From NCBI GenBank assembly GCA_973895155.1, contig OZ316896.1:21637150-21701149 (forward strand): a stretch of DNA of 64,000 nucleotides. The letters run 5' to 3'. The stretch's first letter is position 1. Each line of letters starts with the position of its first letter. A program made the position numbers and the translations under genes. This document shows, piece by piece, positions 1-64,000 of the stretch. The notes below the pieces were generated by a model. It was not told the DNA's origin. It searched no databases and saw only the letters and a program-made list of their open reading frames with translations. The DNA comes from Marsupella aquatica. Taxonomy: Eukaryota; Plantae; Marchantiophyta.

Positions 1-2060
1 CAATTGGACCATCTAGATTATTTTCATGTGTGAGCATTTGTGTGAACACTAGTGTGGGACAAAACTGAAAACTTGATTCTAAGCCATTGGATTTTTCTTA
101 TTTGAAGCATCTAGATGTGGGACAAAAATGAGAAGTGGTGTCAGATTCCTGTCATACCCAAATAGATCCAGGGACATTTCTCAACCATGCCATGCCAAAA
201 TGAGTGAATGTACATGTCCAATTAACCTACCCCCATTCCATGCCTCCACATCAACTCATCAAACGCTATGAATAATACACTAGCCACCCAAAAAGTACTT
301 TAGTCTTTTACAAAATCACGGAAAAGTGAGAGTTCATCTAGCTCTTCATAAAAAAATGATTTTTTTTGGGGTGCCATCAGATCCACCTAGATACTCGTCC
401 CACCTCAAATGTGTGTCCAATGCCTGTCCGCACCTGCCCAAAATGGAAATATAATAAAATTTTGAAATTTTCGAGAAAATCTGAATATGTAAACAAATTT
501 AAATATGTATTCAGAGTGACATACATTCAATAAACAAAACAACAAAAAACACTCCCTCATATTGTGCAACCATGCCTGAACACCACCCAGAATTCAAAAC
601 TTAGACCATGGTAGTGCATTTTGATTTTCATTCCTACTTGAATGATTTAAACATTGACATTTTTGGGGCTCATAGAATAGACATTGTGACCATTTACTCT
701 GGCAAAAATTAATCTTAGTACCAATGGAGCACGGGATTAATTAAGAATTTAAAGCAGGCAAAGATTGCCAACATTGTCTGATTAGTTTGCCGCAAAAGAC
801 ATAATTAAATGCCTTCCAAGCTTATTTGACCTAGGCAGATCTGACCTGAGCCAACCTCACCTAAGCTGATTTGACCTAGGAGGACTTAAAGGAAAATAAT
901 TTTCATTGTGGGAGTGCTAAACCCTCATTTTTGCTTTATTCTTAAACAAAAGGGTTTCCCAGGAAAAAAATAAAATTCAATCAATCTATAAATCAATGTG
1001 GCATGGAGCATTTAGAAAAAAAGAAACCTAATAACTCTTTCCAGGACATGTGAAGGGTTGTGAAGTGAATAACTTTTTGCATATGGATGGACATCCTCAA
1101 TATTGCTAGTTGTACGTGTTGAGATACATGTGTTGAGAAACCAATGTATCATGACTTAGAGACTTTTGGTTCACCCAGTTTAGGGTCAGTGTGTCCATGA
1201 CCAAAAGAAAAAAATTCAGTATATATGTTAACACCATAAATTGGCCATAGCTTTGGCAAGTCACAAGCTGAGCTCCATGACACAATACTCTTCTCTCTTC
1301 ACTCTCCAATTCTTGACCATGATATCTAGTGTGAGCACAATGAAGTGTTCCTCCAAGGTATAGGCTCTCTCCACTAGTTTAACCTCAGCAGCACTTAACC
1401 ATGGTTAAGTTGTGCCTAGAAAGTTAACCTATTTAACCACTTGCTAGACTTAAGTATCAACAGGTTATTAACCTTTGCTACTCTCAACAACGTTGTAATG
1501 GATTGGACAGTAAGTTGTAAAAGAACCCTACACCCCAATTCCCTTCCCCGCCCCCCCTAACCACATCAACAACTTTCCTAATTTTTAGCAACTCCTTGCC
1601 TCCACCTTGGACAAGCAACTCTCTTTTTTACAAGGCCAAGCTTTTAATTTCTTACAATGACGTACTTAATATCCAATTGACCATGTGCAATTTCATTTTA
1701 GTCTACTAAAATCTTGTACTTCTTAACTTACTCAAGGAATCCAAAGATGTAACTTAAAAAATACCAACATTTTTTTGATATGAAAAAAATTATCAAAATC
1801 AAATAATATGGTTTTTTTTCTAATACAGGGTTCTGTGGCACAATGACATCTTATCTGCATTGACATTTTTTGCGCAATGTTCTTCTTTATGTCCCGTAAT
1901 GGGCGCCATAGGTTATTGAGGCACAAACACCTTTTACAAAACAACATCTTGTGTGCAATGCATGGGTACGTATTGAGCTAGTGTTGCTATTCAATAACAT
2001 TTCTAGAGTAAATTCAAGTGTGAACAAGTAATACATGTCTTTCCATGCAACTATAGGAAC

Positions 2061-2177
2061 CAGTATTAATAGTAATAAATGAAATCTAACTAATGAAGCG
2101 CAATGAAAAGCTACTCCCAGTATTAATAGTAATAAATGAAATCTAACTAATGAAGCGCAATGAAAAGCTACTCCCAG
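2061..2177. repeat. 57-bp direct tandem duplication (2 copies)
   Basis: cagtattaatagtaataaatgaaatctaactaatgaagcgcaatgaaaagctactcc starts at 2061 and again at 2118. Confidence 0.9.
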
Positions 2178-3036
2178 GGCCTATTTTCTAGAAAGAACCC
2201 TCTAGATTGTGACTCTAAATGAGTGAAGCCCCCACTGCCATCACCTGTCTCATGCTCCTCCATCCCCGATCCTCTACCCTAGCTGTCTCCAATATCACTT
2301 TTGTAACAACAACATTGAGAAGCAAAATGTAAATATTTTGCAACAACAACCACCCATCAACAATCATGTTTGCAATAACAATGTCATGAATGCACAAAAG
2401 GCATAGACAGAATGGCAACTCTCCTTGCCTCCGCTGCACTTTTTTTGTGTGACCTAAGCATTTCTATGCAACACAAAGGCATTGGCATGCCAGCAACATT
2501 GTGGAGGCAATGACCGCACAACCACAATGATAACCGTGCAAAGCATGCACATAAATTGAATGGGCTAATGTGTTTTAAAAATTTTAAAATGGTGAAGCTA
2601 GGGAGGAGATAAAATGTAAGTCAAGTAAAGTAGCATTGAAAGTTTTTGGATGCCTTTCAGCCATGTGGTGTTATGGATCTGTAATATTAAATTTGGAATC
2701 CTTATAGTTGTGTCCAATTTACTAAACAATTGCTTAGCATGATTATCAGTTCATTGAACATAAATAGAGTTGATGATAAAAAAAACCTTGCAGAGAAATG
2801 GATTCCATGCTATTCCTGTTTTTTGTTTGCACCCTCAATTTAAGTCACGCTCTAGAGTGTTCAGTCTACCTTACTTTCAATCAGGGTCTACCGGCTTCAC
2901 TCTAGTTGGGTTTCACTCTAGACAGTAGGCATGGTCAATATATTAGTCCCAAGGAGTGGCTGTGATTGCACTTTATTAGTTCAGTATCCATCTTTATAGT
3001 TTGACTAGCCCGATGCCCATGTGTTGCATGAAAGCT

Positions 3037-3360
3037 GTCAAGTGATAAAAAATGTCGAGATGATAAAAAGATGTCAAGTGATAAAAATATATCAAGGTGA
3101 TAAAAAATATCAAGTGATAAAAAACTGTTGAGATGATAAAAATATGTCAAGTGATAAAAAGATGTCGAGGTGATAATAGATGTTAAGTGATAAAAAATAT
3201 CCAGGTGATAAAAATATGTCAGGTGATAAAAATATATCAAGGTGATAAAAATATGTCAGGTGATAAAAATATATCAAGTGATAAAAAAATGTTGAGATGA
3301 TAAAAAAATGTCAAGTGATAAAAGATGTCGAGATGATAAAAAGATGTCCAGTGATAAAAG
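3037..3360. repeat. ~20-21-bp minisatellite (about 15 copies)
   Basis: Repeated (g/a)tgataaaaa(a)(g/t)at(g/a)tcaag units; the overlapping FYHL-rich ORFs are artefacts of this repeat. Confidence 0.9.
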
Positions 3361-4318
3361 GCCACACCATGATTGCAAGACACTTGTCTGAGATTGTGGA
3401 CCCAATATCCGTCCAGGATAATGCTTACCTGGACCCCTTGTCTCACCCTCCCAACGTTGAAGGCAATCATCCTGTTTCCAAGATCATGTCTCTTGCTCAT
3501 ATGGTATCCTCTTAGCTCCCATTGCAAAAGGACCCCTAGTGGGGATCCGTAAAGATCTCCCAGATGCGCAAACCCAATTTGTCACAAAGAAGGGTTCACT
3601 AAATTTAGGGCACTGCCACATCCTAATAAATTCCTTGTTCCATACCAATCCCAGAAATTCCATACCAATCCCAGAAATATGAAAGGGGTTCCCCAATATT
3701 TCCTACCATGGCCACATCCCATCGAGGTCACCCACAATTATTAAAGGGGCCCAACAATAGTGAATCGGTTCCTTAATATTTTGTACCCTGGCCACATCCC
3801 ATAAAAATCAGGAGCTAAGCGTCAGCATCAGGAGCCCTGGGGACACAGACTTAGGCAAGGAGTGAGGCAGAGCAAGTGAGGACAAAATTGTGCTGTGAAA
3901 CAGCATTCCAGGAGGGGCTAGAAGTTTCATTGAATGGCCCTGAAAAACCTCCTTTCAATCCAATGGACACAGTTTGGTCCCGCCTTTATCAGATTTTGTG
4001 TGAGAAAAAGGCTGGCAAGCATATTATACTAGTTAGATTGCAACTTATTAGGTGGGTATCAATCTTTATACTACTATCTAATGTTCTAAATGAATCAAGA
4101 GTGAGAATCAGCCAACAGAGCGGGCAGGCTGGCTCCGACCAGGATACCACCGTATTCATGCACAATATTACGTTTCTCTTCCACAATTTGACTGAAAGAG
4201 CCAACTTGAAGAAGTGACCGATTGAATCCCGGCTTCCTTACCAATCTCGTTGAAATGATCGAGCACAAATTACCGATGTTATTTCTATAATGATCTCATC
4301 CCTCAAATCTCCCATGAT

Positions 4319-4327
4319 GATATAAAG
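4319..4327 (+). promoter_or_regulatory. Candidate TATA box of the ANK-PGG gene
   Basis: gatataaa(g/c)tcgtc is conserved ~140-170 bp upstream of the ATG in all three paralogs (also ~45356 and ~51907). Confidence 0.45.
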
Positions 4328-4489
4328 TCGTCAGTGTGCTCATTGCCAGAACCAGTTCCTCTATCACCAGGTAAGCTTTTTACTCGATCTTACGAACAGA
4401 CTGTTGCTCCAGGGTGTGGAAGTGGGATCAGCAGAAGTCTGCATCGTTACTCTGGATCTGAGAGATCGCTTCGAGAGAGCTTTCTTCAC

Positions 4490-7435
4490 ATGGCGACCAG
4501 CCAGTCTCACGGCGACTTTATGCTGGACTGGTACAATGCACTCTACAGCGGAAATTTTCTGCTGCTGCGAGAAATGCTGCGAGACCGTCCTTTTCTTTGG
4601 AAATTTGGACCGAGAAGAGACCCTACAAAGACCGTCAAACGCCTGAATGTCGATGGCCCGGAGACATCGACATGGAAAGGGTCCAGTGCATTCCTTGAAG
4701 CTGCAACCTTCGGGTGTGCAGATCTTGTCAAGCTATGTTTCGAACTAGGTAATGTACCCACGATCAGCAGTAGTTCCCCACCCGTGGATACTGGGCTTGG
4801 TCCCATCGAGTCGACTCCAGATGAGAGCGGGATTGCTGATCCTTCTCGGGAAGATGCTGCGGTAGAAGTGGATGTGTCAGCTGATGCACAGAAGAATGGA
4901 TCAGATGCAGGTCTAGGTGCAAAATTCCGGAAGGCCCTGTGGACGGGCCCTAAGCGAGGTGTCGAACACATGTTCAAGGGACGCAGCACGGGGCAAGACA
5001 ATGCTGGCGCTGAGACTGATGAAAAGAACGGTGGCCAAAACCCAACTCTCCCAAACAACGTACGAGAGCTACTGCTTGTTAAGAGCGGCTGGTGGGGAGT
5101 GGATGCAATTACAATCGCAGTGGTTTGTGGAAGTAACGAGGTCCTCGGTCTTCTCGTTCACGCTTTGGGACAATGTAAGGACCCTCCCGAGTGGATCAAA
5201 CAGAGGACAAAGAGTCAACCGCAAGGTTTGGTCAAACCGAGGACGGTGAGGGAACTGCAAGGTTCGGTCGACAGCGGAGATATGGGCTGGCTACGAGAAG
5301 TAACAAAGGACGTCCTCGCTGACCCTGATTGCGAGGAGTGCGGCCGGGTGGGCAAGGAAATGTACTCAGGAGACCCGCATTTGAACTTCCTCCCCATAGA
5401 GGAATACCTCTTTCACTTTTTGTGTCAACAATCGAATGATGACAAGTTCAGGGCCGCGAGGATGGCCATGCGGAAGAAGATGGGGAGGGAACATCCTTTG
5501 GGCTTCGTGTTGACCCTTAAAGATAGTCAGGGAAGACCTCCGTTCCATGCTGCAATATGGAGTGGAACAACTGACACCTTCTTTGACCTCATACAGACGG
5601 AGAATGAAGATGTCATGATATCCCGCATGATTCTCGCCATCAAAACACTTGACGGAGCTGGAAGGACTCCTGTACACCTGGCCGCCGCTCTAGGTAGAAC
5701 AGCTGCACTTGAAACCATTCTTTTGTATGCCCATAAAAATGATGTGGTCGGGGACGTGGTTTCTCAAACCTGTAAGAAGAAATGGCAATACCAGAAGCCG
5801 GACTTTTCAGGTGGTGAGATCCCCATTGACATCAATAAGTTGTCCAAAGAACTCGGCTTCGGGTATCACCATGGCCCTTACAGTGCCGTCCATGCAGCAC
5901 TGCTCCATGGAAACTCTGAATGTGCGAAGCTTTTGATTGAACAATTTCCCGAAGAAGATTGGGGGACATACATATACACGCGTGAGCCGTGTGAGAAAAT
6001 AGTGACCAAGGCGGCTGTGATTATTGAGTTTGACACGGTGGAGCTTGCGTGTTTGATGGGAGCCGACGTTTCGGTCATACGATTGCTACTGGTATGTACA
6101 AATTTGTCAATACAGGTCTGGAAGTCCTAAATATAGAGAGTTTGTGTGTAGATGACAGTAATATTTTTCCAAAGCATCCTCAACTTTTATATAGAGTATG
6201 TAGACTTTTATGAACTAGGTAACCTGCCGAAGGCAAATCCCTTCCAGCAGTAACAAATTAATCACAGACGGCTAAGATCATTTCAAACTCCTCACGCGAG
6301 TGATACGCGACAGTGTATTAAAGTTCCTACTATATATAACTGGATGTTTTGTGACCTGTGGCAGGCTGCTGGCGGGCGTGGTGGGTATCTAGGACAGTCA
6401 AAGCCATTTAGTGTAAGTGACCAGAGTCAGTCACCAAAAATTTACACACACCCATGGCATGCACTCCATATTGCGGCTGCCTCAGGGAAGTATGACAATT
6501 TGCAATTGTTGTTGAAAGATGATCTTTTCGCAGTTGAAGACTTTCAAGGGAACAGTGCACTTCATCATGCTTTAAGGGTGCATGAATTTGGATTTCAAAC
6601 CCACCTGGTAGATCATATCGAGTTGGAAGGCGTTCGTGACAACATTCGTTCACATGCTGCGGTTAACAAGGCCAAGGAGTTCCAGGATTCGGCCGAGCTT
6701 ACTCAAACAAGGCAAGATTGTATTGATCTTTTGTTGCAACGTGGATGTGATATTTTTGCGGAAAATCACTTCAAGAACGTTCCTTATCCTGGACAAGTTT
6801 TAGAGAACAATGGAAAGCTCATGTCGTGGTGGTCTGAGAATCAAACCAAAGCGTTGCAAGCGGCCGCAAATGATTGCGTCAACGCTGCAAATGCAATATC
6901 TGTCACTGCAGCATTGGTCGCAACAACGTCATATGTGGGCCCTTTAACACCTCCTTTGAGTTACGGAGATCATGGGATCCATGATAACAATGTGTTCGTC
7001 ATTATTTTCATGGTCTGCGACACAATGTCATTCTATTTGGCCATCGCTGCAATCACAATTTCTTTGATTCCCTCCCTTCCAGCGGGATGGCAAGTTTTGC
7101 AGCGAAAGCCATATACAGGTCGAGATATGGTGACACTATCTGTGACAATTTTATTCCCAGCGATAGTTTTGTTATTTATAGCATTTGCTTGTAGTTCTCT
7201 TTCAGTGGCAACTGCCAACGTCACGTCAACAGTTGCTGGACAGTTGACACTTGCTACAACTTGTATCGGAGGCTGTATATGTCTGCTAGCGTTCATTCTG
7301 TTCTCCATAAGACTCGTGGTATTTATTCTTCCTCGGAATGATTACCTTTCAATCTTGGACGATTGGTCGAAGTTTTCTCTCGCGCAATCTAAATCTAAAT
7401 CTAAATCTAAAAAAATGGCAGCGCTAGCACTCTGA
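4490..7435 (+). CDS. Ankyrin-repeat + PGG-domain transmembrane protein (ACD6/ITN1-like), copy 1; join(4490..6091,6365..7435), ~890 aa
   Basis: ANK motifs GRPPFHAA, GRTPVHLAAALG, HALHIAAASG, GNSALHHA. PGG-like motif AALVATTSYVGPLTPPLSY followed by several hydrophobic helices. Phase-0 GT..AG intron 6092-6364 at the same position in all three paralogs. ATG at 4490 matches the paralog starts (MATS/MATN). Confidence 0.88.
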
Positions 7436-9478
7436 AGAGATCTAAAAAAATGGCAGCGCTATCCATGAGACAGGTTTCGATGGGCTCGTATATGAAATTC
7501 TACTCATATGATGGATAGGACATCTCAGATGTATTATATTGCATATTAATTTAGAGCTCGATTTAGAAGGTTTCTCTAGTTGTGTAGAAAAGCGTATGCC
7601 GTGAGTCCCTGCCATGGCTTCAGCTTCACTTGACTTGCCTGCCGGATGCATTGCAGTGTCTGTTCTCCGGAAGATCTTGCTAGAGACAAAATTTCACAAG
7701 ATCCCAGTCCAAAAACGGCATGGAATGAGCGGCTCACTAACCATAATGATATCAGCCGAACAATCTGACTATCTGTGCATCTAGGCATGCTGGTATATCT
7801 CCCAATGTTTACGGGCCTCCGCCTTGCAAATCTTTTTAATGTCAAAGCAGGCTGTCTCTGAGAGGAAGCTTCATTCTCACACTACATGTGCATCCGTTCC
7901 TGCGTCTGCGTCTGGCAACATTCTCACGGATTGCAGGCTATTGTTTTGTTTTGGCCATTGTTTTTTAACGCCTGACAGACGCTAGTCACATAATACTTTG
8001 TGCGCTCACTGTTTCTCCCAGGTGCCCTTGTGTTCCCCCTTTATTGGGTTTTTGGCCTTCCGGATCATGTTTCCCGGTATTGCGTTGTTGTTCCTTTGCA
8101 GTGCTATATATTCAAGACTGTGAAGGTGTGCCTCGTATGTTGGTCTAGATGTCGTCGTCGTTTGATTATTCTGGACTTATCGTAGGTCTAGGTCTTCCAG
8201 TTTACTCTTTACTTTCTTGTAAAGAGGCGTGGGTGTAAGCCGGTCTTTTCCTCACCACGTGGCTGGTTTTTCCTTGCACCACTGTCTTGAAGCTCTTCGT
8301 GTTTTTTCGTTACTCAAGTTCAAACTCTGGGTTCGAGGGCAGGGACTCTGTTACAGTTCAATATCCATTTGGGTGGCTGGTTCTGGATAGAGCATTAAGT
8401 TTCATCAGTGAATAAAATCAGTGGATTCTGAATGCTGGATTCTGAATGCTGTGTGACCTCTGTTAATGATACTCTTTATGAGGTGCATGTGTATGAATCA
8501 AATCTCGCAACATTGTATCGGTCTTTGTTTGGGCTATTGATCACAAAGACGGCTGAACGCATTGTGATTTCGAAGCCAGAAAACCCATCCCTGGAAGTAT
8601 GTATCTTAAAGAGGGAGACGTATACAAGCGTCTGTCCCTGAGTGCTCTTCCTCGGGTTTCTAGAACAAGACCGCGAGTCCACGTGCACTGGCGGTCCAAG
8701 ATTCGGAAGGGAGTACAATTCTATTCATATCCTACCCTAATCCGAGCCCGCGAACAAGGTGAATATGATTGTTTAGTAGAGGCCCACACCGATATCAGCT
8801 CTTCATTCCATCTCAGAGCAGAGTCATCCTCTTGCGGTTGGATCAGCTTCACCGTCAGCCTGACAGACGTTTCACTCTTCAACATCTTGAGGGTGTCCAC
8901 TTCGAGTTCACTGCAAGCATCCAATTTTCTTGTGAGATTTAGAACTGTCTTGAATAAATTTATCATTGAGTTTCAGATTATGGAGATTCATATCATTCTA
9001 TCAGTCAACCCCGAAACAGAGTCACAAAACGGAGGTATTTGTACTATCTCCAGATTGAGTCCTGAGGCAGAGTCGAACGAGAAGGCTACGTAATGAGGTA
9101 GAACGCGTCACATTGATTCTCCTAGCAAGTGATTTCTAGCTCACTACCCCTTCGATCACACAATTGATGACTAGCTCACTATCTTCGATCACACTGCCGT
9201 GATCGGCACAAATAAAAAAATTCCTTAGATTGGTTCCGACTTTCGTGATCATTCCAGCGTACACTTGTAGCAAGTGTACTCCCATCTGGTTCCACTCCTA
9301 CTGTGGGTACCTCACGTTCTAATTGTGTGAATCTAAAACACATAACGACTTGTAGATGCACGTACACGAGAGAACATACAAGAGATGGAATATATGAACG
9401 CAGTGCTCAGATCTGCTTCGGATCTGCTTCTCACGGAATGTCTGATAATAATTCAATCACTGCAAGGGCAGGGACATA

Positions 9479-12400
9479 TGTGATCTGTAGCTTGGAGAGC
9501 AAAACATAAGACACTTTGACCCATTCATAAATCATACGCAGTATCTGTGGAAGAGTGCAAACATTGCGCTCACATCCATTGATTGATTCATTGTAAAAGA
9601 CTGAATGCTCTATCCAGAGTCAGTCGCGCATACTGCTTAAGTGCAGGCACTCCTGCCCTTCAAACGAGTTTGAAAAGAGCCAGGCGCGCCATAGGAAGCT
9701 CAAACACGTGTTGGGCAACAGACTGCCTTACACCCGCGCCACTTTACAGTAAGGAGTAAAGAGCTAAAAACAAGCTCTACGATAAGAACGGAAGTGAAAG
9801 TGGGAAGACGTCGAGACCAGAACACAGAAGGGAAACACTTCACAAGGGAAACACTTCACACACCCCCCGGATCGACTGTCTTCTAATTGGTAGAAACTGG
9901 GAAGAAAACAAGACCAAGAAGCTGAATGAATCGTTGAAAACGGATTCCAGCCAGTGGTTTCGTCAAGCCGTCAGCAGGCATGTTGTCAGTCGACAAATAC
10001 TTGATCTGCACATACCCTAAACGAACTTGCTCACGCACATAATGCCACTGAATCTGGATATGCTTGGTCCTAGCATGATGCTCTGGATTAATAGTCAAAG
10101 CAATTGCTGGCTTATTATCTCCCCAGATGACAACCGTAGAGACATCAGAAGAACAGAAATCAAGTTGTTGTAGCAGAGCGCGAAGCCAAATAGCTTCTTT
10201 ACATGCAATAGAGTAGGCGACGTATTCAGCCTCAGTGCTGCTGGTTGTGATAATTGGCTGCTTGCGTGACTTCCAGCTGATAGCTCCACCAGCAAGCTTG
10301 AAAAGATAGCCAGAGGTAGATTTGCGATCAATAACATCACCGGCAAAAGAAGCATCACAATATCCTTGGAAATTTAAAGAATGGATCTCAATACCCTGGA
10401 GCAGAATGATACTTGAGACCCAGATGAATGGTGCCGCTGAGGTAAGCCAGAACATGTCGAGCAGAAGCCTGATGTTCAGGCGCAGGGTTATGTGCAAATT
10501 GGCCAAGGCGTGCACATCGTTCAGCAATATCGGGCCGCGTCCACACTGCTAGATACATGAGGGAGCCAATCATAGCTTGATACAATTGTAACTGATGTGG
10601 TGTCGGAGAGATTTCACTCGGAAGTAATTGATCAATTCCAGTGGAAGGTGCAGTGAGAGCAACCGCAGCATTCATATGAAAACGAGTAAGAACCTTTTGA
10701 GCATACTGATTTTGTGCAATATATAAAACTCCTGCAGCCCAATCTCGATAAATTGCCAGCCCAAGATACTCAGTTAAGTCTCCAAGTGCACGAATCTCAT
10801 ATCGGGATGACAACATGGAGTGCATAGCATTGACACCTTCAACGGTCGTGGAGATGGTAATAATGTCATCCACCCACAAGACAATGAGATCCCCCGTAGA
10901 ATTTTTTAGAACACATGGATCTGAGAGTAACGGGAAAAAACCATGAGTAGCCAAAAACTCAGTAATCGCAATGTACCAGAGCCGAGGAGATTGCCGTAAA
11001 CCGTATAAAGCAGATAGGAGTAACCAGATGAGGAGCTGACCATCGGCAGTATACGTCTCATATCCTGGTGGTGGTCGAATATAAATGGGTGGCTGGCCAG
11101 CCATCAGAGCATATAGAAATGCTGTAACAATATCGAAACTACGAGCTTCGAGATTGAAAATAGCAACAAGTGCCATAATGGTGCGAAAAGTCTCAGGTCT
11201 AACCATAGAGGCAAAAGTATCCCCGTAGTCTTCACCTGGTCGTTGCTTATCCCCGCGAGCCACAAAACGTGCTTTGTAGATGCCTGTCTTCTTTCGATTG
11301 TAAACCCATTTGGATGGAAGTAGGCGTGCACCAGGTGGTAACGGAATCAATCGAGCCACATTTAATTTCGCCAACTGATGAAGTTCCTTCTGCTCCGCTT
11401 CTTTCCAAGACGTAGCATCAGGCCCAGACATCGCCTCTTTGTGAGTTTTTGGTACATCCGAAAAAGAGGAGAAGAGCGCAGCCGAATAAGAGTAGAGCAG
11501 CGTTGATGGAATATGCGAGAGCAAAGAGGCAGAACAAAATCGAGGGGGGGGAACACCCCTATTACTTCGAGTCGACCGACGAGGAGGAGGCGGCATGTCA
11601 GCTATTGCTGCGGTTACATCTTCATGGAATTCTTCTGGCGAGATTGTGCCCAAAGGTGGTATCATAGTCGGAAAAAACTCAGCCGCATCAGGGGAAACCT
11701 GATTTGGAATAGTGTCAGGTGCCGACGAGAAAATAGGAGGTGCCTGACTATCAATGGCAAGAGCCGAAAGAGGAGCTATTAATGGAGCATCGATTGGAGC
11801 CGAAAAGATTGGTTGCTCAAAAGTGATCAAAGCAGGATCCGTCGTCATCGATTGTAATGGAGAAACTAAACGGGGTGTCTCATCAATGGAAACATAGGCA
11901 AATACTGCAATTTCATTTGTGTCAGGAAACCATATGCGATAGTTAAGACCATCACCATATCCCACCAGAAATCCACGTTGTGCCCTGGATGAAAATTTAT
12001 CACCACGAAGTCGCCTCTCAGGAGGTATGTGCATATAAACAATTGCACCAAACACTCGCAAATGAGTGATATTAGAATTAAACGGCCGTTTGAACGCACG
12101 ATTGAGAGTAGCAAGCGGAGATGCTAAGTCAGGATTGACTGTCGTAGGTAGCCGATTTGACACGTAAACTGCAGTCCGAACCACTTCTGGCCATAAACGA
12201 GATGGAAGATGAGAATCCAACAACATAGCCCTGGCCCGCTCAATGATGACACCATTTGCCCGTTCAGCAATTCCGTTTTGAGTGTGATGATATGGAGCCG
12301 AGTGTGAGATGCTGCATCCAAGATCTACCAAGAATTGTTGTAACTCTGCGCTGCCAAACTCAGTGCCATTGTCGCAATGAATAGCCCCAACCTTGACAGA

Positions 12401-14607
12401 ATAGTGAGCTTGTATTGCAATACAGAACTTCTGAACAAGGGAAGAAACTTGACTCTTATGCTGAACACAATACACCCAGCGAAAGCGTGAGTAATCATCA
12501 GTGAGAAGCAGAAAAAAGCGTTGGTGATTGAGCCTGGGAGTGGAGATAGGACCAACAAGGTCAATGTGTATTTTCTGAAATGGAGCAGTCGCCCGAGTGT
12601 GTGATTCATGAGAGATAACACGAGAGGACTTGGCAAGGGCGCATGTTTCACACGGCGGTAGGACATTAGAGCCAGTGAGTGTAATGTTTGCTTGTTGGAC
12701 AACCTTCTTGACACCGTCAGAATGCAAATGTGCAAAACGACGATGAAGGAGAGGAAAACTAACACTCTGTGCAAAGAAGTGATTATCATCAGGAGTGGAC
12801 GAGGGTGGAACTTTGACGCAAAGAACCTTAAGGCCATCGAACTTCTTGACGCTAGCAAATTCTTGACCAGTTGCTTGGAAAACGAAACGAGACTCCCAGC
12901 CATGCCAATATACACCTTTCTGTTCTAAAAGATGCTCGGAGATAGTATTTAATGCACTACTCGGCATTTGGCGTACATTATGTAGTCGTATTGGTCGGTA
13001 AGATTTATCAGTGCATTGCACAGAAAGATCTAGATTACCGTGCCCTGGTGAAATGATTTGTCCTGCCCCAATATTGATGGACAGTGGATCAGATTGATAA
13101 TCCTGGAATAGACTCCGGTTGTTACAAAAATGATGATTCGCACCAGAGTCAGCAATCCAAGTACCGGTATCCGCAAATGGAGTCTCCTTAGAATGTATGT
13201 GATGTAAAGATTGCACAAAATTAAAAATATCAAGTGGAGGAGAATCAGGGCAGAGGACGGTTGGAAGAGTAGCCTGAACATTATTTGTCCACTTGAGGCG
13301 TTGTTGAATGCGTTGCATTGTAATTGTGTTGGGCTGCCATCCTGGTCGTCGAAGATGCTCGTACTTATAGTAACAGGTGTCCTCCTTGTGGCGAGGAAGT
13401 CGACAGTAAGGACAGAGTTCCTTAGGCAGCGTGGACGAAGTTGGACGTGAGGTGCTAGTATTGACGTTCAGCTGTAAAGCCGGCTGCAATGGTGCCTGAT
13501 CAGGATCATTATGATATTCATCCCGTGCTTCTTGAAGAAGAAGATCAAGGGAAGGAGAATCCTTCGGGTTGCGTCGGATGTGCTCACCTACATTGGTTGT
13601 CCAATGATTGAAATGCTTGTCCAGACTATGAAGAAACTGCATGGTTTGAACAGCAGTATCAATGACAATGCCTGCAGCCGCACATCGATCAAGAGCATCC
13701 CGGTATTGAGTAGTAAATGTTTCCATGTCCTCCCCCCGATACTGCAATTTGACGTTCAAGCAACCCACGTATTGTGCTTCTAGATAAGCCCCTGAGGCTT
13801 GTAGATCTTCTTCAATTTATCCCAACATTCTTTTGCTGTAGGCACCAACGCGAGGGTCGCCTGAATGTGTGTCTTGCAAGTAGAAAGGATGATCATCCGA
13901 GCGTGAGCGGCTTGAGCATTGTAAGTCTCAAGACGAGCCTGAAACTGATAGTTCTTTTCGTCAATCTCTTGAACAGGTGACACCGCTGTTCCATCAATGA
14001 ACTTCCAGCCGCCTGATGATGCCAGACTAGCTGAGACAAGTAGCTGCCACTGCTCGTAATTGGGACCGCCATCTAATTTTGGTAACAAGTGAGTGGAGTC
14101 ACAAAATGTCATGACTGTAATTGTGATAGAGCAAAACACGAAGTAGACAAAAGTGTGTGCGTTTGTTCACAGAAGACTATAACAGACTATCGATCGATCG
14201 ATTGATTTAATGTGGGCCCATAACCTGTGATCTGTAGCTTGGAGAGCAAAACATAAGACACTTTGACCCATTCATAAATCATACGCAGTATCTATGGAAG
14301 AGTGCAAACATTGCGCTCACATCCATTGATTGATTCATTGTAAAAGACTGAATGCTCTATCCAGAGTCAGTCGCGCATACTGCTTAAGTGCAGGCACTCC
14401 TGCCCTTCAAACGAGTTTGAAAAGAGCCAGGCGCGCCATAGGAAGCTCAAACACGTGTTGGGCAACAGACTGCCTTACACCCGCGCCACTTTACAGTAAG
14501 GAGTAAAGAGCTAAAAACAAGCCCTACGATAAGAACGGAAGTGAAAGTGGGAAGACGTCGAGACCAGAACACAGAAGGGAAACACTTCACAAGGGAAACA
14601 CTTCACA
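9479..14607 (-). mobile_element. Ty1/Copia LTR retrotransposon B, inserted in the 3' LTR of A
   Basis: 382-bp LTRs at 9479-9860 and 14226-14607 (2 differences seen). TSD ACATA (9474-9478 / 14608-14612). PBS GGTTATGGGCCCA at 14213-14225. PPT at 9861-9868. Confidence 0.96.
9883..14139 (-). pseudogene. Copia B gag-pol polyprotein, disrupted (gag, zinc knuckle, PR, GAG-pre-IN, IN, RT, RNase H)
   Basis: Motifs CPYCRLPRHKEDTC, WIADSGANHH, HIDLVG..TDDYSR..DNGTEF..QNGIAER, LWVDDII, YCDASFA..ADGLTK. Stop plus frameshift near 13780 and a frameshift near 10400. Confidence 0.92.
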
Positions 14608-14883
14608 ACATATAACATGAAGGAACAATCATCCGCGGGCGGCAGACAGGGGCTCAGCCCAAGTGGAATGGAGCGCGTCCAGGGAGCGGCCCTGCTGGCA
14701 ACCAAGTGGAACAGAAAGAGAGAAACAACGACAGCTAACTACGTGTTGCTGAAAACGATAGCTAACTACGTGTCGCTGAAAACTACAACTAATGCAAATG
14801 CTGACTAGTCTGTCTACGTATATCTATACGGTCATCAACAGGTCGATCGCTTCCAGTCGTATGTCAGAATTAAGGAAGACAAT

Positions 14884-16582
14884 TCAGATTGACACACCCC
14901 CCAGATTCTGAACATTCGAACTGGTAGGAAAGAGTTCCAGGCCAAGAAGATTCACGAAGTGTAGAAAGTTGCTTCCAGTGAGTGGCTTCGTCAGTCCATC
15001 TGCAGGCATGTCTTTCGTAGACAGATACTCAATGATAACAGAACCCTGCATCACTTGCTCTCGAACAAAATGATATGGTACGTCTATATGCTTTGTCCTG
15101 AAGTGGTGAGCTGGATTGATCGTGAGTGAGATTGCTGGTTTATTATCTCCATTGATCAATACCTTGTGAACATCTGGTGCATCATCCTGTAATTCCCTCA
15201 GCAGTCGTTTGAGCCACATCATGGCCTCTTTGGTGGCAAGAGAATAAGCTATCTATTCACTCTCAGTCGAGGAGGTTGCAGTCACAGGTTGCTTCCGATC
15301 CGAGATTTCCAAGACACCGGGCCATTTGTGAGTTTAAAAAGGTATCCACTAGTAGATTTGCAATCACTGATGTTATTAGCATAAGATGAGTCAGAGTAGC
15401 CAACGAATCCAAGCGAATGAACTTCAAGTCCTGTAACTGACGTTGGACGGAAACATATGCCCCCGCATATGCCAAGGTAGATCGTGCCACAAAGGTAACT
15501 GTAGACCCTCCGCAAGAAGCTCTCATGCTCTGGAGCTGGATTGTGGGCAAATTGGCCAAGTCGTGAACATCGTTCAGACAAATCAGGTCGTGTCCACACA
15601 GCAGCATACATTACTGACCCCAACATTGCTTGGTATAACTGTCGCTGATCAGCTATTGCAATAGCTGAGTATGGAACAAGTGAAGTGGTATCAATAGATG
15701 GCGACTGTGCTGGACGAGCATCTTCCATATGAAATCGACGAAGGATCTTCCGAATGTATGTATGTTGTGATAAGTAGAGAGTCTTTTCCACACGGTTCCG
15801 ACAGATAGAGATTCCAAGATAATCGGTTATCTCACCCAAGTCACCGTGTACTTGAAATTGTGCAGCCAAGAGAGCTTTGATGCATTGAATTCCGTGAAGA
15901 TTCTTAGAGATGATGACAATGTCGTCTACCCACAGGACCAACAGATCACCAAGATCATTGCGGAGTACACAAGGATCAGACTCCAATGGTAGAAACCCAT
16001 TCTGAATAAGATATTCAATAAGAGTTACGTACCACAATTTGTTTGACTGCTTGAGGCCATAAAGTGCACGGAGAAGAAGCCAAACAAGTAGAACACCATA
16101 GGCATCGTAGGTCTCATAGCCAGGTGGTGGACGAATGTAAATGGGATGATCCGATGCCATTAGGCTGTTGAGGAAAGCGGTGATAATATCAACACAATGT
16201 GCTTCAAGATCAGCAGATGCAACGTGAGCCATTACTGAATGAAAAGTCTCTGGGCGGACAACAGTGGCGAAAGTGTCCTCGTAGTCCATCCCGGGACGTT
16301 GCTTGTCCCCTCGGGCCACCAGGCAAGCTTTGTAAAGCCCATCCCGTTTCACATTGTATACCCACTTGGATGGGATCAACCGTGCTCCTGGTGGAAGCGT
16401 CAAAAGATTTGCCACTCGAAGCTTGTGTAGTTGTTGAAGTTCAAGAGCCTCCGCTTCCTTCCATTTGGCAGCATCAGGTCTGGTCATAGCTTCCTTGTGT
16501 GAACGAGGAAAGTCATCCAGAGTTTGTGGATAAAGAGCGGCAGCATAGCTATAAAGAAGAGTAGGCGGAAGTGCAGTAAGTA
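14884..16582 (-). pseudogene. Copia A reverse transcriptase / RNase H region
   Basis: SKWVY..ARGDKQRPG, ALYGLKQS, LWVDDIV, YSDSSYA, TKHIDVPYHFVRE, ADGLTKPL; frameshift near 15290. Confidence 0.9.
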
Positions 16583-17972
16583 AACACGATTTCGGACCGA
16601 CCGAGAAGTGTGTCGGAGTTCTCGTTTAGCCCGATCCCGTTTTTTTTCTAAGGCAATGCAATGACCGATAAAACTGGAAAAAACTCTCTGAAACGCCACT
16701 TTCCTCCATTGCATCGCCGCGGGAATGCAGGGAGCGATACGTGCATCGGGTTTTACATTCCGTCAGTGAAAAAGTCCGAACTGCGAGTAACTTGGTCCAA
16801 ACCGCGTAATCCAGGAACGACCACGCACTAACCCAGGTAAAGGGGAAACTTAACCATGGTTAAGGGGAAATTAACCATGGTTTAGAGCGTCTCCTATATA
16901 AAGAGGAGCGGGCTGCCCATAAAACGTTTGCTTTCGCCAGAGCAAATATCTCCTGACTGAGAGCGAATACCAAACTCCCATCAAGTCTTACAATCCTCCC
17001 AAGCGATTCGACTCTTTCTATCGAAAACCCGATAAATTTATCAGAACAGCCATTCCTGTTCAAGTTCTCCATGTAAGACTAACTAGTCATTTAGTGTAAA
17101 ATGTCCAGATCCGAGCGGACTGCGATAAATTTATCGCATTCTGCATTCCTCTGTTGCAATCATTTGATCCAGTGTTTAGAGAGGTGTTGCCTTCATTCCG
17201 ATAAATTTATCGGAGTCTTCATTCCTTTCATGGAAAGAGGAGTACTTGAGAATCCGATAAATTTATCGGAGTTGTCATTTTTATGAAAGATTGACTTCAG
17301 GGCTTAGGTGTCTGAGGAAGTCATATTTTCAATTCGAATGCGGAGTGCGATAAACTTATCGCATCCTCCTGTGAGAATCATTTTCCTTTGTTTTGTTTGG
17401 AGACTCATCTTCATCTCTGATGTCGCAATGTTGCCGGGTTTTGGAGGCACAATGGAAGGTTGATTGCACTCCGTGGACAACAGGTATTGTGACAAATGGC
17501 TGTCTTCCTTGAAAATCGTGTCAAACGTGCACGCCGGTTGTACAAGAGACTCGTGCGACTCAAAGTTCTCCCCATCGGTATAGGAGCATTGTGGATGGGT
17601 GGTACTGAATGATGCAGGAGTTCCAATTCGTTCGAGGTTGATGTTAACGGCGTGTTTACATTCTTTGGAGTTTTCTTGTAACTATTGTTGTCGTCATCTT
17701 GACAACAAGTACCACAAACAAGCTCACTTCTGTTGTAAGATTTGGAACGAAGACCCTTGGGTGAACCTTTCACGATGAGTGTTTCGACCTTTTCATTGAG
17801 GCGCGTCTTGGAAGGACATATTTAAATAAACAAGTCCTACCCTTGCGCAGCGAATATAATACGTCACGAGTCCTAATCATTAAACTGTCGTGCAGGGTTG
17901 GTACTGTGGATGTGTTCGGTTACACCTAGTGATTGAAGGTATTTTTATTGGTGGTTTTGGTAGCTCTACTTC

Positions 17973-18521
17973 ATGGCTGCATCGGAGAATCTAATTGTTG
18001 CAAAGATGGGATCCGTTTTAGCCCACGAGCGTAGGAAATATATTCGAGGAAAAGTGCCCGGTGTGGAATGCGGAAGTTTGTTGAATGGACTTCCCGATGA
18101 ACTCGTTGAATCTCACATTTGGCCCCTCCTAGCCTTGTCTTGCACACAAGATGAACACCTTGGCCTTGACCTAAAACTTCTATCAAAAGAACGACTGACT
18201 CGAATGAGAACAATCATTTGTCTTGGAGCCACCTCAAAGAAATGGAACCATCTTGTTGTTGGTACACGATTTTAGGCGCTATTGAAATATGCAGTCTGTG
18301 AGATCAATGACATAAACAAAATGCTCGCAAGCATTCCTAATGCCGACCTTCTCTCAAACATACATATTGCTAGGGTCTTCCGAGAGGAAACTCATTTCCT
18401 CCCTCCCATAGATATGCTTGGGTGCTTTTCGTATGAGCAGTTAGATCAGTTTTATAGAGTTTGGATAAATCTTGGAGAAAGCGGGAAGCGGACAATTCTT
18501 GCATGGCATGGACGAGTCTGA
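17973..18521 (+). pseudogene. F-box-like cargo gene with one in-frame TAG (18273-18275)
   Basis: LLNGLPDELVESHIWPLL...LGATSKKWNHLV resembles an F-box. ORFs 17973..18275 and 18282..18521 share a frame. TATA-like aatatataat at ~17853. Confidence 0.55.
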
Positions 18522-18789
18522 GTGGATGAGGCATTGCTGCGAACATCCGATAAATTTATCGCACTCCTCATTCCTCTAGTTGATTTTGGGTGCTCTAAGG
18601 TTTTCTGGAGAAGAGCTTGTAAAGAAACACTTTGAATGTAATTGACTCTGCCTCCCCTGACTTTGGGTTGTGTGGTCCAGAGTGTATTTGTTTGCCTCTT
18701 CGGACGATTAGCTGACAAGTGCATTGGCTTCACAGCCCATTATACAAGGTACTGTAAAGTTGGATGAAACTTGTAGAATTGTAATTAGT

Positions 18790-19547
18790 ATGTTCTCCAA
18801 AAATTATTCCTGATTTCTATTTGGTGATCAGGCCATGCTCGAGCGACGCATTTTTGTACCCTACCCGGATCCTCCAGAATGGGGGAATGGAGCCATGCTG
18901 GACCAGCTAAGGAGGCTGGATGAGTCACTAATTTTAAAGATATGCAGGCTGGTAGTAAAACCGTTTTACCATAACGCATTTCACTTCTACATAGATCAGG
19001 TAGGGGGAGAAATTTATATTCGGTGGGATAGATATGTTGGATTTTCTAGAAGAGTTATCCTACTTTTTCTGAAACCGGTGCAGTAAGACATTTTATACTC
19101 CACTGCTGTCATGTTGTGAAGGGCAATCCTGCTTATGAGCCAGAATTATATGCCGACAACAGACGTAGAGCATTCGATGAGATTCAGGATGTGATTGACG
19201 AGCTGGACAATCCTCTTGCCACCGAGTTTTTTATTGACACTGGTGGGAAACTATATTCATACAAGATTCGTCAACTCCCCCCCTAGCCGGTTTGTGCGCT
19301 CTTTAACTTGATCTATGTAAGTTGCCTATGGACGAACGTCCTTGCCAATGGTGAGATCTGTCCATGCTGCACAAATGCTTGTTGTGACATTCCGTCACGC
19401 CGGTATTCAGTAGCAGTAGTGAATCCTCAGACTGGTGAAGTTGATTTCCATTGGTTGTGGGCTTATGATCATCGCGTCACTCATATTCCCCAATGGCCCA
19501 AGAAGCGGATCGAACGCTTCGCTCTGGCGAGGTTCAACTATGATTAG
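18790..19547 (+). pseudogene. Decayed ~250-aa cargo gene of unknown function with a Cys cluster (CPCCTNACC)
   Basis: ORFs 18835..19086 and 19308..19547 can be joined through a bridging frame (AVRHFILHCCHVVKG..KIRQLPP*) with two stops and one frameshift. Confidence 0.45.
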
Positions 19548-21971
19548 GGTTTAGGTTTAGGGGTTAAGGTTTTGGATTTAGGGTTCCGTAGCTGATTCTT
19601 CGACCTGTACACTCGGCCGTCAATTTAAAGAAGGCTCACTTTTGCGATAATTTTATCGGTCTCTTTGTCCTTGTGTGATGAGATGTCGTGTCCACATGTG
19701 CTGTGAGATTGGTGCGATAATTTTATCGCTCTTTGCATTGGAATTTGTTTATTTGCAGACTTTGCCATGGCTGCTAGTGGAAAGAGTGGATCTGCTGAGG
19801 CAGAAAGTCTCATGACAAGCCTCACCAATGCAATTTGGACGAGTGAAGACATTTGTGAAGAGGTCAAGTGTATCAAGAAGTCATGGTACTTCCGTGACGC
19901 CAGATTACAGTCCACGGGTTTCGAAGATTGTGCTACCCCAATCCTTTGGGTCCAGTTGCAAAAATCGGCGAAGGTTAATGTTTCATATGGCCCTGTCATT
20001 GCTGTTGCCGTCGTCGAGTTCATGGTTGGCCACGGGGAGGGAAAAGTGTTGATAGAGGGCCTTAGTTTCTTGACAATGTGTGGGCGCAAGGGTTTCACAT
20101 CTCTCATTGTTACTCTCGATAACTTTGATGAGAAATCGATGGACAGTTATCCAGAAGATCCCCTTGTTGCCGAAGTTCGGGCAGCAAGAGAGATGAATGT
20201 TATGGGTTCGGCTTGGATCGGCCAGTATGTGCAAGATTGTGATGCCATCATGCTTCCAAGGGTGAACGCAGAGTACAAGAGACTTGTGGGTGAAGAGTTC
20301 AAACCTGTCCGCAAAATTGTTTTCAAGAAACCAGGTTCAAGTGGCAGCGGTGGTTCTAATGCCGATAAAATGTCGGGGCGGAAAGAACCATTGCAATCCT
20401 CTACACATATTGACGTGGACGAACCTACAACTTCTGGTCGGGTTCCGGGAAGTGGAAGAGGGAAAGGGAGAGGTAGCGGCAGGGAAGATGCCGCGGGAAC
20501 CTCTGACGGTGGGAAGAAGAGCCAAGAAACTGGCGGTAGTGGGAGAGGCCAGGGCAACCGTCGAGGACCATCCATTAAACCAAGCGAAAGTAAAGGATCC
20601 GAGGGATCCGGGCCATCTGGTTCTGGACTTAGCACAAAGAGGAAGAAGACTAGCTGGACTGAGACGGTGGCTGCAGAAGTAGATAGAGCTCCGTCAATTC
20701 CATCAGTTCCAGTCGCGGTTCCTGCGGCGCCATTGGTAAGTACTACGTCGTTGTACTGTTTAACAAATACGAAATCCGATAAAAATCTCGTTGTTTATTT
20801 CCTGAATTGCGGATTGTGGAGTTATGTTCAACAAATGCGAACTCCGATAAAAATCTCGCAGTTTCTTTCCTTAATTGAATTTGCAACGCTTTTGTAGGCT
20901 GATCAGGAGGAGGAGACGGCTCTTTCGATGTATGAGACGGATGCGATCAAGGCAGAGCTCAGTCTTCTGATGCAATGAAGGGTGCAAAGGACAACTGTGC
21001 TTCTGCATGTCGACAATCTCATATTTGATGAGGAGGGGGATTTGTCAACTTTGATTAGACCAGTGGATAGATTGCATGTGGAAAATATCAAGATACTTCT
21101 CATGAAAAACCCCACCAACTTCAGTGCCCCGTTCGTGCTGTGTGTGGATCCGAAGGATTGTCCCACAACTGCAGATTGGGACATCCTGAAGTCAAGGGTA
21201 TGGAAGTATAGAATTATTGGAGGGAATCATGGTGCTCGGGCAAAGTCCGAGTTGTTTAAAATGTACGGGAAGTAAATATATGGTGAGCTGGAAGCTTGGG
21301 TTTACGAGATCCGAGGTCCGAAAGTTAGGCTTCCAGCATAACTATGACCAGGAGTATCGAAAGAACATGACTAAAATTGACCAAGTTCGCGCTTGTCACA
21401 ATATTTTCCTTGAAATGGGTGTGGGCTCGACTAAAGATGTCCGCGAAGCATGTTGTCAAGAATGCATGATGGAGTACACGCCAGGAGTTCGTGACTCCAT
21501 GGCCAAACATGATCCGGCTTTCCAAATTGCTTTCCGAACAGGTGAAATTTGGGAACTTCAGGAGCAGATTTTCCAGATGTGGGAGAAAGGTATTAGGACA
21601 ACCCAAAAAAATTGTGGCAACGACGAACGCAAAGGGAAAGGTAAAACCTTTGACGGTAAGGGAGATTAAAATGAATAAACTTGCTGGTGACCTCAACTTA
21701 AATTCATTTCGAGGTCTCCAAGGACTGTCAAATAAGGAGCATGTCAAGCGTCTCTTGAACAGGGTTATCGGGAAGGTGATCACTTTGGATCAAATGCACA
21801 AGGAAGGTGAGAAGTTGAAAAAGCTTGCCAAGGTGAAGAAACTATTTTTGCAGATATCTGGTCAGCCAGATTGGGCAACATGCAGAGAAATGTTTCCCAA
21901 CAAAACAGATGTCTCGGTCCTTGGCATATGGGCGGAGAAATTGAGTGACGCGGTAAGCATTCCTCTCACAG

Positions 21972-22160
21972 CATGCTCTATCGCGAGATTTTTATCGGCT
22001 TTAGCATTCCTTTGTTGGTTTCTAAGCGATTGCATCTATCAGCTAGCGTGCTCCATCGCGAGATTTTTATCGGCTTTAGCATTTCTTTGTTGGTTTCTAA
22101 GCAATTCCATCTATTGGCTAGCGTGCTCCATCTCGAGATTTTTATCGGCTTTAGCATTCA
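21972..22160. repeat. 75-bp tandem repeat (~2.5-3 copies) in MTase intron 2, one palindrome variant per unit
   Basis: cgagatttttatcggctttagcatt at 21984, 22059 and 22134. Confidence 0.9.
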
Positions 22161-22203
22161 TCTCACGCTATTCTAACTGTAGATGTGTCTGACATTTTTA
22201 CAG

Positions 22204-23316
22204 CTGAAGATTAATTCAAAAAGAAAAAGCAAAGTGGTTCCGGCTGTCACTTATAATTCTGCGGGGGAGGTTATTGTTCCCTCAGCTGAAATCCCTTATG
22301 TGTTTAAGAATTTTGTGCTTGCTGCAATCGATAAGTACAATCGGCTGAGGTCCTTAGGCGAGGGCACAGCAGAAGCGTTTGAACAAACATGGAAAAATGC
22401 AGACGGGGATTCTTTTTCCTACTATCTCCATGTTGGTGATGTTCAAATTTTGGATTCTTTTGTTCAGCCAAGGGCTTACACCCTTGCGATTGCGGATATT
22501 CCGTATGGTTTTAATGCTCCTAGTTCGGAGTTTGATGAAGTGGCCTTCACAGAAAAGGACATTTTAGACATGTTGACAAGTTTCTCAAAGATGACGACCG
22601 CTAAGCAGTGGAGGTTTGTTGTGATCCATTCACTACAACAAACGCATATGGTGATGTCTGCACTAGAGAGTGTATGCAACTGTGGGATCGAGGCTGGAAT
22701 CTGGGAGAAGACTAATATTCATGAGCGTCCCGCTAGCGCTCGATTGGCGTGGGGTTTTGAGAACTGGTCGATAGGTTTCTATAGCGAGGAAGGCATTTGG
22801 AACATGAACATGTACAATTTCCAACCGGATGAGTCTCGCGTCAATATCATCAAGGTTCCATGTGTAACCAAGAAGTCCGTTGGTCCGTTGGGATTTATTG
22901 TGAACCCATATCAGAAGCCTGTTGGTTTGGGGGCTTGGTTTGTTTCCCATTTCTCTGAGAAAAAGGATTGGGTTATTGATCTTTGTTGTGGAACTGGATC
23001 AACATTAGCTGCTACGCTCCTCAATTCTCGCCAGGGTTGTGCTGTTGATAAGAGTTCTGCGCAGATTGATTTTGTAAAATCCCGGATCATGATTCTGGAG
23101 TCAAACTGGAATTTATATGAAGAATCCCAGATTGAAGGGCACGGCGTTGAAGGTTATGAGATTCAACCACCAATTGCAGGCCAATTGGGTGTTCTCAGGA
23201 CATCGACTTACATAGTTGAGGTCGTGAAGGAGACCGAAGAGGAACAAGAAGAAACTGAGGAAGAGCCTCCCAAAACACCAAATGAGGATGATCTCAATGA
23301 CATGTTATTAGATTAG
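22204..23316 (+). CDS. Intact exon encoding the amino-methyltransferase domain (N6_N4_Mtase-like, beta order)
   Basis: Catalytic DIPY precedes PxQKP and the SAM-binding DLCCGTGS, the motif order of beta-class DNA amino-MTases; acidic C-terminal tail. Confidence 0.85.
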   Translation: MKINSKRKSKVVPAVTYNSAGEVIVPSAEIPYVFKNFVLAAIDKYNRLRSLGEGTAEAFEQTWKNADGDSFSYYLHVGDVQILDSFVQPRAYTLAIADIPYGFNAPSSEFDEVAFTEKDILDMLTSFSKMTTAKQWRFVVIHSLQQTHMVMSALESVCNCGIEAGIWEKTNIHERPASARLAWGFENWSIGFYSEEGIWNMNMYNFQPDESRVNIIKVPCVTKKSVGPLGFIVNPYQKPVGLGAWFVSHFSEKKDWVIDLCCGTGSTLAATLLNSRQGCAVDKSSAQIDFVKSRIMILESNWNLYEESQIEGHGVEGYEIQPPIAGQLGVLRTSTYIVEVVKETEEEQEETEEEPPKTPNEDDLNDMLLD

Positions 23317-23647
23317 TTGCGTGTGCTCGTTAGGATAATGTCAATCACCAATGGAGTTGTCGATAAATTTATCGGATTCTGTATTCCATGAGGAAGAACC
23401 TTTGTCACATTTATTAATGCGATAAATTTATCGAACTTTGCATATATCGGACTGTCGCGGTGTTCTAGCTGGGGGAATGGAGTTGTCGATAATCTTATCG
23501 GACTTAGCATTTTATTCTCTAACTGGTTTGTCATTGCAATTATTTAAAAAAAAAAGATATCATTATAGCTGCCGAGTACATAGTCCCAGAACGATAACCA
23601 CTATACATATTCATGGGAACGATAACCATTATAACTTAAACCTGCAA

Positions 23648-26600
23648 CTAGCTTCGACTATCAACGACTACAATCTCCATTGCATTTTGAATGATTCGTC
23701 TTGTTTGTATAGGGAGAGTACTATTTGCCAATAACGCAAAGTTATACGCATAAACGATAGTTTCTGCTAGGGACAATTCATCCTCCAGTACTTTGCTAGA
23801 CGAAGCCTCTTTCTCTGGATAATATCTGCCTTCAATTGCAGACTCTTCCACCGAATCCATTGCATACCAAATGATTTTAATCCGCTCCGGGATGTCGTTA
23901 ATTCTTGTGAGAATCTTAGTCACTTTTGCCATCCAGAATGGTCTTCCCTTGGGATCCTGATGGGCTGCTACACATATCATTGCAAATTTAGTATTCACCT
24001 CTAGATCCTTGAAGTCTCCAATTTCCGTGACTTTTCTTCGACTTCCGGAATACATGACTGTCCTCACACCCACTACTTTATCAACCAAGCTAGGTTCCAT
24101 TGCTGCTTCCGTAGGATTACTCGGAAGTTCTCTCTGTACGTTTACCTTGGGCCAACTCCAATCAAAACTCCATTGTGCAGGTTTCAGGTGGTGTTGAATC
24201 ACTTCTTTTTGTTTGTCAAAAAAACGACCCCACCATAGACGATCTGCGTTGTCAAAGTAATTGAATCCATCTTCAATTGCTCTTCGATATTTTTGAAGAG
24301 TTGACAAATAACTTTGAGCCGCCCGCTCATCTTGTTTCTCAGCATCATTCTCTTGCTCTTCATTGTCTCCTGTCGCTCCCGTGGCCGACTTCAATGCCAT
24401 TTGTGGTGCGACCCACATTCCAGATGATGGAATGTACCGAACAAAATCCACTGTCTCCCCCCAATCAGTTGTCGTTGAAAGATGTTTGGCATGGAATACG
24501 GACCGAGCACTTCCATCTTCGAGTACTCTAGTAATCCAAAATTGTTTTTGAGCACTTATGCCGTGGAGAGTACGTAGAACCTGACCATCCATATCTTTGT
24601 CATTTGTTTGATCCTTGTCTGACACAAATTTCTTGAAATTGGCAACCTCGTCGACGAAAAATATCTTTGCCGTAGGATTGTAGGATTCCTCTATGATTTC
24701 TGAAAGAATGTTCAACCGGAAAGCTTTTCGCTTGTTCAATTTTGAAGAAAACTTGCTAAAAATTTGATCAATTTGATCATGGGTGTGCCCCACCAATAGA
24801 AACCAACCTTTATTTTCTGGAAAACACCTATCTCCACCAACATATTTAAATATGCCATAAGATATTTATTCTTGTTTTCCCGAGCTGTGTTATCAAGCTG
24901 GAGGTAAAGCACTGGAGGAAGCAGACCTTCCCAGGTATTCAGAATATGCTGGATAACGTGGATGGTCAGGTTGCTATCATTGTGAATATTTGGATAGTTC
25001 AAAAAAACATTTGAACTTAATTGTTTGTTGAAGATCAAACAACCCACTACGTGTACGGGGATGAAATACTTTTCATCCATATTCTTCGGACACCGAATGA
25101 AATGAGGTAACTCTGTCTTCTTTTGATCCATTCCATCAATACAGATGCCCAAATATTTCTCCGGACTCTTGTAACATTTGCTCCGGTGCTTTGCTAACTT
25201 CTTCCTCTCGACTGCTTGTGCCTTCCGATGCTCGTTTAGCAATGTTGAGAATTTTCCTACAATAATAAAAATGTTTAGGACAAAACATGATAACCGCAAT
25301 GTTGAACCCTGACAGCGATAAATTTATCAGGTTCAGTATTCAAACACGAGACCGTAATGATAAACCCTGACAACGATAAATTTATCGGGTTCAGTATTCA
25401 AACACAAGACCGTAATGAAATACTGTGACAACGATAAATTTATCAGGTTCAGTATTCAAACTGTTCAAACGATATATTCACTCACATGGCCAAAGAAGAA
25501 GCACATGAATACTCAACCCGATAAAATTATCGGGAGTAACACACAGGTTTAGAAACTTACTCTTTTCTACTTCGAGTGTTGCCTTGTCACGGAGTGCTTT
25601 GAATTCAGTACACAGGGCGCAGGTGGAGAAACGGCTCCTTTTAGGGATGCGCACGCGAGGAAACTTCTTGTTCCAAATGCGAAGAAACCACGAATATGTC
25701 ATGCCTTGTTCTTGGCGCATTAGAGTTTCGGACTGGAAGGCATCAAAAACTTCAGTTTTTGTCCAATTGTCAGGTAAATGAAAGATATCCTTGTTGGGGA
25801 GACTCTCGACATTTGTGGAAAAAAAATCATCCAGCCATTGGACGAGACCAAGATGTGCGGGTGATTTTTCTCGACAAACTGTACCGATCTGTATCCAAAA
25901 AAACATGTTCTGCGAGATTTTTTGGAGACGATTATTTCCTAGTGAAAATAATTTCTTAAAACCACTCCAACAAAAGGATCTACCGCTAATTGAGTAACCA
26001 CTTGCACCAGCATGCCCACCCTTCACACATCCTCTTAGAAGGACGTTCTTCTCTGGGTAGGATAGCCCATAGTAATAAGTGCGTTGTTTCGTCACGGCTA
26101 GCAGACCCAAATTCCTCAGACAGTAATTATCACAACACGAATACTTATGAATTTCTCTCATTTTGTTTCTATTCAATTTATCATTTATCACATTGTCTTT
26201 CCTAGTAATTCGGTCCCTATCTTTTTTACTAGGCTCATTTGACTTCTCTACAACCTGAAATCCGTTCATAATATTTTCGGGTCCTTCAGGTGCCTCGCGA
26301 ATAGATGCATCACTCTCTGCTGAGCTACCATCCTCTATAGATCTCCTTGACGCATTTAGAGGGGCACTGAATAGACAACTATAACTATTCTCTTCGATAG
26401 CTCCTTCTAAACATTCAGACACAACTTGTGCTATTATATCAGATTCTCTATCTCCTTCCTCATCTTCATCCTGCAATGCACTTGACTCATCTGAAAACAC
26501 AATTGGACTCCATGGCTCTCTATACATAACCCGAACGCCACTAAGACCTCTCCTCGATACTTGGAGCCTGGAACCAATGACAGTCCGCCCTTGAGAACTT

Positions 26601-27133
26601 GGAGATTCTGGATTCGCACGTGCAGTCCCAACGACTCCGCGAGCTGCTGGAAAAATGAGCACTTGTTCACCACGATTCCCACGGACCATTCGAGAAAGGG
26701 CCGAGTCTGGACTTTGCAGTCCGATTCCCTCGCTTGCTCGCACATCCAGTCCAGGCAATGCAAAGACCGATCGTCGTATCGGTCTTTGTATTTCTGTGTC
26801 CCGATCCTCACCCGGAGACTGAAAGATCCGTCGTTGAACTTGTGTTGAATGTGGCGACTTGAATGCTGACTGCGATACGCGTATCGGTCGCCGGATACCC
26901 TCTCCATAACCCGGGATGGATGGCTTGAAGTGACGTCTTGGACCTAAACCTGGGATTGAAAGTTTCTCATTTCTTGGCGATGGAACGCTCAAGAGACGAC
27001 GCTTCTCAGGTTTACTAGGCGACACATAGTAAGCACTGGGCTTAGGACCAGAACTTGCATCAAAATCTGAGTCAGAGATTTTGGGCACTATTTGCTGTGA
27101 GAGAGGTAGAGCTTTAAGTATGCGACTTGGCAA
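23648..27133 (-). pseudogene. Sola-like DDD transposase; exons ~27133-25561 and 25256-23648, one frameshift near 24797
   Basis: CCDNYCL and FSTCALC motifs. Catalytic-type motifs IDGMDQ, LYLQLDNTARENKN, (FL)LVGHTHDQIDQIFS. Phase-1 intron 25257-25560. The start codon is uncertain. Confidence 0.82.
25305..25461. repeat. 58-bp tandem repeat (~3 copies) in the transposase intron, one palindrome per unit
   Basis: gaca(g/a)cgataaatttatc(a/g)ggttcagtattcaaac at ~25311, 25369 and 25427. Confidence 0.9.
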
Positions 27134-27487
27134 ACAGCGAGCGACAAGATTAGGAGAGGATTCAACTGAACTGGAAGGTTAATCTGTGTCTGATTGAGAC
27201 ATGGCTATCCGAGACACTATGGGGCTTTGCATTCCTCCTGCAATCAGGGAAAACGAAAGGCTCAACGGATAGAATGTTGCTCCAAGAATACAACTCCCAA
27301 AACTCTACTCTCGATAATGACGCCAAAAACTTATCGGCGGTGGCCCTTTTATAGTGTCTGTTGAGGGGTTGGCCCACGTGTCCACTTTTGATTGGCTGTC
27401 ACCCTAAACGACAAAATAGCAGAAAAGGGTATATTTCTTGGATTTCTAATTTCATTCTCACACGTGCATCGTGGCAAAATTATATAG

Positions 27488-27692
27488 TTTTGAAATTGAA
27501 GCGATAAATTTATCTGATGTTGGTATTGCAAAAGTGGTTCCTTCATATGGAAGTTGCAATTTGAAATTGAAGCGATAAATTTATCTGATGTTGGTATTGC
27601 AAAAGTGGTTCCTTCATATGGAAGTTGCAATTTTGAAATTGAAGCGATAAATTTATCTGATGTTGGTATTGCGAAGAGTTTTCTTCATATGG
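27488..27692. repeat. ~71-bp tandem repeat (3 copies) upstream of the transposase, one palindrome per unit
   Basis: tttgaaattgaagcgataaatttatctgatgttggtattgc repeated three times. Confidence 0.9.
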
Positions 27693-28326
27693 ATAGGAAT
27701 TTTGAAATTTAACCGATGAACCGAAGGATCTTAGTATTGTCGACTAGTATTTTTGTCGCCCGTAGTTTTTGCGATAATTTTATCGGACTGCGCATTGCTG
27801 TTGAAAGAATGGCATGTTGACTATGGTCACTTGCGGAGGTAACTGGTCAATTGCGGACGTAACTGCAAGGTAAGTTTGATGAACCGTGCAGTAATTCTTA
27901 TCGACTGTGATGTAAAATATTTCTGGTAAATACCCAAAAACTGAGAAAACTGAGATTGGGTCGGAGCTTTCGTGGCTCAAATCCGGAGTCCAATACAGTT
28001 ATTGCACTTGGCTTGAAACGTGGATATGGATTTATAGATAAGACCTTTCATATATCTTCGGAGAGCGTGAATATGAGGTTGAGGAGAAAGTTTTTTGGAT
28101 CTAATTGTTCCTTGATAATATGAATGTTTGTTAGCATGAATTTCATTGGTTTTGATCATTATTAAATTTGCTGTTTCAATCCGAACTCTGATACGAATTA
28201 CATTATTTCCCCAAAAACGTGTTTTTGATGAAAAAAACTGCCGATTTCGCGAGATTCGGTGGAAAATGAAAATACACTTCTCGTTTAGAGGAAATAGTTC
28301 TTGTTCAGTCCAAAATTGTGTTAGTA

Positions 28327-28846
28327 GTTTGTGAACTGCCAGGTCAAGTCAAACGGGTGGAACACCTTTGTTGGTTCGAGCCGAACGGCGAGGTTGCTCA
28401 TGAGTTGCCCCTTCCAGCTCCACATATATTTCAGCATCAGAGAGATTCCCAAGAGGTGGTGAAATGACGGGTGTTGGTATGTCCACAGTAGCATGTGTTG
28501 ATGAAATGCTATCCATAGGAGCATGTTGTAAAGCCTGATTTGAGTTAGGATTCTGCAAATCAACCGGCTGCACTGGATCGGCATCTGATGTTCTAGGTAA
28601 TGCCAATGACGACGGGAGAAACAATTCAACACACTCATTGTTGGTAATCAAAGTAGTGTGAAGTGTATCAATGTAGTTGATAGGAGTTTGGCATGGAGAC
28701 TCATCAAATTGAACGTAAGTAGACCGTACAATCTCATTAGAAGAAGGAAACCACACACGGTAATTTAATCCATCGGCATATCCAACCAGATACCCTTTAC
28801 GAGCACGCGCAACAAATTTTTCCCCACGAGGACGTTTCTCAGGCGG
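28327..28846 (-). pseudogene. Copia A integrase C-terminal / linker fragment
   Basis: PPEKRPRGEKFVARARKGYLVGYADGLNYRVWFP..VQFDE..PRRSARTNKGVPP, homologous to the same region of Copia B. Confidence 0.88.
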
Positions 28847-29974
28847 TGTCTGGGGGGAAAATGTGGTTCTTGAGGAAGCACCGGGCCTATGGCTGCTAGT
28901 GTCAAGAGAGAACTTAAGTTAAGATCATGACTACTATTCTAGACTGGGTAGCAGACACCACAATAAATGGTTCCGTGGATGAAAGCACAACATCATAACC
29001 CCTTTCTCCATACCTACGGACTATTGCCTCCTTGGCGACTACCTTGGGTCGAGTTACAAAACGAATATCTCCCAACGAGAAAGAAACGGGAGGTTCATCG
29101 GAGGGAGGTTTGTTGAGATCCATCTCAATACAAGATAAAAATTGTGCAAGCCCAATCTTGTCCGTAAACTACATAAGGGTATACAATCGGCTCTATTGAA
29201 TTTAACACCGCAGTTGCAAATGCTTCTCCAAAGTGAAAAGTCATATGCTGACGCATGATCTCTTTTTGGAGTACATAAATTCTAATAAGGAAAGGATTGG
29301 GGAGAGGAAGAATAGGTACTGGTCTGGGCATTATTGTACTATCAAATATTCCATCCAACTAATATTCATTCTAATGACAAGATATAGAATCATTCAACGA
29401 AAAGATCATTCATTTCAAACGAATACTGTGCATTGAATTAACTCTAAGTATATACATACAGATGTTCATCTTAATAAGTTTATCTTCTTTTGAATAAAAA
29501 CACTATCTGAAGGTCCAACGCGCACAAATTACCATCGACTGAGCTAAGCTCCAAGCCAGCGTGCATGCGTAGGTCTACTTCATAAGGGTTTCATCCAAAA
29601 GGAGCATAGGATATTTGTTGAACACTTTGTATCTCTTTAGGACTTAATAACCATCTCCTATCAAATGATAACACTTGAAGGTCCAACTCATACAAAATAT
29701 CTCTGGCCAAGCCGAAGCTCTAAGCAAGCGTGTATGAGTGGGTCTACTTCATAAGGGTTATATTCATAGAGGAGGTCATCAAGTCCAATGGATTCTTAAG
29801 GCTTCACAACTTGGTTGATGAAAAATGGGGAGTGAGAGGAGAGAGCCCCTCTCCTCTTTATTTATAGTGCTCACACCTCAAGCACACGGATCAAGCATGG
29901 CACACGGATGGAAGCCATGTGTCACAAATCCAAGGCAAGTAAGTGTGCTAATACTGTAATTACGTGAGTGGAAC

Positions 29975-30350
29975 AACTGTAGATAGTACACTATAGCATG
30001 CACACTGTAGATCGTACATTGTAGCATGCATACTGTAGATCGTACACTGTAACATGCACACTGTAGACCGTACACTGTAGATCGTACACTATAGCATGCA
30101 CACTGTAGATCGTACACTGTAGCATGCATACTGTAGATCGTACACTGTAACATGCACACTGTAGACCGTACACTATAGCATGCACACTGTATATCGTACA
30201 CTGTATATCGTACACTGTAGCATGCACACTGTAGGTTTTGCACTGTAGCATGCACACTGTAGATCGAATCAATATAGCATGCATACTATAGACCGTGTAT
30301 AGCATGCACACTGTAGGTTGTGCACTGTAGCATGCACACTATAGACTGCA
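29975..30350. repeat. 14-bp-based tandem repeat inside the Gypsy LTR
   Basis: Alternating acactgtagatcgt / acactgtagcatgc units. Confidence 0.9.
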
Positions 30351-30503
30351 TATGCGAGAATTTAAACTACTATCCTATACTACTAAGCTATACTTAGGAG
30401 GGACTTACTAAACAAAGAATCTCCACGACATATCACCCCTACTAAACCTGTGCAGCCTCCGGTCTGCACCACACTTAATCGTCACCCCTACTAATCTCTT
30501 ACT

Positions 30504-32337
30504 TTACTCAATGAATATTTCTTCCTCTTGCTTTTCAGGTTCTTCATCTTCTTCTTCTTCTTCTTCCTCTTCTTCCTCTTCTTCCTCTTCTCGGTCTGAA
30601 TCGATGGGATCTTCCTCTAAAAAACGTGTTCGCCTTTTGAATATTTTCACTCTTTTTCCTGCATAAGGCACACGATGAATTGCTCCATCCAATTCACGGA
30701 GAGTGTAAGTGGAATTTGGGTGAGTAGTAACTACTACAAATGGGCCCCTCCAACGTTGTGCAAATTTCTTGATCGAGGAGTGATCTTGTCCGAGACCGCC
30801 TTCAGACACTAAGACCCAATCCTCTTCTTGGATTGTCTTGGGTCTCAATCGATGGGTCTTGTCAAAGCGGAATTTGTTAGCCATTCTCTTTTGCTTCAAT
30901 TGTTTAATGGCGCCTTGGATCTTTGTAGGAGTGTGATCAAACTGCTCTATGCGACGAAGAATCAAATCCTCTTGAGATACACCATCCTCCCACTCTATTG
31001 CCCTCCAACTATTAATGTCTTCTTCTATTGGCATGAGTGGAAGTTGACCATTGATCAACTCTGAAGGTGCATATCCTGTTACCGATGTGCAAGTTGTTCT
31101 GTGTGCCATGAGTGCTAGGGGAAGGAAATTTGGCCAAAGTGAGATTCTTCCCTTGCATGCCTTAATCAAGGCATTCACTATTGGTTGGTGTCCCCTCTCA
31201 CTCTTGCCATTACCTTCAGGATTGTAAGCAGTTGTCAATTTGAGATTCACCCTAAACTTCCTGAAAAATGCAACTGCTTCCTCTGCATTGAGCTCCCCTC
31301 TGTCTGCCCTCATGCGATCAAAGCATCCATACCTTGCAATGATGTCCTCCAATACAAATCTACATATCGCCTTGGTCTTATTTGTTGTCAAGGCTCTACC
31401 TTCAATGTAAGAGGAGAGGTCCTCAATAGCCAAGACAAGGTACTTGGCTCCTCTTACTCCTCTCGGCATATGTACCACATCTACAGCCCATTGGTAGTGT
31501 AGGGAAAGAGGGTACGTGGGTTTTAGTCCATCTCTATGTTTCACCTTCGAGTAGAGTTGACACACTTTGCAAGTTTCCACATACTTGCTTACATCTACAT
31601 ACATTCCTTGCCACCAATATAGTCTTCGAATCCTTTCATAAATAGCTTCTCGCCCCTTATGTCCTGCCACGTCGGAATCATGTAAGTCATGTAAAATTTT
31701 GTGTTTCTCTTCATCTCTACCAATGACCCTTAGAAGTATGTGCCCCTTCTTCTTTGGATGCTTCCAAAGGGATCCACCTCTTACCATGAATTGGTAAGAC
31801 TTCTTCGGAATTTTGTTGAAGTCTTGCTTACTCCATGTTGAATCTTTTTGCAACGTGGCAAGGTAACGTCCTATCTGTAACAATTCCCCAGAATAAGCTT
31901 CCTCTTCAAACCTCAATTCCCCTTCATCTTCTCCATATGTACTATGAAGGCACATTCCTTGGTCCTCCTCGTCCCTATAGCGAGCTCGGGAAAGCATATC
32001 AGCTACTGGATTATCTCTCCCAGCAATGTGCTTTAACTCAGGATTAAATATTCTGATGAATGATCCATCAAAGCATTGCAATATCTGGAGTATCACAATT
32101 GGCTATCATTCCCAACAAGGGTAGGCAATCTGTCTCCAGTATTATATTTGCTCCTATCAAATAGTCTCTTTCTTGGCGAAGTGCTACCTTCGCACCCCAC
32201 AACTCTCGTTTTACTTGAGGATAATGCCTCTGTCTTTCTGTAAATATTTTTGCCCCAAACCGTGCGACAAACCTTTGTCCTTCCTCATCTTGCCCAACTG
32301 CCCATCCAGATGCATGAGGACTTGAGTCAATGGTCAC
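30504..32337 (-). pseudogene. Gypsy RNase H + integrase (frameshifted)
   Basis: HIAGRDNPVADMLSR, H-X6-H..CKVC, VDVVHMP, RADRGE, YNPEGNGKSERGH, RWRGPF. Confidence 0.9.
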
Positions 32338-32370
32338 AATTATTGGGTCAATACCATTGTACTTCAGAGG

Positions 32371-33843
32371 TCATAACACCGGTGAGCTAGTCAAAGCTTC
32401 TTTCAATTGTTGCATAGCCTTTGTATGGCCTGCACTCCATACAAACCTCACATTCTTCCTTAGAAGATCATAGAGAGGTTCTGCAATGTGAGCAAAATGT
32501 GGTATCCATATTCTGTAGAAGATGCAGGCCCCAAGAAATCTCCTTACCTCCGAGGTAGTTCTGCAGTTCTCCATATCCTTGATGGCATCCACTTTTGCTT
32601 CACATGGTCTTCTTCCATAAGGGCCACAAACTTGCCCTACAACCATGATCTCTTGTAACCCGAAAGCTGACTTCTCTCCAGATAGAGTTACTCCTACTTT
32701 CTTGAGTCTTTGTAGAATAGCTCCCACATCTTGTAAGTGCTCCCACACAAACTGTCTTAGCCCATCTCCTCTAAGTGTTTGATCCCTCTCCTTGTACAAA
32801 CACCCTTTTATGGGGATGTCATCAAGAAAAGGTCTAGTCTTCTCTGGAACAAACGGTTGCAAAATCCTATTCATGGCATTTTGCATATGGGCCACTGAGT
32901 TAGTTGCACCTTGAGGAAGGGTGCACATTCTTAACAACCCTAGTGGCGTTCTCATAGCAGTAATGTCTCTGCTATCTTGGGCAAGCTGAAACTGATCATA
33001 CCCTGAGTATAAGTCGCCAATGGAGTAGATTGCTCTCCCAGCAAACTCCTCAGCAAACTCATCCACCACAGGTCCTGTGCCCACATTCCTTATGGTGACC
33101 TTGTTTGGTGGCTGCATGTCTTGAATGAACCTTAGCTTCCCATTCTTCTTTCTCACCGTGAACCACCGATTTGAGTACGGAGCGTTTGATCTCTCAAGGA
33201 TTTTAGCATCTAACTTCTCCTTGAGTAACTCCACCAATTTAGGCATCAGTGCTCGTGGCACAGGAATTGGCTTAAGGTCCCAAGGAACATGTGGAACAGT
33301 GAAGATTACCATTGGTGTGATCTCCCTTGGATCAGCACATCCAATCTCTCCAATGGAAAAGGAAAAGGCCTTTTCATGTTTGATGATCATCTCCTTGAAG
33401 GCTCTTTTCTCTTCCTCTAGTAAACCCTTATCACCAATCTTTAATTTGAGCAACGTCTCCTCAGTGAATTTATGCCCAATCTTAGTACGATCTCTAAGAC
33501 TTGGCTCCTCCTTTGCTAGGAGCTTGTCCCAACAATCCTTTGCCGACGTAATGTCTGCAAGCGTTTGCTGAATGTGAGGTTTGCAAGTTGATAAGATAAT
33601 GTTGCGAGCCTGGGCAGCACGAGAGTGATAAAGTTCCAGGCGTTCAGCAAACTGGTAGTCCTTCTCAGCATCATCCTTGACTGGTTCGGTAGCAGTAGCA
33701 TCAATGAACTTCCACGCACCTGAAGCCTTGAGGGTTGACGTGCACAGAATTTTCCAGGTGGAGAAATTCTGGCTACCTTCAAGTTTTGGTATCAGGTGAC
33801 TATTGTAGCCAATGGAAGAACTACCCATCGAAGCATGAAACAA
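32371..33843 (-). CDS. Chimeric ORF: Copia A gag N-terminus fused in frame to Gypsy reverse transcriptase
   Basis: The first ~109 aa (IPKLEGSQNFSTWK..AKDCWDKL) match Copia B gag. The remainder (RDRTKIGHKFTEETL..PQGATNS..FLDD) is Gypsy RT. Junction ~33516-33520. Confidence 0.85.
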   Translation of the reverse strand: MFHASMGSSSIGYNSHLIPKLEGSQNFSTWKILCTSTLKASGAWKFIDATATEPVKDDAEKDYQFAERLELYHSRAAQARNIILSTCKPHIQQTLADITSAKDCWDKLLAKEEPSLRDRTKIGHKFTEETLLKLKIGDKGLLEEEKRAFKEMIIKHEKAFSFSIGEIGCADPREITPMVIFTVPHVPWDLKPIPVPRALMPKLVELLKEKLDAKILERSNAPYSNRWFTVRKKNGKLRFIQDMQPPNKVTIRNVGTGPVVDEFAEEFAGRAIYSIGDLYSGYDQFQLAQDSRDITAMRTPLGLLRMCTLPQGATNSVAHMQNAMNRILQPFVPEKTRPFLDDIPIKGCLYKERDQTLRGDGLRQFVWEHLQDVGAILQRLKKVGVTLSGEKSAFGLQEIMVVGQVCGPYGRRPCEAKVDAIKDMENCRTTSEVRRFLGACIFYRIWIPHFAHIAEPLYDLLRKNVRFVWSAGHTKAMQQLKEALTSSPVL

Positions 33844-34987
33844 AGGAGATGTTGGACTTGGAGATAGTAAAGAATTAGAGGTAGTACAATGAGAGCTAGG
33901 GAGCGAATGAACTATCGAAGTACTAGAACAAAGTGTAATGTAGTTAGATTTGAAAAATTAAAAATGGCCCATAACCTGTGAATCTAAAACACATAACGAC
34001 TTGTAGATGCACGTACACGAGAGAATATACAAGAGATGGAATATATGAACGCAGTGCTCAGATCTGCTTCGGATCTGCTTCTCACGGAATGTCTGATAAT
34101 AATCCAATCACTGCAAGGGCAGGGACATATAACATGAAGGAACAATCATCCGCGGGCCGCAGACAGGGGCGCAGCCCAAGTGGAATGGAGCGCGTCCAGG
34201 GAGCGGCCCTGCTGGCAACCAAGTGGAACAGAAAGAGAGAAACAACGACAGCTAACTACGTGTCGCTGAAAACGATAGCTAACTACGTGTCGCTGAAAAC
34301 TACAACTAATGCAAATGCTGACTAGTCTGTCTACGTATATCTATACGGTCATCAACAGGTCGATCGCTTCCAGTCGTATGTCAGAATTAAGGAAGACAAT
34401 TCAGATTGACAAATTGTTCCTCTTTCCGTAAGTGCATATCACGGCAATTAATGTCTCTTCGCATGTTTTCAAGAATGGACTGCCAAATTCGTGAATGGGG
34501 GAAGAAGCTTGGCCTACTTGCTCGAAGCTGTCTTTCGTCCTGGCTACGAAATGACTGTAATACATCTTGAAAAGGAAAAGGGGTTTAGAGAGTTAGCCAT
34601 TTGTTAAATTATTTATTTGGATTTGAATGTATTGAACTTGAGGAAGGTCATAGACCCACTTGGTAGAAACAAATTAACCATGACAATGGTGACATCGAGA
34701 AAGCATTTATGGAACTAAGCCATGTCCAGCTCAGGAAGAATACAACCAACTTTGGAGAAGGGATTCGGTGAAATTTTGGAAGAAACCTTGGCCAACTCAT
34801 GTACTCAGAAATAAGTAGTCTGGTCTACTTCTTCCATAGATTATACGGAATACAAGAGCAACATCTCTATGGCAAACAACTCCACAGATACAGCACAAAC
34901 AAAATTTCCTTTCTGGCCGGTCTTATATTCTGTACTTCTAATGTTGGAAATGAACCACACTCGAACGAAGATGGATACAGCCACAAA

Positions 34988-35058
34988 GGGCCTGTAGCTC
35001 AGTGGTAGAGCACTACGATATACACGGGAGGTCCTAGGTTCAATTCCTAGCCGGTCCA
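34988..35058 (+). ncRNA. tRNA-derived Pol III module in the TRIM 5' LTR (pseudo-tRNA)
   Basis: A box TAGCTCAGTGGTAGAGC, B box GGTTCAATTCC. D and T stems perfect, acceptor stem nearly paired, anticodon arm degenerate. Confidence 0.8.
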
Positions 35059-35182
35059 TGCTGTTGAAAGTTCCAACATGGTATCAGAGCCAAAGAAAAG
35101 GAATTTCCCTTGTAGCGAGTGTGGCTCAAGGGTGGGTGTTGGAAATGAACCACACTCGAACGAAGATGGATACAGCCACAAA

Positions 35183-35253
35183 GGGCCTGTAGCTCAGTGG
35201 TAGAGCACTACGATATACACGGGAGGTCCTAGGTTCAATTCCTAGCTGGTCCA
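35183..35253 (+). ncRNA. tRNA-derived Pol III module in the TRIM 3' LTR (pseudo-tRNA)
   Basis: Same as 34988-35058 except one C>T. Confidence 0.8.
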
Positions 35254-37156
35254 TGCTGTTGAAAGTTCCAACATCTAATTGATTATTTCGTTACATAGAA
35301 GTATGGCCCATGCCTCATATCTACTTGAATTTTAGTTTTCTTTGCAGGCTTCCTTTTTCCTTCCTCGGTCCTGGAAAGTTTGGGATATGATGGCATTGTG
35401 GTACCATGATGGTGAGATTATATACGCAGCTTCATAATGATGTGAGCTTGTAGTGCTGGTCAGTTTATTAGTAGACGAAGCGATTGTACCCCCAATATAG
35501 AAGATCGAATCACCAACAGATAGTCTTTCATAGTTCCACCCGTCTCGAGCTTAAATTTTTACCCCTCCAGCAAATCAGCTGAGAAACCCTTTAAGACCTC
35601 CATAAACTGCTTTGACCCCAGTAGCTCCCCCTTGACAGACGCCAAGCTTCACAGCTTGCTAATGAAGTTTTCAGAAACGTTGTCTTTCTACTGTAGATCT
35701 CGCTGTAGACTCGACTGAGGCTCAAGCTCATCTCGAATGCACATTACACCAACCTCATTCCTGAGTTCCTTTAAGAAACAGGTCCATGGTCGCCTTAAAC
35801 TAAAAGGCTAAACAGTTTTACTGACGGGACCGCCGCTATGCCCATGCCATCGCGGAGATTAGGACAAGAACTTGAAACAGTGGGAGTGGAAGATTTTGGT
35901 CGACGATGGAAAATAACTTTCCCCTCGTTTTTAGCCCTTGCACGCATATTCGATTCGACTAATGAGGGGGGCATTGTTCCAGATGAGACCAACATTGCAA
36001 ATCATACAGTCATCCGATCATACACAAATAAATGATCCTGCTAAGTGGAGAACAATACCCGAAAGTTTTGGTGGGCTTGCTGACGACTTTGGTGTATCAT
36101 TGTCTCCCATTTTGTCCTTCGCTAATTAGAAACAAATTCAAGCAGTGAATGTTTGTGATCCATCTTAATGGAGCGGAAAAAGGACACACTATTATTACAC
36201 ACATCAATCCATTAAGGTAAAATTGTGTACAGATTGACACCATTCTTATAAACTTTACGATAGAAGTTAACTGATCCTCAATGCATGAGGTGAGCACCAG
36301 GAAGGGAGCGCACATAAATACAAGGCTAGGATGCAACACTGGCAAGAATCAATCAATACTCTTAAGAGAGATCAATGGAGATCGACAGACAAGAGAACAA
36401 CGTACAGCTAACGAACTAAGTAAACGTAGTGAGTGCAGGAAGAGAGTGCTCCCGTAAGTCCCGCAGGGAGTGGTGCAAATCTCAAGATAGTACACAATCA
36501 TGCATGAAAGATACTTGTAGCGCTATACACGGGGAAATTTCCTGAATTCCAACAGTTCTGTCTCCTTTACTTGAGTAATTTCACGTTCTCCAGAAGAGAG
36601 ACGTAAATGTTCTCGATGTGAATGTTCTCGATCCATTCTGCGGTGGAGGGATAGATGAACCCTAAGTCCTCTTATCAAACCAGGCCAACGAGACATTTTA
36701 ATTTCAAGAACAGAAGCTGCTAAACGGAAATCAAATCAAAGAACTCTTGAAGAAATGACACGTGGTGAGTGCTCAGATATACACACGCGGCAATTTTACA
36801 TAAGTAAAACTCTAGAAACTTAGGAAAGATAGCAGTCAATCAGAGAGAAAAGACAGGGCATTCAGTCACTGACAATGGTGGGATAGCAAATCATGAAAGA
36901 TAGAAAAACATTGGAGGAATTGGAATTGGCAAAGGAGCTCGTCCATCTTACATGTTATCAGAAGAACTATCTGAGTGAACAGTACACAAGATGTACTTCA
37001 TAAATCATTCCTCTGTGGTAACTAGAAGCGGAAAACAAGATATTCACTACACGAATTAAAATTATATGTAAGACTTCCTTCCCGTACTTCGATATGAAAG
37101 TGGCCGGAGAAAGAAGTCGCACATTTCACAGCTGCTGGTCCACAATTCCTTAATGA

Positions 37157-37969
37157 TCATCTCTCACGCTTCATTTCCACCTTCAGGTCTGTGACTCGAA
37201 CTGAAACGTCGGGGTCGTGCTTGGATGCCATGCGGGAACAAACGTGAGTGTCACAGACTTCTGGTGAGTAATACCTAACGGACGCAATCGCTGATGCTAG
37301 CCAAAGACATTCGGCATTGACTTTCACGTGACCAAGAAACTCTACACAATGCTGACTTGCTGAGGGATGTTCTCGTCTGCTTCCGGAGCTCCAAGAACAC
37401 CTAGAAGAGCACACTGACATCAAAGCGCTTTTCCACGAATAATCTAATCACCAACAACTCAGCATACACTAACGAATCCTCTGTGCTTCTGAGCACCTCG
37501 GGCCCGGACACTCGCGAAGTTTATTCTCACTCCTAGAGAAAATTTTACCCCATAATTCTTTCCTTTCTGCAAAAAACCTACACGAAACATGGCAATATTT
37601 CTGGCGTGGGTGGACTTGGGATATGTTTCCCGAATTGATTTTGGTGTATTTCACCCAGTCAGGTTCCAGATGCTCGGACGTGACCCTGACATTTCAATCG
37701 TCTCGAACGTTGACACGCACCGTGTCCGCGATCTCATCATAGAAGAGGTACAGCTGAGCATCAAGCCGGTCCGTGTCGTCGAAGTCCTTCCCGCCCCAGT
37801 TCTTCCGCATCAAGCACCACCGGTCTACTTGGGATTGGTGCCCAAAGAACAAAGGATCCCGTGCTGCTCAGTGAGGAGGGCCCAGATCCTCCCTACATAA
37901 ATTGGCATAATCGCCAGTCCACAAGTGGACAGCAGCATGCGGCCCATATTCAAAATTCCGTGCATGAGA
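37157..37969 (-). pseudogene. Polyphenol oxidase pseudogene (CuB to C-terminus, many deletions)
   Basis: Clear nucleotide similarity to 60965-61865; same C-terminus KHDPDVSVRVTDLKVEM(K/R)RER. Confidence 0.9.
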
Positions 37970-38077
37970 AAACCTTTTACTTCACAAGTTCACATTGATT
38001 CACATCATTCATTTTTCACTGTGCTCTGCATTTTTTATGACAGAAACCATAATCTAGACACTTTTAAAGGACCGAAC

Positions 38078-38364
38078 ACTTGCCTGGATAATACCGCATT
38101 AGAAGTGAGTAGGCCCACGGCTCGGGCAGGAAACTACAGGCGAATAAATGAGTGTAACAGTGCTGCTAAGACTAGTCTCTCTGAACTTAAAAAACGTGGG
38201 CAAAATGCTTGTCACGGTCACTTGCCTGGATAATACCGCATTACAAGTTAGTAGGCCCATTCCTCGGGCAGGAAACTACAGGCGATAATGAATGAGTGTA
38301 ACAGTGCTTCTAAGACTAGTCTCTCTGAACTAAAAAAAACGTGGGCAAAATGCTTGTCACGGTC
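38078..38364. repeat. ~141-bp tandem duplication; region also homologous to ~51150-51560
   Basis: cacttgcctggataataccgcatt..tgcttgtcacggtca occurs twice. Confidence 0.8.
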
Positions 38365-39180
38365 AAACCGAACCACTGGAGAAACACGTGGTCCTTCAAT
38401 CACCTGGATCGATTAATTGGTCTATGTCGGGATACAGCATGTCTGTCCACGGGGAGGAGCGACGTGGATGTCTCGAACCTTATACCCCACCCCACGGAGC
38501 TGAGCTGATCCTCCCACAGGACTTACGGGGACACAACTTTCATTGTGCTTGCATTTCCAGTCATGTGGACACAAGTATCACTGTGCTTGCTTTTCCAGTA
38601 TCGAGGCCCATTCTCTGTTGCTGTAGATGACGCTCGTGAGTCAAGAGATCCCTCTACTCTACTGTCACTTCACGTGTTTTTGTTTGAAAGCTGTGTAGAG
38701 TGTTGTGATTCTACAGAACAAACAACAAAGGATGTGCAAGAACGAAAACGGTGCGCACGACAAGAGCTAGGAAAAGCAGGAATTCTGTAATTCTGTATTC
38801 TGCAGATGAACTGCATAACTCCACAAAGGGGAAAGATAAAGGCCATGAACAGCCCTGCGACCAGGAGACACACAGCCAGGGCGCGGCAGAGATTCAAACC
38901 AAACAAGGCGCGTCGCCCTTGCTTCTCATTGTGGCAAGTGGCAAGTTGCACTTGGTGGAGTGCGAACGAAAAGCAAAAAGTGAAAACGTAACTAGAGCTA
39001 AAATCTGATGTAAGAGTAAAACATATCTCCCTAGATAGAAAGAGATCGACGATCAGGGATCAGACTAAAGAACCGGTCGAGCAGAGAAGAGAACAGGGCA
39101 TTCCCTATCACAAGTGTTGCACTTTCACAGTTCTTTGAGGTAGTTCACCAGTCCACGATGATCCTACTAGGGAGACTCCC

Positions 39181-39381
39181 AGCTTGGCCTTAACTAGATA
39201 AGGCTTTCCCATAACTTGGCCTTAATTAGATAAGGCTTTCCCATAACTCAAGTATTGGCGTACAGGATAAGGTCTTCCCATAACTCAAGTATTGGCGTGA
39301 ACCAGATAAGGCCTTCCCCATAACTCAAGTATTATGGGAACTCCCGGCCTTCCCCATAACTCAAGTATTATGGGAACTCCC
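39181..39381. repeat. Degenerate ~30-40-bp tandem repeat
   Basis: Repeated gataagg(c/t)(t/c)ttcccataact(caagtatt) units. Confidence 0.75.
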
Positions 39382-40689
39382 GTAAAAGTTATGGAAGCCA
39401 ATCTTAGATTACCATAATGAATCTCTAAGGTTACTGGATTTGGTTACTATAGCCAGTAAACACTATTTCTGAAAAGTTTAGTAGCACTCATGGTCAATAC
39501 CCAGTAATTAACAACATTAGTTTTTCAGTTTTCACTAGTCATTCTGGTTTGCACAAAAAGATAAAACACTAACAGGATGTATATTCTTTTTTAATGTAAA
39601 TAGAAACATTCACATGGTGGGCCTTAGAGTTACCAGCTACAGGCTTCACTCTAGAAGCCTAGACCCCAACATCTCTAGCTTGGGGTTCACGCTTTAAAAG
39701 TAAGATGGGCGCCACACCCTATAGTTTGACATCTCATCAACGGTAGGCTGGAAAGATAGGTGTGAGATTTCTTAAAATGAGAACTAAGTATATTAAATTC
39801 CAAACAAGACAGTGTAAAACATTGTTAGGAGGCAACATACCCCCCCAAATTAATGTTATCTACTGACATTGGCAGTCTGGAAGCCAGTTAAAAAAAGAGT
39901 GCAATCAAGCATCACCTACCAAGTTGCCATTAAGGTGATGTCCAACTTTTGAGTCCAAGGGATAAACTGCCAGTGTAGCTGTTGTAACCTGGTTTGGGGT
40001 CTCTAATCTCAAAAGTTGATAACATTTACAGACATTCAAGCTGAGGGATCATTTTCAAAAAAGTGACATATCACATACAACAAAGTATATGGTCAATCTA
40101 ATCTTTTGAGAAAGACTTAATGTATCTTAAGCTCTTACTGGAAATTTGGGATTTCTAATTGAAATATACTAATTATGTGTCGTGATATGATTGGATTGGT
40201 GTTGTACAACTAAGTGATTAAAGGGGGTCATAAATAACTAATGCAAAATGCAAAGTGTGGCAAGTGATGGAAGTCCCTCATTATCAATTAAGAAACATTT
40301 AATAATCTTCAATAACATACAATAAATAGTCTTTTTCAAAGTTTCTTATAAAAGAAAGTTAGTAGCTATGTCAATAAATAGTATTTTTCCCTACATTGCA
40401 TGATATCTATGGCGAATCCACCTGACCTGCTCATGAATGCTATATTCATAGGTAGTTATTTCATTTTGAATTTGCTTTAGGGTACTAGTCCATGCTTTGT
40501 AGTTCCTAACTTTTTGAATATAAACAAACCCCCTCAAAATATTTCCTACCCTCTCCTTCTTCTATATGAATTAATATGTTAAGTTCCCTCAACTCAGTGC
40601 CAATGACTTGCCTTTTCCTCATTGAGGGGCTCTGTCTTCTACAAGCTTGGAACCCTCTACCTTCACTCCCCAATCTACTCCTTCAATAG

Positions 40690-41080
40690 TTGGACTGAGC
40701 ACTAATGCTTACAAAATTTCAACTTACAAGATTACAAATTAGAAAGTAATCATTTCTTCTGAAGAATATCCAAACCTTTTTCACTCATATGGCCCAAACG
40801 AAAGTGCCACAGCCGGGCCGTCTCCTCATGAGATAAGGTTACATTGGCTTCATCACAGACTACACTGCCCTCCAAAACGTATAGATTGTTATGTCTCTTT
40901 CCCTTCAATACAACTTTAGTACCAGTTGAAACCTAAAGAACACCATTAGCAGAACTCCACTGATGGCCATTTGCTTCTAAAACTCCAAGTGAAATGAGAT
41001 TTTTCATCATATTGGGAATATGTATCACATTCCTCAACGTTCTTACTGCATCATAAAACATCTGAAATCTAACATTTTGC
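40690..41080 (-). pseudogene. Old Copia (Tnt1/Tork-like) protease-end to GAG-pre-integrase fragment
   Basis: RTLRNVIHIPNMMKNLISLGVLE..NLYVLEG..RLWHFRLGHMSEKGL..FCKH with internal stops; no LTRs found. Confidence 0.75.
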
Positions 41081-44000
41081 GACTGGGCCCTGCTGCCGGT
41101 CGCAAACTCCTCCCCCGCCCCTTTTTTCGCATTTACGCCCGTATTCGCCCGTGCGTATCCCGGCCACACTTGCGCATACCCAGTATCTTGCCTGGCCCGC
41201 CTCGTTTTTAAGGCGTATATTTTGTTAAGGGGCTTTAGCACCCCCTTTAGGGCGCTTTTAATACATTTTTCCCTCCCTCTTGTTTTACTTGGTGCCGGGA
41301 CTTGCCGCCCTCCATTTTAATCGCTCCAACAGGGGGAACGGCCCCCTGTGAGACCTGTCGGACTGTGCGGGAATATTCCCAAAAAACAGAGAGCTATTTT
41401 CGGCCGTCCGACAAAGATTCCGTCCGCCGAACGGTAATCTTTTTGATTCTTTTTCAGTGAGGACATTGCCACTGGAGTTAGCAATGCGGCGCACCGATCA
41501 CATCGCGATTCCGATGACGGGTTGTATTGGGTATTTCGGTTATTCTCCGAGGTGGTCAAAACGGGGGAGTTTCCCAAGGTTTTACCCACCCCGATCAAAA
41601 TTTGAATAACTTTTCCGTCAAATTTTGATTTTAATTTTGGCTTTCAGTATTGGACTCCTAGTTTCGTGGGCTATGGGGTGGTGTTGAGTTTTGAGTTTTA
41701 TGAGAAGTTTTGAAAAAAGATGTTTTTTCGTGATTGTTTCATATGAGTGACTCGGAGGATACTGGAAGAATTGGCGTCGATAGAGCTTTAGGATCGCGAC
41801 GGTCAGACGGAGAGTCTGAGGAAGAGCTGCTACCGTTTGAGGAGGAACTAGTGACACCGGTAAGATCACCGGTGCGGCGTGCAGTGGAGGAAGTTGTACT
41901 ACTACCAGAGCTAGTACGTGGTTCACCTTCACATTAGGCTACGTCCACGGGAACACACAAGAGCTTCACTGCACTCTAGGCCGACCGGCCATACCAAGTA
42001 TCCACAGCACAAGCTCTCCCTATCTCTCAACTAGCTCCGTAACAATGAGCCTAAGTTCCACCAAGGTCTGACATCAACCCTGACTATATGCACAACAACA
42101 CTACCGCTAACATTAGCTAAGTCCTAACCCGAGTTAGCCTAACTGTAGTTAACTCATGAATCACAAGACTCGAACAATATCTAACTGACTAAAGTGTATT
42201 TTCTAAGTTAATTTAAATTTCTATGAGTGCCTCTAGGCTAAACAAGTCATCGGTGTAATAAGTATGATTGTAACTCATTATTGTCATAAGTACTATTGTA
42301 CCTCATTAGATCCCTACCAGAATGTACCATCAGTCCCTGACATTCTCTTGCAACCCCCAAATTTTCTTTATTCTAACATTTGTCACTATTCACGTAGAGG
42401 TTTTGTTTTAAATCCTGCAACATTTAAAATTTGTCAATAAGATACAATAAATACTATTCTTAAAAATATTCCAATAAAACAAAATAGCTATGTCATAGAA
42501 TGGGCCAGCTATACTATATCTGAAATGTTGATTTAGTCGTTCATTAGGTGCCAGTAAAAATTAGATCTGCGCAAATCAAGTTACAACTACAATAGTATAT
42601 GTTGGTGGTAAAGTCAGCAATAAGGATAAGGTCCCTATGGCTTCATTCTACTGTGCACAATTCCACAATAATTGCTCTGGGATTATATCAGGTAGTGTGG
42701 GACCTTGGCTATCCATAGCCCTGGTTCCTGAAGGAGTACATCATCCATAGTTGGCTAACTGGACTTGTAGTTTTTGTTGTCTCCTAGGGGGGCTTTACGA
42801 GTTTTGGCTTTGAGATTTCATCACAACCATTCATACAAGTGGGGGTTCCACTTTGACTTTACATGAAATTGAGAGCTGTACATCCAAGAAAGTTCCCAAG
42901 GTAGTGAGATCCACAAAAGCTTGCATGTGTAAGTAAGCACCTCCTCTTTGGCCTTGAAGGCCAAAAGTAGACCCATCCAAAGGAGGATCATAGACTTTTG
43001 GAGTATGGAGACACTCAATTAGTGAACCCCTTGGAGCAAGTTTCTATCCCAACTGACCATAAGTTTTAGATTCTCTCCCAATTGAACTGTGGACCCACTC
43101 AGTATAGTCATGTTCTTGTGCTATGCTCTACTACACGGTTGGCATGCGATTAACCGAGCATCATATTGCCAAGGCTAGTCCTATGCACTTCCTGTGGAGG
43201 GTAATTGTGCAGGAAGGATTTGACGTGCATCGGAGCATGCAAGCATCATAGCACCTCCCCCCTTTCCTTCTTGTGTGCATACATTGCGCACTGCCAATAA
43301 CTGTTTTGACACTAACTAAGGTTGTAATTGTTTCCGTTGACTCAGTGGACACACAATGATACTAGACAATCTTGAGTTCTACAATGGAGTTCTTGAATGT
43401 GTTATAAGGACAGAAAATTGTGGTTGAGGAGTTTTGACATGAAACAATACTTTGGGTGTGTCAGGAGGTCCATCTGCCATTAGGAGAGAAATGAAACGTT
43501 TTGTTCCATATGGAGCTGAGAAACCCTCTCCAGGAGGTCCAATAAGGAAATTTCTCATGTAAAGTGTGCTGTAGTTCTGGCCAAAGTTTAGACCACCACT
43601 GAGGTGATTTTTTGATTGTGTAATCATACACTACGCTATATGACTACACCAATTCGTGTTATTCACACTAATTGCGTAGCTCATTGGGTTACACATGAAG
43701 TATGAGTCACATTAATTTTGGTGTCATTCGAATTTGGTGCTCAGTCACATTGTCAGTCACACTAATTTTTGTACTCAGCGAGTAAGCTTGAGTAAAACGT
43801 GTGACAACATTCTCAAGCCAAGTAGCTTCATTGCAACTGCGTTTCTATGCAGCACAGAGGCATTGTTGCACCAACTACTTTGTGGGGGTGCTTGCATGGA
43901 CAATACCCGTGCAACGCATTATTAGACATCGGCTCCTGTGTTTAAATATTGGCTCCTCTGTCAGTTCATAATAGGTTAAAATAGTAAAGGGATGAGATTA

Positions 44001-44871
44001 AAATATGTAAATCTAGTAAAAGTAGCGCTGAAACCTTTAGGACATATTTCAAGCCATAACAATCATGGTGTCCTTGATCTGTCATCAATATTACATTCGG
44101 AGTCCTCATCTGTGCATCCAATTTATTAAACAGCTTTTAATACATAGTCACTAAAGATTTGGCTTATTACAATACTGCCACTGACTGTTCTTACAGAATT
44201 TATAATACTACCATTGTTTCCATGTTCCTGTGTTCTTATAGAATTTATAAAATACTGCCACTGTTTCCTTATTCTATACTGAGAGAGCAAAGTTAACCAT
44301 GGGTCAACTGCAGTCCTCTGGTGGACAAGATTATTAAAACAAGATTATTCAAACGAGCAACTGTGAGTGCGAGGGCGAGGTGAAAGTGGAGGACAGTGGT
44401 AGTTCGCATTGTTTGTGTATTATCGACTTCATCGCAATGTGAATTATCTCGACTTAGTTTTCATTTGATGACTTTGCAATGTTCGTAGGTGAGCCATGTG
44501 CCTCGAAGAATTGATCTGAAAACTTTTCATTGTAGTAGAACAAATGCTTACATTTGATTTAAAGGAAGGGAAGCTAAGAAGGGAGATCGTGGGCAATGTA
44601 TGTTAGTTTGGAGCAGATCTTTCTCAGACACCCGTGTGAACATCCAATTCGTATACAATCCCATGTATCAATATAATTCGTATACAATCTTATGTTCTGA
44701 ATCAATCAAGAGTGAGAAGCAGCCAGCAGAGCGGGCAGGCTAGCCCCGACCAGGTTACCACTGTATTGAAGCACAACACTAAGTTTCCTCCCAAAGAATT
44801 ACGGGAAGATCCAACATGAAGTAATCACCGATTGAATCCAGGCTTCGTTACCAATCTCGTTACAATGATCG

Positions 44872-45034
44872 ACGAGCATAAATTATATCATTTCTACTGA
44901 TGTGATTGATTGTTCAGCTAGCACTTTGCAGCGAGCCAGTAGAGTGACCCACCGAGCATAAATTACTGATATAATTTATTCTGATGTAGTTGATTGTTCA
45001 GCTAGCACTTTGCAGCGAGCTAGTAGAGTGACCC
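44872..45034. repeat. ~80-bp tandem duplication in the ANK-PGG copy 2 promoter
   Basis: cgagcataaatta..ttgattgttcagctagcactttgcagcgagc(c/t)agtagagtgaccc occurs twice. Confidence 0.8.
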
Positions 45035-45498
45035 TTCAAAATTCAGAACAGGTACACTGCTGGGGCCAGCAGTGGGAACCTGCTTGATGATGCCATATCG
45101 GCTCACCTTGCATACCAGGCATCACCTGTAGAGTACTTGCAGAAGGAATGACTCGGGGAGAAAGTATCCTGAGAGGACTGTACAGCCATTGACGACTTTT
45201 TGGAGGGGCATAGAATAACTATGGGAATTGAAACACTTGAGCCAATTATCACTCTGACTGCACGGTAAGACAGTTGTCATTACACTTTCATCGGAGTCTG
45301 AATCAGCAAACTCGTCCTTGTGAGTTTCTCTTGGTCCCATCACTCGAATCTCAATGATATAAAGTCGTCCGTGGAATCATTGAGAGAACCAGTTCCTCCA
45401 TCCCAGGTCAGTTCTGTACTCGATCTTGCGATCAGCAGAGGTCTGCATCGTTACTCTGGATCATTCTGAGAGATACGCTTAGAGAGGGCCTTCATCAC

Positions 45499-48260
45499 AT
45501 GGCGACCAACGTGTCCCCGGACACTCGAATGGCGACTAACGTGTCTTCAAACGACTTTATGCTGGACTGGTTCAATGTACTCTACGGCGGAAATTTTCTG
45601 CAGATGCAGCAATCCCTGGAAAAACGTGAGAGTCTCTGGAAACACGGCACGAAAAGAGACCCTACAAAGAGAGTCGAGCGGAAAGTCAAGCGGACAGTCA
45701 AGCACGGTACTGTCGATGTCCGGGAGACATCTACATGGGAAGGGTCCAGTGCACTCATTGAGGCAGCAAGATTTGGGTTTGTAGATATTGTCAAGAAATG
45801 GCTTGAAATCCGCAAAGTATCCCCGATCAGCAGTAGTGAGACGGATGAGAAGAATGCGGGTAAGATCGGTGGCCAAAACCCAACTCCCAAAGATGATGTA
45901 CGCGATGTGCTGCTTGCGACGAACGGCTGGTGGAAAGTGGACGCATTTACAATCGCAGTAGTTTGCGGCAGTAACGAGGTCCTGGGTCTTCTCGTTGACG
46001 CTTTAAGAGAACGTAAGGAGCCACCTCCCATCTGGATCGATGAGACGAAGAGTCAACTGCAAGGGTCGCTCAACCCGAGGACGGTGAGTCAACTGCAAGA
46101 TTCGGCCGATAGCGGAAATAGTGACCGGCAAAGAGCGGGACTAAGAGAAGCAACAAACGAAGTCTTCGCTTACCCTAAATGCAAGGAGTGCGAGGAAAAG
46201 TACAGAATCGACCCATATTTCAGTTCCCTCCCCATAGAGGAATACTTCTTTCACTTTCTGTGTCAACAACCAAAAAATAACGATTTTAGGCCCGCCAGGT
46301 TGGCCCTGCGGAAGAAGCTGGGGTCTGAGGATTGTTGGGACTTCGTTTTGAATCTTGAAGATAGGCAGGGAAGACCTCCGCTCCATGCTGCAATATGGAG
46401 TGACACAATTGACGCCTTCCTTGACCTTATACAGGCGGAGAGTGACGATGTCACAATATCCCGCATGATAATCGCCATCAAAACACCTGACGGAGCTGGA
46501 AGGTCTCCTATACACGTGGCCGCCGGTCTAGGTAGAAGCTCTGCACTTAAAGCGCTTCTTGAGTATCCCGAACAAGCTGTCATAGATGCGGTTTCTGAAA
46601 GCTGTAACCAGAGTTGGACGTACCAGGAGCCGCACTTTTCAGGCGGTAAGATCCCCATTGACATCAATCAGTTGTCCGAAGAACTGGGCTTCGGGGATCA
46701 CCATTACCCTTACAGTGCCGTCCATGCAGCACTGCTCGAGGGACACTCTGAATGTGCGAAGCTTTTGATTGAAAGATTTCCCGAGATAGATTGGGGAACA
46801 TACAGGTATAGCAAAAAGAAGAAGGGTGAGGAGAAGGTTGATGTTATTGTTGAGTTGGACACGATGCAGCTTGCGTGTCTAGTCGGAGCAGACGCTCCGG
46901 TCATACGGTTGCTGCTGGTACGTACAAATTTGTCAATGGGTGTCCGGAAGTCCTCAACGCAATGTAGAGTGTTTAAGACGAGTAATTATTTTTTCAATTA
47001 TAGCTTTGTATCCTCAAGTTGTATATAGATTATGTAGCCTTTTACGAGCCAATATTCCGACCACTACACCGCACACCTTCGTTGGCCAATTGGCTGGTCT
47101 CAGGTCATTTCAAACCATGCATCTATCTTGACGCTACAGTTTATTGACGTTCCTACTATAACTGGATATTGTGTGATCTGTGGCAGGATGCTGGCGGGGA
47201 TGGTGATTATCTAAGCAAACAAGAGGACCCTACAATTGCACCAAACCTTCACAAACATGCATGGCATGCAGTCCATATTGCGGCGGCATCAGGGAAGTAT
47301 GCGAATTTGCAATTGTTGTTAAAGGATGAAGAACTTGTCAAAGTTGAAGACTATCAAGGAAACAGTCCACTTCATCATGCTTTAAGAGTGCACGAGTATG
47401 GATTTCAAACTCACTTGGTAGATCATTTCAAGTTAGAACGCGTTCGTGACGAGATGCTTTCACATACTGCGGCTCACAAGGCCAAGGAGCTGCAGGATAT
47501 GGCCGCGGATACTAAAAGAAGGAAAGAGTGTATAGATCTTTTGTTGCAACGTGGATGTGATATTTTTGCGGAAAATCACTCCAAGAATGTTCCTTATCCT
47601 GGACAAGTCTTGGAGCACAACGGAAAACTCATGTCCTGGTGGTCTGGTTATCAAACCAAAGCGTTGCAAGCGTCCGCAAATGATTGCGTCAATGCTGCAA
47701 ATGCAATATCTGTCACTGCAGCATTGGTGGCAACAACGTCATACGTGGGGCCATTACAACCTCCTTTGAGTTACGGAGATCAGGGGATCCATGAAAACAA
47801 TGTGTGGGTCATTATTTTCATGGTGTGCGACACATTGTCATTCTATTTGGCCATCGCTGCAATCACAATTTCTTTGATTCCATCCCTTCCAGCGGGATGG
47901 CAACTTCTACAGCGAAAGCCATATACAGGTCAAGATATGGTGACACTATCTGTGATCATTCTATACCCAGCGATAGTTTTGCTATTTATAGCATTTGCTT
48001 GTAGTTCTCTTTCAGTGGCAAGTGCCAACGTCACGTCAACAGTTGCTGGACAGTTGACAATTGCTACAACTTGCGTCGGAGGACTTATATGTCTTCTAGC
48101 GTTCATTCTGTTCACCATAAGACTCTTGGTATTTATTCTTCCTAGGGATCACGATGAGACGGATTTCCTTTCAACCTTGGACAAATGCACGAAATTTTCT
48201 CTTTCTCTTTCGGGAACGAAATCTAGATTAAAAGCTAAATTAAAATCTAAATCTCAATAA
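45499..48260 (+). CDS. Ankyrin-repeat + PGG-domain transmembrane protein, copy 2; join(45499..46917,47187..48260), ~830 aa
   Basis: Paralog of copy 1. Phase-0 GT..AG intron 46918-47186. YVGPLQPPLSY followed by TM helices. Reading frame intact. Confidence 0.9.
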
Positions 48261-50590
48261 ATATGGGAGTGGTAGCTCTCTGAAACGGTTTCAAAATGAC
48301 TGTAAAACCCCTGCTTACATTGGTTTGATATCCATGATGAGATAGGTTCCGATGGCATGAGTATGAATTCTCCTCACATGAGGCTGAAGGAAAATTGGAT
48401 GCACATGGCAACTTCATGTTTTACACCCAAGTTTTTTAATAAATGGGCTCAAAGGTGTCATTCAGAGGTGTTAAAAAGATTATGCACTTACAATGTTCTA
48501 GCAATCAACTTTACACCTAATTCGTTCCTGATTTACACCAATGAACTTCAAAAACTGCAACATAAGCCAGCGACTGGGGGTCCAATGATACTAAGCACTT
48601 CTAGATGGTGTGAAAATTGAATTAACACTGAAATCGGAAGTGCAGTTATCACTCGTAGACATTTTGCACTACAACCAGCTTTTGTTCTCTCTAGATTTAA
48701 AGTGCAAATTACTCGACACAGAGTGCATACTTATCATTGATCACATTCTACGTACTGTACGTATGTAACAGAAAAACAAAAAAGGCAGAAACAACAGAGG
48801 TTTTTACTTGACTCGATCTGTATCAAAGTGTTGGTAGATTGAATCAAAAGAGAGATCTACGTATGAGATATGGAGCAGATTGACCGGCATTGTTCAAGAT
48901 GGCATTGTTCAAGATTCAAATTCGATCAGACACTCTTTCGACAAAAGTCATGTGGAATCTGAAATTTCTTCTACCTAAAGATCGAAGGTTTTGAAAGTAA
49001 CACAAGCGAGAGAAATTGGCATAAGTTTACAAGATATCGAACCCGAGTCAGGCTGGTTACCACCCGCTTGATACTATCAACCGAAACCCTTGCACTGAAG
49101 TAGCAGTTGCCGAAGACGGTTGCGGATTGAGCAATGAAGAATTCCGTAGCGATGGTTGACCATGAGATGCTGCAGCACAAATCGAAGCCAATCAGATTTC
49201 AATAAAAACAAATTGATTCATTTCTGTTATATATTGAAAACGATTCGAGACATTTTAGTTGAGATCTCTCCAAGCAATCTATTGCAAGACCAACTCACAT
49301 ACCTCTGTTTTCTTCTAGCTTCTGCTAAATCTGTTTTGGCAGACATCAGGCGTCCCTCTCCCTCACGCAGTCGTCTTCGTCTTCACTGATAAACAAGGGT
49401 TGTTGGAAGATATGGCGTGCAGAGCAGCAGCAGTACCCAAACTCCTCACCTCGATCACCTCTATATCGACTACGATAACAAGTTTTCTCCATAGCTATTG
49501 TGCTGATTCTAACACACCTTAGCTCCTTCCGCTCTCTGCATCCCCGGTGACTCGTTAAATTTTGTGCCCTCGTTGTATTTAGTCTGACTGGTATCCTAAG
49601 CCGATTGAAAGAGTGCAAGAGCACACACAGAGGGCAGGGGTCCATCAAGCATTCCCCATGGGATGAGGGAAAAACCCATAGTACCAGTTTCAAAGGATTC
49701 GGTGGGAGGCCATTGCGCTCTGTACCTGTTAATTTGTACTTTCTAAATTTGATTTCATGTCCAAGGCAAAGATTGGGTGGGAGGCAAAAACATCGCTCCC
49801 CTGGAGAACCTGGCGTGATGGGCCCTGTAAACCTTTTCTTACATTTAGGGAGGTGAGAGTTTTGTTAGATGTTCTTGTTATGGTGGTTTTGGTTGTTGAA
49901 TTTGGTTTGAGCAAAGGGGCAACAAATGTTCAAACCAATGTTTGAGGAGGATCTTGCCTCATGAAATGGAAGTCAAAATTATGTTTTAAAATAAATTTAA
50001 AACTTTGTTGATCGCAATAATAGTTACTAAAACATCCCCTAATTTCTTTACAGCTTAAACTATTTCGATTCTAAGATAAGAATGCAGTAAAGTGAGGGCT
50101 CAAGTCCAATAACAAGTGTCCTTACAGACCATAATGCCCAGTTTTCTGTTCCAGACGATTTTGGCCTGGCTGTAGACACTCCAGGAATTACAAATGAATT
50201 GTTTTTTTCCAGGGCTTTGAGTATATACTAAAGTCCTGTTTACTATATACTTAAAAAAGAGCTTGAGTATTGAGGGGCTATTATTGCCCATAGCACTCTG
50301 TGACAGGACCTCCATACACTTAAAGACCTAAGAGATTTATTTATACTAATTTTTGCCTTTCTCAGATTTTAGTAAAAGTAGAGGAGAATTTTCATAATGA
50401 GCCTACCCGAGTCTTTGACTGTAAAATTCTTCTCCAAGTATGTCCTGCAAATTACAAAGAGAAAATCTTAAAGAGCATTATGTTGCTGGGAAAATTCATG
50501 TGTGTGTAACTCTTCAACATTGTGTACATCCTATCTGCATAGGATTGCAGGGATTGACTCACAATTCAATTTATATTGGGTTAAGTACGT

Positions 50591-50810
50591 TCATTCTGCA
50601 TGTCCCATGCCGAATAGGGAATTATAGCAAAGGTATCATCACGTATGACGCTTGTGAGAATCTGCTCCTGGAAGTAGAGGAACCAGCGGTGGAATGGAAA
50701 AAATAGCCAACAAAAGTCAGTGTACCTCTAAGGTAGTATTCCGTTGTTGTACCCTCCTGAACAATAGGCACAATGGATCTTCGACTGCGCTTCAAAGGAG
50801 CGAGGGTCTT
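50591..50810 (-). pseudogene. Polyphenol oxidase remnant (CuA region)
   Basis: Closely similar to ~62124-62343; encodes PRSFEAQSKIHCAYCSG and [13 protein letters not shown]. Confidence 0.85.
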
Positions 50811-52076
50811 GCAGCTAGTGCCAGAATCTTGTCGAAGCGAGCTTTTGGTAGCATCGTTATCGTTGCTTCGCTCAGCACCATTAGCTTTCATTTGAATTGA
50901 CAAGCAAAGGTCCAACGTATGTGGGTAGTAGCACTAACAATTTTTTCCTCGCCACTCTTTGTTTTCCTCAACCTGGAACAGAGAACCAACATTGATTCAC
51001 ACCATTCATTGTCACTGCGCTCTGCACTTTTATGACAAAAATCTGATTTATACAAAGAGGACCAAACACTTGGATGGTACCGCAGTAGAAGTTGGTAGAC
51101 ACACTGCTCGGGTGGCAAAGCGCAGGCAATATATAGAGAAACTTACAGGAGTGTAACAGGGCTTCTAAGACTAGTGTAGTGTCTCTGAATTTCAAAAATG
51201 TAGGAGAAATGCTGGTCACGGTCAAACCAAACCAGTCGAGAAACATGTGGTCCTAGAATCAAATCACCTGTGATGATATATATACCTGGAACGATTGGTC
51301 TCTGTCGGGATATAGCTTACGGGGAAGGGCGAGGCGAAGTGGTGGCCTCGAACCTTTTAGCCCCCACCCCACCTACGAAGCTTGAGCTGAGCTGATCTGA
51401 TCCTCTCCTCCCACTTGACTGTCGGGACACAACTTTCAATGTGCTTGCCTTTCAAGTGTCGTACTGCAGTGTCGCCTGTGGATGAGGCTCGTGCTCGTGC
51501 TTCAAGAGATCCCTCTACTCTACTGTACACGTGCTTTTGTTTCAAAGCTTTGTAGACTGTTGCACTTTCACTCAGATCGTTGAGCTTTCCACGATGATTC
51601 CACAAGATCTCCAATGTAACTGGATTTGGGTACTATCTCGAGTAAACACTATTTTTTAAAGTTTGCTAGCAGTCAGGCTCAATAACCAGTGCGACAACAT
51701 TCTTTTTTCAGTCGGGTTTGCGCACATAATAAGTAGAATTCTTATGGGGTTTGTATTTATGTAGCCCGTAACTTCTTGCATCCTAGCCATAACACAGTTT
51801 TATGGACTTGGCCGCATCTCATTTATGGCGCTGTCTCGACTCACCCGAATATGACATTCGACCTTGAATGTGAGTTTTCTTGGTCCCATCGTTCATCTCA
51901 ATCAATGATATAAACTCGTCCGTGGACCCGTTGGGAGAACCACTTCCTCCATCCTCAGGGCAGCTCTGTACTCGATTTTGCGAACAGACTGCTGTTTCAG
52001 GTGGTGGAAGTGGGATCAGCAGAGGTCTGCATCATTACTCTGGATCTGAGAGATCGCTTAGAGAGGCCTTTTTCAC

Positions 52077-54883
52077 ATGGCGACCAGCGTGTCTCCGGAT
52101 AACTTTGTCCCGGACGACGTGGTGCTGGACTGGTTGAATGCACTCTATGCCGGAAATTTGGTGCAGCTGGAAGAATTACTGAAAGCCCATAATGATCTCT
52201 GGCAATACGGCCCGGGAAACGACCCTTTCAAGACAGTCAAGCGGACAGTCAAGCGCGGGAATGTCGATGTCCTGGAGACATCGCCATGGGAAGGGTCCAG
52301 TGCACTCCTTGAAGCTGCAAAATTCGGGTGTGTAGAGCTTGTCAGGAAATGGCTTGAAATATGCGAAGTATCCCGGATCAGCAGACGTTACTCAACCGTG
52401 GATCAGGAAGGTCAATCCCTCTCCATGACACAAGAGAGAAACGTGGAGTCGACTTCAGATGAGAGCGGGGTTGCTGATCCTGGTCGGGAAGATGCTGCGT
52501 TCGAAGTGGACCAAATGAACGACGGGAAGCTTGCAGAAGTAGCACAGAAGGATGGGTCGGCTGATGCACGTCTAGGTGCAAAATTTTGGAAGGCTCTGTG
52601 GACGGACCCTAAGCGAAGTGTCGAACTCATATCCACCAAAGGACGCCGCACCACGGGGGAAGACAATGCTGGCACTGACACGGATGAGGAGAATGGTGGC
52701 CAAACTCACTCAGACGACGTACGAGATGTGCTGCTTGCGACGAGCGGCTGGTGGCGAGTGGACGCAATTACAATCGCAGTAATTTGCGGAAGTAACGAGG
52801 TCCTCGGTCTTCTCGTTCGCGCTTTGGGACCGATCGCGGAGATATTGTCCAAGGTTCTCCCGGTAGCGGAGATATGGTCCGGCTAAAAGAAGCAACAAGG
52901 GAAGTCCTCGCTCAGCCTGCTTGCAAGGAGTGCGAGCAAAAGTACTTACGCGACCCATATTTCAGTCTCCTCCCCATAGAGGAATACTTCTTTCACTTTA
53001 TGTGTCAACAGCCGAAAAATAACGAGTTTTGGCCCTCCAGATTGGCCATGCGGAGGAAGCTAGGGTCGGAATATCGTTGGGACTTCGATCTTACCCTTAA
53101 AGATAGGCAGGGAAGACCTCCGTTCCATGCTGCAATATGGAGTGACACAACTGATGCCTTCTTTGAACTAATACAGGCGAAGACTGACCGTGTCACGAGA
53201 TCCCGCATGATACTCGCCATTAAAACACCTGACGGAGCTGGAAGGTCTCCTGTACACGTCGCCGCCGCTCTAGGTAGAAGATCTGCAATTAAAACGATTC
53301 TTGACTATGCCAATAAAAGCGCTAAGGTTCGGAAGGTGGTTTATAAAATCTGTACGCAGAGATGGCACTACAAGGAGCCACACTTCTCAGGTGGTGAGAT
53401 CCCAATTGACATCAATAAGTTGTCCGACCAACTGGGCTTCGGGTATCACCATCGCCCTTACAGTGCCGTCCATGCGGCACTACTCCACGGAAACTCTGAA
53501 TGTGCGAAGCTTTTGATTGAACAATTTCCCACATTTAATTGGGGAACATATACGTATACCTGTCGCAGCATCAAGGAGATGGGTGAGGTGATTGTTGAGT
53601 TTGACACGATGCAGCTTGCGTGTTTCATGAGAGCAGACGTTTCGGTCATACGATTGCTCCTGGTATGTACCAATTTGTCAACATATGTCCGGAAGTCCTC
53701 AATTCAGTGTAGGACAGGAACATTTTTCAGAATAAAGTTTTGCATCCGAAACCTCTCTGTTCTAGCCTAATCCCCTCGCGTTTCAAACTCTGTATGTTCC
53801 TGATAGTACATTGAAGACAGTTCTTACTATAACTGGATATTGTGTTGTCTGTGGCAGGATGTTGGCGGGGATGGTGCGTATCTACGACACACAAAGTTAT
53901 CTAATGTTGACGACAGTCAGTCACCAGCAATTCATCATCCATGGCATGCGCTCCATATTGCGGCTGCATCAGGGGTTTATGAGAATTTGTACTTGTTGGT
54001 AAAGGATGACCTTTTTGCACTCAAAGACTTCGAAGGGAACACTGCACTTCATCATGCTTTAAGAATACGAGAATTTGGATTTCAGACTCACTTGGTAGAT
54101 CATTTCAAGTTAGAACGTGTTCGTGACGAGATGCTTTCACATACTTTGGCTAGCAAGGCCAACGAGCTTCAGGGTTCGGACCAGCATACTGAAGACAGGC
54201 AAGAATGTATTGAACTTTTGTTGCAAAGTGGATGTGATATTTTTGCGGAAAATCTCTTCAAGAGAGTTCCTTGTCCGGGAATAGTCTTGGCAAGCAATGG
54301 AAAACTCATGTCGTTTTGGTCTGCAACACGAACCCAAGCGTTGCAAGCGGCCAAATATGAGTGCGTCAGTGCTGCAAATGCAATATCTGTCACTGCAGCA
54401 TTGGTGGCAACAACATCATACGTGGGCCCATTACAACCTCCTTTGAGTTACGGAGATCATGGGATCCATGATAACAATGTGTGGGTCATTATTTTCATGG
54501 TCTGTGACACAACGTCATTCTATTTGGCCATCGCTGCAATCACAATTTCGTTGATTCCATCCCTTCCAGCGGCACGGCAAGCTCTGGAGCGAAAGCCATA
54601 TACAGGTCGAAATATGGTATCACTATCTGTGTCAATTTTATTCCCAGCGATAGTTTTGTTATTTATGGCATTTGCTTGTAGTTCTCTTTCAGTGGCAAGT
54701 GCCAACGTTACCTCAACAGTGGCAGGACAGTTGACACTTGCTACAACTTTTGTCGGAGGACTTGTATGTCTGCTAGCGTCCATTCTGTTCACCATCAGAC
54801 TCTTCCGATTTATTCTTCCTGAGAGTGGTGGTTACCTTTCAAACTTGGACGACTGGACGAAGTTTAAACTATTTAACTCTTAA
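52077..54883 (+). pseudogene. Ankyrin-repeat + PGG protein, copy 3; frameshift/deletion near 52830-52880, intron 53663-53857
   Basis: ORFs 52077..52886 and 52874..53770 are in different frames but both align to copy 1; exon 2 (53858-54883) is intact. Confidence 0.82.
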
Positions 54884-56519
54884 TAAAAATGTGAGTGCGA
54901 GCACTCTGAAACGGTTTCGAAACGATAGTAAAACCTCTGCTTACATTGTTTTGGTATCCGTGAGTCAGGTTCCGATGGGATCAAGTATGAATTTCTCCTC
55001 ACATAACCCACCTGAAGAAAGATGGATAGGTCATCTCAGATATATGAATATTGCATATCATATCATTTAGAGGGTCATCCCGTTCGTTCTCCTATCTTTC
55101 CGATAATCCGATAATCCCAGTGTATATCAATACCCACGGCGGTTTCTCTCATTGTGGTTTCCCTAATTGTATAGAAAAGCGTATGTCGTCCCTGCCATAG
55201 CTTCAGGCTTCCCTCGACTTCCCTGCTGGATGCATCGCGGTGTCTGTTCTCTGGAAGATCTAGATACAAAATTCCCCAAGTTCCCACTCCAAAATGCATG
55301 GATGAGCAGTTCACAGACCATAATGTATCGGCCAAACAACCTAATGTGGGTACTTCCTCTTTCCATAAGTGCATATCACGGCCATTACTGTCTCTTCGCA
55401 TGTTTTCAAGAATGGACTGAAATTCATGAGGGTCAAGGAGTGTGACAGGGAATACCCTGTTCTCGTCTCTGCTGGACCTGATTGAATTCCGTCCAATTGC
55501 AACTTGTCACTTGCCTCAATGAGAAGCAAGCTAGGGATTAAGCGCCTTTGTTTGGTTGTTTCTCAGCCGTATCTCCGCTCTCGGTCACCATGAGGCGGGG
55601 CTGTGTCCCGGGCCCACCCACCGCTGCTGCCCAAGCCCACCGTCCCACAACGCTCCGGGCCTCACCTTCTTGATGCACGACATGTGCTCGTGATCGTATG
55701 CTAGTCTTGGGCTCCCTCTCCTGTGCTTATCTTATGAAGGACTCAACAATTTCACAAAGAGATTTAAATTTTTGCACGAATGTTTAGGAATTGCATCCTG
55801 CCAGTTATGTTGTCCCTTCGTCCTCCGTGGCGGATGCATCAAGGTTGTCGTCCTCCCGTCTGCCTCCATGTCCAGTGCTCAATAGGTAAGGAGAAGTTGT
55901 AGCATAAAGCCTGCAGCTCGATGCAGGTTCTCACCATGTCTTCACTCCACTTTCTTGATGTCTGAAGTTTGTGTACTAATTGAAGTGACAAAGGACCCAT
56001 CAATCTTGTAGCTATCCAAAGTTGTCGTGTTATGTGAAGGGATATCTGCAATCTAGACTCCAAGGTGATCAGCCGCTGACAATTCTTGAAGCTATATCTC
56101 TTGCTTGGTTGCTTTGTGTTGATGCTTTGTTGCTTTTATGACGTTCTTTCATTCAGGAGTGTGATATGTATAAGGACATTGAGTTACGCTGTGAGAAGGC
56201 AGAGTGAGGAATTTGAGATTGTCGATTAGTCCCATGGTCTCTTGGGTGGGTTTGACAGGAGAGCAGAGGAAACAAGAGGAGATTTCTCATTTTTAGTTAC
56301 ATACACCATGATACGGGGATGAAGCTCTTGGAGTTATCTCCCATACGATCCTCACCACTCATATAGATTCCTATACATTATTCAAAGCCACTATACAACA
56401 ATGGCTTCCTTTTCTTACATCTCTCGTGAGAAAATCTGTCATACGTACTATGATTCATTTTTTTCTGAGATGTCTCCTGAGAAAACCGGTGACAGAATTA
56501 TTTGTTACTTCTCTTAGGT

Positions 56520-57030
56520 ACCTTGAGAGATATAAGGAAAGTCTCTCGATGCAGGTTCTCACCATGAGACAAGACTTTCCTGATATCCAACTACATAGAT
56601 ATAAGGAAAGTATCAAGCTTCAGGTTCTCACCATGAGAGAGATATAAGGCAGCTCGATATAAGCAGGTTCTCACCACTCTGTCGTTTCAAACGAGACAAG
56701 ACTTTCCTTACATCTCTGCTGAGTAATTCAATTAGTACGTGAGACAAGACTTTCATTAGATCTCTCTTGAGAAATCAGAGCGACATTTTATCTGTGTAGC
56801 CCAAATTGGTTATCATCCAGTCCAAGCCAATGTCACCAGCTTATGCCAAGAGCAATGTTGTGAGAAATGTTGGTTTTCCTTCAGATTTATCACTGTCCAA
56901 TTCTACCAACATTTGCAACCATTTGTAATGCCTTCTTGGCTATGGCTGCCAAAGTCGGAGTAGTAGTTGTGCTTCATCGCGGGGACTCATTCTTGGCTAT
57001 GGCCGCCAAAGTCGGAGTAGTAGTTGACAT
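56520..57030. repeat. Short dispersed direct repeats
   Basis: caggttctcacca.. x3, gagacaagacttt x3, and ttcttggctatggc(t/c)gccaaagtcggagtagtagttg x2. Confidence 0.6.
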
Positions 57031-57072
57031 AATCAATTAATGATGTGTTTGGTTGTGATGATTTATGACCCT

Positions 57073-57657
57073 TCACATAGTATGTGAAAAACTTAACTTC
57101 TTTATCATTTGTCTTTTTATGTAGTGAAGGCATACACTCCTAAAGGGCAACCAAATATCCACATCCCTAAACTTATTTCCTAGATAATAAGAACCTTCAT
57201 ACAATAATGGCTCTTGGAGTATTACCTCAAACCACCTCATGAGATCAATGGTGTGCTGAGTTGGGTCTGGATCCAAGGTCTGTGTTATGGCTACACCGGA
57301 TGGACCTCCCTGGTCAACAGGTGCCTCATGCACAAAAGCCTCTTGCAAGGTAAATGCTGCCTCCGCTGCACGCCACCTGCTCAAGTGCTTGATGCGCTCA
57401 CATGACATGTCTAGTAACCAGGGAAAATTTGTGACATGTGTCGTGTCACGATCATCGCCCAATAAGAGCCTCAACTCCTCCCACTCATCCCATTTCTCAA
57501 GTGGGACCCGGATTGCAGGCTTGGCATCTGGTTTGCTTCTCTTTTTGTAATCTATGACATCACTAGGATACTTTGGTCTTTGAGGACCACCACCCCGAGG
57601 AGGATGTCTATGACGGGCAGTAGGAAGGTCAGACAGGTGGCTTACCCCCCGGCTCAC
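57073..57657 (-). other. Possible degenerate TE-derived ORF (194 aa)
   Basis: Unusually long ORF with IRVPLEKWDEWEELRLLLG..WLLD, near a GC-rich block (58620-58960); no catalytic motif seen. Confidence 0.25.
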
Positions 57658-60600
57658 CAGGAGTACTAACTCATAGTTTCACTACCTAAAAAGAAAGAAA
57701 CAGCAAAATGAAGACCAAATGCCAAGCCCCTCCAATGACTAAGGAAACAAAGAGCAAAACATATGTATGAAATGGTCCCTAACTAATCCAATGTGCAACC
57801 TATCTCATTGCACAAATGAACTAATGGTCTTGAAATTCTTGATTTATGATCCATACGCCACCCTCACCACTGGACACTAGTCTCCCATAATTGAGTTTCA
57901 TAAAATGCCTCAGATCATTGGGAGGTGTTGGATTTCAGATCCAAGGGCCCTAGTAATGTACCATACCCAACCATCGCACATGATTTATTTTTCACAATCA
58001 CCTTATGGTGTGCAGAAGGCATTTTAGGGTCGTTGGATTGATCATTGGACGACCCAAATCTTGCACTATGGTAAGATCCTGAGGAACTCTGCAAGTAAAG
58101 GTAGGGTCATGGTAAAAGTGGTCAAAGTCAAGGCCCAAGCTCAAGACCCCCTCTATACCAGCCAGATACCCCAACCACCAAGCCATTGAGGTTGAGTACT
58201 AAGTCAAATTCTAAATTATACTAGAACACAAATTAAGATTTTGGTGGGGTCGTGCTGACACTGCTGCCCTGAACGCTGCCCAACTAATTCAATATTCAAA
58301 AATATATCCTGGACCAATCAGAATTCAGGGAAATTGAATTGGTCAGTCTGGGCTTATTTGGGCTCAAAACTTTCTGCAATTTTTTCCAATCGTAGATCTC
58401 CTCGAAATCTTTCAGCCGATCCCAAGGTCTCATTGAACGGTGCAATATCTGCGTCAAGGCAAGTAAAAATTGCATGGCCCGAAAGAGGTGCATTGTCCCA
58501 GAAAGAGGCCTGACACTTGATTCAGTTCATTAATGCTGGCTCTGGGATACCCAGAGTTCTTTATACTAGGATTTGCGGTTTAAGTGTACCACTTGAGCTA
58601 ATTTCTAACTTTCCCGAACTTTGTCTTGACCTGGTCCCGGGGTCCCAGACTCCCCCAGACTCCCCTGGTCTAGCAAGGGCGTTCCACCGGACCGGGGCCG
58701 GGGTCAGGGCGGGCCGGGCCAGTCGAGGTCGATCAGGTGTGGGCCGGGGTTGAAAATGGTGGGGGCGGGGTAGGGGTAGGTAAAAAATGGTCGGGATCGG
58801 GGCCAGTCCCGGTCTAACATGGTCGTGGCGGGGTTGGGTATGAGGACGGCAGGGTGGGTGGGACCGAGGAAGGTCGGGACCAGGCCGGGAGAAAGGTCAG
58901 GGAGTATCGTGTGCCAGGATGACAGTTTGACGGGGTCGAGACCCCCAATATGCCCGTCAAGGCCAAACTGGGGATTTGTGGGGACCTTCTTTAGAGCTCT
59001 CCTGGCCTTGCTGTCACTTCCGCGGTGGAATGCCCCGGGAATAATTTGGAATATGCATCAAATGGGTCATTTTTGGCCTGTCATTTGACCATTTTACGTG
59101 TAGGGCAAGGGGTAAAGTTGCCCGTCAGGTGAAAGGGGGACAAATCCCAATAGGTGAAAGATATAGCATGCTCATCCTGGAATATGCTTTACTTTTTGTC
59201 TGGTAGTGATGTGTAAGTGGATAAAATTAGAGAGTAAACTAGAATGTGAATGAGATAGAACAGTATAAGTAAAGAACATGCAAATAAAAGCACATAGTGA
59301 CCAATGAAAAGTACAATTAAATTTTATGACACAAAGATGGTACGAGTTGTGCACTTACTAATGACACACTTACTAATGACACTCATTTCAATAAAAACCA
59401 TAAATTTAGGAAAGAAAGCCATGAGGGGAACTTAAGACGGGATCTGTTGACCTTACTTAGAATCATTCCTCTCACTCATGAGAATACTTAAAAGTGGTAG
59501 AAAATGAACCCCTTGGTTTCTCTCTAGGAGATAACAAAGTTTCAAAATTAAGTGGGCTGCCCAAATATATTCAAAATACTATAGGATACCAAACTTTAAA
59601 GGGGTCCAGGAAATGAATTAAAAGTTTCTATGATACAAAGGATGCCCCTTGTTAAGGTACATTCAAATAAAAATACATGACACAAAAATATGAATAAGAC
59701 AAAATATGAAAGTTCTATTCACCTTGTAGAATAAGAAAAAACATGAAAGTTATATACACCCTATAGCAATTCCCAATAGGTGAACGAGTACTTCCAACAT
59801 TTATTTCCCCATTATAGCATACTCATCCTGGAACATGAAAAGTTATTTTGTCCTCTAGCAAAAAGTTCAAGTTTTTTATTGAAATCCAGGTGATCTAATT
59901 TTTTGGTGACAAATATAAATAGGACATTGATTAGGAAGCCTGACATTGAAAAGTTGTGCACATAAGGTACAAGAGTAAAAGTACACATGTAAAGAAAAGT
60001 AAAAAGTAATAATGAACAGGAAAAATTTAAGTCTATGGTATTGGGTTATGCACATACTATATACCACTAAAGATATTTATGTACTTATCTTAAGTTGACA
60101 CTCAAATGAATTCAAACCATAAATTTAGGACAGAAAACTATGAGTAGAACTTAAAGACATGAGGAGTGTACTTTAATTGGATCATTTCTTCTTCACTCAT
60201 CAGAATAAGGGCTAGAAATTACGTGGCCTTTAAAGGGGTGCCAGATTAAATTCAAAATCTAAAGGTATACAAGGGAATTCAAAATAAAAAGACATACAAG
60301 GGATGCACCTTGGTAAGACACATTGCATTAAAATACACAAGAAAAGAAGTTTGGATAAGACAAAATACTGGAAGATGGATTCACCATATATATATATAGA
60401 ACGCTCATCCTGGAATAATTAAGGGAACGCCATTATTTTTCCTTAACCATATTTAAGTTACCACATAGCAACTATTTATGATGGACAACCTTAGTACGGC
60501 TCCAGATTTCTCACGAGTAGTCCGACAACAGGGCCGACAACCATCACAAGAATCCACGGCGAACAGGTAGAAACAGTGTGGAAACTAACTAGTGACTCTT

Positions 60601-60964
60601 CACTGTGGGCACGAACCCAATCTCACTTCGTCCCATCATTTCAACGAATAGATTGCTGATTCTGCTAAGTTAAAGAACATTTAATCAGTAACCACTATTG
60701 GCTTGTGTAGAGACTAGTACGTAAACATTTTGTACATTAGGAATGGGGTGCTTGGATGGATAAATTGTCGGGAAGTAGGGTCACGTACACATTTCACGTG
60801 TTTAACAGACTCACTTCGAAGCCAAATGTTCAATCGATGACTCTAGTAAGTGGAAAGCAAGATATTCCCTACACTACTTCCTTCGTACTTCGATATGAAA
60901 ATGGCCCGAGAAAGGAGTCACGCATCATAGCTGAGGACGAACTCTTTCAAATGTTCCTTTAAGA

Positions 60965-62647
60965 TCATCTCTCACGCCTCATTTCCACCTTCAGGTCTGT
61001 GACTCGAACTGAAACGTCGGGGTCGTGCTTTGGATCCCATGCCGGAACAAACGTGACTGTCACAGACTTCTGGTGAGTGATACCCAAAATCTGGACGCTA
61101 TCTCTTATGCTGAAAGTTCTACTTAACTTCCCAGCAACGCCAATCGCTTCGGCATCAACTTTCAGGTCACCGAGAAACTCTACACAGTGCTGAGGGGTGT
61201 CCTCGTCTGCTTCTGGGAGCTCCAAGAACACCTTGATGAGCACACTGACATCAAAGGGCTTTTCCACGAACACTCTAATCACCAACAACTCATCATACAC
61301 TGACGAATCCTCTTTGCTTCTGAGCGCCACGGGCCTGGACACTCGCGAGGTCACCGTGTCTCTTCTCACTCCTTCTAGAGAAAGTTGTACCCAATTATTC
61401 GTTCCTTTCTGAAAAACAATTCTACGAAACATGGCAATATTTCCATATATGCCGCTGCTGACTACTTGCCAGAATCGTCTCAAAGTGCTGGCGCGGGCGT
61501 ACTTGGGATGTGTTTCCCGAATTGACTTTGGCGTGTACTTCACCCAATCCGGTTCGAGATGCTCGTACGTGACCCTGAAATTGCTAAAGTTCAAAGCATC
61601 TCGAACTTTGACACGCACCATGTCCGCGTTCTCATCATAGAGGAGGTACTCGGTATCAAGCCAGTCCGTGTCGTTCAAGTCCTTCCCTCCCCAGCTCTTC
61701 CACATCACCCACAACCGGTCCACTTGGGAGTGGTGCCCAAAGAACAAAGGATCCCGTGCTGCTGTGTGAGAAGGGCCCATGTCCTCCCCATATAAATTGG
61801 CATAGTCGCCAGTCCAATGGTGGACAGAAGCATGCGGACCACTTTCGAAATTCCCTGGATGAGACGCTAGCACGTCATCCCCTTGAGAAAAACTTCCCCC
61901 GTAGAAGGCTTCCGGAGTTCTCACCTGGCTTATCATGCTCTGCCACATAGCGTAATAGTTATCTTGCATCACCACATCTTCATCCCTATTGCCTGAGTTA
62001 GCTACGTCATATTTTAGATCTACCCTGTGCGGAGGTTGGTGGCTTTTAGATCTGTTTTCGTCGTACAGGGAAGAATTCTTATTGGTGTAGATGGGTGGTA
62101 TGCTGTTGCCTGATGGGCTGTGTTCATTCTGGATGTCCCATGCCCAAAAGGGAATAGCAAATGTATCGTCTCCTATGAGCCTTGCGAGAATGCGCTCGTA
62201 GAAGTAGAGGAACCAGCGGTGGAATGGAAAAAATAGCCAACCAAAGTGTACTGTCATCTGTAAGGTAGTATTCCGTTGATTGTACGCTCCTGAACAATAG
62301 GCACAATGGATCTTTGACTGCGCTTCAAAGGAGCGAGGGTCTTCTGGCGGGAGTGCTTTCATGAGCTCCACTGCTCTCTCGTATTTACGGACGGATTCAT
62401 CGTCTAGCGTATGAGCGGGTTTGCGAACTCGCACAGGCAGGTCCAAGTTGAATTTGAAGTCCTTGATGGGCCTGCTTGTGTCAACGAAGCAGCAGTCGAC
62501 TGGCTCAGCAAGAGGTCTGCCAAAGGGCAACACTGGCATACAAGTGTTCAAGTCCGGGCCCAGAATGGGAAGTCCCTCGACAAATACCAAAGTTGTCGAG
62601 AAAAGGATCACCGCAAAGCAGACGGAAGGGCACACTCGCTTCGACAT
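60965..62647 (-). CDS. PPO: Polyphenol oxidase (catechol oxidase/tyrosinase family), intronless, 560 aa, N-terminal signal peptide
   Basis: Cu[25 protein letters not shown]. CuB HASVHHW..AARDPLFFGHHSQVDR. DWL domain (TDWLDTEY..RVKVRD) and C-terminal EFLG. Hydrophobic N-terminus MSKRVCPSVCFAVILFSTTLVFVEG. Confidence 0.95.
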   Translation of the reverse strand: MSKRVCPSVCFAVILFSTTLVFVEGLPILGPDLNTCMPVLPFGRPLAEPVDCCFVDTSRPIKDFKFNLDLPVRVRKPAHTLDDESVRKYERAVELMKALPPEDPRSFEAQSKIHCAYCSGAYNQRNTTLQMTVHFGWLFFPFHRWFLYFYERILARLIGDDTFAIPFWAWDIQNEHSPSGNSIPPIYTNKNSSLYDENRSKSHQPPHRVDLKYDVANSGNRDEDVVMQDNYYAMWQSMISQVRTPEAFYGGSFSQGDDVLASHPGNFESGPHASVHHWTGDYANLYGEDMGPSHTAARDPLFFGHHSQVDRLWVMWKSWGGKDLNDTDWLDTEYLLYDENADMVRVKVRDALNFSNFRVTYEHLEPDWVKYTPKSIRETHPKYARASTLRRFWQVVSSGIYGNIAMFRRIVFQKGTNNWVQLSLEGVRRDTVTSRVSRPVALRSKEDSSVYDELLVIRVFVEKPFDVSVLIKVFLELPEADEDTPQHCVEFLGDLKVDAEAIGVAGKLSRTFSIRDSVQILGITHQKSVTVTFVPAWDPKHDPDVSVRVTDLKVEMRRER

Positions 62648-64000
62648 AGTTCCTTCTCCTGTTCGTCGAACAGGGTGCTAGCTTGCTCGATGGCGAGCTT
62701 TTGCTTGCTGTCGATTCTCTCCCTAACCCCAGATCGAGGACCTGCATCAGACAGGAACTTCAGATGTGAATGCAACCCATTGATGGTGACTTCAATTCTC
62801 TCGAACTTTAGTTCTAAAGATTCTCGATTTCAAAACAAAACACAACAGAATGTGATATTTTAGGATTCTGTGATCGATCTACCGAACCCGGCCCTCCTTT
62901 CGCACGGGAATGCGGAAAAAGGCTGACGCACTGGCCGGCATCGATCGGTTGCCGCAGCTTCTAAAAACCAGGGACAGCCTTTAAGGGAAGAATTCCTTTC
63001 CGATTAATTTCCCTTCTAGCTAAAAGAAATCAGAAACAACATGGACTGGCTGCAAGGACCGGGACTGGATTCTGTGCGATTCTGTCTTGTGTATCGTTAC
63101 CCTTCTGCGGTGCATGTAATGTAGCTACCAACAAAATAAAACACAGACTTATTACAATATTCTCACTACAATGAATGACGGCATACTAAATTTGCAAGGA
63201 AAGGTACTCTCCGTCCTAACTGCTACTCAGAAGTGATCGGGCGACTATCAAGCCCGTGACGTAGATCTAGGCTACGGCGAAAAGAGATGTGGCCCGAAGA
63301 TGTCGAGAGGCCTCGGAAATCCTGCGGGACAGTTGTGATCTTCTGTGGAGAGAAATATCTACTTAGTCAGACTACTGAGATAGGTAGCGCAGCAACGTAC
63401 TAATACCGTTGTTCTTCCGTAACCGCGACAACTTCTGTCAGAGATCTTTGACTAACTAGTTGAGGTTCCATACGTGCAATGTCGCTGACGTAATAAATAT
63501 CTGAACGAGAAATATGCTCTGAAGTACAATTGTACAACTTCCAAGTTGAACTTCCAACCCTCTCAATCATAAATTTGTTCAAGCTAGAACATAAACCTGG
63601 GTCGAGAACATAACTGGGTATCCTCGCGCTCTGAACTTCGTCTAGTTGTGAAGTGAAATTATAAGGCACCAATGCCACTAAAGCTTGTCTCTGCGTCTGA
63701 AGTTAATGATACCTCTTACTAAATTTCTCACGTTTTTGCCGTATATCTCTCAGTGAAACTAAAAAAGTTGACTAGCAGAGTATCTGAAAACGTTTGAAGT
63801 TAATGACAAACTCCGCGGACGGCTAGGTAAGGCATGTATACCGATACTTCCTTTACAGCAAAGTCGCCCTCACCGGCTGTCAACAGTCCACGGCATTGGG
63901 CTGGCTCCAGGCGAACAATTACTTCAGCATTTTGAGACGCAAGTCATGAACTTCTCAAACAACGACAAATTCAGAACCAATCTAAACCTATTCTCCTTCT

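Follow-up and report, generated by a model that had tools for sequence, protein, structure and literature searches.

A Sola1-like transposon of the liverwort Marsupella aquatica with a ParB-like methyltransferase gene and family-specific palindromic sites

The element, its insertion site and its genes

The window, i.e. the whole 64,000-nucleotide stretch of Marsupella aquatica DNA analysed here, contains an element of 11.7 kb (16583-28322) with the termini AACAC...GTGTT. The terminal inverted repeats (TIRs) are imperfect, with the ends agreeing at 19 of the 24 outermost bases, and a target site duplication (TSD), AGTA, flanks the element on both sides. Excision of the element in silico gave a single open Copia frame of 440 aa reaching into the RT. 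The ends, the duplication and the restored frame thus verified the bounded element proposed in a first-pass annotation of this DNA. The features are as follows.

16579-16582, no strand: left TSD AGTA (sequence)
16583-16606, plus strand: left imperfect TIR (AACAC...), 19/24 bases equal to the right end
16723-17361, no strand: left site cluster, with a variant core at 16735 and cores at 17030, 17123, 17199, 17255 and 17348
17973-18521, plus strand: cargo gene 1, ~180 aa; premature stop at 18273, where siblings differ
18548-18561, no strand: palindrome between the cargo genes (pattern match)
18835-19547, plus strand: cargo gene 2, ~235 aa, Cys/His-rich; frameshift after 19071, stop at 19284
19645-19728, no strand: two palindromes directly 5' of the ParB-MTase start, at 19645 and 19715
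19767-20735, plus strand: ParB-MTase exon 1, conserved ~190-aa N-terminal domain and low-complexity linker
20736-20897, plus strand: intron 1, two variant palindromes (20777, 20845)
20898-21952, plus strand: exon 2, nucleotide-binding fold of ParB/Srx type and putative ParB-like helical DNA-binding region; IGGNH at 21216-21230; two stops, two small deletions
21953-22203, plus strand: intron 2, 75-bp tandem repeat, three variant palindromes
22204-23316, plus strand: exon 3, beta-class amino-methyltransferase; DIPY at 22495-22506, NPYQKP, DLCCGTG; open in the window copy
23361-23500, no strand: three palindromes separating the convergent genes (pattern match)
23648-25256, minus strand: transposase exon 2, DDE core (DGMDQ, QLDN, GHTHD); frameshift near 24798
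25257-25560, minus strand: transposase intron, 58-bp tandem repeat, four palindromes
25561-27202, minus strand: transposase exon 1; early stop; variant sites 26768 and 26873 in the low-complexity 5' part
27323-27785, no strand: right cluster of five palindromes, three within a 71-bp tandem repeat (pattern match and repeat search)
28299-28322, minus strand: right imperfect TIR (...GTGTT), 19/24 bases equal to the left end
28323-28326, no strand: right TSD AGTA (sequence)

The transposase gene (27202-23648, minus strand) has a single intron, and its product matches DUF7869 with an E-value of 1.8e-28, carries the three core motifs of the DDE domain and has 109 relatives. Taken with the TIR, the 4-bp TSD and the AAC-starting termini, the DUF7869 DDE core fits the Sola-like transposase of the first-pass annotation, and the element can be called Sola1-like, judged by its termini, its TSD and the published description of Sola1-1_Ec32. 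Both additional cargo genes postulated earlier were located as frames at the positions listed; neither has a Pfam family at significance, and an F-box-like stretch in cargo gene 1 was seen by eye only. A Pfam scan of the element's frames found no ParA family.

The window copy carries stops at 20976, 21273, 18273, 19284 and 27179-27181 and frameshifts after 21301, 21592, 24798 and 19071. These lie in the ParB-MTase, cargo and transposase genes, in accordance with the partial decay suspected before. Read depth in X1 was 36 for the flank contig versus 510-664 for the element contigs, coverage was present in 30/30 bins of the element including the MTase gene, and the bases missing at the frameshift sites of the window copy were present in the high-depth contigs. 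The window copy is broken, but the complete cassette is present in about 15 near-identical siblings, which have retained the MTase gene. The element is a Sola1-like DNA transposon that has amplified recently in a land plant. Among the 40 of 1,232 rows listed, 25 of the 35 in-element differences listed are C/G in the siblings and T/A in the window copy, and 11 of these 25 listed changes are in CG context, compared with a background of 18%. The window copy thus appears to show signs of host methylation, so that protection, if there is any, would be incomplete. One contig joint (17375 to 27325), found in a single run with 30 letters on its short side, retains just both end segments.

The ParB-like and methyltransferase domains

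The ParB-MTase gene (19767-23316, plus strand) has three exons, separated by GT-AG introns, all in phase 0, and its exon-2 donor and exon-3 acceptor are at matching positions in the related elements L001-L003. The splice sites verified the three-exon gene convergent to the transposase; the reconstructed protein, counting 16 bases kept by the siblings, has ~1,050 aa instead of the ~1,040 claimed. The motifs IGGNH, DIPY, NPYQKP and DLCCGTGS were all found in the gene. The product of exon 1 shares 31-32% identity with L001/L002, and its domain has no Pfam or Atlas match and belongs to no known family.

The fold of exon 2 was modelled on an intact relative, P0001, with a mean pLDDT of 58. The top ten Foldseek rows for this model all belonged to ParB, Noc or PadC, the best being 6sdk at E 4.8e-5; KorB and sulfiredoxin ranked below them, and the best VIA-align match was PadC (Z 8.2, rmsd 3.2, 99 residues). 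These fold searches agree on the ParB/Srx fold that had been proposed. The sequence of the exon 2 region weakly matches the Spo0J DNA-binding region (E 0.097), and HTH_ParB was matched below threshold in three of eight proteins; residues 196-267 of the P0001 model, the expected recognition-helix region, are unreliable (pLDDT < 50). Box II, with its register aligned by eye against 10.1101/2025.10.10.680097 and known motifs, reads GGNHGARA; the GxxR arginine, shown to be needed for NTP binding (10.1101/2025.10.10.680097), is absent, and no arginine directly follows the histidine in any of the GG-x-H variants tallied. Since this nucleotide-binding arginine of ParB is replaced, parS-style CTP spreading is doubtful, and with it the ParB-like loading and spreading from parS-type sites suggested by the first-pass annotation.

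The exon 3 model (pLDDT 81) matched CcrM best (E 1.3e-14), with RsrI and PvuII also among its fold matches. Motif IV (DIPY) precedes the SAM-binding motif I (DLCCGTG), which is the beta-class order, and motif order and fold matches agree on the beta-class amino-MTase recognized earlier. The PF01555 cut-off was passed by 16 of the 25 relatives scanned, and the MTase of the window copy, at 23.9 bits, fell short of the Pfam cut-off of 26.7. D is the first residue of motif IV in 95 of the 101 segments aligned, and one segment has SPPY; the window gene has DIPY. This D-type catalytic motif favours 6mA as the probable product; the fold comparison does not discriminate between 6mA and 4mC, since 4mC enzymes (PvuII and bdelloid N4CMT) score nearly equal to CcrM. 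Purifying selection acts on the MTase, with pS of 0.80-0.86 versus pN of 0.15-0.30 in six out of six pairs.

ParB-MTase and palindromes co-occurred, as had been predicted for the family, in all three relatives long enough for exons 2 and 3, and the convergent transposase end was found in two of these three; the ParB-MTase lies on the strand opposite the transposase in the window, L002 and L003. Protein relatives occur in Chara, Riccia, Adiantum and Ginkgo, and nine single-chain relatives, e.g. Chara, Ginkgo and Adiantum proteins, align across both domains. Among 3,193 candidates there was no full-length (661-2,000 aa) relative containing exon 3. Iyer et al. 2011, a source given elsewhere for relatives in green algae, may describe related proteins. 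Exon 3, P0070, P0126 and the transposase had no relative among viral contigs; a search of viral contigs with the MTase alignment gave 61 loci, mostly short matches around the SAM-binding motif with E-values of 1e-7 to 1e-3. Neither the ParB module nor the transposase had a relative in prokaryote genomes. For the ParB module, these two collections thus contained no close relative, whether prokaryotic or viral, and in PHROGs the MTase half was matched and nothing else. Neither a donor nor a transposase-only control element was therefore obtained.

A bipartite palindromic site in non-coding DNA

When ≤2 mismatches are allowed, the palindrome CGATAAATTTATCG is found 19 times in the 64 kb, every time within the element, whereas shuffled sequences gave a mean of 0.15 and reached 19 in 0 of 100 shuffles. 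At ≤3 mismatches, 25 copies were counted inside the element and one outside it in the window, close to the ~24 copies first claimed. None of the 25 is in coding DNA, which makes up 65% of the window element; in the other three elements compared (L001, L002, L003), sites within coding DNA number 1 of 18, 0 of 20 and 0 of 8. Twelve of the 25 cores are intronic or lie between the 3' ends of convergent genes, each end of the element has a cluster of five cores, and palindromes are also located near both promoters (19645, 19715; 27323-27772). Several sites are inside tandem arrays of 58, 71 and 75 bp. Both introns of the ParB-MTase gene bear sites in the window, L001, L002 and L003 (L003 intron 1 being partial), and L004, a sequence of 1,086 bp that is mostly exon, has none. 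An Rfam search gave no matches, which leaves an RNA reading of the repeats without support. The terminal 50 bp contains TTCTCG words that resemble a half-site.

The repeat unit exceeds the 14-mer described in the first-pass annotation and includes a second motif at a fixed distance. The consensus in the four elements (window, L001, L002 and L003) is GAATRY-N6-CGA-N8-TCG-N6-RYATTC. Of 142 half-flanks from these elements, 82 have ATT[CGT] exactly at +9 after the core and no more than 9 have it at any other offset, while the spacer is variable; this outer-motif pattern was picked after inspection of the data. The inner cores are specific to each family and do not cross-occur, except between L001 and L003, two sequences that the MTase tree places as sisters. 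Thus, in a comparison that rests on only four elements and in which many copies are local tandem duplicates, the outer motif is constant at its fixed offset whereas the inner core varies by family, and dyad symmetry is retained while the cores diverge. The usual target of ParB-family proteins is a dyad of 14-16 bp. The ParB-MTase is a candidate binder of the site, as are the transposase and the cargo proteins.

Possible functions and relation to known systems

According to its published description (2025, PMC12477816), the Ectocarpus element Sola1-1_Ec32 encodes a 1,104-aa ParB-like/N4-N6 methyltransferase opposite its transposase, for which a self-binding and self-marking role was proposed. 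By that description both are large Sola-type elements with AAC-starting termini (AACCG in Ectocarpus, AACAC here), a 4-bp TSD biased to A at its end (AGTA here) and a ParB and amino-MTase fusion that is similar in length and encoded on the other strand from the transposase. They differ in host and size, the one being 21.5 kb with a 282-bp TIR in a brown alga, the other 11.7 kb with a ~24-bp TIR in a land plant. The main text of PMC12477816 contains no mention of palindromes (0 matches). In Plavaka (EnSpm) elements of the red alga Bostrychia, ParB genes adjoin inverted-repeat arrays, the proposed ParB target (PAG2/PAG3; bioRxiv 10.1101/2025.02.11.637652). As described there, inverted-repeat arrays accompany accessory genes for a ParB-like domain and a PF01555 MTase, as in the window element; however, in Plavaka two separate genes encode a fusion of ParB with a 2OG oxygenase and one of the MTase with SET, the repeats adjoin PAG3 only rather than occurring throughout the element, and the transposase superfamily is different. 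The claim of a new system is therefore not supported, since the fusion and the self-marking idea had been published for Sola1-1_Ec32, and ParB with inverted repeats for Plavaka; on the descriptions available, these precedents rule out a 'categorically new' system. Sola is absent from the text of PMC7466625. The literature searched contained no land-plant case of a transposon ParB-MTase and no target-site sequence for one; what is added here to a design already published in algae is the occurrence in a land plant and an exact candidate target site, neither of which was found in our literature searches.

The element also resembles bacterial ParB-parS, Noc-NBS and KorB-OB systems in its ParB-CTPase fold, putative helical DNA-binding region and 14-16-bp dyads, and phage proteins in which an N6/N4-MTase is joined to ParB, as these are described in 10.1101/2025.10.10.680097 and PMC4738411. 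Unlike the bacterial systems, it has a spliced eukaryotic gene with the Box II arginine replaced and no ParA among the element's frames; on account of these two absences, membership of canonical ParABS is rejected. MpDN4MT1 of Marchantia and bdelloid N4CMT are likewise eukaryotic beta-class PF01555-type amino-MTases, but are reported as host genes with SPPY (4mC), stand-alone or chromodomain-fused (10.1101/2021.02.12.428880, PMC8885841), whereas the present enzyme has D-x-P-Y, is fused to ParB and is transposon-borne. Motif and architecture rule out membership of that group.

VANC21 and VANC6 of the Arabidopsis VANDAL elements (Mutator-like) act on family-specific motifs in non-coding parts of the element and cause loss of 5mC by an unknown route (PMC5735166). 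Here too, family-specific motifs are amplified in the non-coding DNA of the element. The likeness extends to the tandem amplification of short motifs in introns, intergenic and terminal DNA and to their co-evolution with an element protein; in contrast to the 8-9-bp VANC words, the present site is a dyad in two parts, and a methyltransferase is built into the protein. The best reading is a VANC-like, family-specific self-marking system, in which binding, methylation and anti-silencing are the inferred steps. We give about an even chance to the proposal that the ParB-MTase binds its own palindromes and methylates DNA there, probably at adenine, keeping the copies of the family active against silencing. 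A dimer of the ParB module would read the inner 14-16 bp, and the constant GAAT/ATTC about one helical turn off could provide a second contact and might itself be the sequence that is methylated. Silencing by host 5mC would then be opposed, in the manner of VANC in VANDAL elements, either by the mark or by the protein on the site. The lack of the Box II arginine speaks for local binding at numerous scattered sites rather than for CTP-driven sliding. Of the interpretation given in the first-pass annotation, the ParB/Srx fold, the MTase class and the co-occurrence are supported; the novelty of the system is not supported, and ParB/parS-like spreading is doubtful. The testable results that the annotation had named as contradicting its interpretation, such as the lack of a ParB/Srx fold in exon 2, were not observed. 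We regard as possible, and only tentatively, a phage-type code in streptophyte Sola1 elements, in which ParB reads the core, the MTase writes 6mA at GAAT/ATTC and the family escapes 5mC.

The ParB-MTase might instead bind and mark the palindromes for regulation of the element, acting on the transposase promoter, its own promoter or excision folding, as KorB, CcrM and Dam do in bacteria, and not against silencing. Sites flank both promoters, the fold matches include KorB and Noc, and the CG-biased decay signature suggests that the window copy was not shielded from 5mC; nevertheless, 12 of the 25 cores are far from promoters, in introns and between convergent 3' ends, a layout described for the anti-silencing targets of VANC (PMC5735166), and we consider regulation rather unlikely. 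Binding of the palindromes by the transposase or a cargo protein, with the ParB-MTase active elsewhere, seems to us less probable still: the sites in the introns of the ParB-MTase gene in all four elements and a dyad length usual for ParB-family targets argue against it, although the five-core clusters near each end, the end-to-end contig joint, the TTCTCG words and the fact that the relatives' contigs stop before the cargo genes are in its favour. The available description of Plavaka, where ParB genes pair with inverted repeats despite an unrelated transposase, also speaks against such binding (bioRxiv 10.1101/2025.02.11.637652). The tandem arrays could suggest that the repeats are neutral duplication products and the ParB-MTase gene a passenger; this is very improbable in view of the fixed spacing and variable spacer maintained across families with saturated synonymous sites, the dyad symmetry that persists despite core divergence, and the purifying selection on the MTase.

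The 2025 proposals of transposon ParB-MTases as self-marking proteins give, in the text available, neither a target sequence nor a test. The present family supplies three versions of an exact candidate site, together with siblings that are young and near-identical; therefore binding, specificity swaps and 6mA/4mC are directly testable. Should the phage-type code be true, land plants would have in it their first adenine mark written by a transposon in a sequence-specific manner, and the enzyme would be a naturally programmable methylase, with a specificity that shifts with an 8-bp core. If the mark of the VANC-like self-marking system exists, it would give plant transposons, after VANC, a second way of countering silencing, and land plants, for which PMC4738411 counted few N6A-MTases, a defined source of amino-methylation.

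Element boundaries and surroundings

The limits proposed for the transposon in the first-pass annotation proved exact: it occupies 16583-28322, its ends read AACAC...GTGTT with 19 of 24 bases matching between them, the AGTA target-site duplication is present, and removal of the element leaves a single open Copia frame running to reverse transcriptase. The transposase has its closest named relatives among Adiantum, Ceratopteris and Riccia proteins. The surrounding nested LTR retrotransposons (9883-16625, 28349-28918 and 30504-33957) comprise two Copia copies, the second of which is interrupted by the element, and a Gypsy-type element. The window also contains a polyphenol oxidase open frame (60965-62677; 570 aa, DWL and KFDV domains, hydrophobic N-terminal stretch) and three ankyrin-PGG paralogues (4259-7435, 45358-48260 and 52062-54883), genes from which the host can be recognized as a land plant. 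Smaller repeats include a tandem array of about 26 copies of a 14-bp unit (29976-30345), a 22-bp tandem repeat near the element's left end (16829-16882) carrying its own small palindrome, AACCATGGTT, and a short telomere-like run of TTAGGG/TTTAGGG variants (19544-19583) right where cargo gene 2 ends.

The ParB-like and methyltransferase modules

The accessory ParB-methyltransferase (ParB-MTase) gene has three exons joined at phase 0 junctions:

19767-20735, + strand, exon 1
20898-21952, + strand, exon 2, ParB/Srx-type module
22204-23316, + strand, exon 3, beta-class amino-methyltransferase

The N-terminal domain of about 190 aa (19767-20342) is 31-32% conserved in L001 and L002, two metagenome loci with relatives of the element, and had no match in Pfam or Atlas. 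For exon 2, seven intact relatives were found with 63-87% identity across a 98-aa query piece, five of them terminating at or just beyond the equivalent intron position. The predicted ParB/Srx fold was recovered with a structure model of one of these intact relatives, P0001 (17-row alignment, mean pLDDT 58): the top ten Foldseek rows were ParB, Noc and PadC (best E 4.8e-5), with KorB and sulfiredoxin ranking lower, and an independent VIA search placed PadC first (Z 8.2, rmsd 3.2, 99 residues). HTH_ParB matched weakly (E 0.05-0.09) in three of eight proteins, P0001 residues 262-302 gave a weak match (E 0.097) to the end of the Spo0J DNA-binding domain, and the model is poor in the region expected to contain the recognition helix. 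Box II reads GGNHGARA, without the arginine that ParB-fold proteins need for NTP binding, the register being set by eye against reference motifs.

An Atlas feature search with P0001 ranked fungal DUF3723 clusters at the top (0.94-0.95, 160-168 shared features). Among papers listed in a literature search, DUF3723 figures mainly in those on Starships, and it may represent a ParB-like module carried by mobile elements. The gene model of another relative, P0029 (Chara braunii GBG86584.1), contains two tandem ParB-MTase units.

Exon 3, the METHYLTRANSFERASE part of the gene, gave a good model (pLDDT 81), and its assignment to the beta-class methyltransferases was upheld by CcrM as top fold match (E 1.3e-14), followed by BceJIV, bdelloid N4CMT, PvuII and RsrI. 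The window copy scores under the Pfam cut-off, which 16 of 25 scanned relatives exceed. Of 101 aligned segments drawn from the 150 listed hits, 95 have D as the first residue of motif IV, and all six exon-3 pairs among the window, L001, L002 and L003 had pN of 0.15-0.30 with saturated synonymous sites. Both modules lie in a single chain in nine database proteins; named sources among the 20 relatives looked up, known here as protein entries only, were Chara braunii (6), Riccia sorocarpa (2), Adiantum nelumboides (2) and Ginkgo (1).

A two-part palindromic site

The palindrome CGATAAATTTATCG has 19 matches at ≤2 mismatches in the window, all within the element (0.15 expected); at ≤3 mismatches there are 25 within it and one outside. 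Coding sequence accounts for 65% of the element and holds none of these 25. With a less strict two-part filter, 22 sites were found within the element and none outside (shuffle mean 0.35); new among them were variant cores at 16735 and 17773, two sites in the 5' portion of the transposase frame (26768 and 26873) and a weak match in cargo 1.

Of four metagenome loci recovered, L001-L003 contain the ParB-MTase gene, with exon 3 54-56% identical; L002 and L003 extend as far as the end of the convergent transposase, and L001 stops before it. Repeats occur in the introns and flanks of each of L001, L002 and L003, with totals of 18, 20 and 8 cores, of which 1, 0 and 0, respectively, lie in coding DNA; none was found in L004 (1,086 bp, mostly exon). 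The core is CGAGAC-nn-GTCTCG in L001 and L003, which are sisters in the methyltransferase tree (98/92), CGATCCAAACATCG in L002 and CGATAAATTTATCG in the window element, with no cross-occurrence of differing cores among these four elements. All four keep CGA-N8-TCG, and of 142 half-flanks 82 have ATT[CGT] exactly +9 past the core (21/50, 30/36, 17/40 and 14/16 per element), whereas no other offset has more than 9; the spacer is variable. This gives the unit GAATRY-N6-CGA-N8-TCG-N6-RYATTC, frequently with a single outer arm, a pattern picked after inspection of four elements whose tandem copies are non-independent. L004 does have, at 98-116 and upstream of its homologue of exon 2, one 19-bp palindrome of a different sequence, possibly a fourth core type.

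Sibling copies, proposed function and precedents

Contigs from four public runs were compared with the locus. In run X1, possibly the source sample itself, depth was 36 over the unique flank versus 510-664 over element contigs, which points to a family of about 15 copies that differ by about 1-2%, contig depth being a rough guide only. Runs X1-X3 covered 30 of 30 bins, both cargo genes and the accessory gene among them. The extra bases at the window copy's four frameshifts are present in high-depth contigs, and those breaks are therefore private to this copy. Of 1,232 substitution rows, 40 were listed, without the two exon-2 stops; 35 of these 40 fall inside the element, and in 25 of the 35 the window copy has T/A and the siblings C/G. 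Of these 25, 11 lie in CG context (18% background), a pattern that fits host 5mC having acted on the window copy. Contig joints at 25573-26805 (three runs, removing part of the transposase) and 17375-27325 (one run, retaining only the element ends) suggest internally deleted derivatives.

We propose, as the likeliest reading and at roughly an even chance, that the inner dyad serves as binding site for the ParB module, that the fused enzyme would methylate nearby, probably adenine and possibly in the constant outer motif, and that this mark would keep cognate copies active against host silencing. Since the sites are numerous and dispersed, CTP-driven sliding would be unnecessary. The layout is that of the targets of the Arabidopsis anti-silencing protein VANC (PMC5735166), which likewise are motifs specific to one family and multiplied in introns and in intergenic and terminal DNA. 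The same binding by the ParB-MTase could instead serve autoregulation or transposition timing, which we regard as rather unlikely; that the transposase or a cargo protein binds the palindromes appears less likely still, and neutral repeats accompanied by a passenger ParB-MTase gene seem improbable.

PMC12477816 describes Ectocarpus Sola1-1_Ec32 (termini AACCG, 4-bp target-site duplication biased to A at the end, best match Sola1-1_PPa), with a 1,104-aa ParB-like/N4-N6 methyltransferase on the strand opposite the transposase, and its authors propose that this protein binds and marks its own element's sequence. In the Bostrychia preprint (10.1101/2025.02.11.637652), the ParB-like Plavaka accessory gene PAG3 adjoins inverted-repeat arrays and an MTase-SET gene is separate; Iyer et al. 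(PMC4738411) record ParB-linked adenine methyltransferases from both chlorophytes and chytrids, and for land plants they list few N6A-MTases. A literature search, with subscription journals and Repbase reports outside its scope, found neither a land-plant ParB-MTase transposon nor the bipartite site described. The window element is no new system; it is a real, well-supported land-plant case of a recently named transposon type, and it is of value for occurring in a land plant, for its young family of siblings and for a defined target of which natural specificity variants exist.
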